This document shows, in pieces, positions 1 to 64,000 of a stretch of 64,000 bases of DNA. Positions within the stretch are counted from its first letter, which is position 1, and the number at the start of each line of letters is the position of its first letter. Made by a program: the position numbers and the translations under genes. Below the pieces are notes generated by a model that was not told where the DNA came from, searched no databases, and was given only the letters and a program-made list of their open reading frames with translations. Source of the DNA: Nitrososphaerota archaeon (GTDB taxonomy: Archaea; Thermoproteota; Nitrososphaeria_A; Caldarchaeales; Caldarchaeaceae); the NCBI GenBank assembly GCA_041641305.1, contig JBEPYN010000002.1, positions 32,001-96,000 on the forward strand, read 5' to 3'.

Positions 1-28
1 AGAGGCCCCTCAACACCGTGGTGTAGAC

Positions 29-793
29 ATGGTTTTGGAGACACGTATAGACGCCGTCGACGGGCTGGATATTGATGGCGCGGTCTTCATAGAGGGCTCG
101 CCCACGGCAGGTGCAGCCGGTATCTTGGCGGTTAATTATCTGCGGGAGACTTTTGACGCGGTTTTGGTGGCTGAGATTGTCTCGCCGCATTTTCCCCAGA
201 TAAGCATTATTGATGATGACGGTATTGCTTCGCGTCCTAAGCTTGAGCTTTATCTGGTGAACTTGAAGGGGTTGAAGCTTCTTCTTCTGAGCCGTGTTTT
301 CCCCGTTGAGAGCAACGAGGGAAGCTATGAGCTCGCCGCCAAGCTCTACCAGTTTCTCTCCCGACACAACGTAAACGAGTATCTTGTTCTCGCCAGCGGC
401 AGGGTCACGGGTGACGGCAGCGTATTCGTCTCTACCACAAGCCTCGACCAATCCAAGGCTCTCCTCGACGCGGGGGCCAAGCGGAGCCCAAGCCTCGAAA
501 CACTTCCAGTCGACAGGGTCTCAGGCTTTCTCATGCTATTCTTCGCCCGCGAGGGCAAAAAAGTCTCGATGCTCTTCTCCGACTCGGCGTCATACATTCC
601 CGACCACCTCGCCGCACGCAAACTGCTTGAAGTGGTTTCACGCTACCTCGGCATAGAGGTTGACTTCAAAGCCCTCGACACAGAGATTGAGAAACAGGCC
701 AAGGCTATGCAGGAGGTTGAGCAGCTCGGGCTAACAGGTAGAAAAATAGTCTCGGACGAGAAACCATCCAGAGAACCATTCTACATCGGATAA
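29..793 (+). CDS. PAC2 family (proteasome assembly chaperone-like) protein
   Basis: IEGSP..G.AG.LA N-terminus, PD..AA..LL motif, C-terminal FYIG typical of archaeal PAC2 proteins. Confidence 0.8.
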   Translation: MVLETRIDAVDGLDIDGAVFIEGSPTAGAAGILAVNYLRETFDAVLVAEIVSPHFPQISIIDDDGIASRPKLELYLVNLKGLKLLLLSRVFPVESNEGSYELAAKLYQFLSRHNVNEYLVLASGRVTGDGSVFVSTTSLDQSKALLDAGAKRSPSLETLPVDRVSGFLMLFFAREGKKVSMLFSDSASYIPDHLAARKLLEVVSRYLGIEVDFKALDTEIEKQAKAMQEVEQLGLTGRKIVSDEKPSREPFYIG

Positions 794-803
794 AAAATTG
801 GGT

Positions 804-1358
804 TTAGCCGAGTAGAGAGGTCAGGGCCGAGGCTATTGGCTCGGAGAGGAATGAGACGCCTTGGCTGATTACAAGCGAGATGGCGACGAATGTTCCGAAG
901 AGTACCAACGCGACGGCGAGGTTTCCGTTCTTCAGCTCATCCTGTATGTTGAATTTCTCGATCTCGACAGCCGGCAGCTTCGAAGCCGCTTTGACCAACC
1001 ATGAATAAACCCTGTTCTGAGCCCATGTAATCACGACGATGGCAAGCGGAAGCCCGATGAACAGCTGAACAAGTCCACCTACTATCGCCGGCACGTTGAA
1101 GGAGCCTGGGACAACAGCCTTACTTATCCCCGAGACAGCCTGTCCAACCACGTTGCCCACCGCGATGAGAATACCGGCGATGTAGACACCGACGGCGAGG
1201 TTCTTCTTCCGTATCTCCTCAAACTCGTTGATGTCCTTCGTGGACCTGTTGAGAATGTTGATGGCGACGGTCACGCTGAAGAGGGCTAGGGCCACCGCGA
1301 AAATAAGCTGAATCAACGCGATGACGATGTCTACCAGAGCTGTTACGAGAGACATCAA
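804..1358 (-). CDS. DUF350-like membrane protein
   Basis: Two repeats of 'EI/ELK..NLAVA/G' flanked by TM helices. Confidence 0.7.
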   Translation of the reverse strand: MMSLVTALVDIVIALIQLIFAVALALFSVTVAINILNRSTKDINEFEEIRKKNLAVGVYIAGILIAVGNVVGQAVSGISKAVVPGSFNVPAIVGGLVQLFIGLPLAIVVITWAQNRVYSWLVKAASKLPAVEIEKFNIQDELKNGNLAVALVLFGTFVAISLVISQGVSFLSEPIASALTSLLG

Positions 1359-1400
1359 GGCGTGCTACTTTATTGCACTTTTTAAATTTTTACATACTTT

Positions 1401-3653
1401 TTACTCTTGGACATGGATGATGCAGCCCATGTAGTGTTTCGAGAGGCTTCTGATGTGGTAGACGCCCTGCGCACGGAATTTATGCTTCCACTTACCCTCA
1501 GGCTTAATCTCCTCCGAAGTAAAGAGATATTCTGCGGGGCCCATGTATGCCTCGATGACGTGCGGTGTCCTGTCTTTGTTGACGAAGGTGACCGTTGCGC
1601 CTTTTTTCACGGAAACGACGGAGGGCTTCATATAGACATCTTCGATTATCGGCTGACCATCATCACTCCAGCCAAAGGGAGGCTTGTCGCTTCTGTTGAT
1701 GATTATTTTTGCTCGGCGGCCGTCGAGAACAGCTGCAACTAGTGGAAGAGGTAGGAGGAGGAAAGGTAGGTAGAACCATGGCGGCAGCTCCAGCCAATTC
1801 ACCTCACCTCTCACGGTCGTGGTCAACTCTACCGTAGCAGTTGTGGTGGTGTTGCGTGAAACAGTTGTTGTGGCTGCTATGGTTTCTGACCGTGTTGTGG
1901 CAACGGTGGCGTAGACGGTGTTCAAAATAATTGAAGTTGAAATATCGGTGACCGTGGTTTGAACAGTTGCATGCACTGTTTCTGTAAGTGAATAAGTTGA
2001 CGTGGTTAACTGTGTAAATGTGGTGTAGAGGGCTGATGAGAATGTTTCTGTCACATATCTTGTATTGGTTATTGTAGCTGTGGTTGTTTGAGTGAGAGTT
2101 GATGTGATTGCTGAAGTAGTGGTCTGTGTGTAGGTGGCTGTCGTTGTAGAGGTTGACGTTGTTGTAAAGAATAAGGAGCGGGGACAAAAAGCTCCATAAA
2201 AACCATAGATCACCACACCTAAATCCGTGTCAAAAACAGGTGTCCAAATATTTTCATCCCACAAATCATATCTTAAATCCGGCTTGAACGGCAATATACT
2301 TGGGCCCCCCACATCTGTCCACAGTGGAAACGTAAAGTTAAACAGGTTAAGAAAAACGTATTCAAGCCTATAGTACTCCGAGGCTCCGCCAAGGTAGACA
2401 CAGTCGCCAAAAGCGTCAACTCCCAGAACCTGCACACTATAATATGGGCTTTCTTCGCCGCGTATACGGAATCCAAAAGATGCTTCGCCGTTGAATTTGT
2501 TTACGGCAAGCAACAAACCATGAGACGGCCGCTCACTACCTGAACCCATGTAATCATTCGTGGAGAAACCGCCTATGAACAAGTATGTATCCGAAACCGC
2601 CCCTGACACACCATAGGCAAACCGTATCACAATGTGTTCTGGCGGAGTGGTCGAGGGGTCCATGTAAACGTTAAAGGCCGGATAAGATTGAACCCATAGA
2701 CTGTTCATGTATCTGTCAAACTTGTGGACAGCTACAACATCATTGGCCATGAACTTCCGATATGTCTCGATTACGTAGACGTCGTTATTATTCCTGTCCA
2801 CAACTATCTCCAGCCCTGGGAAAAACCCTTCTATAGGAAGCAGAATGGTTGTGTTGGTGGGAGACAGGTTTGTCTTGTTGAGCTCTAGGATGAACACCCT
2901 TGCCCCATTCCAATTTGCACTATTGTACCCGGTTATTCCTCCTACATAGACTCTTTGGTCCCCGAGAGCTATCGACAAGCCTAAATCACTTGCCGGGTCG
3001 TATATTTGATAGAATCCGTCGATTACCGGTTGCAGATATTGGTCAAGCCTAACAACATAAAATCCCAATCTTTCGGCTATAAAAAGCCCAACCAGCAGAT
3101 AAACACCCGTCTCGTCAACAGCCAAATCAATACCCTCACCGGTTAAGATTGTGACAAAAGAAATTTCTTCAAAATCAGTTACATAAAATCTATGAATCCC
3201 GGTTAGATTACAATCGGCTTTTGAAAAAGCCGCGACATACACAGCTATAGCTCCGAGTCTCGAGGCCCAGTAATAACCTGCCACAAAGACATGAGTCTGA
3301 TTCAATTCAACCGATGCAGCTAACCCGAAAGCAAACCCAGTGTCAACAGGGAATTCGACATAGTTGCTGCAGCGATGAGTATGATCAGGGTTCATGATTG
3401 TTAGAGAAGACTGAGGTAGTCTATAATCTATAGATGATGTGGAACCCACCATGTATATCCCGTCCTCGTCGACCTCAATATCATATACCGATGCTAGCCC
3501 CGCGACGCCTCTGTTCTCAATATCAAAGGTCCGAAGCAAACCATATGCGGGGTCTGCTTGAGAAGCTTGCCAAGGCATCAACCACAGTAACGTCAAAAGA
3601 ACAGTGACTATGATTAAGCTTGTGTTTCTTTTCATCATTGAAACTGCCGACAC
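1401..3653 (-). CDS. Surface protein: signal peptide, beta-propeller, Thr-rich stalk, TM helix, C-terminal cupredoxin-like domain
   Basis: Hydrophobic N-terminus, 'VYVGG/IYMVG' blade repeats, Thr-rich run, TM, then 'PSVVSVKKGATVTFVNKD..PH' plastocyanin-like tail. Confidence 0.7.
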   Translation of the reverse strand: MSAVSMMKRNTSLIIVTVLLTLLWLMPWQASQADPAYGLLRTFDIENRGVAGLASVYDIEVDEDGIYMVGSTSSIDYRLPQSSLTIMNPDHTHRCSNYVEFPVDTGFAFGLAASVELNQTHVFVAGYYWASRLGAIAVYVAAFSKADCNLTGIHRFYVTDFEEISFVTILTGEGIDLAVDETGVYLLVGLFIAERLGFYVVRLDQYLQPVIDGFYQIYDPASDLGLSIALGDQRVYVGGITGYNSANWNGARVFILELNKTNLSPTNTTILLPIEGFFPGLEIVVDRNNNDVYVIETYRKFMANDVVAVHKFDRYMNSLWVQSYPAFNVYMDPSTTPPEHIVIRFAYGVSGAVSDTYLFIGGFSTNDYMGSGSERPSHGLLLAVNKFNGEASFGFRIRGEESPYYSVQVLGVDAFGDCVYLGGASEYYRLEYVFLNLFNFTFPLWTDVGGPSILPFKPDLRYDLWDENIWTPVFDTDLGVVIYGFYGAFCPRSLFFTTTSTSTTTATYTQTTTSAITSTLTQTTTATITNTRYVTETFSSALYTTFTQLTTSTYSLTETVHATVQTTVTDISTSIILNTVYATVATTRSETIAATTTVSRNTTTTATVELTTTVRGEVNWLELPPWFYLPFLLLPLPLVAAVLDGRRAKIIINRSDKPPFGWSDDGQPIIEDVYMKPSVVSVKKGATVTFVNKDRTPHVIEAYMGPAEYLFTSEEIKPEGKWKHKFRAQGVYHIRSLSKHYMGCIIHVQE

Positions 3654-3767
3654 AAAGTGATATTCTTAATTCTTAATTTGCCAGAATCTGTTATATATGG
3701 TGACTTATTACCCATATATTACGGGCGTAATGCCGGTCTCGACTGACGGTGAGAAATGGCTGCCGCT

Positions 3768-5879
3768 CTACGGGTAGACTACTTCGTAGATGTATACGTA
3801 TGCGAGTGATTGGTAGGGTGGGCTTGACTGGTATACGAGGCGGAAGTAGTTGAGTTGGCTGGGGTTGTAGAGGTGTCCGGGGCCGAAGGCTGTTTGGGTT
3901 GGTTTGTATGGGATGAGTTGGCCGAGGAGTGTTTGCCAGAACCGCTGAGTGGGCTGGAAGTTCTGGTCAACGTAGTCCGATTCCCGGTAGAAATGTCCGG
4001 TCTGGTTGGCTATCCGCAGCATCCAAATCCACTTCCCCTCGTCGCCGAACCCGAGCAAACGCCCATACGCCTGACCACCCTGCACAACAAACTGATGCGT
4101 CACATAGATAACCACGTGTGTGACGTTGTGGCGGCGGAAAATCTCCATCGCAGTTCTCTCATCGCTCATGAAGGCGTGGGCCACGTCACCTATCTGCGTC
4201 GAGTTGATTGTTCCGTTGTCGATGAGCGTGATTCTCTCACCCAGTATGGTTATCCAGTAGCCGTAGTCCCACCACGACGCCACAACCGCGTCCTTGGGGA
4301 GATTGTCACGCATCCATGCAAGGGCCCTGACCCAGTCGGGGATGGATTGGCGGGCGGGGAAGCTCGATGTAACAATCGTGGCAGGCTGGTAACCCTGGTC
4401 GATAGGCGACAAAGTAACTCTCGAACCAAGCCCTCCATAGACCGACGGCACAATCGAGACAAGAAGCAGGAGAACAAGCAGCACAGGCGTGAATGCGGCG
4501 AGCCCTATGTTCACCTCCTCACCCCTTCTCTTCGAAGCACGTCTCTGTGCAATCAAGTCACCAAGCCGGGTGAAGACAAATGCGTAGCCATGTCCCGCGA
4601 CAAGCGCGACAGCCGGTGACGCGAGGAGGGAGAGGCGGACCATCGATGACGCGAAATACGCCGCGAAGAGGAGAAAGAGGACGATGAAGAGGTCGGGGTC
4701 GCGCCGCGTCTTGATAAGCTGGTAAACGCCAATAGGCACGAGAGCCAGGGCCAGCCCAAAGTCGGAAAACATGATGGACCACGTCGGAACCTGGTTTTCC
4801 GCAACCGATTCAACGATGGGCAAAGCGTCGCGGAGACCCGGGAGCAGAACGGAGAGGAACTTGAGCCCCGGCACACCGAGGAAACCGAGGCCCAGCAAAG
4901 AGAAGAACCCGACAGCCGAGAGAAAGAGCACCGTTAAAATGGTTAAACGCCTTACCTCGGGCTGCTTTATCCGCGAAGCCGCCTCAAACACGGCGAGGAT
5001 GAAGAGGGCGATGAAGCCTGAGAAGATGGTGATTTCGCGGATGTAGCCGGGGCCGAGCTTGGGGACAGACACAGCGATGGACGTGTATACGGCGAAGGCG
5101 AGGGCTGTCGCGACCAGCAGGTTTCGGCGATATCTTCCGATTACGGCGAGGATGACGCTGAACAACGGTATGTACGCTAGCGGAAACTTGTGCGCACCCC
5201 AACTAGCTGCCATGAAGCCGAGAAACAGCCCCGACAACAAGGAGAAAACAACCGTCCCACGCAGACTCCTCTTCTCAGAAATCGCAGCCAAGTAGAAGAT
5301 GTATCCGCCCAGCATCAGAGGCAGGCTGAGGCTCTCGTCATCAAACCATCCCAGATGAGTACGCCCGATATGCGCCGTGCTAATCGCCATGAACAGCGCA
5401 GCGGCCAACCCCGTAGAGGAGCCGCCGACACGTTTACCGAGAAAATATACGGCGACAACAGTCAACACCCCGTAGACAACCGGCAGCGCCGCGGCGAGCT
5501 CGAGAGTGTCCACGGTTACGCCGAAGGATTTGAGGGTGAGGTAGATGAATGCCATCGCGAAGGGGATGCCGGGGAAAGCCGTGCGCCCCATGTCCCGGCC
5601 CCACGGATACCACGACATCGTATCATGCCAGTTGAAGAACTCGGCGAACCCGCCCCAGCCCCGCTCAATCACGAACAAAGCCTCCTTATATTGAACCCAT
5701 GGGTCAAACTCGGAGAGAGCAACACCCCAGCGGAGAGGCAGCACACGGAGAACAAAAGCCGTGCTCAGCAACAGAAGAAGAATACCCAGCTCAGCCAAAC
5801 GATGCCTCCCACCCAGCACACGGTCCACACGCCTCAGCCCAGACAAAACACGCCCAACAGACAAACCCGTTCCAGCCAA
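3768..5879 (-). CDS. aglB: Oligosaccharyltransferase AglB (STT3 family)
   Basis: EFDPW, WYPWGR, FDDE, SVAEN, WWDYG and DNGTIN motifs; many TM helices. Confidence 0.95.
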   Translation of the reverse strand: MAGTGLSVGRVLSGLRRVDRVLGGRHRLAELGILLLLLSTAFVLRVLPLRWGVALSEFDPWVQYKEALFVIERGWGGFAEFFNWHDTMSWYPWGRDMGRTAFPGIPFAMAFIYLTLKSFGVTVDTLELAAALPVVYGVLTVVAVYFLGKRVGGSSTGLAAALFMAISTAHIGRTHLGWFDDESLSLPLMLGGYIFYLAAISEKRSLRGTVVFSLLSGLFLGFMAASWGAHKFPLAYIPLFSVILAVIGRYRRNLLVATALAFAVYTSIAVSVPKLGPGYIREITIFSGFIALFILAVFEAASRIKQPEVRRLTILTVLFLSAVGFFSLLGLGFLGVPGLKFLSVLLPGLRDALPIVESVAENQVPTWSIMFSDFGLALALVPIGVYQLIKTRRDPDLFIVLFLLFAAYFASSMVRLSLLASPAVALVAGHGYAFVFTRLGDLIAQRRASKRRGEEVNIGLAAFTPVLLVLLLLVSIVPSVYGGLGSRVTLSPIDQGYQPATIVTSSFPARQSIPDWVRALAWMRDNLPKDAVVASWWDYGYWITILGERITLIDNGTINSTQIGDVAHAFMSDERTAMEIFRRHNVTHVVIYVTHQFVVQGGQAYGRLLGFGDEGKWIWMLRIANQTGHFYRESDYVDQNFQPTQRFWQTLLGQLIPYKPTQTAFGPGHLYNPSQLNYFRLVYQSSPPYQSLAYVYIYEVVYP

Positions 5880-5996
5880 ATTCCCCCAAACACCAGACTA
5901 AAAACCTATTTCCAATAATACGAACATAGTCTCGAATTATTACGAGAGCCGGCGACTAATGTAAAAGATTTAAAACTCTCTTCCCGTGAAGCCGCC

Positions 5997-7715
5997 ATGA
6001 TGAGGAGAATTTGTGTAGCTGGTTTGTTGGCTGCCCTGATGTTAACGGCGGTTATGAGCGGGTTAGGTGAGGTTGTCAGCTTCCGCCTCTCCTACGGCGG
6101 CCCCGCAGACGACATCACCACAGACATCTACGTCGACGCCAACGGCATATACACCGTGGGTTACACAACATCTTTCGGCCCCAACACACCCAACGCTTTC
6201 CTCACAATCTTCAACAGCGACAACACCCATCGATGCAGCGTAGCCCTCGACCTCGGAGCCAGCGAAGAAGCCAGAGCCCTGACATTTCACAACAACAAAA
6301 TATACATGCTCGGAAAAACAACAGCAGGGTCGACGCCCCCCAACCACTTCGTCGCCGTCTTCGACACCAGCTGCAGCCTCCAAACCATAAACCTCTACGA
6401 CATAGGGCCCGGCGAAGAAGTAACAGACATAGCCGTCGAGCCGGCCGCTTCCCCATCGTTCTATGTCGTAGGCTATCAGCCGGGTATTGGCGCATTCGTT
6501 GAGAAGCTTGACTCAAGCCTCAACGTGGTGTGGGCCAAGAACTTCAAGGTGCGTGGTGGAAACGATTTGGCGAACGCGGTCGCCTTCGCTGGAGGCCGCG
6601 TCTACATAGCTGGCACATCCGACGACGGAAGCTCCCTCGAGATGTTTGTCACAGTCTTCGACACCAGCGGCAACCACATAGCCACAAGAGAAATAGGCGG
6701 GTCAAACAACGACGAAGCATATGACGTCATCGTCTCTGCGGGAAACATCTACCTCGCCGGAAAAACATTCATCGCGGGAAGACAGGATGAAGCTATCCTG
6801 GTGCGTCTGGACTCTGGCTTGGCGCTACAGTGGATAAGAGCCTTTGGAACATCCACAGGCGACGAGGTCGCGTATGGCTTAACAGCCGTGGGCGGAACCC
6901 TCTACATAGCCGGCTACACCACCGGATATGGAACACGGGACGTGTTGCTCGCAGCCTACGCCGCCGACGGAACATTCTCACACTCATTCTTCATCACCGG
7001 CGGCCCCTCGGGCGACGACTGGGCTCATTCGGCGGCCTCGCTCGGAGCATGTGTCTACCTCGCGGGCCAACACGTCAACTTACCGCTCTTCTACGTCATA
7101 AACGACCTACAAAACGCACAATCCTCCTCTGTTTCGCTGACGGTTGAAACATTGACACCGACCATGACCAATGTCACCCCATCAACATCACCGCCTTCAC
7201 CCGGCGTCGCAACCTACACACCTTCGATAAACACCGCAGCCAACATCAACTCCTTTTACTCAAGGTTCTGCCCCGACAACCTTGTCTCAACAAGCACGAC
7301 CACAGTGACCTCGACAGTTGGCACAACCACCACGGCCACGGCTACAGCGACAACCACGACAACCGCCTACGCAATAGCCACGACAACAATCACGCAGACA
7401 AGCTCCGTCATCCTCGTCTCAACAGCAACCAGCACCACAACAATCCCAGTCACAACAACTCAGACACAAACACAGACGACGACAAACACCCAAACAGTGA
7501 CAACCACAGCCACCACAACCACAACCTCAACAGCACAAACCACACAGACACAGTCAACAACACTAACCCTGACACAGATAACAACCATCGCCTTCGCCGA
7601 ACCCGTCTCAACCTACATACTCCCCATGCTCCTCATACTCATAGCAGTCCTCGTGGGAACAGCGATAATCGTCGGCAGAAGAAGACAACCCCAGCCACAA
7701 CCACCCACCTTCTAA
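5997..7715 (+). CDS. Surface protein: beta-propeller (SBBP-like repeats), Thr-rich stalk, C-terminal TM anchor
   Basis: Repeated 'GG..DD.A..' and 'IYLAG.T' blades, poly-Thr region, TM followed by RRR. Confidence 0.75.
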   Translation: MMRRICVAGLLAALMLTAVMSGLGEVVSFRLSYGGPADDITTDIYVDANGIYTVGYTTSFGPNTPNAFLTIFNSDNTHRCSVALDLGASEEARALTFHNNKIYMLGKTTAGSTPPNHFVAVFDTSCSLQTINLYDIGPGEEVTDIAVEPAASPSFYVVGYQPGIGAFVEKLDSSLNVVWAKNFKVRGGNDLANAVAFAGGRVYIAGTSDDGSSLEMFVTVFDTSGNHIATREIGGSNNDEAYDVIVSAGNIYLAGKTFIAGRQDEAILVRLDSGLALQWIRAFGTSTGDEVAYGLTAVGGTLYIAGYTTGYGTRDVLLAAYAADGTFSHSFFITGGPSGDDWAHSAASLGACVYLAGQHVNLPLFYVINDLQNAQSSSVSLTVETLTPTMTNVTPSTSPPSPGVATYTPSINTAANINSFYSRFCPDNLVSTSTTTVTSTVGTTTTATATATTTTTAYAIATTTITQTSSVILVSTATSTTTIPVTTTQTQTQTTTNTQTVTTTATTTTTSTAQTTQTQSTTLTLTQITTIAFAEPVSTYILPMLLILIAVLVGTAIIVGRRRQPQPQPPTF

Positions 7716-7901
7716 ACTTTCCCAACCATTTTGCTATTTTTTCTGATAGTGACAACGATAAACAACGCACTACTCTCCAACAAAAAGGAAATTCTCAAAC
7801 TGCGATATAGCCGAGGTAAATGGCGGAGAAAGATGTAGTGACTTGGTCCGCGGGGAGGAAAATTAGCCTTTTTAAATGGCTGATGAGGGAAGGGTGTCGG
7901 G

Positions 7902-8294
7902 ATGGCTGAGAGAGTTAGGCGGCTTATCGACGCTGTGTATGAGCTGGTTCAGAGGCCTGGGTTTCAGGAGCTGTTGTCATGGCTTGCCGTGGTTGTTTCG
8001 AGTATTGTTTTGGCGGGTGTTGTTTACAATGTTGCTTCGCGGGTTGTGATTGGTGTGGCGTTTATCGGCGACTCTGTCAGGGTGTTTTACCCCGATACAC
8101 GGGTTCAGACGGTTGCGGAGATGATGGTTGTCGCAACCTTCTACATCCTCGGCTTCGTCGGCCTCCTTCTGTATGGTGTGGCTTTCAGCAAACGGTTCAG
8201 CCCCAGAGCCTCCCGCTACATGCTGCTCTTCAGCACCCTGCTCATCACGCTCGCCGCCCTCGGGCTAATCGGCGGATACCTCTCAAAAACGTAG
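7902..8294 (+). CDS. OSTC/DC2 (OST3/OST6 C-terminal-like) oligosaccharyltransferase accessory subunit homolog
   Basis: Three TM helices; AGVVYNV, QTVAE, FYILGFVGL, RYMLLF and terminal K align by eye with OSTC/DC2 motifs. Confidence 0.65.
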   Translation: MAERVRRLIDAVYELVQRPGFQELLSWLAVVVSSIVLAGVVYNVASRVVIGVAFIGDSVRVFYPDTRVQTVAEMMVVATFYILGFVGLLLYGVAFSKRFSPRASRYMLLFSTLLITLAALGLIGGYLSKT

Positions 8295-8927
8295 AAACTC
8301 CACACCCTTCTCCACTATCTTAAAATAGATTTTCTGGGCAACGGGCTTCTCCTGCATCACCACCGAAGCGTCGCGTCCTCTCTGAACCTTGGCAACCACG
8401 TCAGACCAATAGGTGACTATGCGGGCTGCGACAGGCTCCTGCGCATCGATCGCTGGAATAGAGTGGACAAGACCCACCAAGACGACGGAGATTTTCCTAA
8501 CGATTGCGAGGTTTTTCAGTAAAGCGGCTTGTAGCGAGAGGGCCCTGTATATAGGTAGGTCTGTGGATGGTTTTCCGCTGAGCTCGAGCTTGTGTAGGTA
8601 GGTGAAGTCGTCGCAGACTATTAGCGACGCGTCCGAGGGCGGGAAATCGTGGACGTTGAGCAGCGTCTCGAGCTGTTCATGGAATGTTCGGGGCTGGCTG
8701 ATGTAGAGCTGGTCAAGCCTCTCAACTGGGAAAATCTGTCTAAGACGAGCAGGGTGCAGCCGTGCTCCACAATCTATCCAAACAACTTTTCCACCTCTCT
8801 CAGCTATCTTCGCCGCGGCTGAGAGAAGCAACGCTGTCTTACCCGACTTCTCCTCACCATACAGCAGATAAGACGATGTGGACTTGAAGTCTGCTGTGAA
8901 AAAATCTCTGATGCCTGCCGTCTTCAC
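8283..8927 (-). CDS. RadB-like RecA-superfamily ATPase
   Basis: Walker A GEEKSGKT, VVWID, LIVCDD, 'YWSDVV'. Confidence 0.75.
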   Translation of the reverse strand: MKTAGIRDFFTADFKSTSSYLLYGEEKSGKTALLLSAAAKIAERGGKVVWIDCGARLHPARLRQIFPVERLDQLYISQPRTFHEQLETLLNVHDFPPSDASLIVCDDFTYLHKLELSGKPSTDLPIYRALSLQAALLKNLAIVRKISVVLVGLVHSIPAIDAQEPVAARIVTYWSDVVAKVQRGRDASVVMQEKPVAQKIYFKIVEKGVEFLRF

Positions 8928-9007
8928 TGTCTCGGAAAATGGTGAGACGGGTTATAGGCTTAACTTTTTATGATGCTGGATTGTGTGGACGGCGGCTCAG
9001 GGGGCTG

Positions 9008-9319
9008 ATGATGCGGCGGATTATCCGATTCAAGCCCGAGTATCTTGACCTTATTCTCAAGGGCTTGAAGACGTCAACCATCAGGCCCGGCGACGGCGGC
9101 GACTACGCCAAGGAGCTGATTCTGACAGATGGAAAACGCAGAATAGCAGCGGAGCTGCTCGCCGTAGAGGTCATGACCCTCCGCGAAGCCGTAAACACAC
9201 GCTATCAACTTGAGGGATACAGCTCACCCGAAGAACTCTACCAAAGCATCAAAAAAATCTACAACAACATCGGACCCGACGACCCCGTAACCATCATCCA
9301 CTTCAACCCAAAAACATAA
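9008..9319 (+). CDS. ASCH domain protein
   Basis: 'F...YLDLILKG.KTSTIR' and 'EGY.S.EEL...KKIY' motifs; start moved to ATG 9008. Confidence 0.85.
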   Translation: MMRRIIRFKPEYLDLILKGLKTSTIRPGDGGDYAKELILTDGKRRIAAELLAVEVMTLREAVNTRYQLEGYSSPEELYQSIKKIYNNIGPDDPVTIIHFNPKT

Positions 9320-9348
9320 AAAACTTGCCAAACATCTAAACAAAACAG

Positions 9349-9423
<75 letters not shown>

Positions 9424-9544
9424 TAACCACGAAGCAAACAAGGGAGAATCCAGACTCGATTTTCAGACTGCAACATTAGCCCAAAGACCACATCCACTAC
9501 GGCTGCCTTTTTTCTTTGCTTGTGCACATGGATTAAAACAGTTA

Positions 9545-9659
9545 TGCGGGGGGTGGGATTTGAACCCACGAACCCCTGCGGGAGCAGGTCTTGAGCCTGC
9601 CGCCGTTGGTTTTGTCCAGCTTTTGCTGGACGGATTTGACCAGGCTTGGCTACCCCCGC
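9545..9659 (-). tRNA. tRNA-Leu(CAA) with ~30-nt intron at about position 21/22 (9606-9635)
   Basis: Removing 9606-9635 gives an 85-nt cloverleaf GCGGGGGTAGCCAAGCCTGGTCAACGGCG GCAGG CTCAAGA CCTGC with long variable arm and GTGGG TTCAAAT CCCAC. Confidence 0.9.
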
Positions 9660-9707
9660 CCTGTTTGGTTTGCGGTGTTGCTTGATTTAGGCTTTTTCAC
9701 ATGGTTG

Positions 9708-10640
9708 TTAGAGGAAGTATTCGAAGTCTTGTTCGCGTCTGCGTTTGAGGTGGGGGCGGAATATTTTCGCGGGTGAGATGTGGGGGTTCAGGTCTATGTG
9801 TATATGTGTGCCTTGCCAGATGCATAGTTCGCCGCCCAGCAGGTCGTGGGCCATGTAGGGCTCGTTCTCGTTTAAGCCGAGATCCCAAATCGGGACGCGT
9901 AGCACGACTGACTGCGGGTTCACGGGGTCGAGGCTTACAACCATGAGAACCACGTTGGCCAAGTCGCTGGTTGTCTTCAGATATGCGAGAATGTTGTTGC
10001 CGACTTCGCAGAACCTTAGGTTAAACGTGTCCTGGAGAGCCGGGTTCTCTCTCCTAATCCTGTTAACCCTCGCAATAACGTCTTTTAGTCCCCACCCGAC
10101 CTCTAGGTTCCAGTGCTTTATCTCGTATTTTTCCGAGTTGAGGTATTCCTCTTTTCCGGGTATGGCTTTTGTGATGCATAGCTCGTAGGGCGGCCCGTAT
10201 ATGCCGTAGTTGGAGGAGAGTGTCGCGGCGAGAAGCAGTCTCATGATGAAGGCTGGGCGTCCTCCTACTTGGAGATATTCTGGGAGGATGTCTGGAGTGT
10301 TTGGCCAAAAGTTTGGCCTGAAAAACTCCCTAACCTCGGTCTCAGTCAGCTCGGTCAAGTATTGGATGAGCTCCCATTTCATGTTCCGCCATGTGAAGTA
10401 GGTGTAGGATTAAGCCCAGTTTTGCGAGATGATACATGACCTTCGGCCTCGTAAAAGCCTCCGAGAGAAAGATGACGTCTGGATACTTTGACTTCACGCG
10501 TCAGATCAACCATTCCCAGAACAACACTATCCGCTCCAGCTCCTCTCAGAGAGCTTCCCCTTCCTCGGACTCGAAGTCTAAAGGCATGACATCCTCACAT
10601 TTTTTCGGCGTGTTCTCGGCGTATCTCCGTCTGGGAGCTT
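9708..10640 (-). pseudogene. glgE: GlgE (maltose-1-phosphate maltosyltransferase) C-terminal remnant
   Basis: FRPNFWPNTPDIL, YGIYGP.YEL and EEYLNSEKYEI in the ORF; upstream broken fragments [33 protein letters not shown]; N-terminal half missing. Confidence 0.8.
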
Positions 10641-10644
10641 GCAG

Positions 10645-11209
10645 AGATAGCTTCGCCGTGTGTCTATTTTTCCCCAATATATCCACCCATTTGTCCTCTC
10701 CTATTTTTCTCACCTTAGCGTCTTGATATGGCTAAAGTATTGTGAATGTTATTCCCTCGGATGCTAGGATGCTGAGTGCCTCGTTGTCTACGGCTGTTTC
10801 GGGGAGCTGCATCCCCTCAGGCTCTCTTCTAAACCTGTCTTCAAAATCGCGTGTACCCCAGCTCACCTGCGTTATTTTATCTCTCTTTGAGGCGGGAGGC
10901 ATTATCATGTAGTTGTAGACCTGCGCCGTCGCGGAGCCGTGGCCCGAGAACCTTTCCATGCTTTTCTTGTCAGCCCAAAGTTGAAGCTTATCCATGAATA
11001 GTTGTTGACCGTGTCTATTATCTTGCCGTCGGGCTCCACTATTCTGGAGTAGGCGTTCGGGCCATAGCATTCAGCGGTTATCCGCTCGTTCCAGTCATGG
11101 TAGGGATAAGCCGGCTCCTGGTGCTCCACATCCTCTAGCCACGGGTTTTCACGAGGAGGTTGTAGAAATGGCCATGTATAGAGATGAATTTTGAACGGTT
11201 TTTACCCAT
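10645..11209 (-). pseudogene. GH57 family (DUF3536-type) glycoside hydrolase N-terminal remnant
   Basis: IHGHFY, PYHDWNERITAECY.PN, SFNFG and EGM.LPETAVD split over frames; in-frame TAG at 10732; truncated. Confidence 0.8.
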
Positions 11210-11297
11210 TCTGAGCTGCCGATATCATAAGCCTACTGCGGCATTTAGGTTTGCGACATCTGAGCGCTTAGAAGTCATCTCCTACAAATCTAGCTGT

Positions 11298-11969
11298 CTA
11301 AACAGCTATCTTCTTGTAGAGGTTCAGGTTCTCCACAACTTCCTCGACTTTGTCCCTGAGCTTGTTCTCGAAAGGCCCTCTGAATACACCGTATTCTACG
11401 AGGTATATTTCATCGCCGACGACCGCGGCTTCTACAGGGTTGTGTGTGACGTAAACCATCGGGATGTTGAGTGACCTGACGAGGTTCCAAAAGTTGACGC
11501 TGTTGGGAAAGTCCAAGGATGTTGTGGGCTCGTCAAACAACATCACCTCAGCTCCCCGCAGTAATAGAATGGCTAGGGCCAAGAGCTGTGCCTCGCCGGC
11601 GGAAAGCTTCTCTTTACGCAAAATCGGCTCCAAACGCAGCTTCTCTATCACTGGCTGCGGATCAGTGTTGAATATTTTGGCGAAGTACTTGATTGTGTCT
11701 TTGGGTTTGTGGGGGAGTTTGACTGGTTGTTGAGGCATGTATCCGACTCTTCTCTCTGCGGGCGGGAGGTTGGTGATGTCGCGGCCGTTCAGCGTTATGA
11801 CTCCTTTTCGAGGCTTTATGAATCCTGCTATGGTTCTTAGCAGGGTTGTTTTTCCCGTACCGTTACGTCCAAGTATGATCGTTATTCTTGTTGAAACAAG
11901 TTTCTCGACCTTTAGACGGAAGCCTTTTCGCTCAACTTCAAGCTCCTCGACCACAAGCAAGTTAGCCAC
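11298..11969 (-). CDS. Molybdate/tungstate ABC transporter ATPase (ModC/WtpC-like)
   Basis: GRNGTGKTT, LSAGE, FDEPT, VTH; in operon with permease and binding protein. Confidence 0.8.
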   Translation of the reverse strand: MANLLVVEELEVERKGFRLKVEKLVSTRITIILGRNGTGKTTLLRTIAGFIKPRKGVITLNGRDITNLPPAERRVGYMPQQPVKLPHKPKDTIKYFAKIFNTDPQPVIEKLRLEPILRKEKLSAGEAQLLALAILLLRGAEVMLFDEPTTSLDFPNSVNFWNLVRSLNIPMVYVTHNPVEAAVVGDEIYLVEYGVFRGPFENKLRDKVEEVVENLNLYKKIAV

Positions 11970-12657
11970 TTCTCCATGAGATGAGGTATAGTAGGCTGCT
12001 GAAGGCTATGCCTAAAGCTGCGACGATTAACGCGTATGGAACAGCTACTTCGGCCCCTCCTGTCTGGAAAAGCTCGAACATGTAAACCCCCACCGTCGAA
12101 GGCCTATAAGCCACAATCAGAAGCGCGCCAAGCTCCGAGAATGCTCTCAACCACATGAGCAGGAAAGAGACAGCCCAACCCAGCCCTATCACTCGCATAT
12201 GTATCCAGATGTTGCGCAGCTCTCCCACTCCCAGCACCGATAGAAACTCGTCAAGAGACTTGATGGTGCCGGATAGCCCTGAAGCCACCGAGCCAACACC
12301 CAGCGGCAGCGAAACAATCATCATCGTAACGACGACCGCGGGCCATGTGTCCACGATGTTCAGCGCCAAAAAAAGCGGCAGCACCATAAGCCCTATAGCT
12401 GTATGAGGTATAGCTGTCGCAAACATCAGAAAAGGCAAGATTACAGCGAGGCCTCTTGCAGCGACATAGAACCCGAGCATGACGGCAAGCGGAAAAGCAA
12501 GTAGAGACGCTATTGAAGCAGCTAACACAGTGTTTATGATGGAGGTGTACAGGTCTGGAGGCAGGGTTAGACGTCGGTAGAGAAGAGGCGGTAGAAAGAG
12601 AACAGCGACATATATCGCGGCGGCCACCACCGCAGATATTTTGAGAAGATTTTTCAT
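11962..12657 (-). CDS. Molybdate/tungstate ABC permease (ModB/WtpB-like)
   Basis: IPHTAIG, W.RAFSELGA..IVAY.P motifs. Confidence 0.8.
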   Translation of the reverse strand: MKNLLKISAVVAAAIYVAVLFLPPLLYRRLTLPPDLYTSIINTVLAASIASLLAFPLAVMLGFYVAARGLAVILPFLMFATAIPHTAIGLMVLPLFLALNIVDTWPAVVVTMMIVSLPLGVGSVASGLSGTIKSLDEFLSVLGVGELRNIWIHMRVIGLGWAVSFLLMWLRAFSELGALLIVAYRPSTVGVYMFELFQTGGAEVAVPYALIVAALGIAFSSLLYLISWRSG

Positions 12658-12663
12658 AGCCTC

Positions 12664-13539
12664 TCAACCAGCGGCGCTTATTCCTGCACTGGACAAGTCA
12701 ATCTGCTTCAGCAGCTCAAGCAGTTTATCTCCTTTTTCGCTGAAGCTTAGAGCCGTGGCTTCGAATCGTTTGACAGCGATTTCTCCGCTCTTGAGCTTGG
12801 CCACTATTTTGATTGGCGGGTCTTTCTCAAAATTCAAGGATGGAGGCATCTCTATGATGCTGTATGTTTGTGTATAGTTTCGGACGATGATGAATGGTGA
12901 GTGTGCGAAGATGCATTCCACGCCACCAGTCTCGAGAAGTGTTCCCGCGCCGTCGAGGTTTGGCCTCAGGTAGAACCGTCCCGACGCCGATATTTCAGAA
13001 AGCACCATGACCAGGGTGTCGCCGGATTTTTGAAAACGTATGTTCAGGCTTTGCTGCAGCTCGTCTATAAGCTCTGGAAACCGGTCGCCTGCGATGAGGT
13101 ACATTGCGGCCAAGGCTCTGTAGCCGATGGGTGCTTGATTGGGGTCTGCCAGCCCCAGCTTCACAGTCCTTAACGCATCGAGGCTTTCAATCCCTTTTTG
13201 ACAAACGAGAACGAGTCTAAAGTATCCCAATGTGTATTCTTTCCGGTAGTTGAGACCATGCTTCAGCTCGCTGTCGACTGTGAGGAAGAGGTCGGGGATT
13301 CTCCCTGACTTGATAAGGTTGGCTGCTGCAACGCTGCCGTAAACCTGTATGTCCAACGGTTCCGATGCAAGAATGGATAGCTGGTTTGAAACTTTCCTCA
13401 GAGTTGGCGCTGAATAAACAACCGCAGCCCGCCTGTCTGAGCTGGACACATACACGGTCACCGGCAGTAAAGCAATTAGTACCGTCGCGATAGCTAATAT
13501 GAATTTTTTGCTTATCATGTAGTCTGGAATTGATCTCAT
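12664..13539 (-). CDS. Molybdate/tungstate-binding protein (ModA/WtpA-like)
   Basis: GSV.AA, ADPNQAPIGYRA motif, N-terminal anchor; start may be 13518. Confidence 0.8.
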   Translation of the reverse strand: MRSIPDYMISKKFILAIATVLIALLPVTVYVSSSDRRAAVVYSAPTLRKVSNQLSILASEPLDIQVYGSVAAANLIKSGRIPDLFLTVDSELKHGLNYRKEYTLGYFRLVLVCQKGIESLDALRTVKLGLADPNQAPIGYRALAAMYLIAGDRFPELIDELQQSLNIRFQKSGDTLVMVLSEISASGRFYLRPNLDGAGTLLETGGVECIFAHSPFIIVRNYTQTYSIIEMPPSLNFEKDPPIKIVAKLKSGEIAVKRFEATALSFSEKGDKLLELLKQIDLSSAGISAAG

Positions 13540-13584
13540 GTTTTTATATTTTGATGTGTTATTTCATATCGGTGCATATCGACT

Positions 13585-14100
13585 TTGGTAACCATAACCC
13601 TTGAGGGGAAAACCATGGACCTTGAGCAGGAAAGGTTCGAGCTTCTCGAGAGCATAAACAGAACATCCAGCATATCTTCTGCCTGTCTCCAGCTGGGCAT
13701 CAGCTACAGAACCGCCGTTAACTGGTTGAAGGATATTGAGAGAAAGGCGGGAGGCAAACCCGTCGAATCCATCCGAGGAGGAAAACACAAAGGCATGACA
13801 CGTCTCACGGAGATCGGGCACAAGCTTCTCGAAGCATACTACTCCACCCAATCAATCCACAGACCAGGATTCGTCAAATCATTCATAGAACTCAGGCTCA
13901 GTGCAAGAAACATACTCACGGGACGTGTGAAGCATGTGACCGAAGGAGACGTGATAAGCATGGTGAGCGTCGACTTGGATGACCATCAAGAGGTGAAGTC
14001 CGTTATAACCACCGACAGCCTAAAACGTCTTAAAATCGCTCCCGGCGACCCGGTCCTCATCATCCTGAAAGCCACAGAAACCCTCCTGATGAAGAGATGA
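13585..14100 (+). CDS. modE: ModE-like regulator (HTH + TOBE)
   Basis: SISSA...GISYRTA, RGG...G.T.LT, SARNIL.G.V, SVITTDS...L; divergent from transporter. Confidence 0.85.
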   Translation: MVTITLEGKTMDLEQERFELLESINRTSSISSACLQLGISYRTAVNWLKDIERKAGGKPVESIRGGKHKGMTRLTEIGHKLLEAYYSTQSIHRPGFVKSFIELRLSARNILTGRVKHVTEGDVISMVSVDLDDHQEVKSVITTDSLKRLKIAPGDPVLIILKATETLLMKR

Positions 14101-14280
14101 AAAACAGCAGAGCGGCTCTGCAGCTGTTTTCCCCGTAAAAACCTACACAGCTGCTGCTTCGTTGAACATTATTCGTGCCCACCTTTTCTTCCAATTCATG
14201 AGTGTCTCCCAGCTAGTGCCTCTACATTCTTTTTTCATAATTAGTGAATGCTTATATTATGCATATAAGTGTTTTAGACG

Positions 14281-14538
14281 GTGGTTTGGATGGAGCTGGC
14301 TAAACCCGTGTTGACCGTTGACGTGAAGGGCGCGATGTGCCCGTGGCCTGTGCTCAAGACCCGTGAGGCAATTCAGCGGATAAACGTGGGCGAGGTTATC
14401 GAGGTCCTCGCAACAGACCCTGCGTCGAAGCCCGACCTCGAGGCATGGGCACGCAAAACAGGAAACCGCATCCTATCAGTTGAGGAAAACGGCTCAGACC
14501 CCGTCGTCTACAGATTTTTGATTGAGAAGGTGAAGTAG
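14281..14538 (+). CDS. tusA: TusA family sulfurtransferase
   Basis: D.KG.MCPWP, ATDP.S..D. Confidence 0.9.
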   Translation: MVWMELAKPVLTVDVKGAMCPWPVLKTREAIQRINVGEVIEVLATDPASKPDLEAWARKTGNRILSVEENGSDPVVYRFLIEKVK

Positions 14539-14961
14539 ATGAGTGAGGAGAAGACACGGCTGGTTATTGTGGCGAGCCGTGGAACAGCCGACGGCCTATA
14601 TCCCGCGCTGATTCTCGCGACAACCGCTGTTGCTCAGGGGAGAGAGGCCGCAGTCTACTTCACGTTCGGCGGCATGAAGCTCTTAACCAAGCAAATGGCT
14701 GAAACCATCAAGCCATCGATAGACCTCGGCGTCAGCAAAGAGCAGCTTGAGCAGCTTCTCGCAAAAGGCGGGATGCCGAGCCTACTCGACATGCTGAAAA
14801 TGGCCAAGCAAAGCGGTGTAAAGGTTTATGCATGCTCGCCAACCATGAACCTCTTCGGACTGAAGAAAGAGGACTTGGTTGATGTAGTCGACGACATCAT
14901 AGGCGCGTCAACCTTCCTCGAAATAGCGTCGGACCCGAAGACACTTGCTCTCTTCATCTAG
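14539..14961 (+). CDS. DsrE/DsrF/DrsH-like (DsrE2) protein
   Basis: YFTFGG, VYACSPTM, IIGASTFL. Confidence 0.85.
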   Translation: MSEEKTRLVIVASRGTADGLYPALILATTAVAQGREAAVYFTFGGMKLLTKQMAETIKPSIDLGVSKEQLEQLLAKGGMPSLLDMLKMAKQSGVKVYACSPTMNLFGLKKEDLVDVVDDIIGASTFLEIASDPKTLALFI

Positions 14962-15396
14962 CTACTCCAACACCGTGAACTCGGCCACGAGCACACGTTT
15001 CTCTCCGCCGACATCCACTTCTTTCACAAGCCTGTAGTCGCCGGGCTCGATGTCCACGGGCAGCTCAACCTGTTTGCTTAACGATTTCCCAGACTCCAGA
15101 TTATAGTAGATCGCTATCCATACGCGGTCTTTCATCCACTCGACCGACACCCATTCACCGTCTTGTTTTTTCTGGATATCATAGGGTTCGCCGAAGCCGA
15201 TGGTCTCCGGTGTGTTGTTGACGACGGTGTATGTTAGGGTTCGCTGGCCCTTGTAGAGCTCCGTTTTATCCAAGATGAGAAGAACTTCTTTAACCGGGGG
15301 CGCGGGGCCAAAGGGCTGTGGTGCCATGCTCAACGCCAGTATCACCAGAGCCGCCGACGCAAAAGCTGCGGCCGACAGAATCAACGCCGTCTTCAT
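14962..15396 (-). CDS. Secreted/anchored Ig-like domain protein
   Basis: Signal anchor; 'FGEPY.IQK..DGEW' and 'PGDYRLVKEV...AEF.V'. Confidence 0.65.
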   Translation of the reverse strand: MKTALILSAAAFASAALVILALSMAPQPFGPAPPVKEVLLILDKTELYKGQRTLTYTVVNNTPETIGFGEPYDIQKKQDGEWVSVEWMKDRVWIAIYYNLESGKSLSKQVELPVDIEPGDYRLVKEVDVGGEKRVLVAEFTVLE

Positions 15397-15471
15397 GGCT
15401 CTTATCTGTTTCTAGATGCTTTATTTCTATTGTTTAGAACAGTGTTTCGGAGGTTTTTTCTGACCTGTTCT

Positions 15472-16455
15472 TCATGGGCTTCTGCTCTGCTGATGAGGGC
15501 GCGGTGATTTTTTCAAAGCGTTTGCCGCTTTTTTGAAGCATCCTGCTCGTGGGCTGAATATGGATGTGAATATGATGTTTGCGATGGCTATGAGTAGGAG
15601 GGTTTGGCCTGCGAGGCTTGTGGAGCTGTTGAAGAGGATGATGGTTGGGACTGTGAGTGGGAAGAGCATGGACGCTATGGGGCCTGCGGCGAACATGGCT
15701 GCGTAGCCGCGTGGCGATGCATTGGTGTTTGCGCGGTCTATTTTGATGCCGAGGGCGATGGGAAGTGTTTTGAATTGTTTTGGCAATATGTTGAGGCGGA
15801 CGATGTTGCTGAGGCCGATGTAGTAGTTGCTGAACCTTATGCCTGCGAGTCTTCCGACGATGTAGTGGGCGAGGTCGTGTGTGAAGAACCAGAGGAGGAT
15901 GAATGAGATGAGACCCGTGATCAGCCTGCCCCCGGGTATCTGGAGGGGCTGGAGCCAGAGCAGTATATAGGCCGCCGCTATCCCCAACAGTGATATCAGG
16001 TTTCCTGCTGCGAGGCTGATTTTGAAGGGGTCTTTGTAGATGGGCTGTGGAGCCGCTCCGAGGCTGTGTTTGATGGCTTCATGTCGGTAGGTGAGGATTT
16101 TTTTGAAGAAGCGGCCTGCGAAGGGGTTGCTTGACTCGAGAACCATGTCCTCGACTATTTTTGTGCCACCGTCAGCCGGTGTGGTGATGATGGTGTGGTA
16201 GAGTTTTCCGAAGGGGAAGTCGAGTGTCTCGTGGTATTGCTCGGTGGCGGAGCGTTCGGTGATGCGGAAGCGTGTCTGGTAGCGTTGGCCGAGAAGACGG
16301 AAGGAGACGGTGTATACATCTTTCTCCCGTGAGACAAGCTTCATCCCAAGCTCCATGGGCCAAACCTTCCTCATGTTCTCGACGTTGCGGAAAAACTCGT
16401 AAACCTCCTCAACCGGCCGCGGCACAACATACTCGAAACGGAAAACCCACTTCAC
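15472..16455 (-). CDS. SRPBCC/START domain fused to M50-like membrane domain
   Basis: 'PVEEVYEFF...ENM..VWP' N-terminus; TM region with HDLAH and AAGP motifs. Confidence 0.55.
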   Translation of the reverse strand: MKWVFRFEYVVPRPVEEVYEFFRNVENMRKVWPMELGMKLVSREKDVYTVSFRLLGQRYQTRFRITERSATEQYHETLDFPFGKLYHTIITTPADGGTKIVEDMVLESSNPFAGRFFKKILTYRHEAIKHSLGAAPQPIYKDPFKISLAAGNLISLLGIAAAYILLWLQPLQIPGGRLITGLISFILLWFFTHDLAHYIVGRLAGIRFSNYYIGLSNIVRLNILPKQFKTLPIALGIKIDRANTNASPRGYAAMFAAGPIASMLFPLTVPTIILFNSSTSLAGQTLLLIAIANIIFTSIFSPRAGCFKKAANALKKSPRPHQQSRSP

Positions 16456-16618
16456 AGCCCGTCAAACACGGCCTCAGACTATAAACATACCTTCACAACA
16501 AACACATTATCGGATTCTCCATAAGCAGACTCCTAAACAAACTGCAGCAAATCCATCATGGCTCAACAAAACCAAGTAACCTAAAAAAGATATTAACGAT
16601 CCACGCGCTATCAGCCAT

Positions 16619-17947
16619 GTGGCCTCATCCGCAGTCATGCAGGTTATCGGGGAGCTGAAAAGTTACAAAAAAGCACGCTATAGGTATGGAAATGAGACAC
16701 GTGAGACTCTGCTCGCCGCAACAGCGGTCGCCGATATAACGGGCGGCGAAGCCATCATACTCGCACCCGAAAGCCTTGTAACATCTCTTGAACCCGACAG
16801 AGACGAGGCCCGCAAACTCCTCGAAAACCCGACGATGTTTAAGCAGAGAGTGTTTGAACAGCTTGAGCAAAGGGGTGGGAACTATCCAAAACCGGTGGTA
16901 GAAATTTTACCCAGTATAGGAAGCTTCAGCCAGCGAGAAAACGGTTGGAGAATAAATGCACAGGGAAGCTTCGCCGTCATAGAGGCCGCATTATTCCTCA
17001 TCATGAGAAAACTCGTCAAAGAAGGCAAAAACATAACACTGGTTATCACGAGCGGACTCAACATCTACCCCGCGCTGGCTCTGCGAACCCTCTACAACAT
17101 CCTCACTTACCAGCTTCTCTCCGCCTACCCTCACAGACCCAGCCCAGAACCTGAGCACAAACTCGCCTACCACACCATACCCACGCAAGAAAACGCGGAA
17201 ATACCAATAGAGACACAACCCGTGGACACAACCATCTACAACGCCTTCCCCCTAACCCTCGAAGAAATCAAGAACCTTGGAACAACCTATAGAGAGGAAC
17301 TCCGGCAAAATCTCATGCGATACCTAAACAATGGGTTGAAAGCCTTCAATAGCATAAACCGCAACACACCTCTGCCACTCTACTACAATCAAATCATCGA
17401 AGAACTGGCCTCCGAAAACGTGATGGGGCTGGAGCAACAGGTCGCCGATGACCTTGAAAAAAGAATCGAATGCATCGTCGAGGAGGAGAACGGCCAAATC
17501 ATTATAAATCGTTCCGTGGAACCTCTCCCCATGTCCCTCGTCCGCAGAACGATAACGGCGCTGGCCATGACAAGGTCGCTGATGAAGCTAGTCAAAGAGG
17601 CTCGAGAAAGCATGGTGGACGGCCACGTTCCACTCGACGCCATAAAAACACTCTTCTGCGTGAAGATTTACCGAGACGAGCCGCATTTCAGACATAACAG
17701 ATACCTTCTCGAGAACGAGTTAGAGAACATAGAGAGCTTGAAAGACAAGATTGGTGAGGAGGAACAGTGTTTGAATGATTTGCTCGCTGGGGGAAAGGGC
17801 TCCAGCGACATGGTGCGCAACTTCTTCGCCCACAGCGGGTTCCTTAGAGACATAACCTACGTCAAAAAAGATGCGTCAGGCAAAATTCTCCTCAAATACA
17901 GTCAAGACGAATCCGAAAAAGTTGGAAAATGGCTTCTGGAGAAATAA
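16619..17947 (+). CDS. csx1: Csx1-like CARF-HEPN ribonuclease
   Basis: Y....Y N-terminal strand, 'ITSGLNIYP' CARF motif, C-terminal HEPN RNFFAHSGF. Confidence 0.75.
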   Translation: MASSAVMQVIGELKSYKKARYRYGNETRETLLAATAVADITGGEAIILAPESLVTSLEPDRDEARKLLENPTMFKQRVFEQLEQRGGNYPKPVVEILPSIGSFSQRENGWRINAQGSFAVIEAALFLIMRKLVKEGKNITLVITSGLNIYPALALRTLYNILTYQLLSAYPHRPSPEPEHKLAYHTIPTQENAEIPIETQPVDTTIYNAFPLTLEEIKNLGTTYREELRQNLMRYLNNGLKAFNSINRNTPLPLYYNQIIEELASENVMGLEQQVADDLEKRIECIVEEENGQIIINRSVEPLPMSLVRRTITALAMTRSLMKLVKEARESMVDGHVPLDAIKTLFCVKIYRDEPHFRHNRYLLENELENIESLKDKIGEEEQCLNDLLAGGKGSSDMVRNFFAHSGFLRDITYVKKDASGKILLKYSQDESEKVGKWLLEK

Positions 17948-17954
17948 TGGGTGG

Positions 17955-18551
17955 ATGATTTTGCTTTTTCTCGGAATTGATTTGGCTGGCGTTGAGACGA
18001 GGCCCTCGGGGGTGGCTGTTCTCGACGAGCACTTGTATGCGCGGACTTGGGTGCGTTTTCTTGACGCGGAGATTCTCGCAGATGTTGATGAGCTGAGGCC
18101 CGTTGCGGTGGGAATTGATGCTCCTCTTGGTCTGCCGCGTGGAAGGGCCAGCCTCGAGACACGTGGGCCTCCACATTTTAGGATATGTGATAATGAGCTG
18201 CGGCGACGGGGTATCAGGTTCTTCCCCATCACGATAGGCGCTATGCGTAAACTGACAGTACGTGGAATAAGGCTTGCCGAGGAAATCCGCCGCAGAAACA
18301 TCCCCGTCTATGAAACCTATCCCGGCGGGGTGCAGGACCTTCTCGGCCTTCCACGAAAACATCACAGTCTCAAGGGCCTAGTCAGAGGGCTCCGAAAACT
18401 CGGCGTCAAAAACCTGTCACCGAAAATCTCGGCCGACGAAGCAGATGCCGTCACATGCGCCTACGTGGTCTACCTGTGGTGGAGAGGGTTGTGTGAGGAG
18501 GTTGGTGTGCCCGATGAGGGTGTGATGATTCTCCCCAGGCAGAGGCTCTGA
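17955..18551 (+). CDS. DUF429 family predicted nuclease (RNase H-like fold)
   Basis: GIDLAG, IDAPL.LP, R.CD.EL, ETYPG, DA..CA. Confidence 0.8.
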   Translation: MILLFLGIDLAGVETRPSGVAVLDEHLYARTWVRFLDAEILADVDELRPVAVGIDAPLGLPRGRASLETRGPPHFRICDNELRRRGIRFFPITIGAMRKLTVRGIRLAEEIRRRNIPVYETYPGGVQDLLGLPRKHHSLKGLVRGLRKLGVKNLSPKISADEADAVTCAYVVYLWWRGLCEEVGVPDEGVMILPRQRL

Positions 18552-19577
18552 CTATTGTGCGAGAGGCTCGGGCGGTTCAGGCGGCTCCTCGAAAACCTCG
18601 GGCCATTTAACGGCGTTGTTCATGTCTCTTTCTGCAAGCTTTTTCTCTATCTGTTGGCGGAGTGGCTCGAGCCATGTGGGTAGAACAAGCCGGGAGCCGA
18701 GTGTTTCACGCGGCTCGTCGACATCGTAGCCGGGGCCCTGTGTCGCCAGCTCAAGCAGGTTTCCATCAGGGTCTCTGAAGTAAAGCGACTTGAACCAGAA
18801 CCTGTCGACGATGCCTGAGTTTCTCCAGCCAACCGAGTTAAGCCGCCTCATCACAAGCCGCTGCACCTCCTCCGATTCCGCACATAAAGCGATGTGGTGA
18901 ACAGAGCCTCGGGCCACGTATCCATCCACGTTCACGGGATCAACTATGCACCGTAGATAGACGTCACCATCCATGTCATAAACCCGCAGCATGCCAGCAG
19001 AGGCCTCAACATTCACTATGTTGAGAAACTTTTCCAGAAACCTGCTGGTCAACCCTGGGTCGGATATAATGGGCGATGCGTGGTCAAATGCTGTGAGCTT
19101 CATGATCTGTGTGATTGCCGTGGGTGTCGGTGTCTGTGTGAAGAGTTCCTTGAGATAGGCGTGGTCTGCTTCGGGGTAGGGTGTTGCCAGTTCGAGGAGG
19201 ACACCGTCGGGGTCGCGGAGATAGATGGATGCGAGGCCGCCGTAGATGTATGGGCCCTTGGCGGCGATGTTTCTCTCCCTGAGATAATGGAGCCACTTAG
19301 CCAACGCCTCTGGGGAACCGACCCTGTATGCTAAGTGATGCGGCGAGCCGTATCCGGGATAGCCACGCGGCAGCTCGGGCCACTCGAAGAAGGTGATGGC
19401 GCTTCCCGTCGGCTTGTCGAAATTGGCGTAGAAGAGGTGTCGGTGATAGATGTCGTCCTGGTTTACGGAGAGCTTGACGCGGCGGAGGCCCAGCACCTCC
19501 GTGTAGAAACGGTTGTTGACCACGTAGCTGCCGGTGACGAGCGTGATGTGATGCAGGCCTTTGACGAGGCTTTCCAC
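18552..19577 (-). CDS. VOC/glyoxalase family ring-cleaving dioxygenase (MhqO-like)
   Basis: GLHHIT, SVNQDD..H, DRFWFKSLYFRDP.G.L.ELAT.GPG. Confidence 0.9.
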   Translation of the reverse strand: MESLVKGLHHITLVTGSYVVNNRFYTEVLGLRRVKLSVNQDDIYHRHLFYANFDKPTGSAITFFEWPELPRGYPGYGSPHHLAYRVGSPEALAKWLHYLRERNIAAKGPYIYGGLASIYLRDPDGVLLELATPYPEADHAYLKELFTQTPTPTAITQIMKLTAFDHASPIISDPGLTSRFLEKFLNIVNVEASAGMLRVYDMDGDVYLRCIVDPVNVDGYVARGSVHHIALCAESEEVQRLVMRRLNSVGWRNSGIVDRFWFKSLYFRDPDGNLLELATQGPGYDVDEPRETLGSRLVLPTWLEPLRQQIEKKLAERDMNNAVKWPEVFEEPPEPPEPLAQ

Positions 19578-19603
19578 AGAAGCGCTTAGCTTGTTGCCTG
19601 ATT

Positions 19604-20890
19604 TTAACGTGTCTCCTTCTCCAAAGGTTGTTTAACCAGCTGGGCCTGAAGCACCGAGACGGATACCGCTGTGAGGAAAGATGGGATGGATGCGCCTATG
19701 TCGGGGGCCAGCTGCAGTATGGTGACGTAAACCATTATTCCAGCTATCCATGAGACGAAGCCGCGGACTTTGACGCCGCTCGGCTGATAGAACTCGTCGA
19801 CGGTCGGCGGGTTGTTTCTCCTGTTGATGAAGAACTCGGCTGTCATGGCTCCGAGAAGCGGCACAAACAGCGAGCCTATGAGGAGGAGGAACCATTCATA
19901 CTGCAGCAGCGGAACCGTTAGGGCGAGAAGGGCTCCCGCGGCTGTTGTGAAGGCTGCGAAAACCCACTGAGGTGTTTTGGGGAAGATGTTTTGGAAGGAG
20001 ACGGCTGAGGAGTAGATGTCGGCGAAGCCGTTGTCTGTTTCGTCGACCAAGATGAGGATGAGCGCCGCGTTGCCGAGAAAGAGTGTCCCAATCGCTGAGA
20101 TTATGTCGTCGATGCCGAGGACCGCGACCAGCCCTGCTCCGAGCAGGTAAAACCATGTGTTGGCGACCGTGTAGCCAGACAACGTGCCCGTGAAGCTCGA
20201 GGAGGGCTTGGCTGCAAACCTGTTATAGTCCGAGACAAGCGGCCACCACGACACAGGCATCGCGACCACTATGTCGAGGGCCAGCAGCAAAGGTATCGCA
20301 TCGGGCCTGCCGCCGGTGAGCCACTGACCCAATCCCGGAGAAGTGGCGACGAGATAGGTTATCCAGATGGATGACAGATAGACAAGCCAGATGGCGTATC
20401 GCTCAAGCCATTTGCGGACAACGGCAAGAGGCCCGCCCAAGGCCAGCAACAGACACCATAGGCTGAAGACAACCACCCATATCGGGAAGCTGAGCTCACC
20501 GAAGAGCCAGCCCGTCAAAACACCCGCCGCCTGAGCCATAATCATAATCTCGAAACCCGTCCAACCGATGAGCTGAACGATGTTTAGAACAGTGGGAATG
20601 TAGCTGCCGCGGAGGCCGAGGACAGGACGCAGGCTCACCATCGTCGGCACACCATACCTGCTTCCGACAACGCCAGCGGAGGCGAGCATCAGGCTCCCGA
20701 TTATCGAACCAGCGAGAGAAACAGCCAGAACCTCGAAGAAACTCAGCGAAGACAGGAAAGAACCGGCCACCATCACCAGAAGACCGACACCCAAGCTCGA
20801 CCAGAGAACAAAGTAGTCAAAAAACCGAAGAACTCTGCTGCTTTCGGGAACTGGTTCAGCGCCCCATTCAGGCGGAAGCCGTATCTTCAT
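19604..20890 (-). CDS. cytX: NCS1 family hydroxymethylpyrimidine transporter CytX
   Basis: W.SLGVGLLV, QLIGWT.FE, AMPVSW.PL.SDY.RF, DETDN.FADIYS. Confidence 0.8.
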   Translation of the reverse strand: MKIRLPPEWGAEPVPESSRVLRFFDYFVLWSSLGVGLLVMVAGSFLSSLSFFEVLAVSLAGSIIGSLMLASAGVVGSRYGVPTMVSLRPVLGLRGSYIPTVLNIVQLIGWTGFEIMIMAQAAGVLTGWLFGELSFPIWVVVFSLWCLLLALGGPLAVVRKWLERYAIWLVYLSSIWITYLVATSPGLGQWLTGGRPDAIPLLLALDIVVAMPVSWWPLVSDYNRFAAKPSSSFTGTLSGYTVANTWFYLLGAGLVAVLGIDDIISAIGTLFLGNAALILILVDETDNGFADIYSSAVSFQNIFPKTPQWVFAAFTTAAGALLALTVPLLQYEWFLLLIGSLFVPLLGAMTAEFFINRRNNPPTVDEFYQPSGVKVRGFVSWIAGIMVYVTILQLAPDIGASIPSFLTAVSVSVLQAQLVKQPLEKETR

Positions 20891-20937
20891 AATCCCAGCT
20901 GGGTATAGGACACAATATAAACCACTAAATAACTCAC

Positions 20938-21330
20938 TCATAACTTAGACTTCACAACCGCCAACCCCCTATCAGTCAATATATACCGGAAAGGCTTCCC
21001 CTCCCGCTTTACATACCCCCTATCGTGTAGACTCTTCAGAAGACGGGCGGTGTGCTCGCGGCTGAGGTTGAGAGCCCTGCTGACGTCACTTGACATCACT
21101 TCTCCCCGTTCATGAATAAGCCGCAAAGCAGCCAAAGCAGAGGGATGAAGCTCCTCTTCCCCATGCGCTCTTTCCTCTATTGCTGGTTGTGGTGTATCCC
21201 TCTCTTGCGTGATTTTTTGTGACCTCTGTTGAGTGATGCCGTGACGCGTCACAGCCCTCCGGTAAACATAGATAAAAATCAGCGTCTGAGCCACAAACAA
21301 AGCAGAAAAAACAAGGGTGACCGTCTCCAT
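20938..21330 (-). CDS. Membrane-anchored winged-HTH protein
   Basis: N-terminal TM; 'LSREHTARLLKSL..RGYV.R.GKPFRY'. Confidence 0.7.
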   Translation of the reverse strand: METVTLVFSALFVAQTLIFIYVYRRAVTRHGITQQRSQKITQERDTPQPAIEERAHGEEELHPSALAALRLIHERGEVMSSDVSRALNLSREHTARLLKSLHDRGYVKREGKPFRYILTDRGLAVVKSKL

Positions 21331-21335
21331 GTCGG

Positions 21336-21731
21336 CTAAACCCCCAGCTGCCCCAGGAAATCTCTGACAGTTTCCCAGTCCTTTTCCTCAAAGGCTTCGC
21401 TCAGCCGGAAAAACCACTGGTATTGTGGGAGCTTGATTAGCCCGAGGTAGCTGAGCAAAATCAGTGTGTAGAATGATTTTTGGATGTTTGTGATGGCTTG
21501 TTTGCGGGTTCTGATGTAGGAGCCTTTTGTGACGCCGCGTAGCGCGGCCCTTTGATGTGATGTCAACGTCACGCCGTCACGGTGTGATATCACGTCGAAA
21601 ATAAGGGTTTCCACCTGCTTCTGCGTGAGATGGCTTCGCTTAAGCAGCTCCTTGAAAATCGTGTCTCCGGTCATTTTCCGCATGAATTCAGCCATTTCCC
21701 GGCTTTCCGTCTTTTCCTCTTTATCCCCCAT
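21336..21731 (-). CDS. Conserved archaeal HTH-like protein
   Basis: 'S.LT.KQ.ETL', 'GVTKGSY.RT..QA..N..KS.YT'. Confidence 0.55.
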   Translation of the reverse strand: MGDKEEKTESREMAEFMRKMTGDTIFKELLKRSHLTQKQVETLIFDVISHRDGVTLTSHQRAALRGVTKGSYIRTRKQAITNIQKSFYTLILLSYLGLIKLPQYQWFFRLSEAFEEKDWETVRDFLGQLGV

Positions 21732-21861
21732 ATCTGGAATACACTTTTGTAAACCGCATTATTTTTGCATCACGCAGCATCACACCCGGAACCCATACCA
21801 TAGGATTATTAAGGTAATACTGTTAAAGGGATAAATCAAGCTGGTGCGGATTTGTCATTCG

Positions 21862-22242
21862 ATGACCGTGGTTAAGAACGTGGGTGATGCGGAGGCGCGG
21901 CCTGTTGACAGAGCTAGGGACACGTTTATTCAGGTGCTTGTCGACGCCCGAGACGGCTCGGCTAACATTTTTCTCCGCAGGTTCGTGATTAAGCCAGGCG
22001 GAGAAATTCCCGCACATAGTCACCCTGACATGGAGCATGTACAGTATGTTTTGCGGGGCGAGTATGAGGTTGTTCTCGACGGTGTGGTTCATAGGGTGAA
22101 GGCTGGTGATGTCTTGTTTATTCCGGCTAAGACTGTTCATAGTTACCGGAACATGGGGAAGGAGGATGCGGAGTTTCTCTGCGTGATAAGGGGAGGGCCC
22201 TACGAGACCAAGTGGGCAGATGAAGGCGCTTCACGCTGCTGA
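21862..22242 (+). CDS. Cupin domain protein
   Basis: H.HP..EH..YVL.G and GD..FIP....H.Y.N. Confidence 0.9.
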   Translation: MTVVKNVGDAEARPVDRARDTFIQVLVDARDGSANIFLRRFVIKPGGEIPAHSHPDMEHVQYVLRGEYEVVLDGVVHRVKAGDVLFIPAKTVHSYRNMGKEDAEFLCVIRGGPYETKWADEGASRC

Positions 22243-22288
22243 GCTGCTGCACTATCGTGTTCCCGCCGACATCACATAGGGTAGTCTA

Positions 22289-23188
22289 TTGTTGCGTGAG
22301 GGAGCTTATTTCATCGATGTCTACGGCGATGTTTACGCTGTCAAGGGCCTTGTTCATCCGCCGGGCCGTGTATACGCGGTTCCTCGTCTGCTTAGACGTG
22401 AGGAGATGAAAAATATCCAAAAAGCTCTACAACTCATAGCGTCTGAGAGAAGCGGTTACCTTTTCCAAGACCCATATACAGGGCGGCGGGTGATAGCTGT
22501 TCCCCGTAAAAACATCAAACAAGTCATCACACCCTCCAAAAACATCAAGGGCCCTCCGCATCTCGTCGAGACGGCGAAAAAGCTTTCAAAGGTTCTCAGC
22601 CGAGCTGGCGTAGAACATGGTTTCACGGGCTCTCTCCTCCTCGGGACAGCGGACAACGAATCCGACATCGACATAGTCATCTACGGCGGTGCAAGAGAAT
22701 ACAAGAAGCTGAAAACACTTAGGCTCAGAAACATTCTTCAACCCGTCGATGAATCCGTGCTCCATCTCCTTGCCAAAAGCCGTCTCGACACACCATTTGC
22801 CCAGCCAACCCTCGCCACGGAGCAGCGTAAAATCCTCACCGGAAAGTTTGAGCACAAGCTTTACACGATGAAGATTGTTCCAAGGGTTTTTTGGGAGAGC
22901 TGGCATACTACAAGAGTTTATCCGCAGGAGGCTCTTGAGGCTGTTGTAGAGATAACCGATGCACGCCAGGGCTTCACCACTCCTTCACGGTACCGTGTGA
23001 GACCGCTTGAAACCGAGGCTGGTTTCACGGAGATTATTAGTTTTCGGAGCAGGTTCGCGGAGATGGGCGCGAGGGGTGAGAGGCTGCGTGTCCACGGGTT
23101 GTTGGAGAAGGTGGTTAAGCCGGGGAAAATATATCACAGGCTTAACGTTGGAATAGACGCTGGAGACTATATGGCGATGGAGATTTGA
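22289..23188 (+). CDS. Nucleotidyltransferase domain protein (COG1665-like)
   Basis: VKG..HPP, G.TGS.L......SDIDIV.YG, F.TP..Y. Confidence 0.75.
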   Translation: MLREGAYFIDVYGDVYAVKGLVHPPGRVYAVPRLLRREEMKNIQKALQLIASERSGYLFQDPYTGRRVIAVPRKNIKQVITPSKNIKGPPHLVETAKKLSKVLSRAGVEHGFTGSLLLGTADNESDIDIVIYGGAREYKKLKTLRLRNILQPVDESVLHLLAKSRLDTPFAQPTLATEQRKILTGKFEHKLYTMKIVPRVFWESWHTTRVYPQEALEAVVEITDARQGFTTPSRYRVRPLETEAGFTEIISFRSRFAEMGARGERLRVHGLLEKVVKPGKIYHRLNVGIDAGDYMAMEI

Positions 23189-24216
23189 CTATGCTTCGCG
23201 ACTCCAAACACCTCTACCTTGACCACGACTTTGTCGAGACGGGTGATGGATGGATATTCGGCGTGGTCTCCAACACGCATCCACCTGGCCGCATCCTCGC
23301 CTACCTCAAATACATCCCGGGAGACGGTGTCTGGACACGCGACGGCATCGCCTACAAACGCGTCCTTGCAACCTATTCTATGCGTGAGGTTGTGCAGATG
23401 GTTGAGAGCGTGCGGAAGAGTAGGCCCGAGTATGTATACATGGACCCTTCGACAGGTGAAGAGTTTGTCTATGTTCCCGTGGAGCGGGTTGTGAAGCATT
23501 ACAGGTGTGAGGAGGGGCTTACACGTATTTTGGAGAGGCCGGTGAACAGGGTTGAGGCTGTTTGCGCGGAGCTTGTTAACCAGCTTTCCAGCCGCTCCGG
23601 CCTCTCCTATGGCTTTTTCGGCGTCTCAGGCTCTCTATTGCTCAGGCTCTTCAACCCCGCGGCGGACATAGACCTCGTCGTCTACGGCGGCGAAAATTTC
23701 CGCAAAGTCGTCGAAGCCTCATACAGGCTTCAGACAGAGAAGACCCTCGCCGAAAACCAGGTCATCCTCGTCAAAAACTACATGGCGAAATATCCCATAA
23801 CACAGGAGGAGGCCGAGGAGCTTGCCAAAAGATGCCGCACACGAGGTATCTTCCACGGCACATACTACTCGCTCCACGCCGTCAGAACCTTGAGAGAAAA
23901 CAAGCGAAGCTACGGCGAAGTCACCAGCAGATACATAGGAGTGGAGAAAACCATTCTCAGGATAACCGATGCGTCGGAGAGCGTGTTCACTCCCGCTGTC
24001 TACGGTGTTGAGGACCTTGGCGGTAAAAACGTTGAACAGCTCGTCTGCTACGACACAACTTTTGCGGGGCTATTCAACGAGGGCGAGGTCGTCGAGGCGC
24101 TGGGAAAGCTTGAGAAAACTGTTGACCATGTTGAGAACCGTGTCTACCGCAGCCTCGTGATAGGCACCATTAGAACAGCCGACATAGAATATGTCAAGCC
24201 TTTAAGAAGCGTTTGA
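23185..24216 (+). CDS. Nucleotidyltransferase domain protein (COG1665-like), paralog of upstream gene
   Basis: HPPG..LAYLKY.P, GVSGSLL......DIDLVVYG, FTPAVY. Confidence 0.8.
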   Translation: MTMLRDSKHLYLDHDFVETGDGWIFGVVSNTHPPGRILAYLKYIPGDGVWTRDGIAYKRVLATYSMREVVQMVESVRKSRPEYVYMDPSTGEEFVYVPVERVVKHYRCEEGLTRILERPVNRVEAVCAELVNQLSSRSGLSYGFFGVSGSLLLRLFNPAADIDLVVYGGENFRKVVEASYRLQTEKTLAENQVILVKNYMAKYPITQEEAEELAKRCRTRGIFHGTYYSLHAVRTLRENKRSYGEVTSRYIGVEKTILRITDASESVFTPAVYGVEDLGGKNVEQLVCYDTTFAGLFNEGEVVEALGKLEKTVDHVENRVYRSLVIGTIRTADIEYVKPLRSV

Positions 24217-25705
24217 CCCTGTCCGATATCTCCATGGCTATCCACGGCGGTGTCCAAAGCGACATCGTCCTCACATAGCTTGTCTTCAAACATCTTGCTA
24301 TGACTCCGGTGTCGCCTACAGCGGCATAGCCTTTGACCACATGCTCAGCGAGCGAGGCCGCTTCATCGGCTTCGAGATAGTGGCCGGGGTAGAAGATAAG
24401 CTCCATCAGATCCCATGCAGGATCGCTGTCGAAGGAAGCCTGCTCAACATCTGTGATGAATATTTTTCCATCGCTTGTTTTGATGAATGACTCTGGCTTG
24501 CAGTCACCCAGCCGTCCGCCGACACGATGCACAGACGCCAGCACCCGGCCCACCTCATCCGCGAAAACAGCTCTGTCACCATGTTTCTCAATCCATGCGT
24601 CGAGAAGAGAACGGCCCTCTACATAGGTTGTGTAGAGAATCTTGTCCCGCCAGTTGACGTGGATAATTTCAGGTGTATGGAAGCCGTGGCTGCGGAGAAA
24701 ATCGAGGAAGTAGATTTCTTTGGCGAGACGGGTGGACGGGTTTATCGAGAAATCCTTTATCCATGCTGTCCATATTCGGGCGACGACCCATTTTACATCC
24801 GTCCAGCTCATGTAGCGTTTCGCGAACAGCTTCTCGGAGCCTACCTCGATGACGTAGGTTGAGTTGAACAGGCCTCCGACCCTTTTCACATGGCCTTCTT
24901 TCCCAAAGTATTCGCGTACAAACTCTATGATGTCGAGCTGTTTAGAGAGGGGTTGGAGGCCGCGGGATGTGCGGAGATGGATGTGCTGCTCAGGGTCGGG
25001 TAAAGATGGTGATTGTGCCGAGAGGTTTGAAGTGGCTTCGAAGACGAGGAGAGAGAAAAGCTTTGAGAGCTTGATGAGGTTGATGCGTCGAAGCGGCTCC
25101 AACCCGCTGAGAACCGAGAGCTTTTCAAACCTTTTCACAGCTTCGAGAGTAGGAGAGTAGCCGCCGTCAACCCTGTTCAGAAGACCCTCTGAAACCAGCT
25201 CGGAAGCAGCCTCCTCAAACCCTCTCTCATCCAACAAAACGCTGGAGAAATCGCTCCTCAGCAGAGGAAACGCCTCCGTAATTCTCCTAACCTTCTCAAG
25301 GAGGAAATACAGCGGCTCGATTACGATGTTGACGGCCGCGTACTTGTGGGCGGTTACGAGGTCTTTTAACAGCTGGCGAATGGTTTCACGTCGGTAGGTT
25401 TTCTCAAGAGTTTGCATCAGCTCCTCGCCCTTAAGCACCGTGTGGGGGAGGAGAAGCCTGTGGGCGAAAACCTCTCCATACGACGAGTTGTAAACATCGT
25501 CGATGAAATCAGATTTGTCCACGAGATATACGTGGAGATCCGGTTCACGCAACACTCTCACACCCTGACGCAGCCTCGACACCAACACAACATACTCAGG
25601 CCTCCTAACCGGAAAGAAAACAACCGCTTCAACACCGGCTTCAACACCCTTCTCCGCAAGCAACCGCTCCACAGAAGACAACATCCCAACACCAACCATA
25701 CACAC
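24194..25705 (-). CDS. Degenerate NTase-like N-terminal region fused to protein-kinase-like (Bud32/Kdo/APH) domain
   Basis: FAKRY, E..FL, H......GDCKPES, TDVEQA, DL.E motifs. Confidence 0.6.
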   Translation of the reverse strand: MCMVGVGMLSSVERLLAEKGVEAGVEAVVFFPVRRPEYVVLVSRLRQGVRVLREPDLHVYLVDKSDFIDDVYNSSYGEVFAHRLLLPHTVLKGEELMQTLEKTYRRETIRQLLKDLVTAHKYAAVNIVIEPLYFLLEKVRRITEAFPLLRSDFSSVLLDERGFEEAASELVSEGLLNRVDGGYSPTLEAVKRFEKLSVLSGLEPLRRINLIKLSKLFSLLVFEATSNLSAQSPSLPDPEQHIHLRTSRGLQPLSKQLDIIEFVREYFGKEGHVKRVGGLFNSTYVIEVGSEKLFAKRYMSWTDVKWVVARIWTAWIKDFSINPSTRLAKEIYFLDFLRSHGFHTPEIIHVNWRDKILYTTYVEGRSLLDAWIEKHGDRAVFADEVGRVLASVHRVGGRLGDCKPESFIKTSDGKIFITDVEQASFDSDPAWDLMELIFYPGHYLEADEAASLAEHVVKGYAAVGDTGVIARCLKTSYVRTMSLWTPPWIAMEISDRVKRFLKA

Positions 25706-25830
25706 AACATAATAGGGCTTCCGCCGGCGGACCAGCCAACTTTTATGACCTGCTGCGAATTTGGCTGGATAGAAACTGTGGATGCGGCGTGTGATAGATT
25801 AATTTACTGGCTTGATGAGGTTTCTGTGGT

Positions 25831-27165
25831 TTGAAGCTGGATTTTACTGCTCAAAGGCGGTTTGTGAGATTGGCTCAGAGGCTGGGTGCTTCGGATGTCG
25901 TCTTCACCTCTCATCAAACTCTGTGGCAGATGATACGCTTCTCCAACAACAAGATAACTGTCTCCAAGAACGGGTCCACGGTTTCCGTGGATGTTTATGT
26001 TAGTGTGAAGGGGCGGCGGGCTGTGCAGTCGACGACCGATGTCTCGCCCAAGTCTATTGAGGAGCTTGTGAGGAAAACCGTCGCCGCGGCCAAGGCGTCT
26101 CCCGAGGCAGATGTTTACGCACCTCTGCCAAAAGGGCCCTTCAAGTATGACAAGAAGCTTCTCAAACCTGTTTCCGCAGAGGTTTCTCCCGAGCAGCTTG
26201 TGGAGTATGTTGGGGAGGCTGTGAACGGCGGGCTCGACAACGGCGCAAAACGTGTGGCGGGGAGCCTTGTCTACACCCGTGGAAAAATGCTGTTGACGAC
26301 GACAGGCGGTGTGGAGGCGTCGGCCTCGAGCACGGGTATCGAGATATCTGTCAGGGCCTTTGCAGCAGACGATGCCACGGGCCACTTCGTATCCGTTGCA
26401 GCTGACCCTAAGCAGTTCACACCATACCAGGCGGGTGCGAAGGCGGGTGAGATTGCGAAAATGGCTCTCAACCCCGTCGACGGAGAAGCAGGCGTCTACG
26501 AGGGACTTCTCGGCCCCATGACGTTTGCACATATTCTCGAGCAGGTGGGCTCATGGGCTTCTGCCTTCTATGTCGACGGTGAGATGTCTTTCTTGACGGG
26601 GTTGCTGGGCCAGAAGGCGGGCTCGGATGTTTTCAGCCTCTACGACGACCCAACCCTCGCAGGCACATACGGCGCAACACCTTTCGACGACGAAGGCCTT
26701 CCCACCAGACGAAACATCTTGTTCGAGAACGGCGTCCTCAAAACATATCTCCACAACAGCACCACCGCCAAGAAGTTCAACACATCCACGACAGCCAACG
26801 CCGGCCTCATAGTTCCCCATCCCTACAACCTCGTCTGCAGCACAGGCGACAAGTCGCTCGACAAGCTCATCTCATCCATCGACAACGGCATCTGGGTAAC
26901 CAACGACTGGTATCTCCGATACCAAAACTATCGGACAGGCGAGTTCTCAACAATTCCACGCGACGGCCTCTTCCTCATCAAGAACGGCTCCGTCGAGAAG
27001 CCGTTGAAGGGCCTAAGGCTAAGCGACAACATGCTCAACATCCTGAAGGGGATAAGATACTTGGGGGACGAAGGCTACTGGATAAAGTGGTGGGAGGTCG
27101 AGATACCGACCTACGCCCCCTACGCAGTCGTAGAGAAGCTAAACTTCACACGGTCAGCCTTCTAA
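25831..27165 (+). CDS. TldD/PmbA family protein
   Basis: RFSNNKI, DDPT, FDDEG.PT, ENGVLK.YLH, T.NAG. Confidence 0.9.
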   Translation: MKLDFTAQRRFVRLAQRLGASDVVFTSHQTLWQMIRFSNNKITVSKNGSTVSVDVYVSVKGRRAVQSTTDVSPKSIEELVRKTVAAAKASPEADVYAPLPKGPFKYDKKLLKPVSAEVSPEQLVEYVGEAVNGGLDNGAKRVAGSLVYTRGKMLLTTTGGVEASASSTGIEISVRAFAADDATGHFVSVAADPKQFTPYQAGAKAGEIAKMALNPVDGEAGVYEGLLGPMTFAHILEQVGSWASAFYVDGEMSFLTGLLGQKAGSDVFSLYDDPTLAGTYGATPFDDEGLPTRRNILFENGVLKTYLHNSTTAKKFNTSTTANAGLIVPHPYNLVCSTGDKSLDKLISSIDNGIWVTNDWYLRYQNYRTGEFSTIPRDGLFLIKNGSVEKPLKGLRLSDNMLNILKGIRYLGDEGYWIKWWEVEIPTYAPYAVVEKLNFTRSAF

Positions 27166-28510
27166 CCAGCTCACGAACCCTCTCAACAAGCATAACCGTC
27201 TTCTCGAAACCCGCCTCAACATACCTCGCCACAGCCGCTTCCTCAACTATCTTTGGATCTATCCCCCTCTCAGACAAAGTTTCACGCAACCAGCCGAGGC
27301 CCCTCTCCACCGCCTGTGCCGCGAGACTGTAGCCGTCTTCGACACCGTGTTTCCGGAGAACAAGCTGGAGAATTTCAGCCGATGCCTCTGATGTTTTCTC
27401 GACTTCTTCACGCAGCTTATCTGCCTTGATCTGTGTTTGGCTGATGGCTTGTGTGAGGTTTTTTACTCCGAGAAGTGTCAGGGCCAGGGCTGTGCCGTAG
27501 AAGCGTTTGATGATGGAGTCGCTGAGGTCTCTGTGGAGGCGTGATGAGAGGAGGCGTGTAGCCATGTAGCTGAGTATGTTGGATGCGAGGTCTAGGCATC
27601 CTTCCGCGTTTTCGAAGAGCAGCGGGTTGCGTTTCTGCGGCATGGTTGATGAGTGACGTTGTTCATATGGTTTGCCGAATTCCACGAGCCCAAGAGCCCC
27701 GAGCAGCCAGAAATCTCTGCACAGATTGGCCGCAACCGAGGCGATGACAGCTGTTGTCTGCAGTATCTCGGAGAACCTCTCATGTGGAACAACCTGTGTA
27801 GCGGCTGGTGTGTACTCGAGGCCCATTTGCTGCACAAATTTCTCTGCGAAGCTAAACCAATCTACATGTGGATAGGTTGTTTTATGCGCTGAGAGGTCGC
27901 CGACGGCTCCTCCGAGCTTGGCCTGCGGCCTTAGGTTTTTGAGCTTTTCCGTCAGCTTGGCGAGCCTGTACCCGTAGTTGGCTAGGTAGCTTCCGAAGGT
28001 TGTCGGCACAGCTGGCTGTCCATGCGTCCGTGCGAGGTAGGGCGTGGGGGCATGTGTTTCCGCTAGGGAGATGATTTCTTCGACGAGTTTTGCGAGGGCC
28101 GGTGTGAGGATGGTTTGGATGAAGTCGCGGATGGCCATGCCATAGGCTATGTTGTTGACGTCCTCGCTTGTTAGGCCATAGTGGATGAAGGGCTTTAGTG
28201 CTGCTAGGCCTCTTTCCTCAAGCTTCTTCTCGAGGAACAGTGTGGCGGCGACTACGTCATGCCCAACCCGTTGCTCGATACTCTTCACCTCCGCCGCCTC
28301 CTCACTTGATAACTGCTCCAACTCCTTCTCCAAACCCTCCAAACCAACTGCATCAGGGCCTCTGCCTATCGCCTCGAGAAACGCCCTGAGATACCGCGTC
28401 TCGACAACAAGCCTGTAGCGGATTAGTGCATGTTCGCTGAAAAACCTGCTACATTCGACGAGCTTCTCCCTATAGCGGCCGTCTATCGGCGTGATGGCAT
28501 CGATGCCTAT
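27146..28510 (-). CDS. purB: Adenylosuccinate lyase; start at ATA 28510 inferred
   Basis: ITPIDGRY upstream of the ORF-track start and in frame; HYGLTSEDVNN, RTHGQPA.PTT.G, SSTMPQKRNP..FEN.EG. Confidence 0.9.
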   Translation of the reverse strand: MGIDAITPIDGRYREKLVECSRFFSEHALIRYRLVVETRYLRAFLEAIGRGPDAVGLEGLEKELEQLSSEEAAEVKSIEQRVGHDVVAATLFLEKKLEERGLAALKPFIHYGLTSEDVNNIAYGMAIRDFIQTILTPALAKLVEEIISLAETHAPTPYLARTHGQPAVPTTFGSYLANYGYRLAKLTEKLKNLRPQAKLGGAVGDLSAHKTTYPHVDWFSFAEKFVQQMGLEYTPAATQVVPHERFSEILQTTAVIASVAANLCRDFWLLGALGLVEFGKPYEQRHSSTMPQKRNPLLFENAEGCLDLASNILSYMATRLLSSRLHRDLSDSIIKRFYGTALALTLLGVKNLTQAISQTQIKADKLREEVEKTSEASAEILQLVLRKHGVEDGYSLAAQAVERGLGWLRETLSERGIDPKIVEEAAVARYVEAGFEKTVMLVERVRELVRRLTV

Positions 28511-29748
28511 TTCCTCGTTACCGTGAGTGAAGCCTCCTCACCCACCGATGCAATGGAGATGTTTACGCGGAGCTGCTTCTCCAACCACTCGAGATATTCT
28601 CGAAAGTTTGGCGGAAGCTCATCCCATCCTTTCTCGACTGCTCTGCGAAGACCGGCTTCATCCATGCTCCATCCGCGGAACTCCTCGTAAACAGGCTGAA
28701 CCTCGTCGAGGCGATGCAGAAAATCGCCGAAACTCTCAGTCTCCACACCATCAACCACATATCTTACACAGGCCTTCACAGTCGGAAGACCCGACAACAC
28801 GTCACCCTTGGTTACCGCCACCGTGTCAACACCGTTTATCATGCATGCGTATCGCAGGGCTGGGATGTCGAGCCATCCTATCCTCCGGGGCCTGCCGGTC
28901 GTTGTCCCGTATTCTCCTCCTTTTTCTCGGATGAGGTCAGCAACCTGTCCCGTTGCCTCGGTTGGGAAGGGCCCTGCGCCGACGCGTGTGGTGTAGGCTT
29001 TGGTGACGCCGATGATGAGGTGTTTCCGCGATATGGGCAGGCCTGTGCTGACGAACCCGTTTGCGGCCACGGTGTTGGAGGATGTTACGTAGGGGTAGGT
29101 GCCGTGGTCTATGTCCAGCAAAGTCCCCTGCGCACCCTCCAGCAAAACACGGCCACCCGACTCAACCACGTCGTTGAGATAACCGGGGACGTTGCCCGCG
29201 AACGGTTCCAGCAAATACCTAAGCTTCTCGAGGTCAGCCCTCAGCTCGGCTCCGTGCAGCTTCTGGAGAAAAGCGGCCCACTTCTCGAGAGAATTCCGCG
29301 CCAACAGGTCCCCTACTCTTATCCCCACTCGGAGCATTTTGTCAGCGTATGCCGGGCCTATTCCTCTACGGGTTGTTCCGACGGCTGCTTCGCCGCGGAG
29401 TGACTCGAGCTTGGCGTCTGCTTCGCGGTGTAGTGGGAAGACGATGTGGGCGGCTGTGCTTATGAGAGGCTTGTGTCTGTGTCCGAGTGTTTTGAGGAGC
29501 TGCAGCTCTTTTTCGAATGCTTCGGGGTCGAGTAGGCAGCCTGCGGCTATGACGGGGCGGGGGCCTGCGAGGCATCCCGCTGGAAGCATGTTGAATTTGT
29601 ACCGTGTTTCGCCGATTTTGACTGTGTGCCCCGCGTTGGCCCCTCCCTGAAACCTCACAACCACCTCAGCATCACGTGACAAAACATAGCTTATCTTGCC
29701 CTTGCCCTCATCGCCCCACTGAAGACCGACAACCACGTCAACACTCAT
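28507..29748 (-). CDS. purA: Adenylosuccinate synthetase
   Basis: GLQWGDEGKGK, GGANAGHT, EGAQG..LDIDHGTYPYVTSS, TTGRPRR.GW.D. Confidence 0.97.
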   Translation of the reverse strand: MSVDVVVGLQWGDEGKGKISYVLSRDAEVVVRFQGGANAGHTVKIGETRYKFNMLPAGCLAGPRPVIAAGCLLDPEAFEKELQLLKTLGHRHKPLISTAAHIVFPLHREADAKLESLRGEAAVGTTRRGIGPAYADKMLRVGIRVGDLLARNSLEKWAAFLQKLHGAELRADLEKLRYLLEPFAGNVPGYLNDVVESGGRVLLEGAQGTLLDIDHGTYPYVTSSNTVAANGFVSTGLPISRKHLIIGVTKAYTTRVGAGPFPTEATGQVADLIREKGGEYGTTTGRPRRIGWLDIPALRYACMINGVDTVAVTKGDVLSGLPTVKACVRYVVDGVETESFGDFLHRLDEVQPVYEEFRGWSMDEAGLRRAVEKGWDELPPNFREYLEWLEKQLRVNISIASVGEEASLTVTRK

Positions 29749-31196
29749 ATCGTTTCTACGTCGTGTGGATGGCTTTCCCTAAGCCCAGCCTCGGTCATGC
29801 GAATGAAGACGGCGTTGCGCTGCAGCTCCTTTATGTTTGACGCGCCGAGGTAGCTGAGGCCCGAGCGAAGCCCTGCCGCCAGCTGCTTGACGACGTCGGA
29901 TGCCGAGCCTTTGTAGGGTACATATGCTTCTACACCTTCTGCTATGAAGCTGTACTCGGACGCGTCTTGTAGAAAGTCTTCATCACCTGTTCTGCTCTCT
30001 TTTGCGAGCATGGCGTAGAACGAGGCCATGCCCCGGTAAACCTTCATCTTCCTCCCGTTTTTGACAACCACGGCGCCCGGGCTCTCATCCGTCCCAGCCA
30101 AAAGCCTGCCCACCATGGCCGTGGAAGCCCCTGCCGCAAGGGCTTTGACAAGGTCTGCGCTCGACCGTATCCCGCCATCAGCAATTATCGGGACATCCAT
30201 CGCCTCAGCGGCCTCCGCACAATCCATAATAGCCGTCAGCTGCGGCACACCAACGCCTGCGACGATTCGTGTGGTGCAAACCGAGCCAGGGCCCACGCCG
30301 ACTTTCACAGCGGAGGCGCCTGCGGAGGCCAGGTCCTCGACCCCCTCGGCTGTGGCCACGTTACCCGCCACAAGCTCGAAATCATCGCCAAAAGAGCGGC
30401 GGAGCCTTTTGATGAGGTTGATGACCATGTCCGTGTGTCCATGCGCGACATCTATCACGAGGCAGTCAGCCCCCGCCGCGAGAAGAGCCTCCGCACGATC
30501 AACCGCCTCCTCCCTCACACCAATAGCCGCCGCGGCCATCAATCTTCCACGCGAATCCCTCATCGCGTTAGGATGCATCAGCTTCTTGACTATGTCAGCG
30601 CTTGTGATGAGGCCTCTGATGTTCCACTCCGAGTCGACAAGCGGCAGCTTCTCAACCTTATACTTCATAAAAATCTGTTTCGCCTCCTCGAGGGAGATGT
30701 CGGGCGGAGCCGTGACGAGCTTTTCACGCGGCGTCATGTACTCGGCTACTTTTGCCTCGCGGGGTGCGAAAAGGATGTCGCGTCTCGAGAGTATGCCGAC
30801 GAGTTTCCGCGACGGTGTTGACACTAGGAGGCCGCTTACGTTCTTCCTCTTCATCAGGGCCTCTGCCTCAGCTATCGATGCGTCGGGGTCGATGGTGTAG
30901 GGTTCTTCGACGGCGATGTTTTCGGCGCGTTTCACGAGCTTCACCTGCTCAACCTGCTGCTCGATGGTGTTGAACCGATGGATGACGCCGATGCCGCCTT
31001 CACGGGCCATCGCGATAGCCATCTCAGCCTCCGTCACAGTATCCATCGCAGCAGAGACAATAGGCACGTCCAGCTCAATCCTCCGCGTAAAACGGCTCCG
31101 CGTAGAAACCTCTCTACGAGACCTTATTGAGGAGCGGCGGGGCAGAAGCAGGACGTCGTCGAAGGTTAAACCAATTTTCTCCAAAACCTTAGCCAA
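29745..31196 (-). CDS. guaB: IMP dehydrogenase with CBS domains
   Basis: [35 protein letters not shown]. Confidence 0.97.
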
Positions 31197-31237
31197 TAAA
31201 TCCCTTGGAAAACAATTCGAGGACAGCTATTTAGATG

Positions 31238-31903
31238 TTAAGTTTTTCTCCGGCTTTTCTGCATAAGTTTTTCGAAGGCTTCCTCGAAGCTCATGCCCTC
31301 GGGCAGCACTATGTGCTGGAAAACACCTGTGTGGCCTTTCTCTCTTCTTTTGAGGAGAACCTTCATTCTTGAGGTGAGGATGTCGGGGTTTATGCCGAGG
31401 GTTTTGACGGCTTCTTCAAAGCTGTGTTTCAAGGGTTTCTCGACATGGCCTTCGGGTGTGGGGATTATCAGGTGAAGGGATTTGTTTATTCCTGGTTTTC
31501 TCACATCGCGCCGCAGCTCCTCAAGCGTTAAGCATCCCGCGAGGGTGTAGAACCCTTCTTCGTCGCGGTTGAGCGACACCATGGGCGCTGAGACGGTGTC
31601 TCTCTCGTTGAGGTAGAGATAGGCTTTGGGAGCGTAGTAGGGTGTTGCTTGGACAAGCTCTCGCTTATGGATTGGTTGGAGAAGCGATAACACATACTCC
31701 AGCTTATACATGGGGACGGGGAGGGGGATGAAGATGTCGAGGTCGCTTGTGGATGTTACGTCGCCGCGGGCCACGCTACCGTAGACAATCGAGTCGAAGC
31801 CATGCTGTGCGAGATGCGTCATCACCTCGAGGGCCCTGCTCCTCAATCTCCGAAGCAGGCTCCACGTCTCGTCGCCGTAGACGACAACCCTCAACCCATG
31901 CAT
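31238..31903 (-). CDS. Predicted nucleotidyltransferase (COG2413-like)
   Basis: GSVARGDV...SDLDI, QATP...PK, R.PGI.K.L, G.TGVF. Confidence 0.8.
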   Translation of the reverse strand: MHGLRVVVYGDETWSLLRRLRSRALEVMTHLAQHGFDSIVYGSVARGDVTSTSDLDIFIPLPVPMYKLEYVLSLLQPIHKRELVQATPYYAPKAYLYLNERDTVSAPMVSLNRDEEGFYTLAGCLTLEELRRDVRKPGINKSLHLIIPTPEGHVEKPLKHSFEEAVKTLGINPDILTSRMKVLLKRREKGHTGVFQHIVLPEGMSFEEAFEKLMQKSRRKT

Positions 31904-31948
31904 GTGATGCGATGCAGCTTTTTATGGTTGCAAGAAACATTTCTGAAC

Positions 31949-32479
31949 GTGGCCTACCTCGACTACGACACGCTTAGCGAAGGCTACGACGAGCTCTATG
32001 GAGAGGAGCAGCGGGCCAAGCATCTGCATGCGGTTAACAGAGTCGGGGAGACTGTTGAGAGGATTTGCGACGCGGGATGTGGCACGGCCCTGCTTCTCGA
32101 AACAATCCGCGCTAAGCTGGGGCCTGTCGAGTATGTGGGGATTGATACAGCGGCTAACATGCTTGCAAAAGCCGCCTCGAGAGCAGACGCCTACACACAC
32201 CTCGTTCAGGCAGACGCCCAGCACATGCCATTCCGCGAAAAAGCCTTCAGCCACCTCTTCTGCCTAACCGTCATCCACCACCTCAACCCCCAGCAATTCA
32301 TCCAAGAAGCACAACGCACAACAACAACCAAAATAATCATAAGCCAACACAAACGCTTAAGCCCAAGACTAACAGACATCCATGTTGAAGAAAGTGAAAC
32401 AGCGGACGAAATCATCACCATACCTGTCTTTCTTTGGGAAGATTCAGGAGGCGTTGGCGAGGATAGCTTATCCCGATGA
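31949..32479 (+). CDS. Class I SAM-dependent methyltransferase
   Basis: YDELYGEEQ..K, DAGCGT, VGID, ADA..MPF; start set at GTG 31949. Confidence 0.8.
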   Translation: MAYLDYDTLSEGYDELYGEEQRAKHLHAVNRVGETVERICDAGCGTALLLETIRAKLGPVEYVGIDTAANMLAKAASRADAYTHLVQADAQHMPFREKAFSHLFCLTVIHHLNPQQFIQEAQRTTTTKIIISQHKRLSPRLTDIHVEESETADEIITIPVFLWEDSGGVGEDSLSR

Positions 32480-33026
32480 GGATAGGCTTGGAGTTGTTGA
32501 CCGTATCTGCGGTGTTGACGCAGCTTATAGACGGGGACGTGTCGCGGCTGCGGCGGTTGTTTACAGCGTTTCCGAAAAGCGTGTGTTGGAGGAGGTTGTT
32601 GAGCTTATAGGTGGTAGGACGACGCCGTATATTCCCGGGTTTCTGGTGCTGCGGGAGGGCCCCGCTATGCTGCAGGCTCTGCAACGATTGACAGGTGATT
32701 ATGATGTATTGGTTGTTGATGGTCATGGACGTGCTCATCCACGTCGCTGCGGCCTCGCCACGTTGCTCGGGTTCGTCGTAGGGAAGCCATCCATCGGAGT
32801 GGCGAAATCCATTCTGACAGGCACACGGCAGTCATCAAACAACCATGACAAAATAGTGGAGAACAACGAGGTGATCGGCCTCGCCAAAGGAAAAACGGTC
32901 TACAGCCAGGGATACGGTGTATCCACCAACGACCTCCACAAAGTCTTCAACTTGTTTGGCGGAGCTTATCCTGAGCCGCTCAGGGTTGCGGACAGGCTTT
33001 CACGAGAGGCTGTCAAGAAACTGTGA
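32382..33026 (+). CDS. nfi: Endonuclease V
   Basis: GVDAAY, PYIPGFL..RE, VDGHG.AHPR..GLA, IGVAK, PEPLR.AD. Confidence 0.92.
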   Translation: MLKKVKQRTKSSPYLSFFGKIQEALARIAYPDEDRLGVVDRICGVDAAYRRGRVAAAAVVYSVSEKRVLEEVVELIGGRTTPYIPGFLVLREGPAMLQALQRLTGDYDVLVVDGHGRAHPRRCGLATLLGFVVGKPSIGVAKSILTGTRQSSNNHDKIVENNEVIGLAKGKTVYSQGYGVSTNDLHKVFNLFGGAYPEPLRVADRLSREAVKKL

Positions 33027-34268
33027 AAGAGCCTCGTCTTTTCCGAGGATTTCAGCTACTTCGTCGAAGGGTATTGTGGGTTTTATGCGACGTGTTCTAC
33101 CGTGTCTCCCGTAGCTGATGAGGTCGCATGCCACTATTCCTAGCATGTCTAGCTCTGAGACAAGTGTGCTCACCCGTCTGTCGGTGAGTGGGTCAAGTCC
33201 AAGCGAGGCGCAGTATTCGCGGTAGGTGTTGTAGAGTGTTCCGGATGTGGTGTCGGAGCCTTTGCGCGAGAGGGTGTAGACAGCGAGCAGGACGAGACGG
33301 CTGTGTAGAGGAAGCGACGATATCACCTCCTTTACACGGCCCTTCTCTATCAAGCTCTGGGCCCTTCTAACATGCTGCTCCTCAATCCTCTCTGCACTCT
33401 CTCTCTCCGCAACCTCAGCCGAAACACGTAGCAGGTCGATGGCCCTCCGGGCGTCACCATGCTCAGCAGCGGCCAAAGCAGCGCAAAGCCTGATAACATC
33501 TTCACCGACCGCCCCGGGCCTCAGCGCTGCACGGGCCCTTTCCCGTAAAATGTCGGCCAACTCGGTGGCTGTGTATGGCTGGAAAACAACCTCCTCCTCG
33601 CTGAGGCTGCTCAAAACACGTGGGTCAAGCTGCTCCTTAAACAACAGGTCGTTCGAGATGCCGACGAGCGAGACCCAGCCAGAGCCTATGCTTGAGCGCG
33701 TCAACTCATAGAGGAGATCATCGCCGAAGGCCTTGACCAAGGCGTCGACCTCGTCGAGACAAACAACGAAAGAGCTACCAAGCCTCGAGGCACCCATCTG
33801 AAAACGGCGGAAAAGCTCACCCTTAGAAACACCCGTAAACGGGACAGAAACACCCGCTGCCGCACACAGCTCCGACAAAACCCGATACTCCGTCCCTGCG
33901 AGACGACAATTTACATAGACAAACCTAATGCCAAACCCCTTCTCAGCCACAGCATCCGACAACCTGTTGAAAACATACCTAGTGACAGCTGTTTTGCCCG
34001 TGCCCGTTTTGCCGTAGATGAAGAGATTGGAGGGTTTCACGGGCCTTAAGACAGTGGCCAAAACGTTGCCCACCGCTTTGATGTGCTCTGTCCTATGCGG
34101 AAGAGCGTTAGGCACATAATCCGACCTCAAGTATTCATGGTTTACTATGAGAGGAGACCTGTGACTTGAGTATCTGGTAATGATGTCTCCGAGCGGATCC
34201 TCTCCACCCCTTTGCTTCTCGTGAATGGCTATGCTTCTGTTAGATAGTTTTTGTTTATCTGTAGTCAT
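33000..34268 (-). CDS. cdc6: Orc1/Cdc6 replication initiator
   Basis: YVP..LPHR, GKTGTGKT, LDEVD.L, LDPRV.SSL, HGDARRAIDLLR, wHTH G.HGRTR. Confidence 0.96.
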   Translation of the reverse strand: MTTDKQKLSNRSIAIHEKQRGGEDPLGDIITRYSSHRSPLIVNHEYLRSDYVPNALPHRTEHIKAVGNVLATVLRPVKPSNLFIYGKTGTGKTAVTRYVFNRLSDAVAEKGFGIRFVYVNCRLAGTEYRVLSELCAAAGVSVPFTGVSKGELFRRFQMGASRLGSSFVVCLDEVDALVKAFGDDLLYELTRSSIGSGWVSLVGISNDLLFKEQLDPRVLSSLSEEEVVFQPYTATELADILRERARAALRPGAVGEDVIRLCAALAAAEHGDARRAIDLLRVSAEVAERESAERIEEQHVRRAQSLIEKGRVKEVISSLPLHSRLVLLAVYTLSRKGSDTTSGTLYNTYREYCASLGLDPLTDRRVSTLVSELDMLGIVACDLISYGRHGRTRRIKPTIPFDEVAEILGKDEALSQFLDSLS

Positions 34269-34391
34269 GGCTATGCTCCATCAGTTTGTTGTGTGATGGT
34301 GATTTAGAGGAAAAAGTAAAATCTTTTGTATCTTTTACACTATTTTTCCTGGGAAACCTGTAACCAAGCCAATTAACCAGCGATGAAGCCC

Positions 34392-34412
34392 TTCCATAGG
34401 AAAACAAGGGGT
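34392..34412 (+). promoter_or_regulatory. Origin recognition box (ORB1)
   Basis: TTCCATAGGAAAACAAGGGGT matches the ORB pattern (TTCCA..GGAAA + G-string), upstream of cdc6. Confidence 0.85.
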
Positions 34413-34561
34413 CTCCCTCAACTCCAATTCTCCGCGGACACTACTCAGATGTTCACAAAAGCGAAATTAACGGTGAAGATAGGTTGTAAAACCTCGTCTA
34501 AACAGATTTTCAAGCCTGTTTTCCTTCATTTGGGGATGTTCACATGTCGCGGTGTTGGTGA

Positions 34562-34582
34562 ACCCCTCCATTTCCTATGGAA
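34562..34582 (-). promoter_or_regulatory. Origin recognition box (ORB2), inverted relative to ORB1
   Basis: Reverse complement TTCCATAGGAAATGGAGGGGT, first 12 nt identical to ORB1. Confidence 0.85.
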
Positions 34583-34857
34583 ACCGCAAAAACAGCTCAA
34601 CACGGGCCGCACCCCTTTCACAAGCTGATAACATGATGTGAACGTGTGGTCGCCGCGGATAGACAGAAGCATTACCTAAAGAGCTTCCATCTTGCTCATA
34701 TGCCAGTAAACAATTTCCCATATGTAGATTTTTGCTCATTTTTTGATAATTCTGAATGGCCAAAAAACTACCATCAACCTTTCACATATTCTTTAAACAA
34801 TACTCTAAAATATGTTAGCGTTTTACCTCTAGATGTTTCATGGTATTTGTTTGCTGG

Positions 34858-35217
34858 CTACTGTTTTCGAAAGGTTTCACCGAGCTTTCTGCTTTCGTGA
34901 AACAGTTTGACGAGGCTTGTTAGTGTTTCTGAGAGCTGTTTTATCTCCTCGGGCTCCGTTGTTTGCTGCAGCAAGGCTGTCAAGGCGTCGAGCTTGGCTA
35001 CGATGGCGTTTTCCAGCTGCGTGAGAACAAGAGGTGTAGAAGCCACGTAAACCTCCGACTCCTCGCGAACCCTGACCACGGGCTTATCGCACCGCAGACA
35101 CCGCATCTCTCCACCTATTTCGAAAAGTGGGCTACTGCAGACAGGGCAAACCTCCGAAAGCATCTTAGCCCCGGAGCGAAGAGCGTCGGACATTCGCTTG
35201 ATGTAGTCGGAGGACAT
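34858..35217 (-). CDS. UPF0148 / SSSCA1-like Zn-ribbon protein
   Basis: M...LRSGAKML...CP.C.SPLF.......C..C. Confidence 0.85.
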   Translation of the reverse strand: MSSDYIKRMSDALRSGAKMLSEVCPVCSSPLFEIGGEMRCLRCDKPVVRVREESEVYVASTPLVLTQLENAIVAKLDALTALLQQTTEPEEIKQLSETLTSLVKLFHESRKLGETFRKQ

Positions 35218-35241
35218 CTGCTATTGCTGAGGCGAGACCGT

Positions 35242-35643
35242 TTAAAAGGGTTTTCTCCCCTGTTTCACAATTTTGCTAACGCTTCGTGTTTCTTTGTCGA
35301 AATCAAACCTGCCATGCGGCACGAGGCCTCCGCTGAAAGATTTGGGAATGTGGAGAAGCTCGTGGATAATCACTTCATCCTGAGCCTCAGGCGGCAGCCT
35401 GTCGAAAACCTCCGCAATAAACTCGATTACATAGCAGGGTCTCATCCCGAAGCCGGTGAGAAAAGCTTTACTGACAGAGTGTATCCTTGCTGCAGTAGAC
35501 CGCGAAACAGAGCCATAGCTCCTTACACACCTCACCCTCTCAACATCAACATGATGCAACCCCGCACGCTCAACCAACCTCCTAACACGCTCCTCCAGAT
35601 CAAGGGCCCTCCTATAGCTAATCAACCACCAAAAAGAAAACAA
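35242..35643 (-). CDS. Putative metallopeptidase (HExxH)
   Basis: RS.GS....ARIH, Y.IE, IHELLHIP..F.GGL..H. Confidence 0.8.
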   Translation of the reverse strand: MFSFWWLISYRRALDLEERVRRLVERAGLHHVDVERVRCVRSYGSVSRSTAARIHSVSKAFLTGFGMRPCYVIEFIAEVFDRLPPEAQDEVIIHELLHIPKSFSGGLVPHGRFDFDKETRSVSKIVKQGRKPF

Positions 35644-35747
35644 CCCGGATAATTAAAACTACGCGAAACACAGGCTCATACAACCAGCCGAAATCACGTG
35701 GAATTCATGGTTAAATAATGCACTGGACATCGCAAAACGAAGCACCT

Positions 35748-36059
35748 ATGATGAGGAAGGGTTTGCTGGTACTTCCGCTGGCGCTGCTTCTCGGTCTTCT
35801 GGCTCTTGGTTCTGCGTCTGCGGCTGAGGCGGGCGCGGCCTTGAGCGACGTCGGTCAAAAGACCTTCGCCGCAGCCATCGCGTTCGCAGCCGCTGTAGCT
35901 TCTTCGGGTTTCGGTTTGGCTCGAGCTGGTTCAGCGGGTTTAGCCGCCACCGCTGAGAGACCTGAGGTGAGGACGACGGCTATCATTATCTCTGCTTTCG
36001 CAGAAGCTTTGGGCATCTATGGCATCGTTGTCGCGTTCTTCATACTGGGGGCAAGCTGA
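35748..36059 (+). CDS. atpK: A/V-type ATP synthase proteolipid subunit K (c)
   Basis: G.A...A.AERPE, AFAEALGIYG..VA with conserved Glu; N-terminal signal-like extension. Confidence 0.9.
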   Translation: MMRKGLLVLPLALLLGLLALGSASAAEAGAALSDVGQKTFAAAIAFAAAVASSGFGLARAGSAGLAATAERPEVRTTAIIISAFAEALGIYGIVVAFFILGAS

Positions 36060-36945
36060 CATAGCTGATTAAATGGGATAGGTAGAAGTAGGCCAGCGCA
36101 ACCCCCATAGAGGTCTGCCACCTCATTTTTTTCGCATAAGCAACAGCAGCGCTAATTAGAAATATCGACATCGTCTGAGATAATACGACAAGTGTATCTC
36201 GCACAAATATGTTGCCTAGGATAGATGTCTGCATAACTCTGTCGACAACTGAGAGGCCTGGAACAAGCCCCATCGGCAGCAGAGCCACCGAGAAGGATGA
36301 GAGAAGCTTTCCCGCCTCTACGAGAGATGTTCTCATCCGTGAGTTCTGAATCTGTTTAAGCGCCGACGACGGTGAGCGGAACCTTCCCGAAAACAGGTAG
36401 CTGAAGACTGTGAGAACGAGGAATCCGGTGAGATATGTGAAGCCTAGAGATAACGCGAAGCTGAAGTGGTTCACGGGAACTGTCTGCCTAATGTTGAGCA
36501 TGAACAACTCATGTCGTCCAGCGAGCGCAACGAAGACGAGGACAAAGAGAGACAAGGGCCCCAGCACCGAGGCCACGACCTTGCTCTCATAAATCGGGGA
36601 GAAAAGCCACATGGGGAAGAACACGGAAGAGACGAGTTCAGCTGTCTTAGACAGTTTTGGAGCAGCCTCTGAGTCGTTTTTCGCTGTGAGAACCCTGTAT
36701 ATCCTGAGCCCATCCTCCGTAAGCATATAGTTCTTCTTATCATCCTGTGCGATGAGCTGACTCATCTGCCGCAGGTTGTAGTAGAGCGAGCCCGTGCTTA
36801 TTCCGAGCTTCTGCTTTAAAGCCGTCGCACCTATCCTCCCCTCCTCACCGACTGCGAGAATAATCGCTTTCCGCACCTTGTGACGCACCAGCCATAGAAG
36901 CTCCTCGTCAGACATCTTCGACGGTGGAGCCTCGAAATCGCTCAT
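36040..36945 (-). CDS. wHTH plus multi-TM membrane protein
   Basis: H.VR..II, LGISTGSLYY.L, Y.LTE.G, then TM helices. Confidence 0.7.
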   Translation of the reverse strand: MSDFEAPPSKMSDEELLWLVRHKVRKAIILAVGEEGRIGATALKQKLGISTGSLYYNLRQMSQLIAQDDKKNYMLTEDGLRIYRVLTAKNDSEAAPKLSKTAELVSSVFFPMWLFSPIYESKVVASVLGPLSLFVLVFVALAGRHELFMLNIRQTVPVNHFSFALSLGFTYLTGFLVLTVFSYLFSGRFRSPSSALKQIQNSRMRTSLVEAGKLLSSFSVALLPMGLVPGLSVVDRVMQTSILGNIFVRDTLVVLSQTMSIFLISAAVAYAKKMRWQTSMGVALAYFYLSHLISYVSLPPV

Positions 36946-37111
36946 GTCAATCAGACCCAGAGCCCCAAACAAACCATTCCCGACAATATATTAACGTAAA
37001 GACACCCTGTTAACAGCCCAGGAAATCACGGCCGTTGACGGGGGTTATACGGTATGTTTAGAGCATGGTTCTGGTTTTTGTAAATGTTTTTCGACAGTTT
37101 TCGAGCGGCTT

Positions 37112-37588
37112 TTACGATATCATCCAGACAACAATTTTTCCGTCATGTGTTAGGGCGTATGTTTTCAAGGGTTCTGTCTTCACGCCGCCCATGCCCGGCG
37201 CGCCGGGAGGCATCCCCGGCACAGCTATTCCTCTATGCAGCGGCTTCTCCTCGACCAGTTTTTTCAAGGCCTCGACGGGTACGTGGCCCTCGACGAAGTA
37301 TTGTCCAGCTGATGCTGTGTGGCAGCTGTATAGCTCACGAGGCACGCCGAGCCTCTTCCTAGTATTCTCCAGTTCACCGATGCTTACCACCTTTGTGCTG
37401 AAGGTTATCTGGCTGTTCCTGAGATATGCTTCGTATTCTTTGCAGCATGGGCACTGCGCGGTCCTGTAGACAATCAACTCTACATTCTCCCGGGTGGTGG
37501 ATGAGTTAACTGTCCAGTTGTTGACAATTATGGTTAACGTGATTGCGGCCGCGGCTAAAACTGTCAGGGCGATGATTTTGTTTCTCAT
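37112..37588 (-). CDS. DUF411 family metal-binding protein
   Basis: C.CC..Y, SCHT, VEGHVP, GIAVPGMP.G.PGM. Confidence 0.9.
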   Translation of the reverse strand: MRNKIIALTVLAAAAITLTIIVNNWTVNSSTTRENVELIVYRTAQCPCCKEYEAYLRNSQITFSTKVVSIGELENTRKRLGVPRELYSCHTASAGQYFVEGHVPVEALKKLVEEKPLHRGIAVPGMPPGAPGMGGVKTEPLKTYALTHDGKIVVWMIS

Positions 37589-37589
37589 T

Positions 37590-37982
37590 TTAGGCAGCTC
37601 TCCATGTTAGTGCGAGTATCCCGCCGACTATGCCGAGGATGGCTCCGATGAGGAAACCGCCCATTCCGAAGAGACTGACCACAGAGAAGACAAGTATGAG
37701 GGTACCCCATGTCTTTGCCTCGGATGGACGGTTCTGAAGCATCATGGCGCTTGCGATGATGACTATTCCTGAGACGAGGCCGAGTACGGAGAAGGCCGAG
37801 AACCACATGGGCAGCCACCATCCCATCATCATGGGGCCCATCATGCCCCAGCCGCCGCCCCAGTAAGACATACCGCCCCAAGCCATCCACGCAACCATTC
37901 CCATCAATCCTCCGACCAGAATCAGGACACCCGCCACAAGCGAGACAGCGAAAGCTGCCGCGGGCCTCGAGGCATCTGACAT
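37590..37982 (-). CDS. Met/Gly-rich membrane protein
   Basis: Four TM helices, GMMGPMMMG, GGF.IG.ILG..GG.LAL. Confidence 0.6.
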   Translation of the reverse strand: MSDASRPAAAFAVSLVAGVLILVGGLMGMVAWMAWGGMSYWGGGWGMMGPMMMGWWLPMWFSAFSVLGLVSGIVIIASAMMLQNRPSEAKTWGTLILVFSVVSLFGMGGFLIGAILGIVGGILALTWRAA

Positions 37983-37983
37983 T

Positions 37984-38700
37984 TTACTCCTCCTCCATGT
38001 CTATCTCTTGTATAAACTGGCCGTGCCAGCTATGGTACCAGACCTGTCCCGTGAACCCGTTTACGCTCAGCATCCCATGTATTTTGTCGTCGAGTCTGTA
38101 GTCCATGGTGTAGTAGCCGTAGAACTTTGTAGGATGCTCAACCTCTAGATCTGCTCTGAACCTGTTTCTCAGGTAGTTGAGGGCTATCTCCTCGGCTTGT
38201 TCCTGTGTTATGGGCATGTCTGCGGTTGGCTGGATGTATGGCCCCATCATGCCATTATGCATTCCGTATTTTGTGTTCCACATCATGTTGGGGCCCGGCT
38301 CCGGATGGACTGCGCCCGTGTAGGGGTTTACGAGAAGCTCGAAAGCACCCCGCCCTGTGTCCGCCTCCACGACGATGGCGTAGAAGTTTTGCTGAAACTC
38401 CATCACCTCCTTCAGCCTAAAACCCTGACCAAGGCCGTTGACATACCTCTCCAGAATCTCCTGAGCCTCCTGCAACGTAATCCTCTGGCCCGTCGACTGT
38501 GGCGCACCTCCGTACCAGCCTGTGCATGGGCATCCACCCATCATTCCACCATGCATCCCGCCCCCATACATGTAGCTGTTAGGAGACTGTAGCCAAAACA
38601 TGGCCGGGGGCTGCTGCATAAATGGCCACGCGTAGGCAGCCACTAAGGCGGCTAACGCAGCTGAAGCCAGCAAACCTGCTGTCAAGACAACGTTTCTCAT
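37984..38700 (-). CDS. PepSY-like secreted protein, Met/Gly-rich
   Basis: EVMEF..NFY, AFELLV.P.TG...PEPGPNMMWNTKYG, FYGYYT, MLSVNG.TG.VWYH.WHG. Confidence 0.75.
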   Translation of the reverse strand: MRNVVLTAGLLASAALAALVAAYAWPFMQQPPAMFWLQSPNSYMYGGGMHGGMMGGCPCTGWYGGAPQSTGQRITLQEAQEILERYVNGLGQGFRLKEVMEFQQNFYAIVVEADTGRGAFELLVNPYTGAVHPEPGPNMMWNTKYGMHNGMMGPYIQPTADMPITQEQAEEIALNYLRNRFRADLEVEHPTKFYGYYTMDYRLDDKIHGMLSVNGFTGQVWYHSWHGQFIQEIDMEEE

Positions 38701-38737
38701 GTCCAGAAATATCTCAGGGACGGCGATAAAATTATCT

Positions 38738-38764
38738 TGAAACAGTCGTGAAACGGTTTGAAAC
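38738..38764. promoter_or_regulatory. Three TGAAAC direct repeats (putative operator)
   Basis: TGAAAC at 38738, 38749 and 38759 between divergent genes. Confidence 0.45.
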
Positions 38765-38798
38765 ACTTAAAGCATGGGGGCTCCTTTCTTGGGGTGGA

Positions 38799-39248
38799 TT
38801 GGTTTTCAGCCGTGTTTTGTTGGTTTTCTCGGCGGCGGCTGGGGCCCTGCTCCTGACAGTTGTGCTGGTGAGTGTTTGGCAGCATGATGCGGCCATGGGT
38901 GGGATGATGCGAGAGATGATGGGGGTGTCTATGTGGGGTATGATGTGGTGGGTTTATCTGCCGCTGTTGGTTGCGGCGCTGCTTCTCATCGCGCTGCCTG
39001 TTGCGCTGTATCTGTCGGCCAGAGACGTGCCCGTGGTGGCTGGCCTCACCGCGGAGGAGAGGGCTGTGGTTGATTTGCTGAGACGCAGCAACGGCGTCGT
39101 CGAGCAGAGAGAGATAGCACGGGCCCTCGGAATTTCACGCATCAAGACCCACCGCATCGTCGCATCACTCCGCCGAAGAGAAGTTGTAGAAGTAACCCGC
39201 CGTGGCAGAACAAACCTCGTCAAGCTGAAAGCCTCTCCACAACCCTAA
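38799..39248 (+). CDS. Membrane-anchored HTH transcriptional regulator
   Basis: Two TMs with Met-rich loop, then LT.EER.VV, Q.EI....G.SR.K.HR, GRTN.V. Confidence 0.75.
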   Translation: MVFSRVLLVFSAAAGALLLTVVLVSVWQHDAAMGGMMREMMGVSMWGMMWWVYLPLLVAALLLIALPVALYLSARDVPVVAGLTAEERAVVDLLRRSNGVVEQREIARALGISRIKTHRIVASLRRREVVEVTRRGRTNLVKLKASPQP

Positions 39249-39389
39249 CCCTCTCAATCAACATCCCAAACCTCTAACATCAACCCAAGAATGCACCGTG
39301 TCGTCTCATTTGAAACGTTCTCTCATCCTCTTGCATGTGACTGTGGTTGGGTAGGGTTTTTTATCGACGCGGGTGGATGAGGCGGTGGA

Positions 39390-40334
39390 ATGGATTCCGT
39401 TGTCTGCGAAAACTTGGTTAAAAGCTATGAGACGAGGCGAGGTTTCTTCTACTCGCGTAAACAGGTTGTCAAGGCTGTTGATGGTGTTTCGCTGAGGGTT
39501 CGCCGAGGCTCTGTCTTCGGGCTCGTGGGGCCCAACGGCGCCGGCAAAACAACCACCATAAAGATTCTAACAACTCTTCTCATACCCGACGAGGGCCGTG
39601 CATGGGTTAACGGCTTCGATGTTGTCAGAGAAGCTGACAAGGTGCGTGAGGTGATTGGGCTTGTGCTGGCGCCGGACAATGGCTTCTACCCACGTTTAAC
39701 AGGGTTTGAGAACCTCGTCTACTATGGGCGGCTCTATGGCTTGGACAAGGACGTGGCTGGTAAACGTGCCGCGGAGCTTCTTGAACTGGTTGGCCTCGGG
39801 AGAGACGGTTACAGGTTTTACGAGGAGTACAGCCTCGGCATGAAGGCCAAGCTCAGCATAGCGAAAGCTCTCATCAACGACCCTGAAGTGGTTTTCCTCG
39901 ACGAGCCGACCATAGGCCTTGACCCGCTCTCAGCAAAGAAAATCAGAACCATGATATCAGACCTTTCGCGGCAGGGCAAAACAGTTCTCCTAACAAGCCA
40001 CAACATGTGGGAAGTGGAAACACTCTCCGACGAGGTTGCGTTGATAAACAAGGGCAAGGTGGCTGCGTATGGTACACCTAGGGAGCTGAAGCAACGGCTC
40101 AACCTCTCCTACATCGTCGAGGTCGAGATAATCGGCAACAGCCCAGCCGACATCAAGTATCCGGCCGAAAACGGTGAAAGAGGAAACACGGTGATAAGGA
40201 CGGCGTCAACCTCGCCCAGTGACACACTCCTCGAAATACTTGACGAGCTCAGGTCACGCAACATCCGCATAGGCTACGTCAAAGTGCATGAGCCGAGCCT
40301 CGAGGAGGTTTTTGCCCAGGTGGTCACGGCGTGA
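39390..40334 (+). CDS. ABC-2 exporter ATPase
   Basis: GPNGAGKTT, YSLGMK, FLDEPT.GLD, TSH. Confidence 0.92.
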   Translation: MDSVVCENLVKSYETRRGFFYSRKQVVKAVDGVSLRVRRGSVFGLVGPNGAGKTTTIKILTTLLIPDEGRAWVNGFDVVREADKVREVIGLVLAPDNGFYPRLTGFENLVYYGRLYGLDKDVAGKRAAELLELVGLGRDGYRFYEEYSLGMKAKLSIAKALINDPEVVFLDEPTIGLDPLSAKKIRTMISDLSRQGKTVLLTSHNMWEVETLSDEVALINKGKVAAYGTPRELKQRLNLSYIVEVEIIGNSPADIKYPAENGERGNTVIRTASTSPSDTLLEILDELRSRNIRIGYVKVHEPSLEEVFAQVVTA

Positions 40335-41104
40335 AGCATCTCAGCCAGTTCACGGCGGTCTTCGAGGCCGAGCTCAAATCCTACCTGCGCGAGGTGGGGC
40401 CCCTCATCTTCGTCGCCGTGCTTCCACTATTCTTCTCTACACTGACCTATAGTATGGGCACTGTGCTCACGGGCGAGGCGGCGCCGGAGAGATGGCTCTA
40501 CCAAGTGATAGGCTTCGGAGTGATGACTGTTTCAATCGTCCTAACCTCGTCTACGGCATGGTACTTTAGGAGAGGCATGTCCAGCGGCAGGCTTGAATAC
40601 GTGATGGCCGCGCCTGCTAACCCCGTGGTCATTCTCATGGCCCATTCCCTCGCAAACGTTCTGACCTCTTTGCTGGCGTTTGTCTTCACAGGCCTTGTCG
40701 GGACATACATAGTCTATGGTCTCGCCAAGTTGCCGGGTTTTCTTCTCGCGGCTGCGGTGACTTTCTTTGCCCTATTGCCTGTTGTCGGTGTAAACCTTGT
40801 GGTGGGTGTGGCGACTATTGTTGTGAAGGAGCCTGAGCCTGTGGCTAACACTGTTGCGGCTGTGGTGGCGGCGACCTCGGGCTTCGCATACCCGATAACG
40901 CTTCTTCCACAGGTTCTCCAGCTCATAGGAATGGTTCTCCCCTTCCACCACGTCGTCGAAACAGCACGCGCAGCCGTGATGACCGGCCTCTCACCCACAC
41001 AGCTCCCCATACTCCTGCTGATGATGCTCTACCTCGTCGCAGGGCTCATGATCTACCGCCATGGTGAAAACCACTATGCCAGAAAAATGGGTGTCAGCTG
41101 GTAA
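40331..41104 (+). CDS. ABC-2 permease
   Basis: G.LE....P, SG..YP...LP, LP..H; six TM helices. Confidence 0.8.
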   Translation: MKHLSQFTAVFEAELKSYLREVGPLIFVAVLPLFFSTLTYSMGTVLTGEAAPERWLYQVIGFGVMTVSIVLTSSTAWYFRRGMSSGRLEYVMAAPANPVVILMAHSLANVLTSLLAFVFTGLVGTYIVYGLAKLPGFLLAAAVTFFALLPVVGVNLVVGVATIVVKEPEPVANTVAAVVAATSGFAYPITLLPQVLQLIGMVLPFHHVVETARAAVMTGLSPTQLPILLLMMLYLVAGLMIYRHGENHYARKMGVSW

Positions 41105-41876
41105 AATCGCCGCCGAGCTCTCACGCGGCCTAACCATTTACAGCAGACAGAGGACATGGCTGCTGGCAGACCTGATACAGTGGCCCTTCTGGATAATCTT
41201 CTTCTTCCTCGCCATACTGGTTTATGCACCGTCCTATCTAGGCGACGTAGAGGTCATGAAAGCAATCTCCTACAGCTTCTTCGTCTTCATCTTCGTCTCC
41301 TCGTTTATGTGGAACGCGACCTCGTTACCCCTCGAGGCCCAGATGGGCGTGGTTGAGCAGCTCGTCCTAACCAAGACACCCATCAGCATACACTTGGTCA
41401 GCAGAATGGTTGTGACGGCTGCAGACATAGCCGTCGGCGGACTAGCCCTTCTCCTTCTCTCATCACTCTTCTTCGGAGCCGACATCTCCATCGCAAAACC
41501 CCTAAACTTCGCCGCCTACCTCGCCATCGCATTCATCTTCTTCCTCTTCTTCTCATCAATAGTCTCCACACTCCTCCTCTCCGTCAAGTCACCATGGATA
41601 GTGACTAACATTCTGCAGTTTGTTGTGCCTTTCAGCAGCGGCGCAATCCCGGTTCACCTACTTCCACCCGAGGCGGCCGCCATCGTCTCGGCTTCACCTT
41701 TCTTCTACATCCTACACCCCATAGTGGCGTCTGCGACAGGCCTCTTCTACCTACCTGAGGCACAGCTGTTTGTGGGCGCCGTAGCTGCGACTGCCATGGT
41801 TGCTGTGCTGTCAGTTTTCGCAGAAAAATATCTGATGAGAAGAGCTTTGAGGACGGGAAGATTAGCTGTCCTCTAA
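41061..41876 (+). CDS. ABC-2 permease
   Basis: E...G..EQ....P, SG..P...LP; TM helices. Confidence 0.8.
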   Translation: MVKTTMPEKWVSAGKIAAELSRGLTIYSRQRTWLLADLIQWPFWIIFFFLAILVYAPSYLGDVEVMKAISYSFFVFIFVSSFMWNATSLPLEAQMGVVEQLVLTKTPISIHLVSRMVVTAADIAVGGLALLLLSSLFFGADISIAKPLNFAAYLAIAFIFFLFFSSIVSTLLLSVKSPWIVTNILQFVVPFSSGAIPVHLLPPEAAAIVSASPFFYILHPIVASATGLFYLPEAQLFVGAVAATAMVAVLSVFAEKYLMRRALRTGRLAVL

Positions 41877-42163
41877 AGAAATAGGTAAAACTCATCCAAT
41901 CACGGCCCGAATCTTGTGAATTGGATATAACCTAGTCTTTTTATGTCAAACCTACTCTTATTGGTAACAAGCTAGCCTGGGACACACGTATACAAGAATA
42001 CTCCCAAAGATTTGGAGGAGATAAAGAAAGCTCATCGGTCGAAACTCGGACTCGCACAAAACATCTTTCTAGCACTACAAACAATATGAAAACTGTGAGT
42101 CGCAAAATGTCAAGGTCCGTGTTGTAGCGATATATATATAGCATTAAAAACATTAATTAATGG

Positions 42164-42859
42164 ATGAAATTGTTTTATCGCGTTTCTATCTATGCTCTCT
42201 GTCTCATCTTGACAATCGTAGCCATCATTCCTATTCAAGCACCGTCCACATATTATGCGGGTTATTATTACGCTGGTCGTGAGATCAATGCACCGTGGGG
42301 AGTATATGCAAACATCTTCACTATAGATCCGGTGATACCCTCCTCTTCGGCGGTGGCTTGGTGGGTTACAGTGGTGCTTTCATATAGAAATAATTACTGG
42401 TTGCAAATAGGTTATGAAGAGTCTTATCACTACCCATTGTTTCATACTCATCCACCACGCTACTTTTACGAATGCATATCTAGACTGGGAGAATTCTATC
42501 ATCAAAACTTTCCAGCAGGTCCTTCAAGAGGTACGTGGCATCAGTATCAAGTAGTTTATGCACAGTCAAGCCAATATATAAAAAGGTGGATACTAAGAAT
42601 TGATTTTGGGACCTACCAAGCAACATGTGATGTCGATCCTTATGCTCCGAAAGATTTTCAAGCGGTGGTTGAAATAGTTAATACTGATAGGATTAACATA
42701 GACGGTAGTCATTTCAAGGATCTTTCTAGGTTTTTAGGACAAAGCTGGGGACTCTGGGACCGCCACATCGTATATTCGGATCCGCCGTATGGGGTAACGC
42801 CTATTCAGCGTGGTGACTGTGGCTATAGTTGTGAGTTCAAGGCCTATGGTGGTGGATAA
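42164..42859 (+). CDS. Secreted aromatic-rich protein, possibly glutamic-peptidase-like
   Basis: Signal peptide; YYAGY, WLQIGY and AVVE segments recall G1/neprosin-type motifs; AT-rich codons. Confidence 0.4.
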   Translation: MKLFYRVSIYALCLILTIVAIIPIQAPSTYYAGYYYAGREINAPWGVYANIFTIDPVIPSSSAVAWWVTVVLSYRNNYWLQIGYEESYHYPLFHTHPPRYFYECISRLGEFYHQNFPAGPSRGTWHQYQVVYAQSSQYIKRWILRIDFGTYQATCDVDPYAPKDFQAVVEIVNTDRINIDGSHFKDLSRFLGQSWGLWDRHIVYSDPPYGVTPIQRGDCGYSCEFKAYGGG

Positions 42860-42860
42860 G

Positions 42861-43517
42861 ATGAGGAGGTACACTATTCCTCTAGTATTGGCTGCGCTTC
42901 TACTCCTATCTATATCGTTATCACAATTTTTCCTGTCAGCAAATAATGGAAGGGAACAAGCACGGTTTGAACCGCCTCTCTATGAAGGGTTTATGTTGCA
43001 AGCAAAGGAGGTGTCGTTAGATGAGTTTATCAATACAATGAAGTCACATGGTATTGAGGTTGTGCTACCTACTCGTCTTCCCAAAAACTTAGTCATAAGC
43101 ACAATTTACTATAAGTGTTGTCCACTAGTTGCCATGGTTGTCTACAGTGCTAGAGGTGAGAAAGACTACAGATACGCAGAGCTAGTGATTGAGATAGCCC
43201 CCAATCCATTCCCACTAAGCGAAGAACATCTACAACAGTTGAACAACACAGCCGTCGACGAATACGTGATCAAAGTCGGAAAAGGGTATGCAAGAATAAT
43301 TCCCAAAGCTCCTTTTGGTGACGAAGAAAGAAACCGTCTCTTCGGCCCTCAGCCCATGGCTATATACTGGGATGGAGGACTGGAATACATTATAGGCGTG
43401 CTACCACCACTCTCACTAGAAGATCTAGAATATGTTGTTAGAGGATTAGAAAAAGCCTCATGGCATCATGAGAAGACGGGGCCGCATCTGAAGCAGGGAT
43501 TGGCCGCTGTATCTTAA
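42861..43517 (+). CDS. Membrane-anchored hypothetical protein
   Basis: N-terminal TM, 'LPT.LP' motif; 1 nt downstream of previous gene. Confidence 0.55.
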   Translation: MRRYTIPLVLAALLLLSISLSQFFLSANNGREQARFEPPLYEGFMLQAKEVSLDEFINTMKSHGIEVVLPTRLPKNLVISTIYYKCCPLVAMVVYSARGEKDYRYAELVIEIAPNPFPLSEEHLQQLNNTAVDEYVIKVGKGYARIIPKAPFGDEERNRLFGPQPMAIYWDGGLEYIIGVLPPLSLEDLEYVVRGLEKASWHHEKTGPHLKQGLAAVS

Positions 43518-43581
43518 TCAGTGGGAAAGAACGAATTCTCCAGATAAGAAGAACTTTGAAGATAGTTAGACTCGCTGTTTT

Positions 43582-44166
43582 CTAGAATAGTGGGAGAATC
43601 TCCTTTAGCATGGCGTCGGCTGGCATCTCTGGTGTGAGGATTTTTCGGAGCACGAGGTTTCTGTCGCCGACGTAGATGACCACTGAATGCGCTATGAAGG
43701 ATGCGTTCTCATCTTTCTCCAGCGGCCTGATGTGATATTTTGTCCAGACCTCGGCCAGCTCATCCCATTCACCGGTCAAAGCGACGATGTGTGGGCTGAA
43801 TTTCGCGACGAAGCGTGCGAGGGCCTCCGGCGTGTCTCTCGACGGGTCCGTGGTTATGAGTATGAAGACAACATCGGAGGACTTTGGGCCGAGAAGCTTC
43901 TCCAGCTCGGCGTATCTCTTCAACGCCATGGGGCAGAGGTCGGGGCAGTTGGCGTAGCCGAAGAAGATGAGCACAACCTTTCCCCTGAAAGACTCGAGCC
44001 CAACTTTTCCACCGTCTGTGCCTGTTAACACGAAACGTGGAAGCGGACTGCCGCCCGTCAGAACATCAGTCTGCAGAGCACCGTTTTTCTCATGGGGAAA
44101 CAGTAGAAAAGAAAGTATGAAGGCGGTTGACACGATTGCGACAGCTATCAGAGTGGGTTTTTTCAT
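43582..44166 (-). CDS. SCO1/SenC copper chaperone
   Basis: FGY..CPDLCP, DP.RDT, conserved His (IAHS). Confidence 0.93.
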   Translation of the reverse strand: MKKPTLIAVAIVSTAFILSFLLFPHEKNGALQTDVLTGGSPLPRFVLTGTDGGKVGLESFRGKVVLIFFGYANCPDLCPMALKRYAELEKLLGPKSSDVVFILITTDPSRDTPEALARFVAKFSPHIVALTGEWDELAEVWTKYHIRPLEKDENASFIAHSVVIYVGDRNLVLRKILTPEMPADAMLKEILPLF

Positions 44167-45617
44167 GTTTTCTTGGATGTTTTTTCGCCGACGTAGACCA
44201 GTAGGCTGAGTGCGCCGAGTCCTCCGAAGAAGACGATGAACGCGGTGAGGTCGAAGGTGAAGCCGATTCCTTGGCCCGCCGAGGAAGGCAGCCCGGCGGC
44301 CGCGTAGGCGACCAACGTGCCTTTCATATATGGATGTATTCCGCAGATGTAGTTGTATTCGCCTTCCTTCTCGATTTTGAAGCTGAACTGCTCCGCGTTT
44401 TTCAGAAGCTGTGACGCAAAGGATGCAGGGCCTTGGATGGCGGCTATGTTATGCTGGCCGGTTATCTCGCCTGAGCCGATGCTGAGAACATCCTCGTTAA
44501 CCCATGTCACGGTTGAGCCGACGGGGACACGGGCTATCTTGGGGTAGAAGCTGTTACCCACAATCTGTATCAGCACTTTTTCGCCGGGCAGGAAGGTCTT
44601 GGACTCGTCTGGGGATGTTGGCTCGAAGGGCGCCACGATACGCTTCGGGTTTGATGGAGGCTGTTCTAACGGGCCGTTGGGGAGGATGACCGGGGTAGGG
44701 GTTGCGTTAGCCGATGCCGCGATATAGCCTGCGGCGCCCTTGATGGCCTGTGTGCCGAATGCGTGGGTCACGATGAGGAAGTTGCCCTCAGCCGGAACAC
44801 GCCACTCAATCACATACGACTCCGTCGGCGCAGCGTTCACCGTCTGCAGCCCAACCTCCACGTTCTCCGGGTTTCCGTTCCGGTAAACATACTCCCAAAT
44901 GCCTCCAACGGCATGGAAGCTCGACACGAGGCTGGGCCCCACGTTGAGGAAGTAGAAGCGGACGTAGTCGCCGGGCCTCGCCTGAATAGGCTCGGTCAGG
45001 TAGCGGAACACGCGGCCGTTGAACATAACGTAGAGAGGTTTGCCGTCGTAGAAGTCACGGCCATTCATGTAGACCTCATGCTGTAAGAGGTAGATTTTGA
45101 TGTCGGGCTCACGGCCCAGCTGCTTCTCCAGCAGATAGCTACCCTTCTTCGGCTCAACAACAACCATACCATACATGCCGGCGAGCGTGTGCGTCAGAAT
45201 TCCATGCCCTCCGGGTGCGCAGTGATACATGTAGACACCGGGGAAATCGGCTTTGAAGACCAGCCGGCCCTCTCCGCCAGGAGCTATGTTGCCGACGAAC
45301 TTGGATGTCTGTGTGTTGGCAGCGTGGAATGACAAACCATGAGTATACTTTCCCTCATTCCTGATAATTATCTCGACAACGTCCCCCTGTTCAACAACTA
45401 TCAAAGGCCCCGGCGAGGTGCCGTTGAAGACAAACGCTTTGAACACAACCCCATCATCTATGACCACATCCTTCTCCGATGCGATGAGTGTGAAGGATTT
45501 GTTGGGTTTAGCGTCTGGCGGAGGGTTGCCGGGAACACCCGGCGCATACACTATAGCCGACGCTGGAGCAGCTAAAGCAAGCAGCAACACCAAACCGAGG
45601 AAAATCAGACCCTTCAT
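44163..45617 (-). CDS. nirK: Copper-containing nitrite reductase with C-terminal cupredoxin and TM anchor
   Basis: FNG..PGP, HGLSFHA, YHCAP.....H...GMYG, SSFH.VG, VTH; extra YICGIHPYMKG cupredoxin. Confidence 0.85.
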   Translation of the reverse strand: MKGLIFLGLVLLLALAAPASAIVYAPGVPGNPPPDAKPNKSFTLIASEKDVVIDDGVVFKAFVFNGTSPGPLIVVEQGDVVEIIIRNEGKYTHGLSFHAANTQTSKFVGNIAPGGEGRLVFKADFPGVYMYHCAPGGHGILTHTLAGMYGMVVVEPKKGSYLLEKQLGREPDIKIYLLQHEVYMNGRDFYDGKPLYVMFNGRVFRYLTEPIQARPGDYVRFYFLNVGPSLVSSFHAVGGIWEYVYRNGNPENVEVGLQTVNAAPTESYVIEWRVPAEGNFLIVTHAFGTQAIKGAAGYIAASANATPTPVILPNGPLEQPPSNPKRIVAPFEPTSPDESKTFLPGEKVLIQIVGNSFYPKIARVPVGSTVTWVNEDVLSIGSGEITGQHNIAAIQGPASFASQLLKNAEQFSFKIEKEGEYNYICGIHPYMKGTLVAYAAAGLPSSAGQGIGFTFDLTAFIVFFGGLGALSLLVYVGEKTSKKT

Positions 45618-45653
45618 GTTATAACATGGTCAGCGACCTGTAAAAAGTCCATG

Positions 45654-45670
45654 ATGCAACAATGTTGCAT
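45654..45670. promoter_or_regulatory. Perfect 8-1-8 inverted repeat (putative operator)
   Basis: ATGCAACA-A-TGTTGCAT between divergent nirK and HTH gene. Confidence 0.55.
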
Positions 45671-45711
45671 GGCTAAATGCATTTATTTAATGGTATATAC
45701 GGGCCCTTGTC

Positions 45712-46317
45712 GTGAAGGCTTCACCTCATCAGTTGACGGTAGTGGTCCGCAACAGTAACTGCAGGGTTGTGCAGGCTCTTTTTCTGCGCGGTGTTGAGGG
45801 CTCTTTTAAACAGATAAGGGTTGGTGAAAAGTTTTCGAGCCATCTCATACAGTTGTCCGAGTCGGTTTCCGAGCCTCCCCACATCCCAGAAGCCACGGTC
45901 TACACGATGGGGCGCAGGTTTATCTGGGTTGACTCTCCAAGCTGCAAAGCCTGTCAAACACTTTCAAACAACCCAGCCATCCCTTTGAACGTCATTTTTC
46001 TCAAAGGCGTCGGCGTCGTCTTCACCTTCCTTACCCCGGGCCGCCTAGTATCGCGGAAAATCGTCGACGAAATGCGGATGAGGGGTCTTGACGTCGATGT
46101 TCTGAGCAGGAAAGTCTTCAACCTCCGCCAAGTTCTGACGCCGAAGCAGCAGCAAGTCCTTTACACGGCCTTCTTGATGGGATATTTCTCACCCGCCCGT
46201 GAAACAAGCTTAAGCGAGATAGCCGAGCGGCTCGGCCTCTCCAAATCAACGGTCTCGCGGCATCTGAGGACAGCTATGAGGAAACTCGCCGTAATAGCGC
46301 CTCAAGAAGCTGTTTAG
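45712..46317 (+). CDS. HTH_10 (bacterio-opsin activator-like) regulator
   Basis: LT.KQ..VL..A...GYF..R..SL.EIA..LG.SKSTVS.HLR.A..KL. Confidence 0.9.
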   Translation: MKASPHQLTVVVRNSNCRVVQALFLRGVEGSFKQIRVGEKFSSHLIQLSESVSEPPHIPEATVYTMGRRFIWVDSPSCKACQTLSNNPAIPLNVIFLKGVGVVFTFLTPGRLVSRKIVDEMRMRGLDVDVLSRKVFNLRQVLTPKQQQVLYTAFLMGYFSPARETSLSEIAERLGLSKSTVSRHLRTAMRKLAVIAPQEAV

Positions 46318-46407
46318 CGCCGCGGATGCCTGCCTCTTGTGGGCAAGTGTTTAGCTAAGTTTTAAATGGTGCTTATGCCGTAATAATACCGCGATAAGTG
46401 GTCGTCC

Positions 46408-46623
46408 ATGGTCAAGCACATCCTGGTAACGTTGTCGGACGAGCAGTACAAATGTGTCAGCTTCCTGAGAAACAAGATGGGAAGCAGTGACGCCGAGGTT
46501 CTCCGCAACATTTTCCTTTCATGGCTGGCTGAGAAGGCGATGATAGGGTGTTGGGAGACGGAGAGGGCTGTGGAGGAGTTTCAGAAGAAGTGGATGGAGA
46601 AGAAGGAGAAATCAACGGTTTAG
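46408..46623 (+). CDS. Ribbon-helix-helix (CopG-like) protein
   Basis: I.VTL, 'MG.SDAEV.RNI..SWL.EK'. Confidence 0.7.
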   Translation: MVKHILVTLSDEQYKCVSFLRNKMGSSDAEVLRNIFLSWLAEKAMIGCWETERAVEEFQKKWMEKKEKSTV

Positions 46624-46633
46624 GCGGCACAAT

Positions 46634-47542
46634 ATGACAGTTATTGAGGCGGAGCTTCTCCGAACAGAGTCGGAGGGTCTGTGGCATCTAGTGGGCAAAA
46701 CCCCTCTCCTCAGGCTTAGGTCTTTCGAGAAACCCGGCGTCAAACTCTACGCCAAATGTGAGATGTTCAACCCTGGGGGCTCGGTGAAGGATAGGCCCGC
46801 GCTCAGCATCCTCTTGGACGGCATAAGGTCTGGACGCCTCTCCCCTGGTAAAAGCATCCTCGACGCGACCTCGGGCAACATGGGAGTGTCCTACAGCATG
46901 CTCGCCGCTTCGCTCGGCTACCGCACCATAATGGTGTCACCTTCAAACATCTCACCCATCAAGCTCCGCAAAATGAAGGCCTTCGGCGCCCAAGTCATCT
47001 TAACCGACGCGCTGGAAGGCATCGACGGAGCCATCCGTAAAGTCAGGGAAATGTATGAACAGGAGCCTGAGAAATATTTCTACGCCGACCAGTACAGCAA
47101 CCCGGCCAACCCACGTGCACACTATGAGACAACGGGGCCCGAGATCTGGATGCAGACAGGCGGCAAAATCACGCATTTCGTCGCAGGAGTTGGCACCTCC
47201 GGCACACTACAGGGCACGGCAGCCTTCCTCAAGGAGAAGAACCCGAGGATAAAGGTTGTCGAGGTGCAGCCCGAGGACGAGTTCCACGGTATAGAGGGCC
47301 TCAAACACATGGCATCGGCGCTCAGGCCCAGCCTATACCGCGAAGACATCGCCGACGTCAGATACTTCATCCGCACAGAGGACGCGGCGGAAACCAGCCG
47401 GAGGCTCGCCGTCTCAGAGGGGCTTCTCTCAGGATACTCAGGCGGAGCAGCCTTGAGGGCCGCTGTTAATCTGATGGAGGAGTTGGATGAAGGCGTCGTG
47501 GTCGTGGTTTTGCCTGATAGCTACGGTGACGGGGGGAGATGA
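46634..47542 (+). CDS. cysM: PLP-dependent cysteine synthase (CysM-like)
   Basis: NPGGSVKDR, ATSGN.G, QY.N..N...HY.TTGPEI, G.GTSGT, IEGLK. Confidence 0.88.
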   Translation: MTVIEAELLRTESEGLWHLVGKTPLLRLRSFEKPGVKLYAKCEMFNPGGSVKDRPALSILLDGIRSGRLSPGKSILDATSGNMGVSYSMLAASLGYRTIMVSPSNISPIKLRKMKAFGAQVILTDALEGIDGAIRKVREMYEQEPEKYFYADQYSNPANPRAHYETTGPEIWMQTGGKITHFVAGVGTSGTLQGTAAFLKEKNPRIKVVEVQPEDEFHGIEGLKHMASALRPSLYREDIADVRYFIRTEDAAETSRRLAVSEGLLSGYSGGAALRAAVNLMEELDEGVVVVVLPDSYGDGGR

Positions 47543-47961
47543 GGCTGGTGGTTAAGCGGCGGGTCTTCGAGGAAATAGCCAAGAAATGCGTAGAGGGATA
47601 CCCGTATGAGACAGCGGGCCTCATGCTCGGCGACCTCGGCGACAGGCTTGTCCTCGACACCATCCCAGTCCAAAACGTCCACGAACAGGACAGGAGAGTA
47701 AGGTACCGGATAGACCCGATGGAGTATTACCGGGCGGAGAAAACCGCCGAGGAAAAAGGAATGACGATTGTGGGCGTGTATCACTCGCATCCAAACGTCG
47801 CCGCCCGCCCCTCAGCCTACGACCTCGAATACGCCCTACCCCCATGGTCATACCTCATACTCTCCGTAAACCATGAAAAAGTCCTCGAATACGCCAGCTG
47901 GAGAGCCGTCCAAAACAACGGCGAGAAAAAATTCATCCAAGAAGAGGTCGTCGTCGAGTAA
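47539..47961 (+). CDS. JAMM/MPN+ (M67, Mec-like) metallopeptidase
   Basis: P.E..G, YHSHP...A.PS..D; 4-nt overlap with cysM. Confidence 0.9.
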   Translation: MRLVVKRRVFEEIAKKCVEGYPYETAGLMLGDLGDRLVLDTIPVQNVHEQDRRVRYRIDPMEYYRAEKTAEEKGMTIVGVYHSHPNVAARPSAYDLEYALPPWSYLILSVNHEKVLEYASWRAVQNNGEKKFIQEEVVVE

Positions 47962-48271
47962 AGGCAAGACGATATGTTCAAGCCGTATGGGGAGGACCCA
48001 TAGAAATCCTCTCATCATCCTCCGACATGCCAGCAGCTTATCCGAATTATAAGAAGAACTCGTTTCAAAATATTTAAGCCCTCTTATCTTGATAGCTCTA
48101 TGTGGAGTTAAGGGAGCTGCATCCCCTCTAAACACTAGATGGAGGAGGATAATAATTGAGGGGGAATTTGAAATTCGCTCTTAATCCAAATGTTGTGGGT
48201 TGGTTTATGGCCTGGTATTTATATGCTATATAGGTTTGGCTGTATCGCTCACCTTAGATGGGGGGAAATAG

Positions 48272-48780
48272 TTGGGCTTTTTAAGGAGGTTAGGTGGTCT
48301 ATCGTGTCCTAAGTGCGGTTGTGGGAGGGGTTGGAGGCATGGTGAGTATGTGGATCGCAGGGGACAGGTATGGAATAGGTATCTATGTAGGGGATGTGGG
48401 GTGATGTTCAACGACAAGACTGGAACATTGCTACACTACTCTAGGCTCAGCCTCCAGCAGCTAGTACTGCTATCCTTCTATCTTGGCCTTCCGTTTATGA
48501 GGCCATCCAATTCCCTTGGGATAGGGTATAAGATGTTTAGGAGGATGTTATCGGCGGTTTCTCGTTCGGGTGATGGATCTAGGCTGTCTGGGGTTGTTGA
48601 GCTGGATGAGATGTTCATAACTGCAGGGCTTAAGGGAAGGGGATACCGTTGAGAGGGGCTCTAGGCTATACACCGACGAATACCCATCATACAGCATACT
48701 GGAGGAGGCTGGATACGGGCATGAAAAAGTAAACCACTCCAGAGGAGAGTATGCTAGGGGAGACGCACATATAAACAACT
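48272..48780 (+). mobile_element. IS1595-family (ISXO2-like) transposase remnant
   Basis: Zn ribbon CPKCG..YLCRGC..FNDKTGT, LSGVVELDE, then YTDEY..Y, VNHS.GEYA.GD.H.N in another frame; internal deletions. Confidence 0.8.
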
Positions 48781-49771
48781 CAATACCACAAGAGAATATC
48801 CAAGACGAGCATCAGCGAAGCAATAATGGAGGCCATAAAGGTATAAATACCCACAAAAATCGGATTAAGAGCGAATAATAAATATTTATCCCTCACGGGA
48901 AAAGTTGCTCCAAGAATTCTTTAGAGGCTCTTCCGGAGTCGCCTACTCTGGCATCTCCCGTTAAAAAGGCACCCATCCACAGCCCGGGTCGCATAGTGGC
49001 GTGGCACAAGATTCGAGCCAGCCAACCAGCCCCACCACTTAACAGAAATAACCAACCACGGGGCGACACGTACTATTGCAGGTGGATTGTTTTGTCCCCT
49101 CACCCTCAATCCGTCAGTTTATTAGCCACAGCTACCGGTAAACCCCGTCCATCAAACAGCTTTGCGTAATTATGGTCAACCCCAATTTTCGCCAATAGGC
49201 TAACATGCTGACAAATTATTGTCACCTCACATCCGTGGAAAACCAAAATTTCCGGGAATTAGCCCCGGGTATTACCTGACCGAAATTAGTCAAAATCTGT
49301 AATACGCCCAGTTTCTGCGGCTTAGAGAGGCTGAATTTCGGCTTTTGGAGGCATTCACTAGAGAGTTCTTAGGAATACCTCGACGGTTGACGATTCCTGG
49401 CGGTCTTTGTGTGTTGGGTGTTATTCCGCCAGTTGTTAGCTTTAGACTCCGGCTTCTCCACCCGGGCTAAATGGAAATGAGATGGGGAGAAGGCCCCAAC
49501 ATCTTGACAAATCTCATGAGGCGGCCCAGCAGGCCAGGGGATAGGAGAGTGATATACCACGTCGCTACAGAGCCAAGAGAATGGCGGGGAGGAAAAACAT
49601 ACATAGACATTGAAACAGGTTTGGGATTCGCTCTGCCAGAAGAGTACGTTCCTTGAACGCTTCATGAGCATAGATATTATGATTCGCCGAAAATGCTCTT
49701 GTATGTCCGGTATATGGCCTGCAAAGGTTTTAAGAAACGGCAGGGCTGATTGGTTTGAATAAGATTCGGGA

Positions 49772-52700
49772 ATGAGGTTGGATACTGCTTTCTGGGTGTC
49801 TAAGGCTAAGGAGCTTGGCTACCCTGTGCGGCAGGTGGAGCTCAGCATTGATTATCTCAGGGAGAGCGGAGTTTTCCCAAGGTCCCTTAATGTTGTCCAA
49901 TCTCTGCGTCTGTATCTCGATGATTACATAGAGTTTGTCATAATAAGCGTTGGTGATAAACTGTCTAGGGGGTTCTGCACTAGGGTGGCGCGAGGCTGGA
50001 AGGAAAAACGCCTCATCAGACCTCTCCTCATATTTACGGCTGGTGAAGATGAGAGCTTCATTGTTACCGTACCCGGCGCCGGCAGCGGGGGAGAGGCCAG
50101 GGTTCTGCATATTCAGGATGAACTCTACAGGACCGACATAGAGGTGATTGAGAGCCTCAGGTACACAGGTGACCCCGAGAGCCTTAGAAAAGCATATGAC
50201 AGTGAGATGCTGCCGTATGAAAAGGTTAGGAAAGAGTTCTTTGAAGGCTACAGAAACCTGTATGAGAGGATAGTTAATGCTGTGAAGGATGTTCTGCATG
50301 AAAATGCTGCTTCCTATGCTCAGCGTTTTCTCGGACGGCTGATGTTTCTCTATTTTCTGCAGAGGAAAGGCTGGCTTAAGGGGGATAGGAGTTTTATAAA
50401 CAAGATAAGGGATTACCTTGAGTTAAACCGTCTTTTCTACGAGAGCTTAAACAAGGGAGGCGGTGAGGAGGGTATTCCTTTCTTAAATGGGTCTTTGTTT
50501 GAGCGGGAGGAGTATCTTACGGAGAGGGTTGAGAAGAGGATAGCGGTTGAGATGAATTCGATATTCTATGATGCTAGAAATTTCTTCAACGGGTATAATT
50601 TCACAATCGACGAGGCTTCGCCGCTCGAGGTTGAGGTTAGTGTTGACCCGCTTTTGCTTGGAACCGTTTTAGAGAACATGCTGCCGGAGCATGAGCGTGG
50701 TAAGAAGGGCACCTTCTACACACATGTGAACGCGATAGGTTTCATGTGTAGGAGGGCGTTAGCGGCTTGGCTTGGGTTGGAGGAGACTGTGCAGCAGAGA
50801 GATGGTGAGCTGAGGTTTGTCGACGGTTTGGAGCTGTGTGTGGAGGAGTTGAAGAGGCGTAGGGATGAGAGGGAGATAAGAGAGTTTAGGGAGAGGCTGC
50901 TTTCTCTCAAAGTTCTCGACCCGGCGGTCGGCTCGGGCGGCTTCCTTGTTGTGATGATGCAGACGATTCTTCAGCTCATACAGGGGGTGGAGGAGGCGGT
51001 TGGCTGGAAGTCTGACATAGAGCAGTACAAACGCCGAATAATACCCAACCTCTACGGCTTCGACATAGAGCCGGAGGCGGTGGAGATTGCGCGGCTGAGA
51101 ATTTGGTTATCCCTGATCGTGGACCAGAAGAAGCCGGAGCCTCTTCCAAACCTAGACCTTAACATAGTTACTGTGCAGGATTCGTTGGAGCTTCCCAAAG
51201 GTGTTCAACGGGTTCTCGGCGAGTTCGCGGCTGAGATTGGGTATCTAAGCATAGTGGAGGACCTTGAAGCAGTTAAGGCTAGGTATCTTAACGAGCATGA
51301 CCCAGTAAAGAAGAACGCGCTGAGGAAGAGGATTGAGGAGCTTCAGAAAGAGTTTGTTAAACGCACCGGACTGACTGTTCGGGCGGGGCCTCCTGTCGAG
51401 TTCTTCATGCCAAGCCTAGCAGACATCATAGTGATGAACCCTCCATACGTTAGGCAGGAAGATATCTCCAAGCAGAAAAAAGAATATTATGTAAGCAGCT
51501 ACAGGCTGTACAAGACCTCTGACATCTATGCGTACTTCATGGTGAGAGCCCTGAGGCTTCTTAGGACTGGGGGTGCTGCTGCTTTGATTACATCTGATAA
51601 GTGGCTTGAGGTTAATTACGGCAGGGTGCTCCAACAGCTGCTGAAACCCCACATCGTCGCTATCTATGGCCAGAGAAGGAGGAGCTTCAAAGCCGACGTA
51701 AACACGGTGATAACAGTCCTTAAGAAGGATGAGCAACCAGCTGACAAGCCTATCCAGTTCATCTACTTAGAGTCTTACAGTGATGAGAAGGTTAGGAACT
51801 ACAATGCTATAGAGAGGGGAAGCTCCAGCCGGGGAAGTGGTATTATCTAAGAGTGCCTCGGATATTCGAGGACGTGCTGCTCCCAAGGCTGACGCATAAG
51901 CTCAGGGATTTCGCCGAAATAAAATTCGGAATTAAGACCGGTGCTAATGAGTTCTTCTATATGAAAGACATAAGCCACCTATACGAGGCAGACTACCTAG
52001 CTAACCCAAAGAAGTTCGAGGACTGGGGAGTAAAAGCGCGAAACCAAAAAGAGCTCGAAGAACAAGAACTGATATACATAGAAAACGAAGCAGGAGAAAG
52101 ATTCGTAATAGACAGAAAAGATGTGAAACCAGTCATAAGAAGCCCAAGAGAAATAAGGAGCTATATAATCACAGATGTGCAAACCCTATGCCTATACACA
52201 ACTAACCCCGGAAAATACACGAGAAAATACATAAGATGGGGAGAACAACAAGGTTACCATCAAAGACCAACCTGCAGGGCAAGAAATCCATGGTGGAAAC
52301 TACCAGAATTCAAACCAGCACATGTTCTACTACCAATGTCGTGGATGGATACAATCTACATACCTTATAGCGAAAAACCTGTGATATGTGATGCAAGACT
52401 TTATGCTTTGTACAGCAAAGATTCGTTAAACCTTTGGAAGTATCTCAATTCGACGTTGTTTTTATTGACTGTCGAGCTATTTTGTAGGAGACTTGGCGGA
52501 GGAGCAACAGATATAAAGGTGGAGGATTATGATGATATTCCTGTACCTAACCTTAGCAAATTAGAGATTGAGTTTTCAGCCGAAATCTTAGCTTCCAACA
52601 TTCCACTTCGATACACTGATGAAGTTAAACGTAAAGAAAGACGCGAACTCGATAAGGCCGTGCTCAGAGCCTTAGGCTTCCCCGAATCCGAGCTAGATAG

Positions 52701-52821
52701 GCTTGTCGATGAGCTTCACAAGGCTTTTGTATGGGTCGTTGAGGATCGCCTCATAAAGGCCGGCAGGCCTTTAACAAAAGATGAAGAGGAGGAGGTAATA
52801 GAGGTTGGCGAGGATAATTGA
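49772..52821 (+). CDS. N6-adenine DNA methyltransferase (Eco57I/DrmMI-like) with TRD, split by a -1 frameshift at 51816-51819
   Basis: RLMFLYFLQRKGWL, FLNGSLF, K.G.FYT, LDPAVGSG.F, NPPY; C-terminal part (KWYYLR.P, GIKTGANEFFY) in the -1 frame (ORF 51853-52821). Confidence 0.85.
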
Positions 52822-55800
52822 CAACGTTAGGAAGAGGTTGGCAGAAGTCCTCAACGAGGAGCTCAGGACCCTAGATGAGGTGGCCATAGCCTCGGCTTAC
52901 TTCAACGTAATGGGCTATGGCACCATAGCCGATGCGCTTGGCGACAAGCCGCTGAGACTACTCCTAGGCCGCGAGCCAACCGAGACCATCAAGTGGGAGG
53001 ACGAAATACTCAGAGAAATCGAGGAATACGAGGACGACGCCGAATACTTCAGACTCCTCCTCCGGTGCATAGAGTATTTCAGAGACGAGAAGCGCCAAGT
53101 AAGAACCATCGAGGGCAGGTTCTTCCACGGCAAGGCCTTCATAGCCGCCACCCCAAGCCTAAACGAGGTAAAACACGGCATCGGGATAGTCGGGAGCAGC
53201 AACTTCACCTACGGTGGCCTCGTCTCGAACAGGGAACTAAACATGCTCAACACGGACAGAGAAGTAGTCCAAGAGCTAAGCGAGTGGTTCAACGACCAGT
53301 GGCTCGCCTCGACAGACTTCAAGGACAAATTCCTCTCAATGCTGAGCAACTACGTAACCACCTGGAGCCCATACGAAGTAGTAGCCAAAGCCCTCTACGA
53401 GACCTATAAAGGACACATCATCGAGAGGGAAGAAAGACTACTCAAGAACCTATACCCGCACCAGCAGCTAACCTACATAGACGCGAAGGAGAAACTCGAT
53501 AAATATGGCGGCGTAGTGATAGCGGACTCTACGGGCCTAGGTAAATCGAGGGTAGCGTTAGCCCTAGCCCACGAGGCGATAAGAGAGGGAATACGCCCCC
53601 TCCTCATAGCGCCAAAATCGATACTGGAAACAACATGGAAGCGCGAAATGAACGAAACCCTCATAAGAATTGACACACTTTCCACAGAAATGCTTTCACA
53701 AAACCCCGACATAATAGATGACTATGCCGGAGAAAACGGCCCACATCTAATCATAGTCGACGAGGCCCACTACTTCAGAAGAAGCTCAACTAATAGATAC
53801 ATAGCGCTAAGAGAACTGGTGACAAGGAACCAGGCGGATATAGTGCTGATAACCGCGACCCCTGTCAACACGAGCCTCATGGACCTCTACTCCCTCCTAA
53901 GTTTATACCTACCAGACAACTGCCTAGCAGACCTAGGCCATGCATCGCTATATGCATACTTCGTGACCCAGCAGAAAAGCTGGCTAGCTGGAGAGCCAAT
54001 AAACATGGACGACATACTCCGCAGATTCATAGTGAGACACTCTAGAGAGCTAGCAAAAGCCCTGGATAGAGAAGGTAGGATAAAATTCCCCAAAAGAGCC
54101 TTCGACGAAAAGATAGTGAGATACTCCATAACCATAAGCCTTGATGAAATCTACAAAAAACTAGAAAATCTGAGTCTAGCATTCTACGACCTCTCGGTCG
54201 AGAGGCTATCGGCACAATTCAGGCTACCCGACGGGACAAGAATCGAAAAGAAAGAACCAACACAGATAGAGAACCTGAAAACACTAGTGAAAACCATATT
54301 CATAATAAACCTCTTTAAGAGACTCGAGAGCAGCTACGCGGCATTTGGAGAGACGTTGAGAAGGATGTTAAGCTATATAAGAGCAGCGAAGCATTACGCT
54401 AAGCAGCACTCAGTATTCATACCGCCCAAAATGAGAGGAGACATACTTAACCTGTTCCCGGATGTGGAAGAGATTGAGGATGAGATACCGTTGGAGGCGC
54501 TGCCGGCTCCCGAGCAGCTCTTCTCAAAACCAAAATACAAAGACCTATACGATGGATGCAGGTTAAGCAGAAAGGAAGCCGAGGAATTCGTAGCCAGTTG
54601 CTCCAAAGACGAAGAAGCCATAGAATCGCTTCTGCGCATGATACCCGACCACGATGAGAAATACTTCCTACTAGAGGAGAGGCTCCAACAGATTATGAAG
54701 CAAATAAAGGAGCCGAACGGTGTAATAGTCTTCACACAATACGCAGACACAGCGTATTATCTCTACAGGAGGCTTAAAGCCTCCTTCAGCCGGGTGATGC
54801 TAGTGACCGGGGCAGGCGGCTATGATGACAAGGGCGAAAAAGCCTTAGAGGACCAGATTGTAAAACGATTCCAGGACGTGGGCGGGTTACTCATAAGCAC
54901 AGACGTTCTAAGCGCTGGACAGAACCTACAAAACGCCCAATACGTAGCCAACTACGACTTCCCATGGAACCCGGTCGTACTAATCCAGCGGGTAGGCCGG
55001 ATAGATAGAATAGGCTCAAACTACGACACAGTTTATCTAATCAACGTCTTGCCCAAGAACGGAGACCCTGATGACCCAGAAAGCCTAGAACACTTTCTAG
55101 GGCTAATGCAGAGACTATACCAGCGCCTAGAGATGATAAGAGAAACAGTTGGATTGGATGCGTCGACTCTGGGTGAGGAGGCTGCGCCGAGAGACTTCTC
55201 GATACAGGTCATGATAGCGAGAAACGACGCAAGAGTGCTAGAGATACTTGAACAGAAGATAGAACAGTTCACTAAAGACCCAATAGACATTCTAGCAAGA
55301 ATACTCAACGAGAAGGGTTTACAGTGGGTCGAGAGAATCCCCAATGGCATAGGGGCGATAAAGAGGAGCTCCTTCAACGGAATTTTCGCGCTTTTAACCG
55401 ATGGGAGCGATTTTTATTGGCGCCTCCACATCCTAGACAAGGATAAAGAGAGGGTAATCATCTCCCCAACCGAAATAGTAGACCTTCTGCTAGAGGGCGA
55501 GAGCGATAACAGAGGGGAGAAGCTTGAGTATGATAAGCTAATACCTCTCTTGGTCATGGTTAAGGTATCACTCAAGAATGAGCTCGAAGAAATCATGAGG
55601 AGAGAAACCACGGCAATGGGACCCGTAAGAGTAGATAAAAGAATACGCATTATATTCGATGCGCTCAGCCAGTTCGGCGACGAAGGTGAGAGGCTAGCCG
55701 CCATGTTCCGCAGAGTAGCTTCAAGACCGGCGATAGTTAACCATCTCTACAGAGCATATCTGGAGGGGAAGCTTCTAGAAGAGGCGAGAGAAATACTGCC

Positions 55801-55885
55801 CAAAGCGGTGCAGGAGATAGAAACAGCCAACCCTGAGACAAAGGAGCTAAGACGCGTCTGCTGGTGCTACTTCACAAAAATCTGA
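52805..55885 (+). CDS. PLD-nuclease + SNF2-family helicase (DrmD-like)
   Basis: H.K, GSSNFT.GGL..N.ELN; ADSTGLGKS, DEAH.FR, TATP.N, G.NLQ, PWNP....QR.GRIDR.G. Confidence 0.88.
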   Translation: MARIIDNVRKRLAEVLNEELRTLDEVAIASAYFNVMGYGTIADALGDKPLRLLLGREPTETIKWEDEILREIEEYEDDAEYFRLLLRCIEYFRDEKRQVRTIEGRFFHGKAFIAATPSLNEVKHGIGIVGSSNFTYGGLVSNRELNMLNTDREVVQELSEWFNDQWLASTDFKDKFLSMLSNYVTTWSPYEVVAKALYETYKGHIIEREERLLKNLYPHQQLTYIDAKEKLDKYGGVVIADSTGLGKSRVALALAHEAIREGIRPLLIAPKSILETTWKREMNETLIRIDTLSTEMLSQNPDIIDDYAGENGPHLIIVDEAHYFRRSSTNRYIALRELVTRNQADIVLITATPVNTSLMDLYSLLSLYLPDNCLADLGHASLYAYFVTQQKSWLAGEPINMDDILRRFIVRHSRELAKALDREGRIKFPKRAFDEKIVRYSITISLDEIYKKLENLSLAFYDLSVERLSAQFRLPDGTRIEKKEPTQIENLKTLVKTIFIINLFKRLESSYAAFGETLRRMLSYIRAAKHYAKQHSVFIPPKMRGDILNLFPDVEEIEDEIPLEALPAPEQLFSKPKYKDLYDGCRLSRKEAEEFVASCSKDEEAIESLLRMIPDHDEKYFLLEERLQQIMKQIKEPNGVIVFTQYADTAYYLYRRLKASFSRVMLVTGAGGYDDKGEKALEDQIVKRFQDVGGLLISTDVLSAGQNLQNAQYVANYDFPWNPVVLIQRVGRIDRIGSNYDTVYLINVLPKNGDPDDPESLEHFLGLMQRLYQRLEMIRETVGLDASTLGEEAAPRDFSIQVMIARNDARVLEILEQKIEQFTKDPIDILARILNEKGLQWVERIPNGIGAIKRSSFNGIFALLTDGSDFYWRLHILDKDKERVIISPTEIVDLLLEGESDNRGEKLEYDKLIPLLVMVKVSLKNELEEIMRRETTAMGPVRVDKRIRIIFDALSQFGDEGERLAAMFRRVASRPAIVNHLYRAYLEGKLLEEAREILPKAVQEIETANPETKELRRVCWCYFTKI

Positions 55886-56602
55886 ACACACCTCCCAAAA
55901 CCCTCTCCAAATCCTCCTAGGCTTTTCCGAAGACGGCCAATCATTATGAACACCGGCCTTCGACGGCCAGATAGTGCAACACAGACTCCAACAGTTCCAG
56001 GATTCGCCCCAGGAGGAAAGTCCGTAGTCGGGTCATCAGCTAGAGCCAGACACCCTTCGCCGTGACGCATCTAAGAACAACTACGTTTTTCTCATCCACG
56101 GAAATGTTTTGACCAGAGGCAGGAGCCCGCTGAGGGGCCGAAACTACGTAGAACATCTCCTCACCAATTTCAGCCTCGTCTCCAACCCTGAACCTGTGAA
56201 GCCATTTCTTCAGAAGCTTAAGTGTCGGAGCATGCCTGACGTAGACAACAACCTCATCATACTTCCTAGAATCAGCCGAAAGCTCGTCAGGAGAAGAAAA
56301 GCTAACCTGTATACAGAAGCTTGGAAACAGGCTTGAGAACGCGGATGGCGGCAGAGACGGCTACACCTTGAGAACGCGTTTCTTGCCACTCACACCATTC
56401 AGGTCTCATCTGTTGCATAAAAGCGGTGTAGGCCAGAGCAGCTAAATCGCGCATAACCTTAGTGCAGAGGGTTCTTGAGAAAGCCGATGGAGTTGGATAG
56501 GGTGGAACCATCCAAACGTCCTTCGCCACCACTTTTTGCACAGAACTCAGATATGTAGTCGAAAACTAGGGGTCCGAGAACGGGTCGAATAGTTATGGCG
56601 GC

Positions 56603-57332
56603 TTAGATGAAGGCTTTAGTTGAATTATTCCATATCAGGTCAAAGATGGAGTCAAGATTTCCGACTCCATCTTTCCTAAAAAGTAATCCGACCTCGAAGT
56701 TACTCATTAGGGAGTGTCGTCTGAACTCCCACGACCCAATGTAGGCTAGGTCACTGTCCGCTATGACCATCTTTGCGTGGAGGCCTGCAATGAGAAGACC
56801 CCCGACGCTTTGAGCAAAAACCCTGCATTGGAACTCTCTTCCAAACCTGTTCTCTTGTACGCCTCCCATATCTCGCTAAGCACTGGTTTCAGCGAATGAA
56901 ACCTCTCAGACCGCGTCAAGAAGCGCACCTCTACGCTGCTTGCAGCTAGCCCTCTAAAATGCGGGACCAGCATGGATAGGGTCGGCTGGTCATCTAAATG
57001 CGAGCATATGCGCAGTACATGCCTAGCCTGCTTCACTATTGCGAGGAAGGCGCTGAGCATATCGAAGCATCTTTGGCTTGGGACCTGCCCTAGACCTAAT
57101 CCTGGAATGTTTGCCACAATCTCTACCTCTGGCTGCTCAGCAACTCTGCGAAGCTCCTCGGGCGCGTGCTTTGGAGGTTTTAGGATGAGCTTCCCCCGGA
57201 AAGCTCAGCATCAAGGTATCCCATCTTCACTAGCGCAATAGCGCGAAGCTGAGTGATTCCCCTCTCTTCTTCGGACACGCAGCTGAGCAGGTCTTCAAGC
57301 TGTAGAGAACCTCTAGAAACAACTAGGTTCAC
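56603..57332 (-). pseudogene. drmC: DrmC-like phospholipase D nuclease, disrupted
   Basis: GTG overlapping drmB stop; in-frame TAA at 57180-57182; frameshift near 56841; intact HAKMVIAD...GS......N.E.G motif. Confidence 0.7.
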
Positions 57333-58747
57333 TATGTCTTTATCCCCAATTGCCTGAGCACCAACTTCCTGTCAAGCTTATCGTTCGGCACGAAGTACCC
57401 GCTAGTGGGGTGGCATAGTGGGTCTTTCACGTATAAGCAGCCCACGCAAGCGTTTCTACAGTCATATTTGCACGACATGAGCATCCGCTGGGCCTCTACA
57501 AAGACCTCGGTTAGCTTGTGGTCGAACGCATATGATAAACTCCCCTTATCATCTTCGGAGCATTCGTAGATGAGAATAACATTAAGGTCGTCCAAGACCT
57601 TGCCTATGAACGACCCGGACTCCACCCCGGCGAGAAGGTGAAACGATTTGGTTAAAGCGTGCTCAAGTGTATGAAGGAACGTAAACTTATCTTCGTCGTT
57701 GACAAGAAAACCGCGCACCCTAAGCAGCACGGCTTCCCCCTCAGCAATGGCCACGTATGCCTTGTAGTGTTTCCTAAAGTTCACGTCCCGCTCCTCCCAG
57801 GGTTGTATAACAGCGTCTTTCTTGGCGTAGTATCCATAGCAGACTATGGCGGCTTTGACATTCCCGAGCAAGTAAATGTTGTCCGGGTCTATGCCCAATA
57901 CGCGTATAGACTCGGCATCTTGACTCTTGAGGACGTCGGTACCTCGCCGGATAGCCTTCCGCCTCCCGTCCAAAATGTCTCTAGCCACATCTTCAACATT
58001 TAGGCCTTCTATGCTAACAGCGCTTACGATAGCTGGCTTAAGCGGGTTTACGGCGACAGTTTTGATGGACATCTGTTGCATTTTTTGGTTGTCTGCAACA
58101 CCTGTTCGCCCTCCTGTCTGGCACCCGCAACCCATATGAGGCCTCTCTTGCTCCCCGCATTTTTTGCAGAACCACCTTGACTCGGATATCTTCGCCCGCC
58201 TAACCTCAAGCCCTATCCTCCCAACCCCGCACTTTTTACAAGTGAAGGTCCCATCTGGGTTACTCTTGGCAAACTTGAACGGGGGTCTCAAAGCCTGTAT
58301 CTTGCTACACGATAAGCAAACGTGGACGATGCCAAGCTGGTCGAACTTATCTCCACCACATTCCCTGCACTTTGCGAGAGGCAAGGAACGTCTATCCAGC
58401 AAGTGATAGGCCCTGCAATTCTTATTGAGACACACGAGGCTAAGAGGCCAGAGCTCCAGCAGGCCACTTTCAGGCTGGTAAAGGCGGACCCTTTCCGACA
58501 CCACGCGGCTGGCGTAAGGAATACCTAGCTTTTTTGAGATGCTTGCTAGCGCCTCTTCCTCCGCCTCCGATGGTTGGCGATACTTCAATAAGGCTTGGCT
58601 GATGGCCTTTGCTACCACCGCCCTCAAGTTATCATCATCCACTTGGTTGCCGTATAATTCTGAAACCTTCCAGCAGTAGCCCGAGTACTGTAGAGGGGCT
58701 CCGGGGAACCGACTCTGAATGGCTTGGATTGGGGTCACCTGCACCAC
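57332..58747 (-). CDS. drmB: DrmB-like DUF1998 protein
   Basis: Zn ribbons; LHT.EHAL, ILIYE, C...C..AC..CL, LDR C-terminal motif. Confidence 0.85.
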   Translation of the reverse strand: MVQVTPIQAIQSRFPGAPLQYSGYCWKVSELYGNQVDDDNLRAVVAKAISQALLKYRQPSEAEEEALASISKKLGIPYASRVVSERVRLYQPESGLLELWPLSLVCLNKNCRAYHLLDRRSLPLAKCRECGGDKFDQLGIVHVCLSCSKIQALRPPFKFAKSNPDGTFTCKKCGVGRIGLEVRRAKISESRWFCKKCGEQERPHMGCGCQTGGRTGVADNQKMQQMSIKTVAVNPLKPAIVSAVSIEGLNVEDVARDILDGRRKAIRRGTDVLKSQDAESIRVLGIDPDNIYLLGNVKAAIVCYGYYAKKDAVIQPWEERDVNFRKHYKAYVAIAEGEAVLLRVRGFLVNDEDKFTFLHTLEHALTKSFHLLAGVESGSFIGKVLDDLNVILIYECSEDDKGSLSYAFDHKLTEVFVEAQRMLMSCKYDCRNACVGCLYVKDPLCHPTSGYFVPNDKLDRKLVLRQLGIKT

Positions 58748-58761
58748 TATCTGTTTATGAC

Positions 58762-61566
58762 TCAGCCACCATCACCCCCAATATCCTCATCTTCGCCTAA
58801 CTCAGCGCCCAACCTTAGCATGCGCAGCAACTCCAATCCCGATGTTGGTTGGAGTCGCACCAACCTCCCGCCACCGCGTAGAGATGGCCACCCCTCGCTA
58901 AAAAACACGTCGAAGCCGCCGCTTTGAGCTCGCGCAACCCTATCTCCAACGTCATATAAGAAGTCGCTGATTATCACTCTAATCGATTTCTCTAGTCCGG
59001 CATCCATGCGACACTCTTCTGTCAAGTAGATGCCGCGCAATTCGTCGGTTAGCTCTCCGAGCTTTGCCATGAGGGTTTGATGCAAGGCTCGCCTTGCTTG
59101 TCTCCAGCCTCCTGCTTGGTAACCATAAGTGAGGTACCGCGACCTTGCCAACGCGTTGAAAACGAGCGGCAACGTCGCCTCTATTGCTGCAGTATTGCAA
59201 GGTTCGACCACTTCGGGCTCAAAGGCTGGGTCGGTGAACCAAGTCACGAAGTTTTCGTAGATCCAGCTATCCCTGGGCATCTCGGGAACGAGGTGTAGAA
59301 CCACCAGCGCGGGGGCTTCCTGAGCTATGGCTAGGCGCCCTACTCTGCCTATTACTTGGAAGAATTCGTTGCTGCTTGTGGGGGCCCCCCATATATGTGC
59401 TACGTTAAGCCACGGCAGGTGAACCCCCCACCCGAGAGTCTTGGTGGCGATGAGCAGCCCTAACACGATTTGCTGAGCCAGCCTCTTCATCTCAGCTAGT
59501 GCATCTGGACTCAAGTCGCCGTGGAAAAATAGTAATTCATTCTCCGGCAGGTTGATGTCTATGCCCGGCTCCGATGCGAGCTTAGGGACATACTCTAGGA
59601 GGTTATGCCCGTCGGTTTTACGTTGCACGTAGAGCAGTTGCTTACCATACATGGACTTATACTCACCTCCTTGTTTTTTCACATAGCTGTACAGCGCTAA
59701 GGAGCTCCAGCTAACGCTTCCTAGTGTCGAGACATCCCATGGATATATGGCAACCACCCTCTGCCAGAGGTTGGGGGACTGGGAGAAGTAGCGCCTTCCA
59801 TCCAGAACCTCCACTGCTTCCCTACCTGCCCCAATTAGCTTGCATGCGAACTCCTCAGGATTAGCCGCAGTCGCGCAAGCCAGGTAAAACAGCGTCCCGC
59901 CCTCAAGGCCGTAAAAGCTCCTTAAGGACTTCAATAGCCTAATGAAGTGGGATAGCCTGTTAGCCGGCGCGCCAGAAAATAATGTGAACTCATCTATGAA
60001 CACTAGGCGTATGTCTGACTTTAGCTGTGTTGCGTGGGTTATCGGTTGTTTGCAATTTGGGCACGAGACGGCGCCTCCTGAGGCAGGGGATACGCGACCG
60101 CAACTGCTACACCTCAGGAACCTAGCCCCTATTAGGGCATGGGAGTTCTCATTGCGGGGGAGCTCATAAATTAGCTTGTCAGGGGTTGCAACGATTATGT
60201 CAGGGCAGAAATTCTCGGTGTCCCTGCTATCCAAGAACACATAGTCTAGGACAGCGCCACACTTCTTGCACTTGGGTACGCGAACCCCGGATAGCTCGAC
60301 CGCGTCGAAGGATTCGTTCTCGCCGCAATTTGGGCACTCCGTTATGAGTTGTTGGGGATAGTAGTTGGCAACTTGGTCTTCCGATTTTTCAATATATCCC
60401 TTTCCTATGTAAAGGCCCAGCCTAATCTTGCCCCCTTCCCTGAGCTGGTTAAGGTCGAATAGATACTTAGAAATCGCAGTAACTTGCTGAATGGTCAATA
60501 TGCGGGTTGGGAAGAGGAGTAAGACCTTTACCCCATCGCCAGGCGCTAAGGCCGCGGTTGCTACGGCCATAGCGGCGGCCGTTAGCGTCTTGCCTGCTGC
60601 TGTCGGAACAGCGCTGACAAGCACCTTTGTCGCCCGATTGTCTTCAAACAAGAATTGCACCAGCCTGCGCAGGGAGTCCAGCTGGTGCTTATGCAGGGCT
60701 TTGATATTCTCCCTCCTCTTTATAATCTCGGTGACTTTCTTGAGCTCCTCATACCTGCTATACAGCTCCTCCTCCTCGCTTGTGTCTGCAGGGTGGGGGG
60801 AGAAAGAGTATCTATCAAGCACTATGACCGGCGCAGCGAATACTACGTTTTTTTCTCTGCGGCTAACCCGCGTGAAGCAGTTTAGGTTGTAAAGCTTTGA
60901 CCTTGCATGTGGTGGGTTATCTTGCGTGACGACCTCGTCTATCTCGCCATCGATTATAGCTTGTACGAGCGGCGAATAGAGGGCGTGGCAGGACCTGTAT
61001 TCCACCTCCCGTCTTGCTTTATATATGCTGCTCACATCTGTGGTGTTCATGAGTTTAGCGGTGACTATGTAACCATCATCTTCGGCGATTTCAATCCTGA
61101 CGTGAAGGGCCGCTTTAAGTCGCACCTTTTCGTTAGCCGGTAACTCTGCTTGGTATTCTTTGCTGATTGGCAAATCCTTTACGCTCAATGTGGCCTCTAT
61201 GGCCCCCATCCGCAAAGACGATATTGTGGGGGCCTTCAAGTTCTCGAAAGTGGGGTAAAGGAACAAAGCCTTTACAGTCACTGCTCTAAGCCTACCCCTA
61301 ACTTTGAATTGGGATTGAACAAACCACGGCTTTGCGGATGGTCTCAAGGAGTCGTCGGAAATCAGCTGCTGAGAGACTTCCTTGGGGTAAAGCCTGCCTG
61401 TCAGGGCGGCGTCCCTCTGTGGGTTGAGCTGGTTGAATAGGGCGGAGGTAACGGACTCCAATGATAGCTTGCCAATCGGTTTGTCGAACATAGGGTCCTC
61501 CAAAGACATTTCAAGTATTTCCCGAGCCAAATCAGCAACATATTCAGAGCCAGGTATGCGGGACAT
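58762..61566 (-). CDS. drmA: DrmA-like SF2 helicase
   Basis: PTAAGKT, R.LT.QQ, CP.CG Zn ribbons, ATPDK, DEF.L, ATAAN, Q..GRVGR, PRD..YE.F; start set at ATG 61566. Confidence 0.85.
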   Translation of the reverse strand: MSRIPGSEYVADLAREILEMSLEDPMFDKPIGKLSLESVTSALFNQLNPQRDAALTGRLYPKEVSQQLISDDSLRPSAKPWFVQSQFKVRGRLRAVTVKALFLYPTFENLKAPTISSLRMGAIEATLSVKDLPISKEYQAELPANEKVRLKAALHVRIEIAEDDGYIVTAKLMNTTDVSSIYKARREVEYRSCHALYSPLVQAIIDGEIDEVVTQDNPPHARSKLYNLNCFTRVSRREKNVVFAAPVIVLDRYSFSPHPADTSEEEELYSRYEELKKVTEIIKRRENIKALHKHQLDSLRRLVQFLFEDNRATKVLVSAVPTAAGKTLTAAAMAVATAALAPGDGVKVLLLFPTRILTIQQVTAISKYLFDLNQLREGGKIRLGLYIGKGYIEKSEDQVANYYPQQLITECPNCGENESFDAVELSGVRVPKCKKCGAVLDYVFLDSRDTENFCPDIIVATPDKLIYELPRNENSHALIGARFLRCSSCGRVSPASGGAVSCPNCKQPITHATQLKSDIRLVFIDEFTLFSGAPANRLSHFIRLLKSLRSFYGLEGGTLFYLACATAANPEEFACKLIGAGREAVEVLDGRRYFSQSPNLWQRVVAIYPWDVSTLGSVSWSSLALYSYVKKQGGEYKSMYGKQLLYVQRKTDGHNLLEYVPKLASEPGIDINLPENELLFFHGDLSPDALAEMKRLAQQIVLGLLIATKTLGWGVHLPWLNVAHIWGAPTSSNEFFQVIGRVGRLAIAQEAPALVVLHLVPEMPRDSWIYENFVTWFTDPAFEPEVVEPCNTAAIEATLPLVFNALARSRYLTYGYQAGGWRQARRALHQTLMAKLGELTDELRGIYLTEECRMDAGLEKSIRVIISDFLYDVGDRVARAQSGGFDVFFSEGWPSLRGGGRLVRLQPTSGLELLRMLRLGAELGEDEDIGGDGG

Positions 61567-61661
61567 TTCTGAACTGAGGTAGCTCTTCGACGAAGATAAG
61601 CGTTCCGACGAGTCGGAAGGCTGTTTTCCAACGCTCCGAAGCCTTAGCAAAGCGCTTATAT

Positions 61662-62516
61662 GTGCAATGTATATCTCTATTAGCAACCCAGGGGCCGCTC
61701 TTGGTAGATGCAAACCCATGCATCCTATTGCTGGATGAGCGCGTGGTCTACGACTATAGGGTATCAAGTTTGATTAGTTTCTTGCAGGATAGTACTGCCT
61801 TCGGCCGTGAAGTCTTTTGCCTTTATCTCAATAGCAGGCCCGTCGACTTGCTAGGTAGCCAGCCACCATCCCTAGGCGGCAGAATCAAGGTTTTGAAAAG
61901 AATGATTGTTAATCCTGTTGAACCGGCGGAGAATCGAAGCTCGCTTAAGGAGGCCTTGCTCAGCTTTTTTGCGGCGGTAGGGATTAGGAGCGGGGTTAGA
62001 CTCGGCGTCTGGATATGCGCTATGTCGCCAAACCTTTACCAGTACCCATTGGAGGCCTTCTATTGGGCCCTCTACCTCGTCGGTTATGAGATAGCGTTTG
62101 TTAGGAGGCTGCTATTATCGGAGGATGAAGCATATGAGGTCCCCCACACGCTAAGCTTCTCCGCACGCTTCGCAAATGAAAAGGTGCGGGAGCTTCTGCT
62201 GATGGCTCTAGCTTATCTAAGCGTTTTCAGTAGTGGTAGAATCCACTCAATAGCTAAAAAGATAGAAGAAGTAATTCCGGGCAGGTACGGTGACTCTGAT
62301 ACGATACGCAAGGCTTTGAAGCCGACTCTTGAGGACGCCTATATGTACTCTCTGGTAGAAAAGCTCAAGCCCCGCATCAAATCTATTGAGTTCAGTTTAA
62401 CGCGATTCGGGAGGATAGTTACAGACGCAATTCTGGACAGGGACATACTCGACCACTTACCCAACGATGACGTACGTGGCTTCGTGAACCTGATTGCTGA
62501 GGAGGCTCGCGGATGA
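61662..62516 (+). CDS. Hypothetical protein (defence island)
   Basis: 284-aa ORF divergent from drmA, ATGA-coupled to next gene; possible C-terminal wHTH (SLT.FG). Confidence 0.65.
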   Translation: MQCISLLATQGPLLVDANPCILLLDERVVYDYRVSSLISFLQDSTAFGREVFCLYLNSRPVDLLGSQPPSLGGRIKVLKRMIVNPVEPAENRSSLKEALLSFFAAVGIRSGVRLGVWICAMSPNLYQYPLEAFYWALYLVGYEIAFVRRLLLSEDEAYEVPHTLSFSARFANEKVRELLLMALAYLSVFSSGRIHSIAKKIEEVIPGRYGDSDTIRKALKPTLEDAYMYSLVEKLKPRIKSIEFSLTRFGRIVTDAILDRDILDHLPNDDVRGFVNLIAEEARG

Positions 62517-63844
62517 GAGGGTTGGTAAAAATTTGCATCGAAAACTGCATACCAAGGGAGAGGGGGTGGTTTGTTGAGGTTAGGTGGGGGGAGATAGCCT
62601 ACCTCGGCCCGAAGAGTGATGAGGAATACATGGTAGCTGTTGAGGCATGCGGTGAAGTTGGTGGGACAGAAACGCGCGACTCGTTTGTCCTCGACGACCC
62701 GGTGATGAGAAATTCTTTCATAACCCTGCTCAGGACAAAGAAAATCAAGGTTCACTCCTTGGAAGATCATGCCATCTCTCTAGAGCGATACATTGAGGCG
62801 GCATACGAGTCGATAAAGCAGCAGCTCCCGCGGCTGCATTCCGAGTACCCGCGGGGGCCGCTCGAGGTGCTTGACACGCAGACAAGGAGGTGGAAAATAC
62901 TTGAGGACGCCTGCGATGCGCGGTATAAACCGTTCTCAGTTCTCCGTGGAGGAGGCGCTTTTTATGTCTCCTATGGCGGCGCTTTTAAGAAGGTTGGCAA
63001 GCGCGAGGCGTACATAGTAGCGCTTAGGGAATACACCATGAAAAGCGTGAGGCTAGCCCTATCAGATGGGGGGTACTTTGGGGTGAACCTGTCTGAGCTG
63101 GGGCAATTGCCAGATGAGGTGTTCAACGCCCTCGTTAGGTTCCAGCAAAAACTTATCAAGGGCGCCGCCATCCTGCTATACCGCACCCCCGCCCTATCGG
63201 CGGTATGCAGGGTGCTCGCCATAGCCAGGGTGACCCCTATCCTCACAGAGGGGGTCGTCAGGTTGCGCCGTATGCATGGGTACAAGGAGGTTCCGATAAT
63301 GGGCACCAAGCTTTGGGCAAACCTAAGCATCATATCCAGGATATTTGAGGGCTTGGGGTATGGGGTTGAGTCGGGGGATAGATGCATTACGGTTGAGCGG
63401 GATGGCTACAGGCTGGCCATCTATGTTTCCAACGAGAAGCGGTTTATCGCCGGCGAGCTGGAGGACGGCTCCAAAGCCGTCTTTTTACCTGCTCCGTACC
63501 TGGAAAGCTTCTTAGGCCTATTGGAAGCGTTGAAGAATATGCGCACGTGGGGCTTCGCTCTGATAACTGGTGATGCGTGGCCCCGCGTTATGCAGTTATT
63601 ATGCATTCTATGCAACAGCGTTGGGCCGGGAGATGAAAAAGCTGTCGCTGAGGCATTAGTGCTTGCAAGGAAGGATGAGGGCGTTATGGACGCTATCAGG
63701 AGCAACATCAACATTAAAACCACAGCGTTGAATGCTTTAGAGTCGGCATTGGTTGGAAAAAGCAATACCGTCCTAGATAAGCTATCACAGGAAGAGCTGC
63801 GCAAGCTTTGGAGGCTGGTCAGAGCGGGCCCTAGCCCCCAATAA
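62513..63844 (+). CDS. Hypothetical protein (defence island)
   Basis: 443-aa ORF, coupled overlap with upstream gene; no motif recognised. Confidence 0.7.
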   Translation: MRGLVKICIENCIPRERGWFVEVRWGEIAYLGPKSDEEYMVAVEACGEVGGTETRDSFVLDDPVMRNSFITLLRTKKIKVHSLEDHAISLERYIEAAYESIKQQLPRLHSEYPRGPLEVLDTQTRRWKILEDACDARYKPFSVLRGGGAFYVSYGGAFKKVGKREAYIVALREYTMKSVRLALSDGGYFGVNLSELGQLPDEVFNALVRFQQKLIKGAAILLYRTPALSAVCRVLAIARVTPILTEGVVRLRRMHGYKEVPIMGTKLWANLSIISRIFEGLGYGVESGDRCITVERDGYRLAIYVSNEKRFIAGELEDGSKAVFLPAPYLESFLGLLEALKNMRTWGFALITGDAWPRVMQLLCILCNSVGPGDEKAVAEALVLARKDEGVMDAIRSNINIKTTALNALESALVGKSNTVLDKLSQEELRKLWRLVRAGPSPQ

Positions 63845-64000
63845 TGTTGAAATATTTGCAGATTTTCCTGGCAGGGCACTTTGAGCATTCGGGGTGATGG
63901 TGCTTACATACCAAGGAGCCGAAATCTAGAAGGGCGTAGTTGAGCGCGCGAGGGTTCATGCCCCTAGTCCTTAGCGCCTCCTTTAATCCAGCCAGCTCGT

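Follow-up and report, generated by a model that had tools for sequence, protein, structure and literature searches.

Eukaryotic oligosaccharyltransferase (OST) surrounds its catalytic STT3 subunit with accessory membrane proteins, and two related types are relevant here. Human/metazoan DC2/OSTC is the STT3A-specific subunit of OST-A; DC2 binds STT3A and MagT1 binds STT3B (PMC7226087). Three transmembrane helices (TMHs) of Ost3 contact TMH10/11/13 of Stt3, Ost3 TMH2 forms with Stt3 TMH6/8/11 the membrane pocket proposed for LLO docking, and Ost3 TMH3-4 pack against Sec61 subunits in a docked yeast model (PMC7226087). For DC2, the Ncyt-Clum topology was shown experimentally, and K142 together with the FMRMK motif is required for assembly with STT3A, the K142A exchange reducing assembly two- to three-fold (PMC5674889). 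DC2 and KCP2 mediate the contact with Sec61, and a functional STT3A-Sec61 interaction depends on the lumenal loop of DC2 as well as on its cytoplasmic segment at the N terminus (PMC5674889).

The archaeal enzyme is listed as single-subunit in reviews (PMC7226087, PMC8993221), and Lombard (2016) reported no prokaryotic homologues of the noncatalytic OST subunits (PMC4973528). Most discussion of OST accessory subunits treats them as "eukaryotic signature proteins" of Asgard archaea (PMC10307638). Homologues of Ost1 and Ost3 were reported in that group, and OST3/6 was counted there among the eukaryotic signature proteins (Zaremba-Niedzwiedzka 2017, cited in PMC10307638 and PMC8993221). Carilo et al. 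(PMC11417166) studied the OST3/6 protein of MK-D1 and in one sentence place OST1 and OST3/6 in eukaryotes, TACK, and Asgard archaea. In a literature mostly without subscription journals, we found no paper on a three-helix DC2-like architecture, its pairing with aglB, or its TACK phyletic pattern.

Archaeal OST3/6 homologues are already known, and the OSTC-like protein described here, from a hot-spring archaeon (Caldarchaeum), adds another member. It is encoded in the window, by which we mean the whole stretch of 64,000 nucleotides that was analyzed. The protein resembles OSTC/DC2 (PDB 6S7O H, 8PN9 H, 8B6L J, 9N9J J, and 6FTG 3) in its size (130 versus 149 aa), in its three TM helices, in having no thioredoxin domain, in its N-in/C-out topology (predicted in the archaeal protein), and in the succession of a GGxxY motif at the end of TM1, a QxxxE motif at the start of TM2, a TM2 glycine, and a C-terminal lysine. 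It differs from OSTC/DC2 in that identity is only 12-14% and in that the archaeal outer loop is shorter and contains a beta-hairpin. The setting differs as well: OSTC belongs to an eight-subunit ER complex, whereas in the archaeon the putative partner would be AglB alone, in the cell membrane, and KCP2, Ost4, and Ost1 were not detected in the archaeal genome. With Ost3/Ost6 and MagT1/TUSC3 (PF04756) the protein shares three helices, equivalent to TMH2-4 (residues 215-325 in MagT1, 214-325 in Ost6), and the same conserved Q/E and Lys positions, but it is without their N-terminal signal, first TM helix, and luminal CxxC thioredoxin domain. Like the Asgard OST3/6 homologues, compared via published descriptions, it belongs to the same Pfam/InterPro family in archaea; unlike them, it comes from a host of the Aigarchaeota/Caldarchaeales (TACK) and stands without the Ost1, Ost2, Ost4, Ost5, Swp1, and Wbp1 described in Asgard archaea (PMC10307638).

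The OSTC-like gene and its presumed partner

The features on which the argument is built are the following.

7869..7877, + strand: TATA-like box TTTTTAAAT, centered about 29 nt before the ATG of the OSTC-like gene; in the genus, a conserved TTTWAAA located 25-29 nt before the ATG
7902..8294, + strand: coding sequence of the OSTC/DC2-like, OST3/6-family protein with three TM helices (reading frame, family profile, fold, purifying selection)
3768..5879, - strand: aglB, an STT3-type oligosaccharyltransferase of 703 aa and the presumed partner (PF02516, E 2.5e-37; STT3/AglB core domains)

The OSTC-like reading frame opens with ATG and encodes 130 aa and a stop, with three predicted TM helices. It is a real gene: compared with the 93%-identical orthologue in a congeneric complete genome, it shows 37 synonymous and 10 nonsynonymous codon differences, a pattern of purifying selection. 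The TTTWAAA element is the sole conserved upstream block in eight congeneric species, the remaining upstream sequence being unalignable; the box suggests that the gene has its own promoter and that its mRNA may be leaderless or near-leaderless. The nearest proteins in the databases come from Candidatus Caldarchaeum metagenome-assembled genomes and are annotated "hypothetical protein," which makes the organism an aigarchaeote (Caldarchaeales, Thermoproteota). A reading of this DNA made from the letters and translated reading frames alone (the sequence-only reading) had proposed a 130-aa, 3-TM protein at 7902-8294. The reading frame is there on the + strand, three helices appear in the AlphaFold model, and all the strings quoted from it (LAGVVYNV, VQTVAEM, FYILGFVGL, and RYMLLF) are found. 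The C-terminal lysine that had been noted is present as Lys129, although it is the penultimate residue, in SKT, and not the final one.

In the translation of aglB, WWDYG is followed after a few residues by DNGTINST, which we take to be a eukaryote-like double N-glycosylation sequon. According to PMC8993221, which cites Shrimal and Gilmore on this point, a double sequon near the substrate-binding site typically marks eukaryotic Stt3 as well as the AglB of TACK and Asgard archaea. This aglB is the sole STT3 gene in the genome, which is 99.3% complete, and there is one OSTC-like gene too. In the same genome, ribophorin I (Ost1), OST48, and DAD1 (Ost2) gave no match at E<=1 (PF04597, PF03345, and PF02109), KCP2 (PF09775) gave no match, and Ost4 and Ost5 (PF10215, PF05251) gave noise-level scores only, like the bacterial controls; very diverged or tiny homologues could escape these searches. 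The "multi-subunit" OST that had been proposed for this lineage would therefore comprise at most two recognizable subunits, with Ost1, Ost2, Ost4, Ost5, OST48, and KCP2 not detected. We also considered a split Ost3/6 with a separately encoded thioredoxin domain and rejected it. The only candidate, a 140-aa ORF matched by the thioredoxin part of PF04756 (positions 11-104; 27.8 bits, slightly above the gathering score), lies on another contig (G000:C1:102570-102812, + strand), and it is probably a generic thioredoxin, since 12 of the 14 control genomes, E. coli among them, are positive in the same search.

Sequence homology to OSTC, MagT1, and Ost3/Ost6

Taken alone, the OSTC-like protein matches PF04756 (OST3_OST6) with E 0.0021 and 17.9 bits, below the gathering score of 27; the match joins residues 24-117 to profile positions 183-276, which is the membrane part. 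A phmmer search of the single sequence against the PDB returned no OST subunit; all that appeared was noise from ion channels and RibU at E>0.3. In a representative library of 1.8 billion proteins the single sequence found 17 matches, among which P0015 (1604 aa) and P0016 (914 aa) were set aside as spurious: both are repetitive and eukaryotic-looking with many matched stretches, and one of the two consists of tandem copies of a short unit. Relatives were gathered from this library and from whole genomes of the phylum, and 53 of them form alignment A3. Word-indexed protein searches with A3 and with the smaller A2 added few sequences, all annotated "hypothetical protein."

At the level of the family the relationship is clear. 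Individually, 38 of the 53 members match PF04756 at E<=0.01 (best 1.8e-11), and 11 of 16 matched it in a smaller family set, so that the OST3_OST6 search proposed in the sequence-only reading remained sub-threshold for the single sequence but succeeded for the family. Searched against all PDB sequences, the A3 profile found human OSTC/DC2 (E 2.1e-11, 46.9 bits, residues 30-143 of 149), dog OSTC (E 2.9e-10), and human MagT1 (E 1.1e-9, 41.3 bits, residues 215-325 of 335); nothing beyond OSTC and MagT1 was significant, the next match being unrelated at E 0.018. The A2 profile placed MagT1 first and OSTC second. In a language-model atlas the protein falls among archaeal clusters in which 21-31% of the members carry PF04756. 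These results support the conclusion that it is a true distant homologue of OSTC/DC2 and Ost3/6. The original identification thus stands, on significant profile matches to OSTC and MagT1 as well as on the top-ranked folds given below, and the OSTC motifs cited with it (GGIIYDVI, QYIMEG, FTMGGLG, and RFLLLF) occur in the human OSTC chain and align in HMMER with the segments named for them.

Predicted fold, topology, and conserved residues

An AlphaFold2 model computed on A3 (pLDDT 91.5, pTM 0.73) consists of an N-terminal amphipathic helix at residues 2-17 and TM helices at 19-46, 71-94, and 101-129, and DSSP assigns a beta-hairpin to its first loop (strands 51-55 and 58-62). The parts of the protein can be listed as follows.

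7974..8036, + strand: TM1 (residues 25-45), ending in G39 of AGVVY (models, alignment to OSTC GGIIYD)
8037..8117, + strand: extracellular loop (residues 46-72) with the beta-hairpin, P64, and Q69 (DSSP, conservation, few K/R)
8118..8186, + strand: TM2 (residues 73-95), opening with E73 of QxxxE and containing G87 (conservation, alignment)
8217..8291, + strand: TM3 (residues 106-127), followed by a short tail on the outside that carries K129 (K129 conservation)

Among 350,542 PDB chains, Foldseek ranked four OSTC chains and MagT1 at positions 1-5 with probability 1.00 and TM-scores of 0.55-0.72; past rank 5 the probability was <=0.18, with yeast Ost3 and Ost6 at ranks 11, 14, and 23. The E-values were all >0.01. 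An earlier, weaker model (pLDDT 82.4) gave the identical Foldseek order, and on that model VIA-align returned Z 8.0 for MagT1, 7.9 for OSTC, and 7.6 for Ost6, each over 99-104 residues, while the remaining top rows align a hairpin of about 60 residues only; a Z of about 8 is in the noise range for helical models. The modest absolute E-values and Z-scores are to be expected of a small, helical protein, and the fold homology draws its weight from the agreement of three methods (sequence, Foldseek, and a Foldseek-independent aligner) on identical top proteins.

The AGVVY of the protein is GGxxY in most family members and in OSTC. In the 53 sequences G39 is conserved in 100%, G87 in 98%, Q69 and E73 each in 96%, K129 in 81%, and P64 in 79%. 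G39, Q69/E73, G87, and K129 align in HMMER to GGIIY, QYIMEG, the TM2 Gly, and K142 of OSTC, and the MagT1 counterparts are QFVAET at QxxxE and K324 at K129. Judged from the models, TM1 is the equivalent of Ost3 TMH2. Positively charged residues are unevenly distributed: over the 53 sequences the mean number of K+R falls from 5.9 in the N-terminal segment of about 25 residues to 1.6 in loop 1 (27 residues), rises to 2.8 in loop 2 (10 residues), and ends at 1.2 in the tail. This distribution leads us to predict an N-in/C-out topology, with a cytoplasmic N terminus and the C terminus outside. TM1 follows a segment of only about 24 residues, the protein contains no Cys, and its sequence and Pfam coverage contain neither a thioredoxin domain with CxxC nor the fourth (first) TM helix. 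An oxidoreductase function is therefore impossible. The protein is a three-helix membrane module only, corresponding to TMH2-4 of Ost3 or to the whole of DC2/OSTC.

Genomic context

In the window aglB and the OSTC-like gene are divergent and 2,023 bp apart, in agreement with the distance of about 2 kb first read from the sequence. Two genes for Thr-rich, C-terminally anchored surface proteins flank aglB, at 5997-7715 (+ strand) and 1401-3653 (- strand). The one at 5997..7715 separates aglB from the OSTC-like gene, and the spacing of about 2 kb is found only in the genus of the window; the gap is a genus-specific insertion of this surface-protein gene.

Looking for the same pairing in relatives had been suggested as a check, and the linkage proved to be conserved in Caldarchaeales, in 13 of 40 loci outside the order, and in 48 of 80 Bathyarchaeia loci. 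Where Caldarchaeales carry aglB and the OSTC-like gene on one contig (n=26), the two are divergent and <5 kb apart in 24 cases, with a spacing of 250-520 bp in 16, the distance found in Caldarchaeales genera other than that of the window; two genomes of the order have them 32 and 65 kb apart. A single-contig genome of the same genus as the window has aglB about 32 kb from a 93%-identical OSTC-like gene (G009:C1:629385-662843), which suggests a large insertion or rearrangement. The loci outside Caldarchaeales come from 40 genomes and were scored for aglB within 6 kb; in 5 of them, including Thermofilum, the genes are directly adjacent and divergent. The Bathyarchaeia loci were recovered with a four-sequence sub-alignment of the family, and there aglB lies upstream and divergent at 2.6-4.5 kb, with topA between.

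Clustering of the neighbors, which included loci L013-L052 from 40 Thermoproteota genomes, yielded an old conserved block in the order aglB< (topA>) OSTC-like> carS< radA-paralogue< 219-aa ORF> clp1-like kinase> XPD / UbiD. Across 41 loci the OSTC-like gene has the RadA paralogue as a neighbor in 32, the CDP-archaeol synthase gene (carS) in 25, and AglB in 14, and in 25 of the 41 carS is convergent at 7-40 bp. None of secY, secE, and secG is found in this conserved neighborhood. A span of about 12 kb in a genome of 1.6 Mb would include aglB with a probability of <1% per genome, and we infer that the linkage is far above chance. The block also keeps functionally unrelated housekeeping neighbors, so that synteny alone is no proof of co-function with AglB, and part of the linkage may be inherited gene order, not co-function.

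Distribution among archaea

The A2 profile detected the OSTC-like family in half of the Thermoproteota genomes sampled (150 of 300; 74 of 123 genera), and it is present in 37 of 40 Caldarchaeales genomes. Other carriers are Thermofilaceae (7/8; Thermofilum adornatum, Infirmifilum uzonense), Bathyarchaeia, and Nezhaarchaeales, taxonomic families having been assigned by exact EF-1alpha protein look-up. The A2 profile found no member in Nitrosopumilaceae (0/43 genomes; represented by Nitrosotenuis cloacae), Thermoproteaceae (0/20; Pyrobaculum arsenaticum), Desulfurococcaceae (0/13), Sulfolobaceae (0/10; Metallosphaera cuprina), or Pyrodictiaceae (0/5; Pyrodictium occultum), and the broader A3 profile, applied at E<=1 to one representative genome per noncarrier family, returned noise only. 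Weak matches of the window protein (E 0.001-0.006) to ORFs of about 712 aa in one Caldarchaeales genus (G018:C6:25438-25746, G021:C6:31319-31627, and G024:C11:17298-17606) were not recovered by the profile and were dismissed as chance.

The expectation that such homologues are known mainly from Asgard and a few TACK lineages was right about their presence in archaea but not about "few," given half of the Thermoproteota genomes sampled. Whole families have a working AglB without an OSTC-like gene, which means that the gene is not generally required. We infer that its absence from the crenarchaeal and thaumarchaeal model lineages may explain the single-subunit view of archaeal OST.

A DC2-like gene in half of the sampled Thermoproteota would push the origin of at least one accessory subunit below the Asgard-eukaryote node, and would point to the three-helix form as the ancestral one. 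As the carriers Thermofilum adornatum and Infirmifilum uzonense, in which the gene neighbors aglB, are cultured and have complete genomes, the question of a multi-subunit archaeal OST becomes testable.

Proposed role and alternatives

We think that the OSTC-like protein is, on balance, probably a noncatalytic partner of AglB, docked on it as Ost3, MagT1, and DC2 are on STT3 and bordering the site of donor entry. Homology, fold, topology, conserved positions, and linkage to aglB all support this reading and make a physical, still putative, partnership with AglB likely. Because the three helices correspond to TMH2-4 of Ost3, they would be expected to dock where TM10, TM11, and TM13 of AglB make up the equivalent face. 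The conserved C-terminal K129 could partly hold the protein there, and TM1 with its GGxxY motif, together with the QxxxE start of TM2, may help to line the entry groove for the dolichol-linked oligosaccharide. Such a subunit would stabilize AglB or tune its efficiency and would not be essential for catalysis. A point against the partnership is that Ost4, which in yeast bridges Stt3 and Ost3, was not detected in this genome.

It is also possible, though doubtful, that the main job of the AglB-bound protein is that of DC2, namely, to dock AglB on SecYEG via the basic N-terminal helix, the outer loop, and TM2-3. This is a stronger version of the partnership with AglB and does not contradict it. 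In architecture and topology the protein follows DC2 and not Ost3/6, with three TM helices and no thioredoxin domain, and OSTC is the best match of both the profile and Foldseek. The N-terminal segment is strongly basic throughout the family (5.9 K+R on average over about 25 residues), and in DC2 it is this segment and the lumenal loop on which the STT3A-Sec61 interaction depends (PMC5674889). In the docked yeast model Ost3 TMH3-4 pack on Sec61 (PMC7226087). However, no secY, secE, or secG is linked to the locus, and neither KCP2, the co-factor of DC2, nor Ost1, the ribosome-binding subunit, is detectable in the genome. Moreover, the scores of OSTC and MagT1 are near-equal (46.9 versus 41.3 bits), so that sequence does not tie the family to DC2 in particular. 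Coupling to the translocon by this protein is speculative.

It is conceivable, though we would not expect it, that TACK archaea such as Caldarchaeum have a two-subunit OST whose DC2-like subunit both shapes the LLO entry site of AglB and docks AglB onto SecYEG. If this were true, the three-helix form would be the ancestor of eukaryotic DC2 and Ost3/6, and the coupling of OST to the translocon would predate Asgard archaea and eukaryotes. Crenarchaeal model organisms, Sulfolobus and Pyrobaculum among them, would then have lost it secondarily, which would explain why the archaeal enzyme is taught as single-subunit.

Mg2+ transport has been ascribed to MagT1 and TUSC3, and the Pfam label of PF04756 is "transporter family." The OSTC-like protein could likewise be an OST3/6 homologue that works apart from AglB, as a small transporter-like protein or in lipid metabolism with the CDP-archaeol synthase, and its gene is indeed oftener beside carS (25/41) and the RadA paralogue (32/41) than beside aglB (14/41). 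We consider this unlikely, since all structurally characterized relatives occupy the same STT3 site (PDB matches; PMC7226087), the C-terminal Lys linked to assembly with STT3A is among the residues conserved from archaea to humans (PMC5674889), and the head-to-head pairing with aglB recurs across several deep lineages. In addition, three helices without a polar pore-lining pattern would make a poor transporter.

That an unrelated small hydrophobic protein resembles OSTC by chance is extremely improbable: the single sequence reaches just 17.9 bits against a Pfam gathering score of 27 and finds no OST subunit in the PDB, all Foldseek E-values are >0.01, and with helical models Z values near 8 can be noise, but the family profile gives E-values of 2e-11, 3e-10, and 1e-9 followed by a gap of seven orders of magnitude, the sequence search, Foldseek, and the independent aligner share their first-ranked proteins, and the motifs are collinear, so that the family-profile result excludes chance similarity for practical purposes.

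Neighboring genes

Two genes near the OSTC-like gene in the window deserve mention in their own right. The RadA-paralogue/KaiC-like ATPase (8283-8927, - strand) is convergent with the OSTC-like gene and overlaps its 3' end by 12 nt. It scores 90 bits against the RadB model TIGR02237, below the cut-off of 172. Its pairing with the OSTC-like family is the most conserved neighbor relation of that family in Thermoproteota (32/41), and no functional reason for it is apparent. Directly downstream of the RadA paralogue, at 8939-9319 (+ strand), lies a gene for an ASCH-domain protein (PF04266, E 1.9e-11).

Follow-up and report, generated by a model that had tools for sequence, protein, structure and literature searches.

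The question raised by this locus is whether an adenine methylase, a nuclease-bearing helicase and a set of DISARM genes, lying next to each other, form one defence system or two. In the window, that is, the whole 64,000-nucleotide stretch of DNA analysed here, all open reading frames of the initial annotation were recovered. The arrangement it described was also found, with family profile matches in agreement: an N6 methylase and a PLD-SNF2 helicase on the plus strand, drmA-drmB-drmC-like genes on the minus strand and a divergent coupled gene pair. As shown below, the data argue for two adjacent anti-virus modules that are independent of each other, and a single rearranged DISARM is not the likely reading. 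Module A is most probably a mobile cassette of two genes, a methylase and a helicase-nuclease, and Module B a rare variant of class 2-type DISARM. Both very likely sit within a variable island of a hot-spring archaeon, ~1.66-Mb and Caldarchaeum-like.

The methylase and helicase-nuclease cassette

The first gene of Module A encodes an N6-adenine methylase in two pieces. The N-terminal piece (49772-51850, plus strand, 692 aa) contains a catalytic gamma-class domain of the Eco57I/type IIG-like kind, with Pfam matches to Eco57I (1.6e-28), MmeI_Mtase (3.7e-13) and N6_Mtase. Among PADLOC profiles, REase_MTase_IIG (6e-48) and PglX (3e-21) scored better than DrmMI, which reached just 1e-15. The C-terminal piece (51853-52821, plus strand, 322 aa) begins with a GTG located 3 nt past the upstream stop and corresponds to the target-recognition, Eco57I_C-like part (Pfam M_Eco57I_C, 1.4e-5; PADLOC MTase_II, 1.3e-15). 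It shares 65-80% identity with the C-terminal third of relatives having a single ORF. The methylase is a single gene of ~1016 aa in relatives, uninterrupted in L022-L025 as one ORF of ~1015-1030 aa. In the window, one nucleotide is missing between 51819 and 51820, after a GGGG run (site 51815-51825, plus strand), and the gene is thereby split into 692 + 322 aa. The cassette is therefore either impaired or working from two polypeptides.

The second gene (52805-55885, plus strand), which begins before the methylase gene has ended, is intact and encodes an HKD(PLD)-SNF2 helicase-nuclease of 1026 aa. Pfam places an N-terminal PLDc_2 domain at residues 86-166, followed by SNF2-rel_dom and Helicase_C, and the HxK...GSxN motif of the PLD domain is intact in the sequence. 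The best PADLOC model was C3a139 'HKD+Snf2' (2.4e-46), ahead of DrmD (7e-33). More than 1400 homologues were found, many of them full-length at ~50% identity. In G358, the gene after a helicase of this family combines a Type ISP coupler, an N6 MTase and a Type_ISP_C domain (2e-76). For both modules, mechanisms are taken from homologues. In Module A, the Eco57I/type IIG-like methylase, with its own target-recognition part, would mark host DNA, and the HKD(PLD)-SNF2 ATPase most likely moves along unmarked DNA and cuts it, like a split type ISP enzyme.

A class 2-like DISARM block and its partner genes

Module B extends from 56039 to ~65836 and crosses the window end. It is a seven-gene DISARM block in the order drmC pseudogene, drmB, drmA, then the divergent U284 and U443, then the convergent glycosylase and C5 methylase. 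This set recurs in eight metagenome loci (L006, L009-L012, L014, L016 and L017). The DrmA helicase (58762-61491, minus strand) has 909 aa as called elsewhere, its start lying possibly as far upstream as 61566. It matches PADLOC DrmA at 1.3e-73, the next non-DISARM matches being HamB (2e-6) and DpdF (4e-4). A 909-aa protein, P0001, is identical to it; other homologues show 43-89% identity. DrmB (57332-58747, minus strand, 471 aa), which adjoins DrmA in all related loci, matches PADLOC DrmB at 1.2e-40 and has a C-terminal Cys cluster of the DUF1998 type; the Pfam DUF1998 model gave no match in it at E<=0.01.

The stand-alone PLD nuclease gene drmC, already seen as disrupted in the initial annotation, is a pseudogene spread over three frames (56603-57371, minus strand). 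DNA alignment with L006 located two 1-nt deletions, at 57196/57195 and 56836/56835. The L006 orthologue is a single 249-aa ORF (PADLOC DrmC, 9e-17; NCBIfam DISARM_DrmC_I, 9e-10), and the window fragment bearing the HxK motif matches PADLOC DrmC at 8e-11. Downstream of drmC lies a small conserved ORF (56040-56387, minus strand; tblastn 82% to a 97-aa ORF of L006) with an early in-frame stop relative to L006. Copies of it are found near both cassette copies (L022 11234-11587, L024 2038-2391), and profile searches gave no family match for it.

On the other side of the block, a Mig-type HhH-GPD glycosylase is encoded on the minus strand at window-equivalent positions 63831-64496 (L021 1831-2496), its 3' end (63831-64000) being inside the window. 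It aligns over its full length with PDB 1KEA (Mig.MthI; 3e-22), including the FeS Cys motif and the catalytic Asp; its PADLOC match is 'Type II nicking endonuclease' (7e-24). After it, beyond the window, comes a C5 cytosine methylase (64501-65547, window-equivalent; L021 2501-3547) that matches MTase_II (2e-70) and DrmMII (2e-55) in PADLOC, and PF00145 at about 4e-57 on orthologues. Both genes are conserved with the DISARM block. Judged from sequence, the block's own methylase is thus a C5 enzyme of the DrmMII type, paired with a Mig-like glycosylase.

DISARM is the branch of YprA systems in which helicase and DUF1998 are in separate genes (PMC12458937), and its class 2 consists of drmABC and drmMII, sometimes with drmE, drmC being dispensable (bioRxiv 10.1101/2021.12.28.474362; PMC9142583). 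Module B is class 2-like DISARM, not class 1. What is shown here is gene content and linkage; by analogy with bacterial DISARM, the C5 methylase would mark self DNA and the DrmA-DrmB helicase complex would load onto unmethylated invading DNA. DrmC, a pseudogene in the window, would be an optional PLD nuclease. The glycosylase would remove T from T:G mismatches, which would arise by heat-driven deamination of the 5-methylcytosines made by Module B itself.

U284 (61662-62516, or 61701-62516, plus strand) and U443 (62513-63844, plus strand) overlap by ATGA. Neither protein matched any Pfam, PADLOC or NCBIfam model, including those of DrmE. In its AF2 model (pLDDT 79), U284 looks like a CARF-like Rossmann domain followed by a C-terminal winged helix, the CARF likeness being one of fold and not of sequence profile. 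The winged helix compares with PadR/MarR/RosR (Z ~10). The N-terminal domain finds Csm6/Csa3/Csx1 in Foldseek (E 8e-4, prob 0.97) and compares with the Can2 CARF domain (Z 8.6 over 120 aa); an atlas lead pointed to HFX_2341_N/Card1-CARF+WHD (score 0.8). The family is rare, with 6 clusters found. From its linkage and predicted fold, U284 is most likely either a regulator of the divergent operons or a tether that holds the complex on DNA. The intergenic region between drmA and U284 contains a palindrome with 11-nt arms (61599-61622), found by repeat search and largely kept in L006, and past it TATA-like TTATAT/TATATC boxes (~61655-61676). This palindrome is a candidate operator and may have a regulatory role.

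U443 is a four-domain protein in the position of DrmE and is the conserved partner of this DrmA clade. Its family is small, with 21 matches among 1.84 billion representatives. The AF2 model (pLDDT 89) gave a best PDB Z of 6.3, and structure comparison revealed no clear or recognised fold relative; an REase-like domain at 266-350 has no invariant acidic residues. Linkage and predicted fold suggest that U443 takes the place of DrmE: it would be an obligatory subunit, probably without catalysis of its own, that binds DNA or a partner. It is hardly credible that U284 and U443 form a separate module, a regulator and an uncharacterised protein, merely located beside DISARM. They are encoded on the strand opposite to drmABC, and distant U443-like paralogues (~25% identity) occur in non-DISARM contexts of 4 genomes, without DrmA. 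However, a U443 homologue adjoins drmA in 11 of the 12 loci with enough flank, at DrmA identities of 28-89% and in three gene orders. In L056, a more distant locus, U443 lies in one operon with a 322-aa protein and the C5 methylase, divergent from drmABC; in L057, also more distant, it is directly upstream of drmA and drmB and co-directional with them. The conserved DISARM block extends past 63844, the end of U443, and past the window end.

Probable independence of the two modules, and gene damage

Module A (49657-56038, 6.4 kb) is an insertion as compared to L006 and is common to G018, of the same genus. In blastn, positions 15448-15629 of L006, a metagenome contig, correspond to window 49466-47 and positions 5710-15431 to window 56039-65836. 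L006 thus has 16 nt in place of Module A and carries the whole DISARM block, at 89% nucleotide identity over 9.8 kb. In G018 (locus L022), alignment with the window is continuous over 49596-56438, which puts Module A at the same position in the chromosome; the DISARM interval 56439-65888 gives way there to 2.7 kb of other sequence, and no DISARM gene is present. Since each module is found without the other at the same site in close relatives, the two are most probably independent. Twelve loci at unrelated sites, among them a second copy in the window's genome, also carry the methylase-helicase pair, and the pair itself is the only neighbourhood kept across them. Among 399 other sampled genomes of the phylum, DrmA occurs in 3 and the HKD-SNF2 helicase in 14, with no overlap either way. 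Nor did any of the 15 metagenome loci with a DrmA of this clade contain the pair. Within the samples searched, the pair and drmABC were never found together in another genome, an outcome that the initial annotation had named as refuting its reading.

These results bear on the main interpretation of the initial annotation, a single class 1-like DISARM in which the N6 methylase is DrmMI and the PLD-SNF2 protein a nuclease-bearing DrmD acting with DrmAB, drmC being thereby dispensable. The modules are adjacent and convergent, both proteins do match the DrmD and DrmMI models, Serratia class 1 DISARM has drmMI and drmMII together (bioRxiv 10.1101/2021.12.28.474362), and drmC is intact in the cassette-less L006 and broken in the cassette-bearing window, though this is one comparison. 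Against it, non-DISARM models outscore DrmMI and DrmD for the methylase and helicase, the pair is not kept with this DrmA clade, and drmC is dispensable anyway in characterised systems (PMC9142583). A single class 1-like system is thus very improbable. The alternative offered at the outset, a drmABC core with two novel subunits beside an independent methylase/PLD-helicase module, is supported and is extended here by the block's own C5 methylase and glycosylase.

The locus contains three 1-nt deletions, two in drmC and one in the N6 methylase. In a control set of orthologues (>= 250 aa) compared to G018, just 1 of 193 was multi-frame, which argues that the frameshifts are real. With both genes broken, either module may be partly inactive. 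One could go further and consider the island as decaying, both modules being non-functional relics. The deletions affect 2 of ~10 genes versus 1 of 193 genome-wide, the small ORF carries a stop, a 425-aa gene is truncated to a remnant at 49420-49653, and the methylase is broken in L023 and L027 as well. However, DrmA, DrmB, U284, U443, the glycosylase, the C5 methylase and the HKD-SNF2 protein are full-length and 86-93% identical to relatives, and drmC is the single component known as dispensable. General decay is therefore possible but unlikely.

A further reading keeps independent origins and adds present cross-talk, DrmAB recruiting a PLD nuclease to do the work of the lost DrmC, either that of the adjacent helicase or a different one. 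Adjacency leaves room for such interplay, the PLD motif of the helicase is intact, and, according to a proposal of Bravo et al. (PMC9142583), other PLD nucleases may be recruited by DrmAB. However, the comparative data give no signal in its favour, the methylase partner of the helicase is frameshifted too, and the window's genome is the sole case. We consider cross-talk improbable and retain two independent modules.

Comparison with known systems

Module A resembles Type ISP and Type-2 'BREX-related' (BR/Hma-like) systems in combining an N6 methylase having a target-recognition domain with a nuclease-bearing SF2/SNF2 ATPase. In BR type 2, the effector is an HKD-Snf2 protein with the HKD nuclease at the helicase N-terminus (PMC12839542). 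The domains of the methylase gene in G358 relatives strengthen the likeness to type ISP, which differs in being one polypeptide instead of two separate genes. No DUF499 ATPase or DUF3780 gene was found among the conserved neighbours of the cassette, which is therefore not a BR system as defined.

The glycosylase and C5 methylase of Module B recall M.MthTI and Mig.MthI, another C5 methylase gene paired with a repair enzyme for the T:G products of 5mC deamination; the window glycosylase has the same length and FeS motif as Mig.MthI. M.MthTI and Mig.MthI belong to a type II R-M context on the Methanothermobacter plasmid pFV1, whereas the pair found here forms part of a DISARM-type helicase system. 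By analogy only, it can also be likened to E. coli dcm-vsr, which repairs T:G mismatches from 5mC deamination.

With class 1 DISARM (drmD-drmMI-drmABC, Serratia sp. SCBI) the locus shares an SNF2 protein and an N6 methylase beside drmABC, and a drmMII-type methylase. It differs in that the SNF2 protein has an N-terminal HKD nuclease and in that the SNF2/methylase pair is independently mobile. The class 2 DISARM of Bacillus paralicheniformis is a single operon, drmE-drmA-drmB-drmC-drmMII (Ofir et al. 2018, as summarised in bioRxiv 10.1101/2021.12.28.474362, PMC9142583). Module B, by contrast, has three transcription units and a thermophilic archaeal host. Its drmC is a pseudogene, its methylase is coupled with a Mig-type T:G glycosylase, and in place of a recognisable DrmE it has a CARF-like/wHTH protein and a second protein, of 443 aa, whose family is rare. 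Module B and class 2 DISARM have in common the DrmA helicase, a separate DrmB, a PLD-type and expendable DrmC, and a C5 methylase linked to the core.

Gene content and modularity of the island

Every gene listed in the initial annotation was recovered by an ORF map of the window combined with profile searches. On the + strand, an Eco57I/MmeI-type N6 methylase gene (49772-51850) precedes a gene encoding a 1026-residue protein (52805-55885) with an N-terminal PLDc_2 domain followed by SNF2 and Helicase_C domains. On the - strand lie drmA (58762-61491), drmB (57332-58747) and a drmC remnant spread across three frames (56603-57371). Two genes run divergently from drmA on the + strand and share an ATGA overlap; their products, U284 (61662-62516) and U443 (62513-63844), had no Pfam, PADLOC or NCBIfam match. 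A Mig-type glycosylase gene (63831-64496) then runs past the end of the window, beyond which a C5 cytosine methylase gene is found (64501-65547, in window numbering). The host genome, G000, in which the window occupies C2:32001-96000, is archaeal, 1.66 Mb in size and 99% complete, and close homologues carry the name Candidatus Caldarchaeum subterraneum. Its 16S rRNA gene is probably interrupted by at least one intron, since the match (G000:C2:678829-681974) covers 3146 nt where the model has 1478 positions.

These genes had been proposed to form a single class-I-like DISARM system including the PLD-SNF2 protein. Comparison with related loci did not bear this out. A 6.4 kb segment comprising the N6 methylase and the helicase (49657-56038, hereafter module A or the cassette) corresponds to 16 nt in the metagenome contig L006, with which the following DISARM block (56039-65836, module B) is collinear at 89% identity. 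Conversely, the complete genome of G018, from the same genus, aligns continuously with 49596-56438 and then again from 65889, showing that the cassette occupies the same site there and that the whole DISARM interval is missing. Neither the N6 methylase nor the PLD-SNF2 helicase was found in any of the 15 related DrmA loci obtained from a metagenome scan, whereas in class 1 DISARM a DrmD SNF2 protein and a DrmMI N6 methylase are conserved with drmABC. A scan of genome contigs with the DrmA alignment returned nothing. Of 400 sampled genomes, 14 other than G000 have the helicase, all of them DrmA-negative. The data therefore favour, and extend, the alternative also raised initially, namely a drmABC core with two novel subunits beside an independent methylase/PLD-helicase module. 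Across three related genomes, the island has either one of the modules alone or the two together, a clean natural experiment for modularity. The comparison corrects a tempting reading in which neighbouring defence genes were joined into one 'system'.

Further variation was observed at the island borders. A short repeat at 49209-49345 has two copies in L006 (19236-19352 and 20607-20743) and also occurs at G000:C2:365876-365955 and at G000:C1:519194-519273, the latter about 5 kb upstream of a second copy of the cassette. This could be a MITE-like element or a repeat of the island border. At 49420-49653 (+), a gene of 425 residues, unbroken in L006 (15439-16716), is reduced to its final 78 codons, which points to further rearrangement at the left edge. 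On the other side, a 294-residue ORF without family match adjoins the C5 methylase gene (65892-66776 in window numbering; 3892-4776 of L021, the continuation of the window). It is partly common to G018 and is replaced by 30 nt in L006, making this another position at which the island varies. No convincing direct repeats were seen at the cassette junctions, and no tRNA gene was found within 40000-64000.

The N6 methylase/HKD-SNF2 cassette and the damaged genes

The helicase and the methylase had been taken for DrmD and DrmMI, respectively. Other PADLOC models describe them better. For the helicase, the C3a139 'HKD+Snf2' model (2.4e-46) outranked DrmD (7e-33); for the methylase, type IIG (6e-48) came ahead of PglX, itself ahead of DrmMI. 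The architecture is that of an HKD-Snf2 helicase with a PglX-like N6 methylase (secondary matches HmaA, 7e-22, and PglX, 3e-21). The helicase family is large, with more than 1400 matches; many of these, from a variety of archaea, cover the full length at about 50% identity. In 12 fetched loci, its sole conserved neighbour is the methylase, encoded immediately upstream with overlapping stop and start codons. This two-gene cassette is widespread in archaea. G000 itself has the second copy (G000:C1:524163-530265; 4967-11069 of the fetched locus L024), 53-65% identical and with an intact methylase; beside it, at L024 3151-4761, lies a gene of the GmrSD_N (type IV restriction) family.

In two loci of the sampled genome G358 (L030 and L031, contig C1), the HKD-SNF2 helicase gene is followed by a 1024-residue gene with a Type ISP coupler, an N6 methylase domain and Type_ISP_C. 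Judging from these domains, the G358 pair would in effect be a type ISP enzyme split in two genes, with an HKD instead of an Mrr nuclease. It speaks for the cassette possibly acting in the manner of a split type ISP enzyme. The coupler and Type_ISP_C domains were seen only in the G358 relatives, and the window methylase has neither. By analogy, the cassette resembles a minimal, split restriction system of the type ISP kind and is worth testing.

Two genes of the island, one in each module, are interrupted. In relatives, the N6 methylase is a single ORF of about 1016 residues; in the window, a one-base deletion that follows GGGG, between positions 51819 and 51820, leaves pieces of 692 and 322 residues. 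In drmC, single bases are missing at 57196/57195 and at 56836/56835 as compared to the unbroken 249-residue gene of L006. We considered assembly error or general sequencing noise as the source of these three deletions. As a control of assembly quality, orthologues of at least 250 residues were compared between G000 and G018, and only one of 193 required a multi-frame alignment; noise is therefore very unlikely, and this explanation was rejected. The population may be heterogeneous at these sites. The cassette methylase is also interrupted, at different positions, in L023 (genome G296, 5147-8014) and L027 (genome G286, 3993-7984), and its recurrent inactivation may merit a look.

The DISARM block and its additional proteins

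DrmA, a YprA-type SF2 helicase, matched the PADLOC DrmA model at 1.3e-73 across residues 354-914, the best non-DISARM model reaching 2e-6. DrmB (PADLOC DrmB, 1.2e-40) is encoded by its own gene, 14 nt downstream of drmA; no Pfam DUF1998 match was reported for it at E ≤ 0.01. DISARM has been defined as the YprA branch in which the DUF1998 gene is separate and directly follows drmA (Bell et al., PMC12458937), and the window drmA and drmB fit this definition. The drmC gene matches DrmC models (8e-11) yet carries its two 1-nt deletions; it is unbroken in L006 (9e-17) and in other loci. DrmC, a PLD-domain nuclease, is reported to be dispensable in both DISARM classes and frequently absent (PMC9142583; bioRxiv 10.1101/2021.12.28.474362). 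Checked against Dpd, Druantia and housekeeping helicases, all three proteins scored far better to DISARM models, in agreement with the initial assignment. DrmA homologues are rare: 11 clusters in a large protein collection, three of 399 other genomes of the phylum and none of 10 genomes of the genus.

As judged from tblastn and ORF clustering, U443 and a gene in the U284 position, divergent from drmA-drmB-drmC, are present in every locus with enough flanking sequence. Past U443, two more genes are conserved, encoding the C5 cytosine methylase (PF00145, about 4e-57) and a glycosylase of the HhH-GPD type (PF00730). In 8 close loci, as well as in the more distant L056, the C5 methylase is part of the conserved block. 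The enzyme matches the class 2 methylase model DrmMII (PADLOC, 2e-55) but scores higher to the generic MTase_II (2e-70) and DruM (1e-66) models. By published definitions, module B is a class-2-type DISARM variant. Its drmA and drmB are separate genes, accompanied by drmC and by the gene of a C5 methylase, and there are three additions beyond the class 2 core: the glycosylase, U284 and U443. DrmE is present 'on occasion' in class 2 DISARM (bioRxiv 10.1101/2021.12.28.474362; PMC9142583). Six divergent proteins from the U443 and U284 positions gave no PADLOC or NCBIfam match to DrmE at E ≤ 0.1; remote homology to DrmE may exist. In the distant archaeal DISARM-like locus L057 (G214:C1), a phosphoribosyltransferase-like gene (6687-7436; PADLOC PsyrT 1e-13, ShosT 8e-12), not a PLD DrmC, follows drmB, and a Cas4-like PD-(D/E)xK gene lies upstream.

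The best PDB match of the glycosylase is Mig.MthI (1KEA), aligned end to end at 3e-22 (residues 17-217 versus 11-217), with the catalytic aspartate and all four cysteines of the iron-sulfur loop in register. The protein shows the features of the Mig family: an HhH-GPD fold, the catalytic aspartate, a C-x6-C-x2-C-x5-C loop, a length of about 220 residues and no MutY C-terminal domain. It also matches the PADLOC 'Type II nicking endonuclease' model. Mig is active on T:G mismatches (PMC9945173). Since the glycosylase is constantly paired with the C5 methylase, we infer that it would repair T:G mismatches arising from 5mC deamination. Such a pairing suggests how m5C self-marking stays affordable at high temperature. 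The papers searched contained no joint mention of DISARM, DrmA and a glycosylase.

The U443 family is rare, with 21 matches among 1.84 billion representatives. It accompanies DrmA over a range of 28-89% DrmA identity and in three gene orders: divergent from drmA, as in the window; joined to the C5 methylase gene in a single operon (L056); and directly upstream of and co-directional with drmA, in the DrmE position (L057). Its structure was predicted with confidence (pLDDT 89), and no convincing structural relative was found, the best Z being 6.3. Residues 266-350 form a restriction-endonuclease-like domain without invariant acidic residues. Paralogues at about 25% identity occur in unrelated contexts, outside DISARM, in four sampled genomes (L059-L062, from G174, G075, G370 and G328). 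One set adjoins a Vps4/CdvC-like MIT-AAA ATPase and two thymidylate kinases, another a DEAD/ResIII helicase, a dCMP deaminase and a family B DNA polymerase. The latter helicase, together with weak structure matches to Bax1/VRR-NUC/Hjc and XPB-DRD domains (Z 4.6-5.7), led us to consider U443 as a relative of Bax1, the nuclease partner of XPB. No sequence relation to any PDB chain, no Pfam match and no conserved acidic residues were found, and the relationship was retained only as a lead. 'Cas8-like' neighbours in the ESM Atlas were discarded, their recognition score being below threshold and their families inconsistent.

In the U284 model (pLDDT 79), a C-terminal winged helix is clear (Z about 10). 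The structures nearest to the N-terminal Rossmann-like domain are the CARF proteins Csm6, Csa3, Csx1 and Can2 (Foldseek E 8e-4; VIA Z 8.6 to Can2; Atlas lead 0.8), without profile match; none of the 12 U284 homologues had a relevant Pfam match. A Cas10/Csm1 gene (G000:C1:448432-450696; TIGR02578, 5e-127) shows a type III CRISPR system to be present in the host, which is of interest here solely as context for this domain.

Comparison with known systems

The cassette shares its HKD-Snf2 and N6-methylase parts with type-2 BREX-related systems, which also require DUF499 ATPase and DUF3780 genes (PMC12839542). These are absent here, the insertion having two genes only and the 12 loci no third conserved neighbour. 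The paper describing those systems was all that a literature search returned for a named two-gene HKD-Snf2 and N6-methylase system. In type ISP-like restriction-modification enzymes, a nuclease, an SF2 motor, a coupler, a methylase and a TRD act as one unit; in the cassette, the domains are distributed over two genes.

In ARMADA-type systems, YprA and DUF1998 parts are fused and paired with BrxHII/PglX-like genes, unlike the conserved module B. CARF-wHTH regulators (Csa3 or HFX_2341-like) combine an N-terminal CARF Rossmann-like domain with a C-terminal winged helix, an arrangement that U284 may share, the likeness of its N-terminal domain to CARF coming from the predicted structure. A rather improbable reading would be that thermophilic archaea have a distinct DISARM sub-type with DrmE replaced by a sensor/regulator made of two proteins, U443 and U284. 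In U443, domains including a degenerate nuclease-like one would then form a new combination of folds, and U284, CARF-like with a winged helix, could link DISARM expression or activity to cyclic-oligonucleotide signalling of the host type III CRISPR system, the Mig glycosylase paying the mutational cost of m5C at high temperature. No part of DISARM is less well understood than its accessory subunits, and work on DrmD and DrmE has been called for (PMC9142583); the comparison defines a class-2-like sub-type, rare and archaeal, in which two uncharacterised proteins take the DrmE slot. Overall, both modules are of known kinds and well delimited, the rare DISARM sub-type bearing U284, U443 and Mig being the more interesting.
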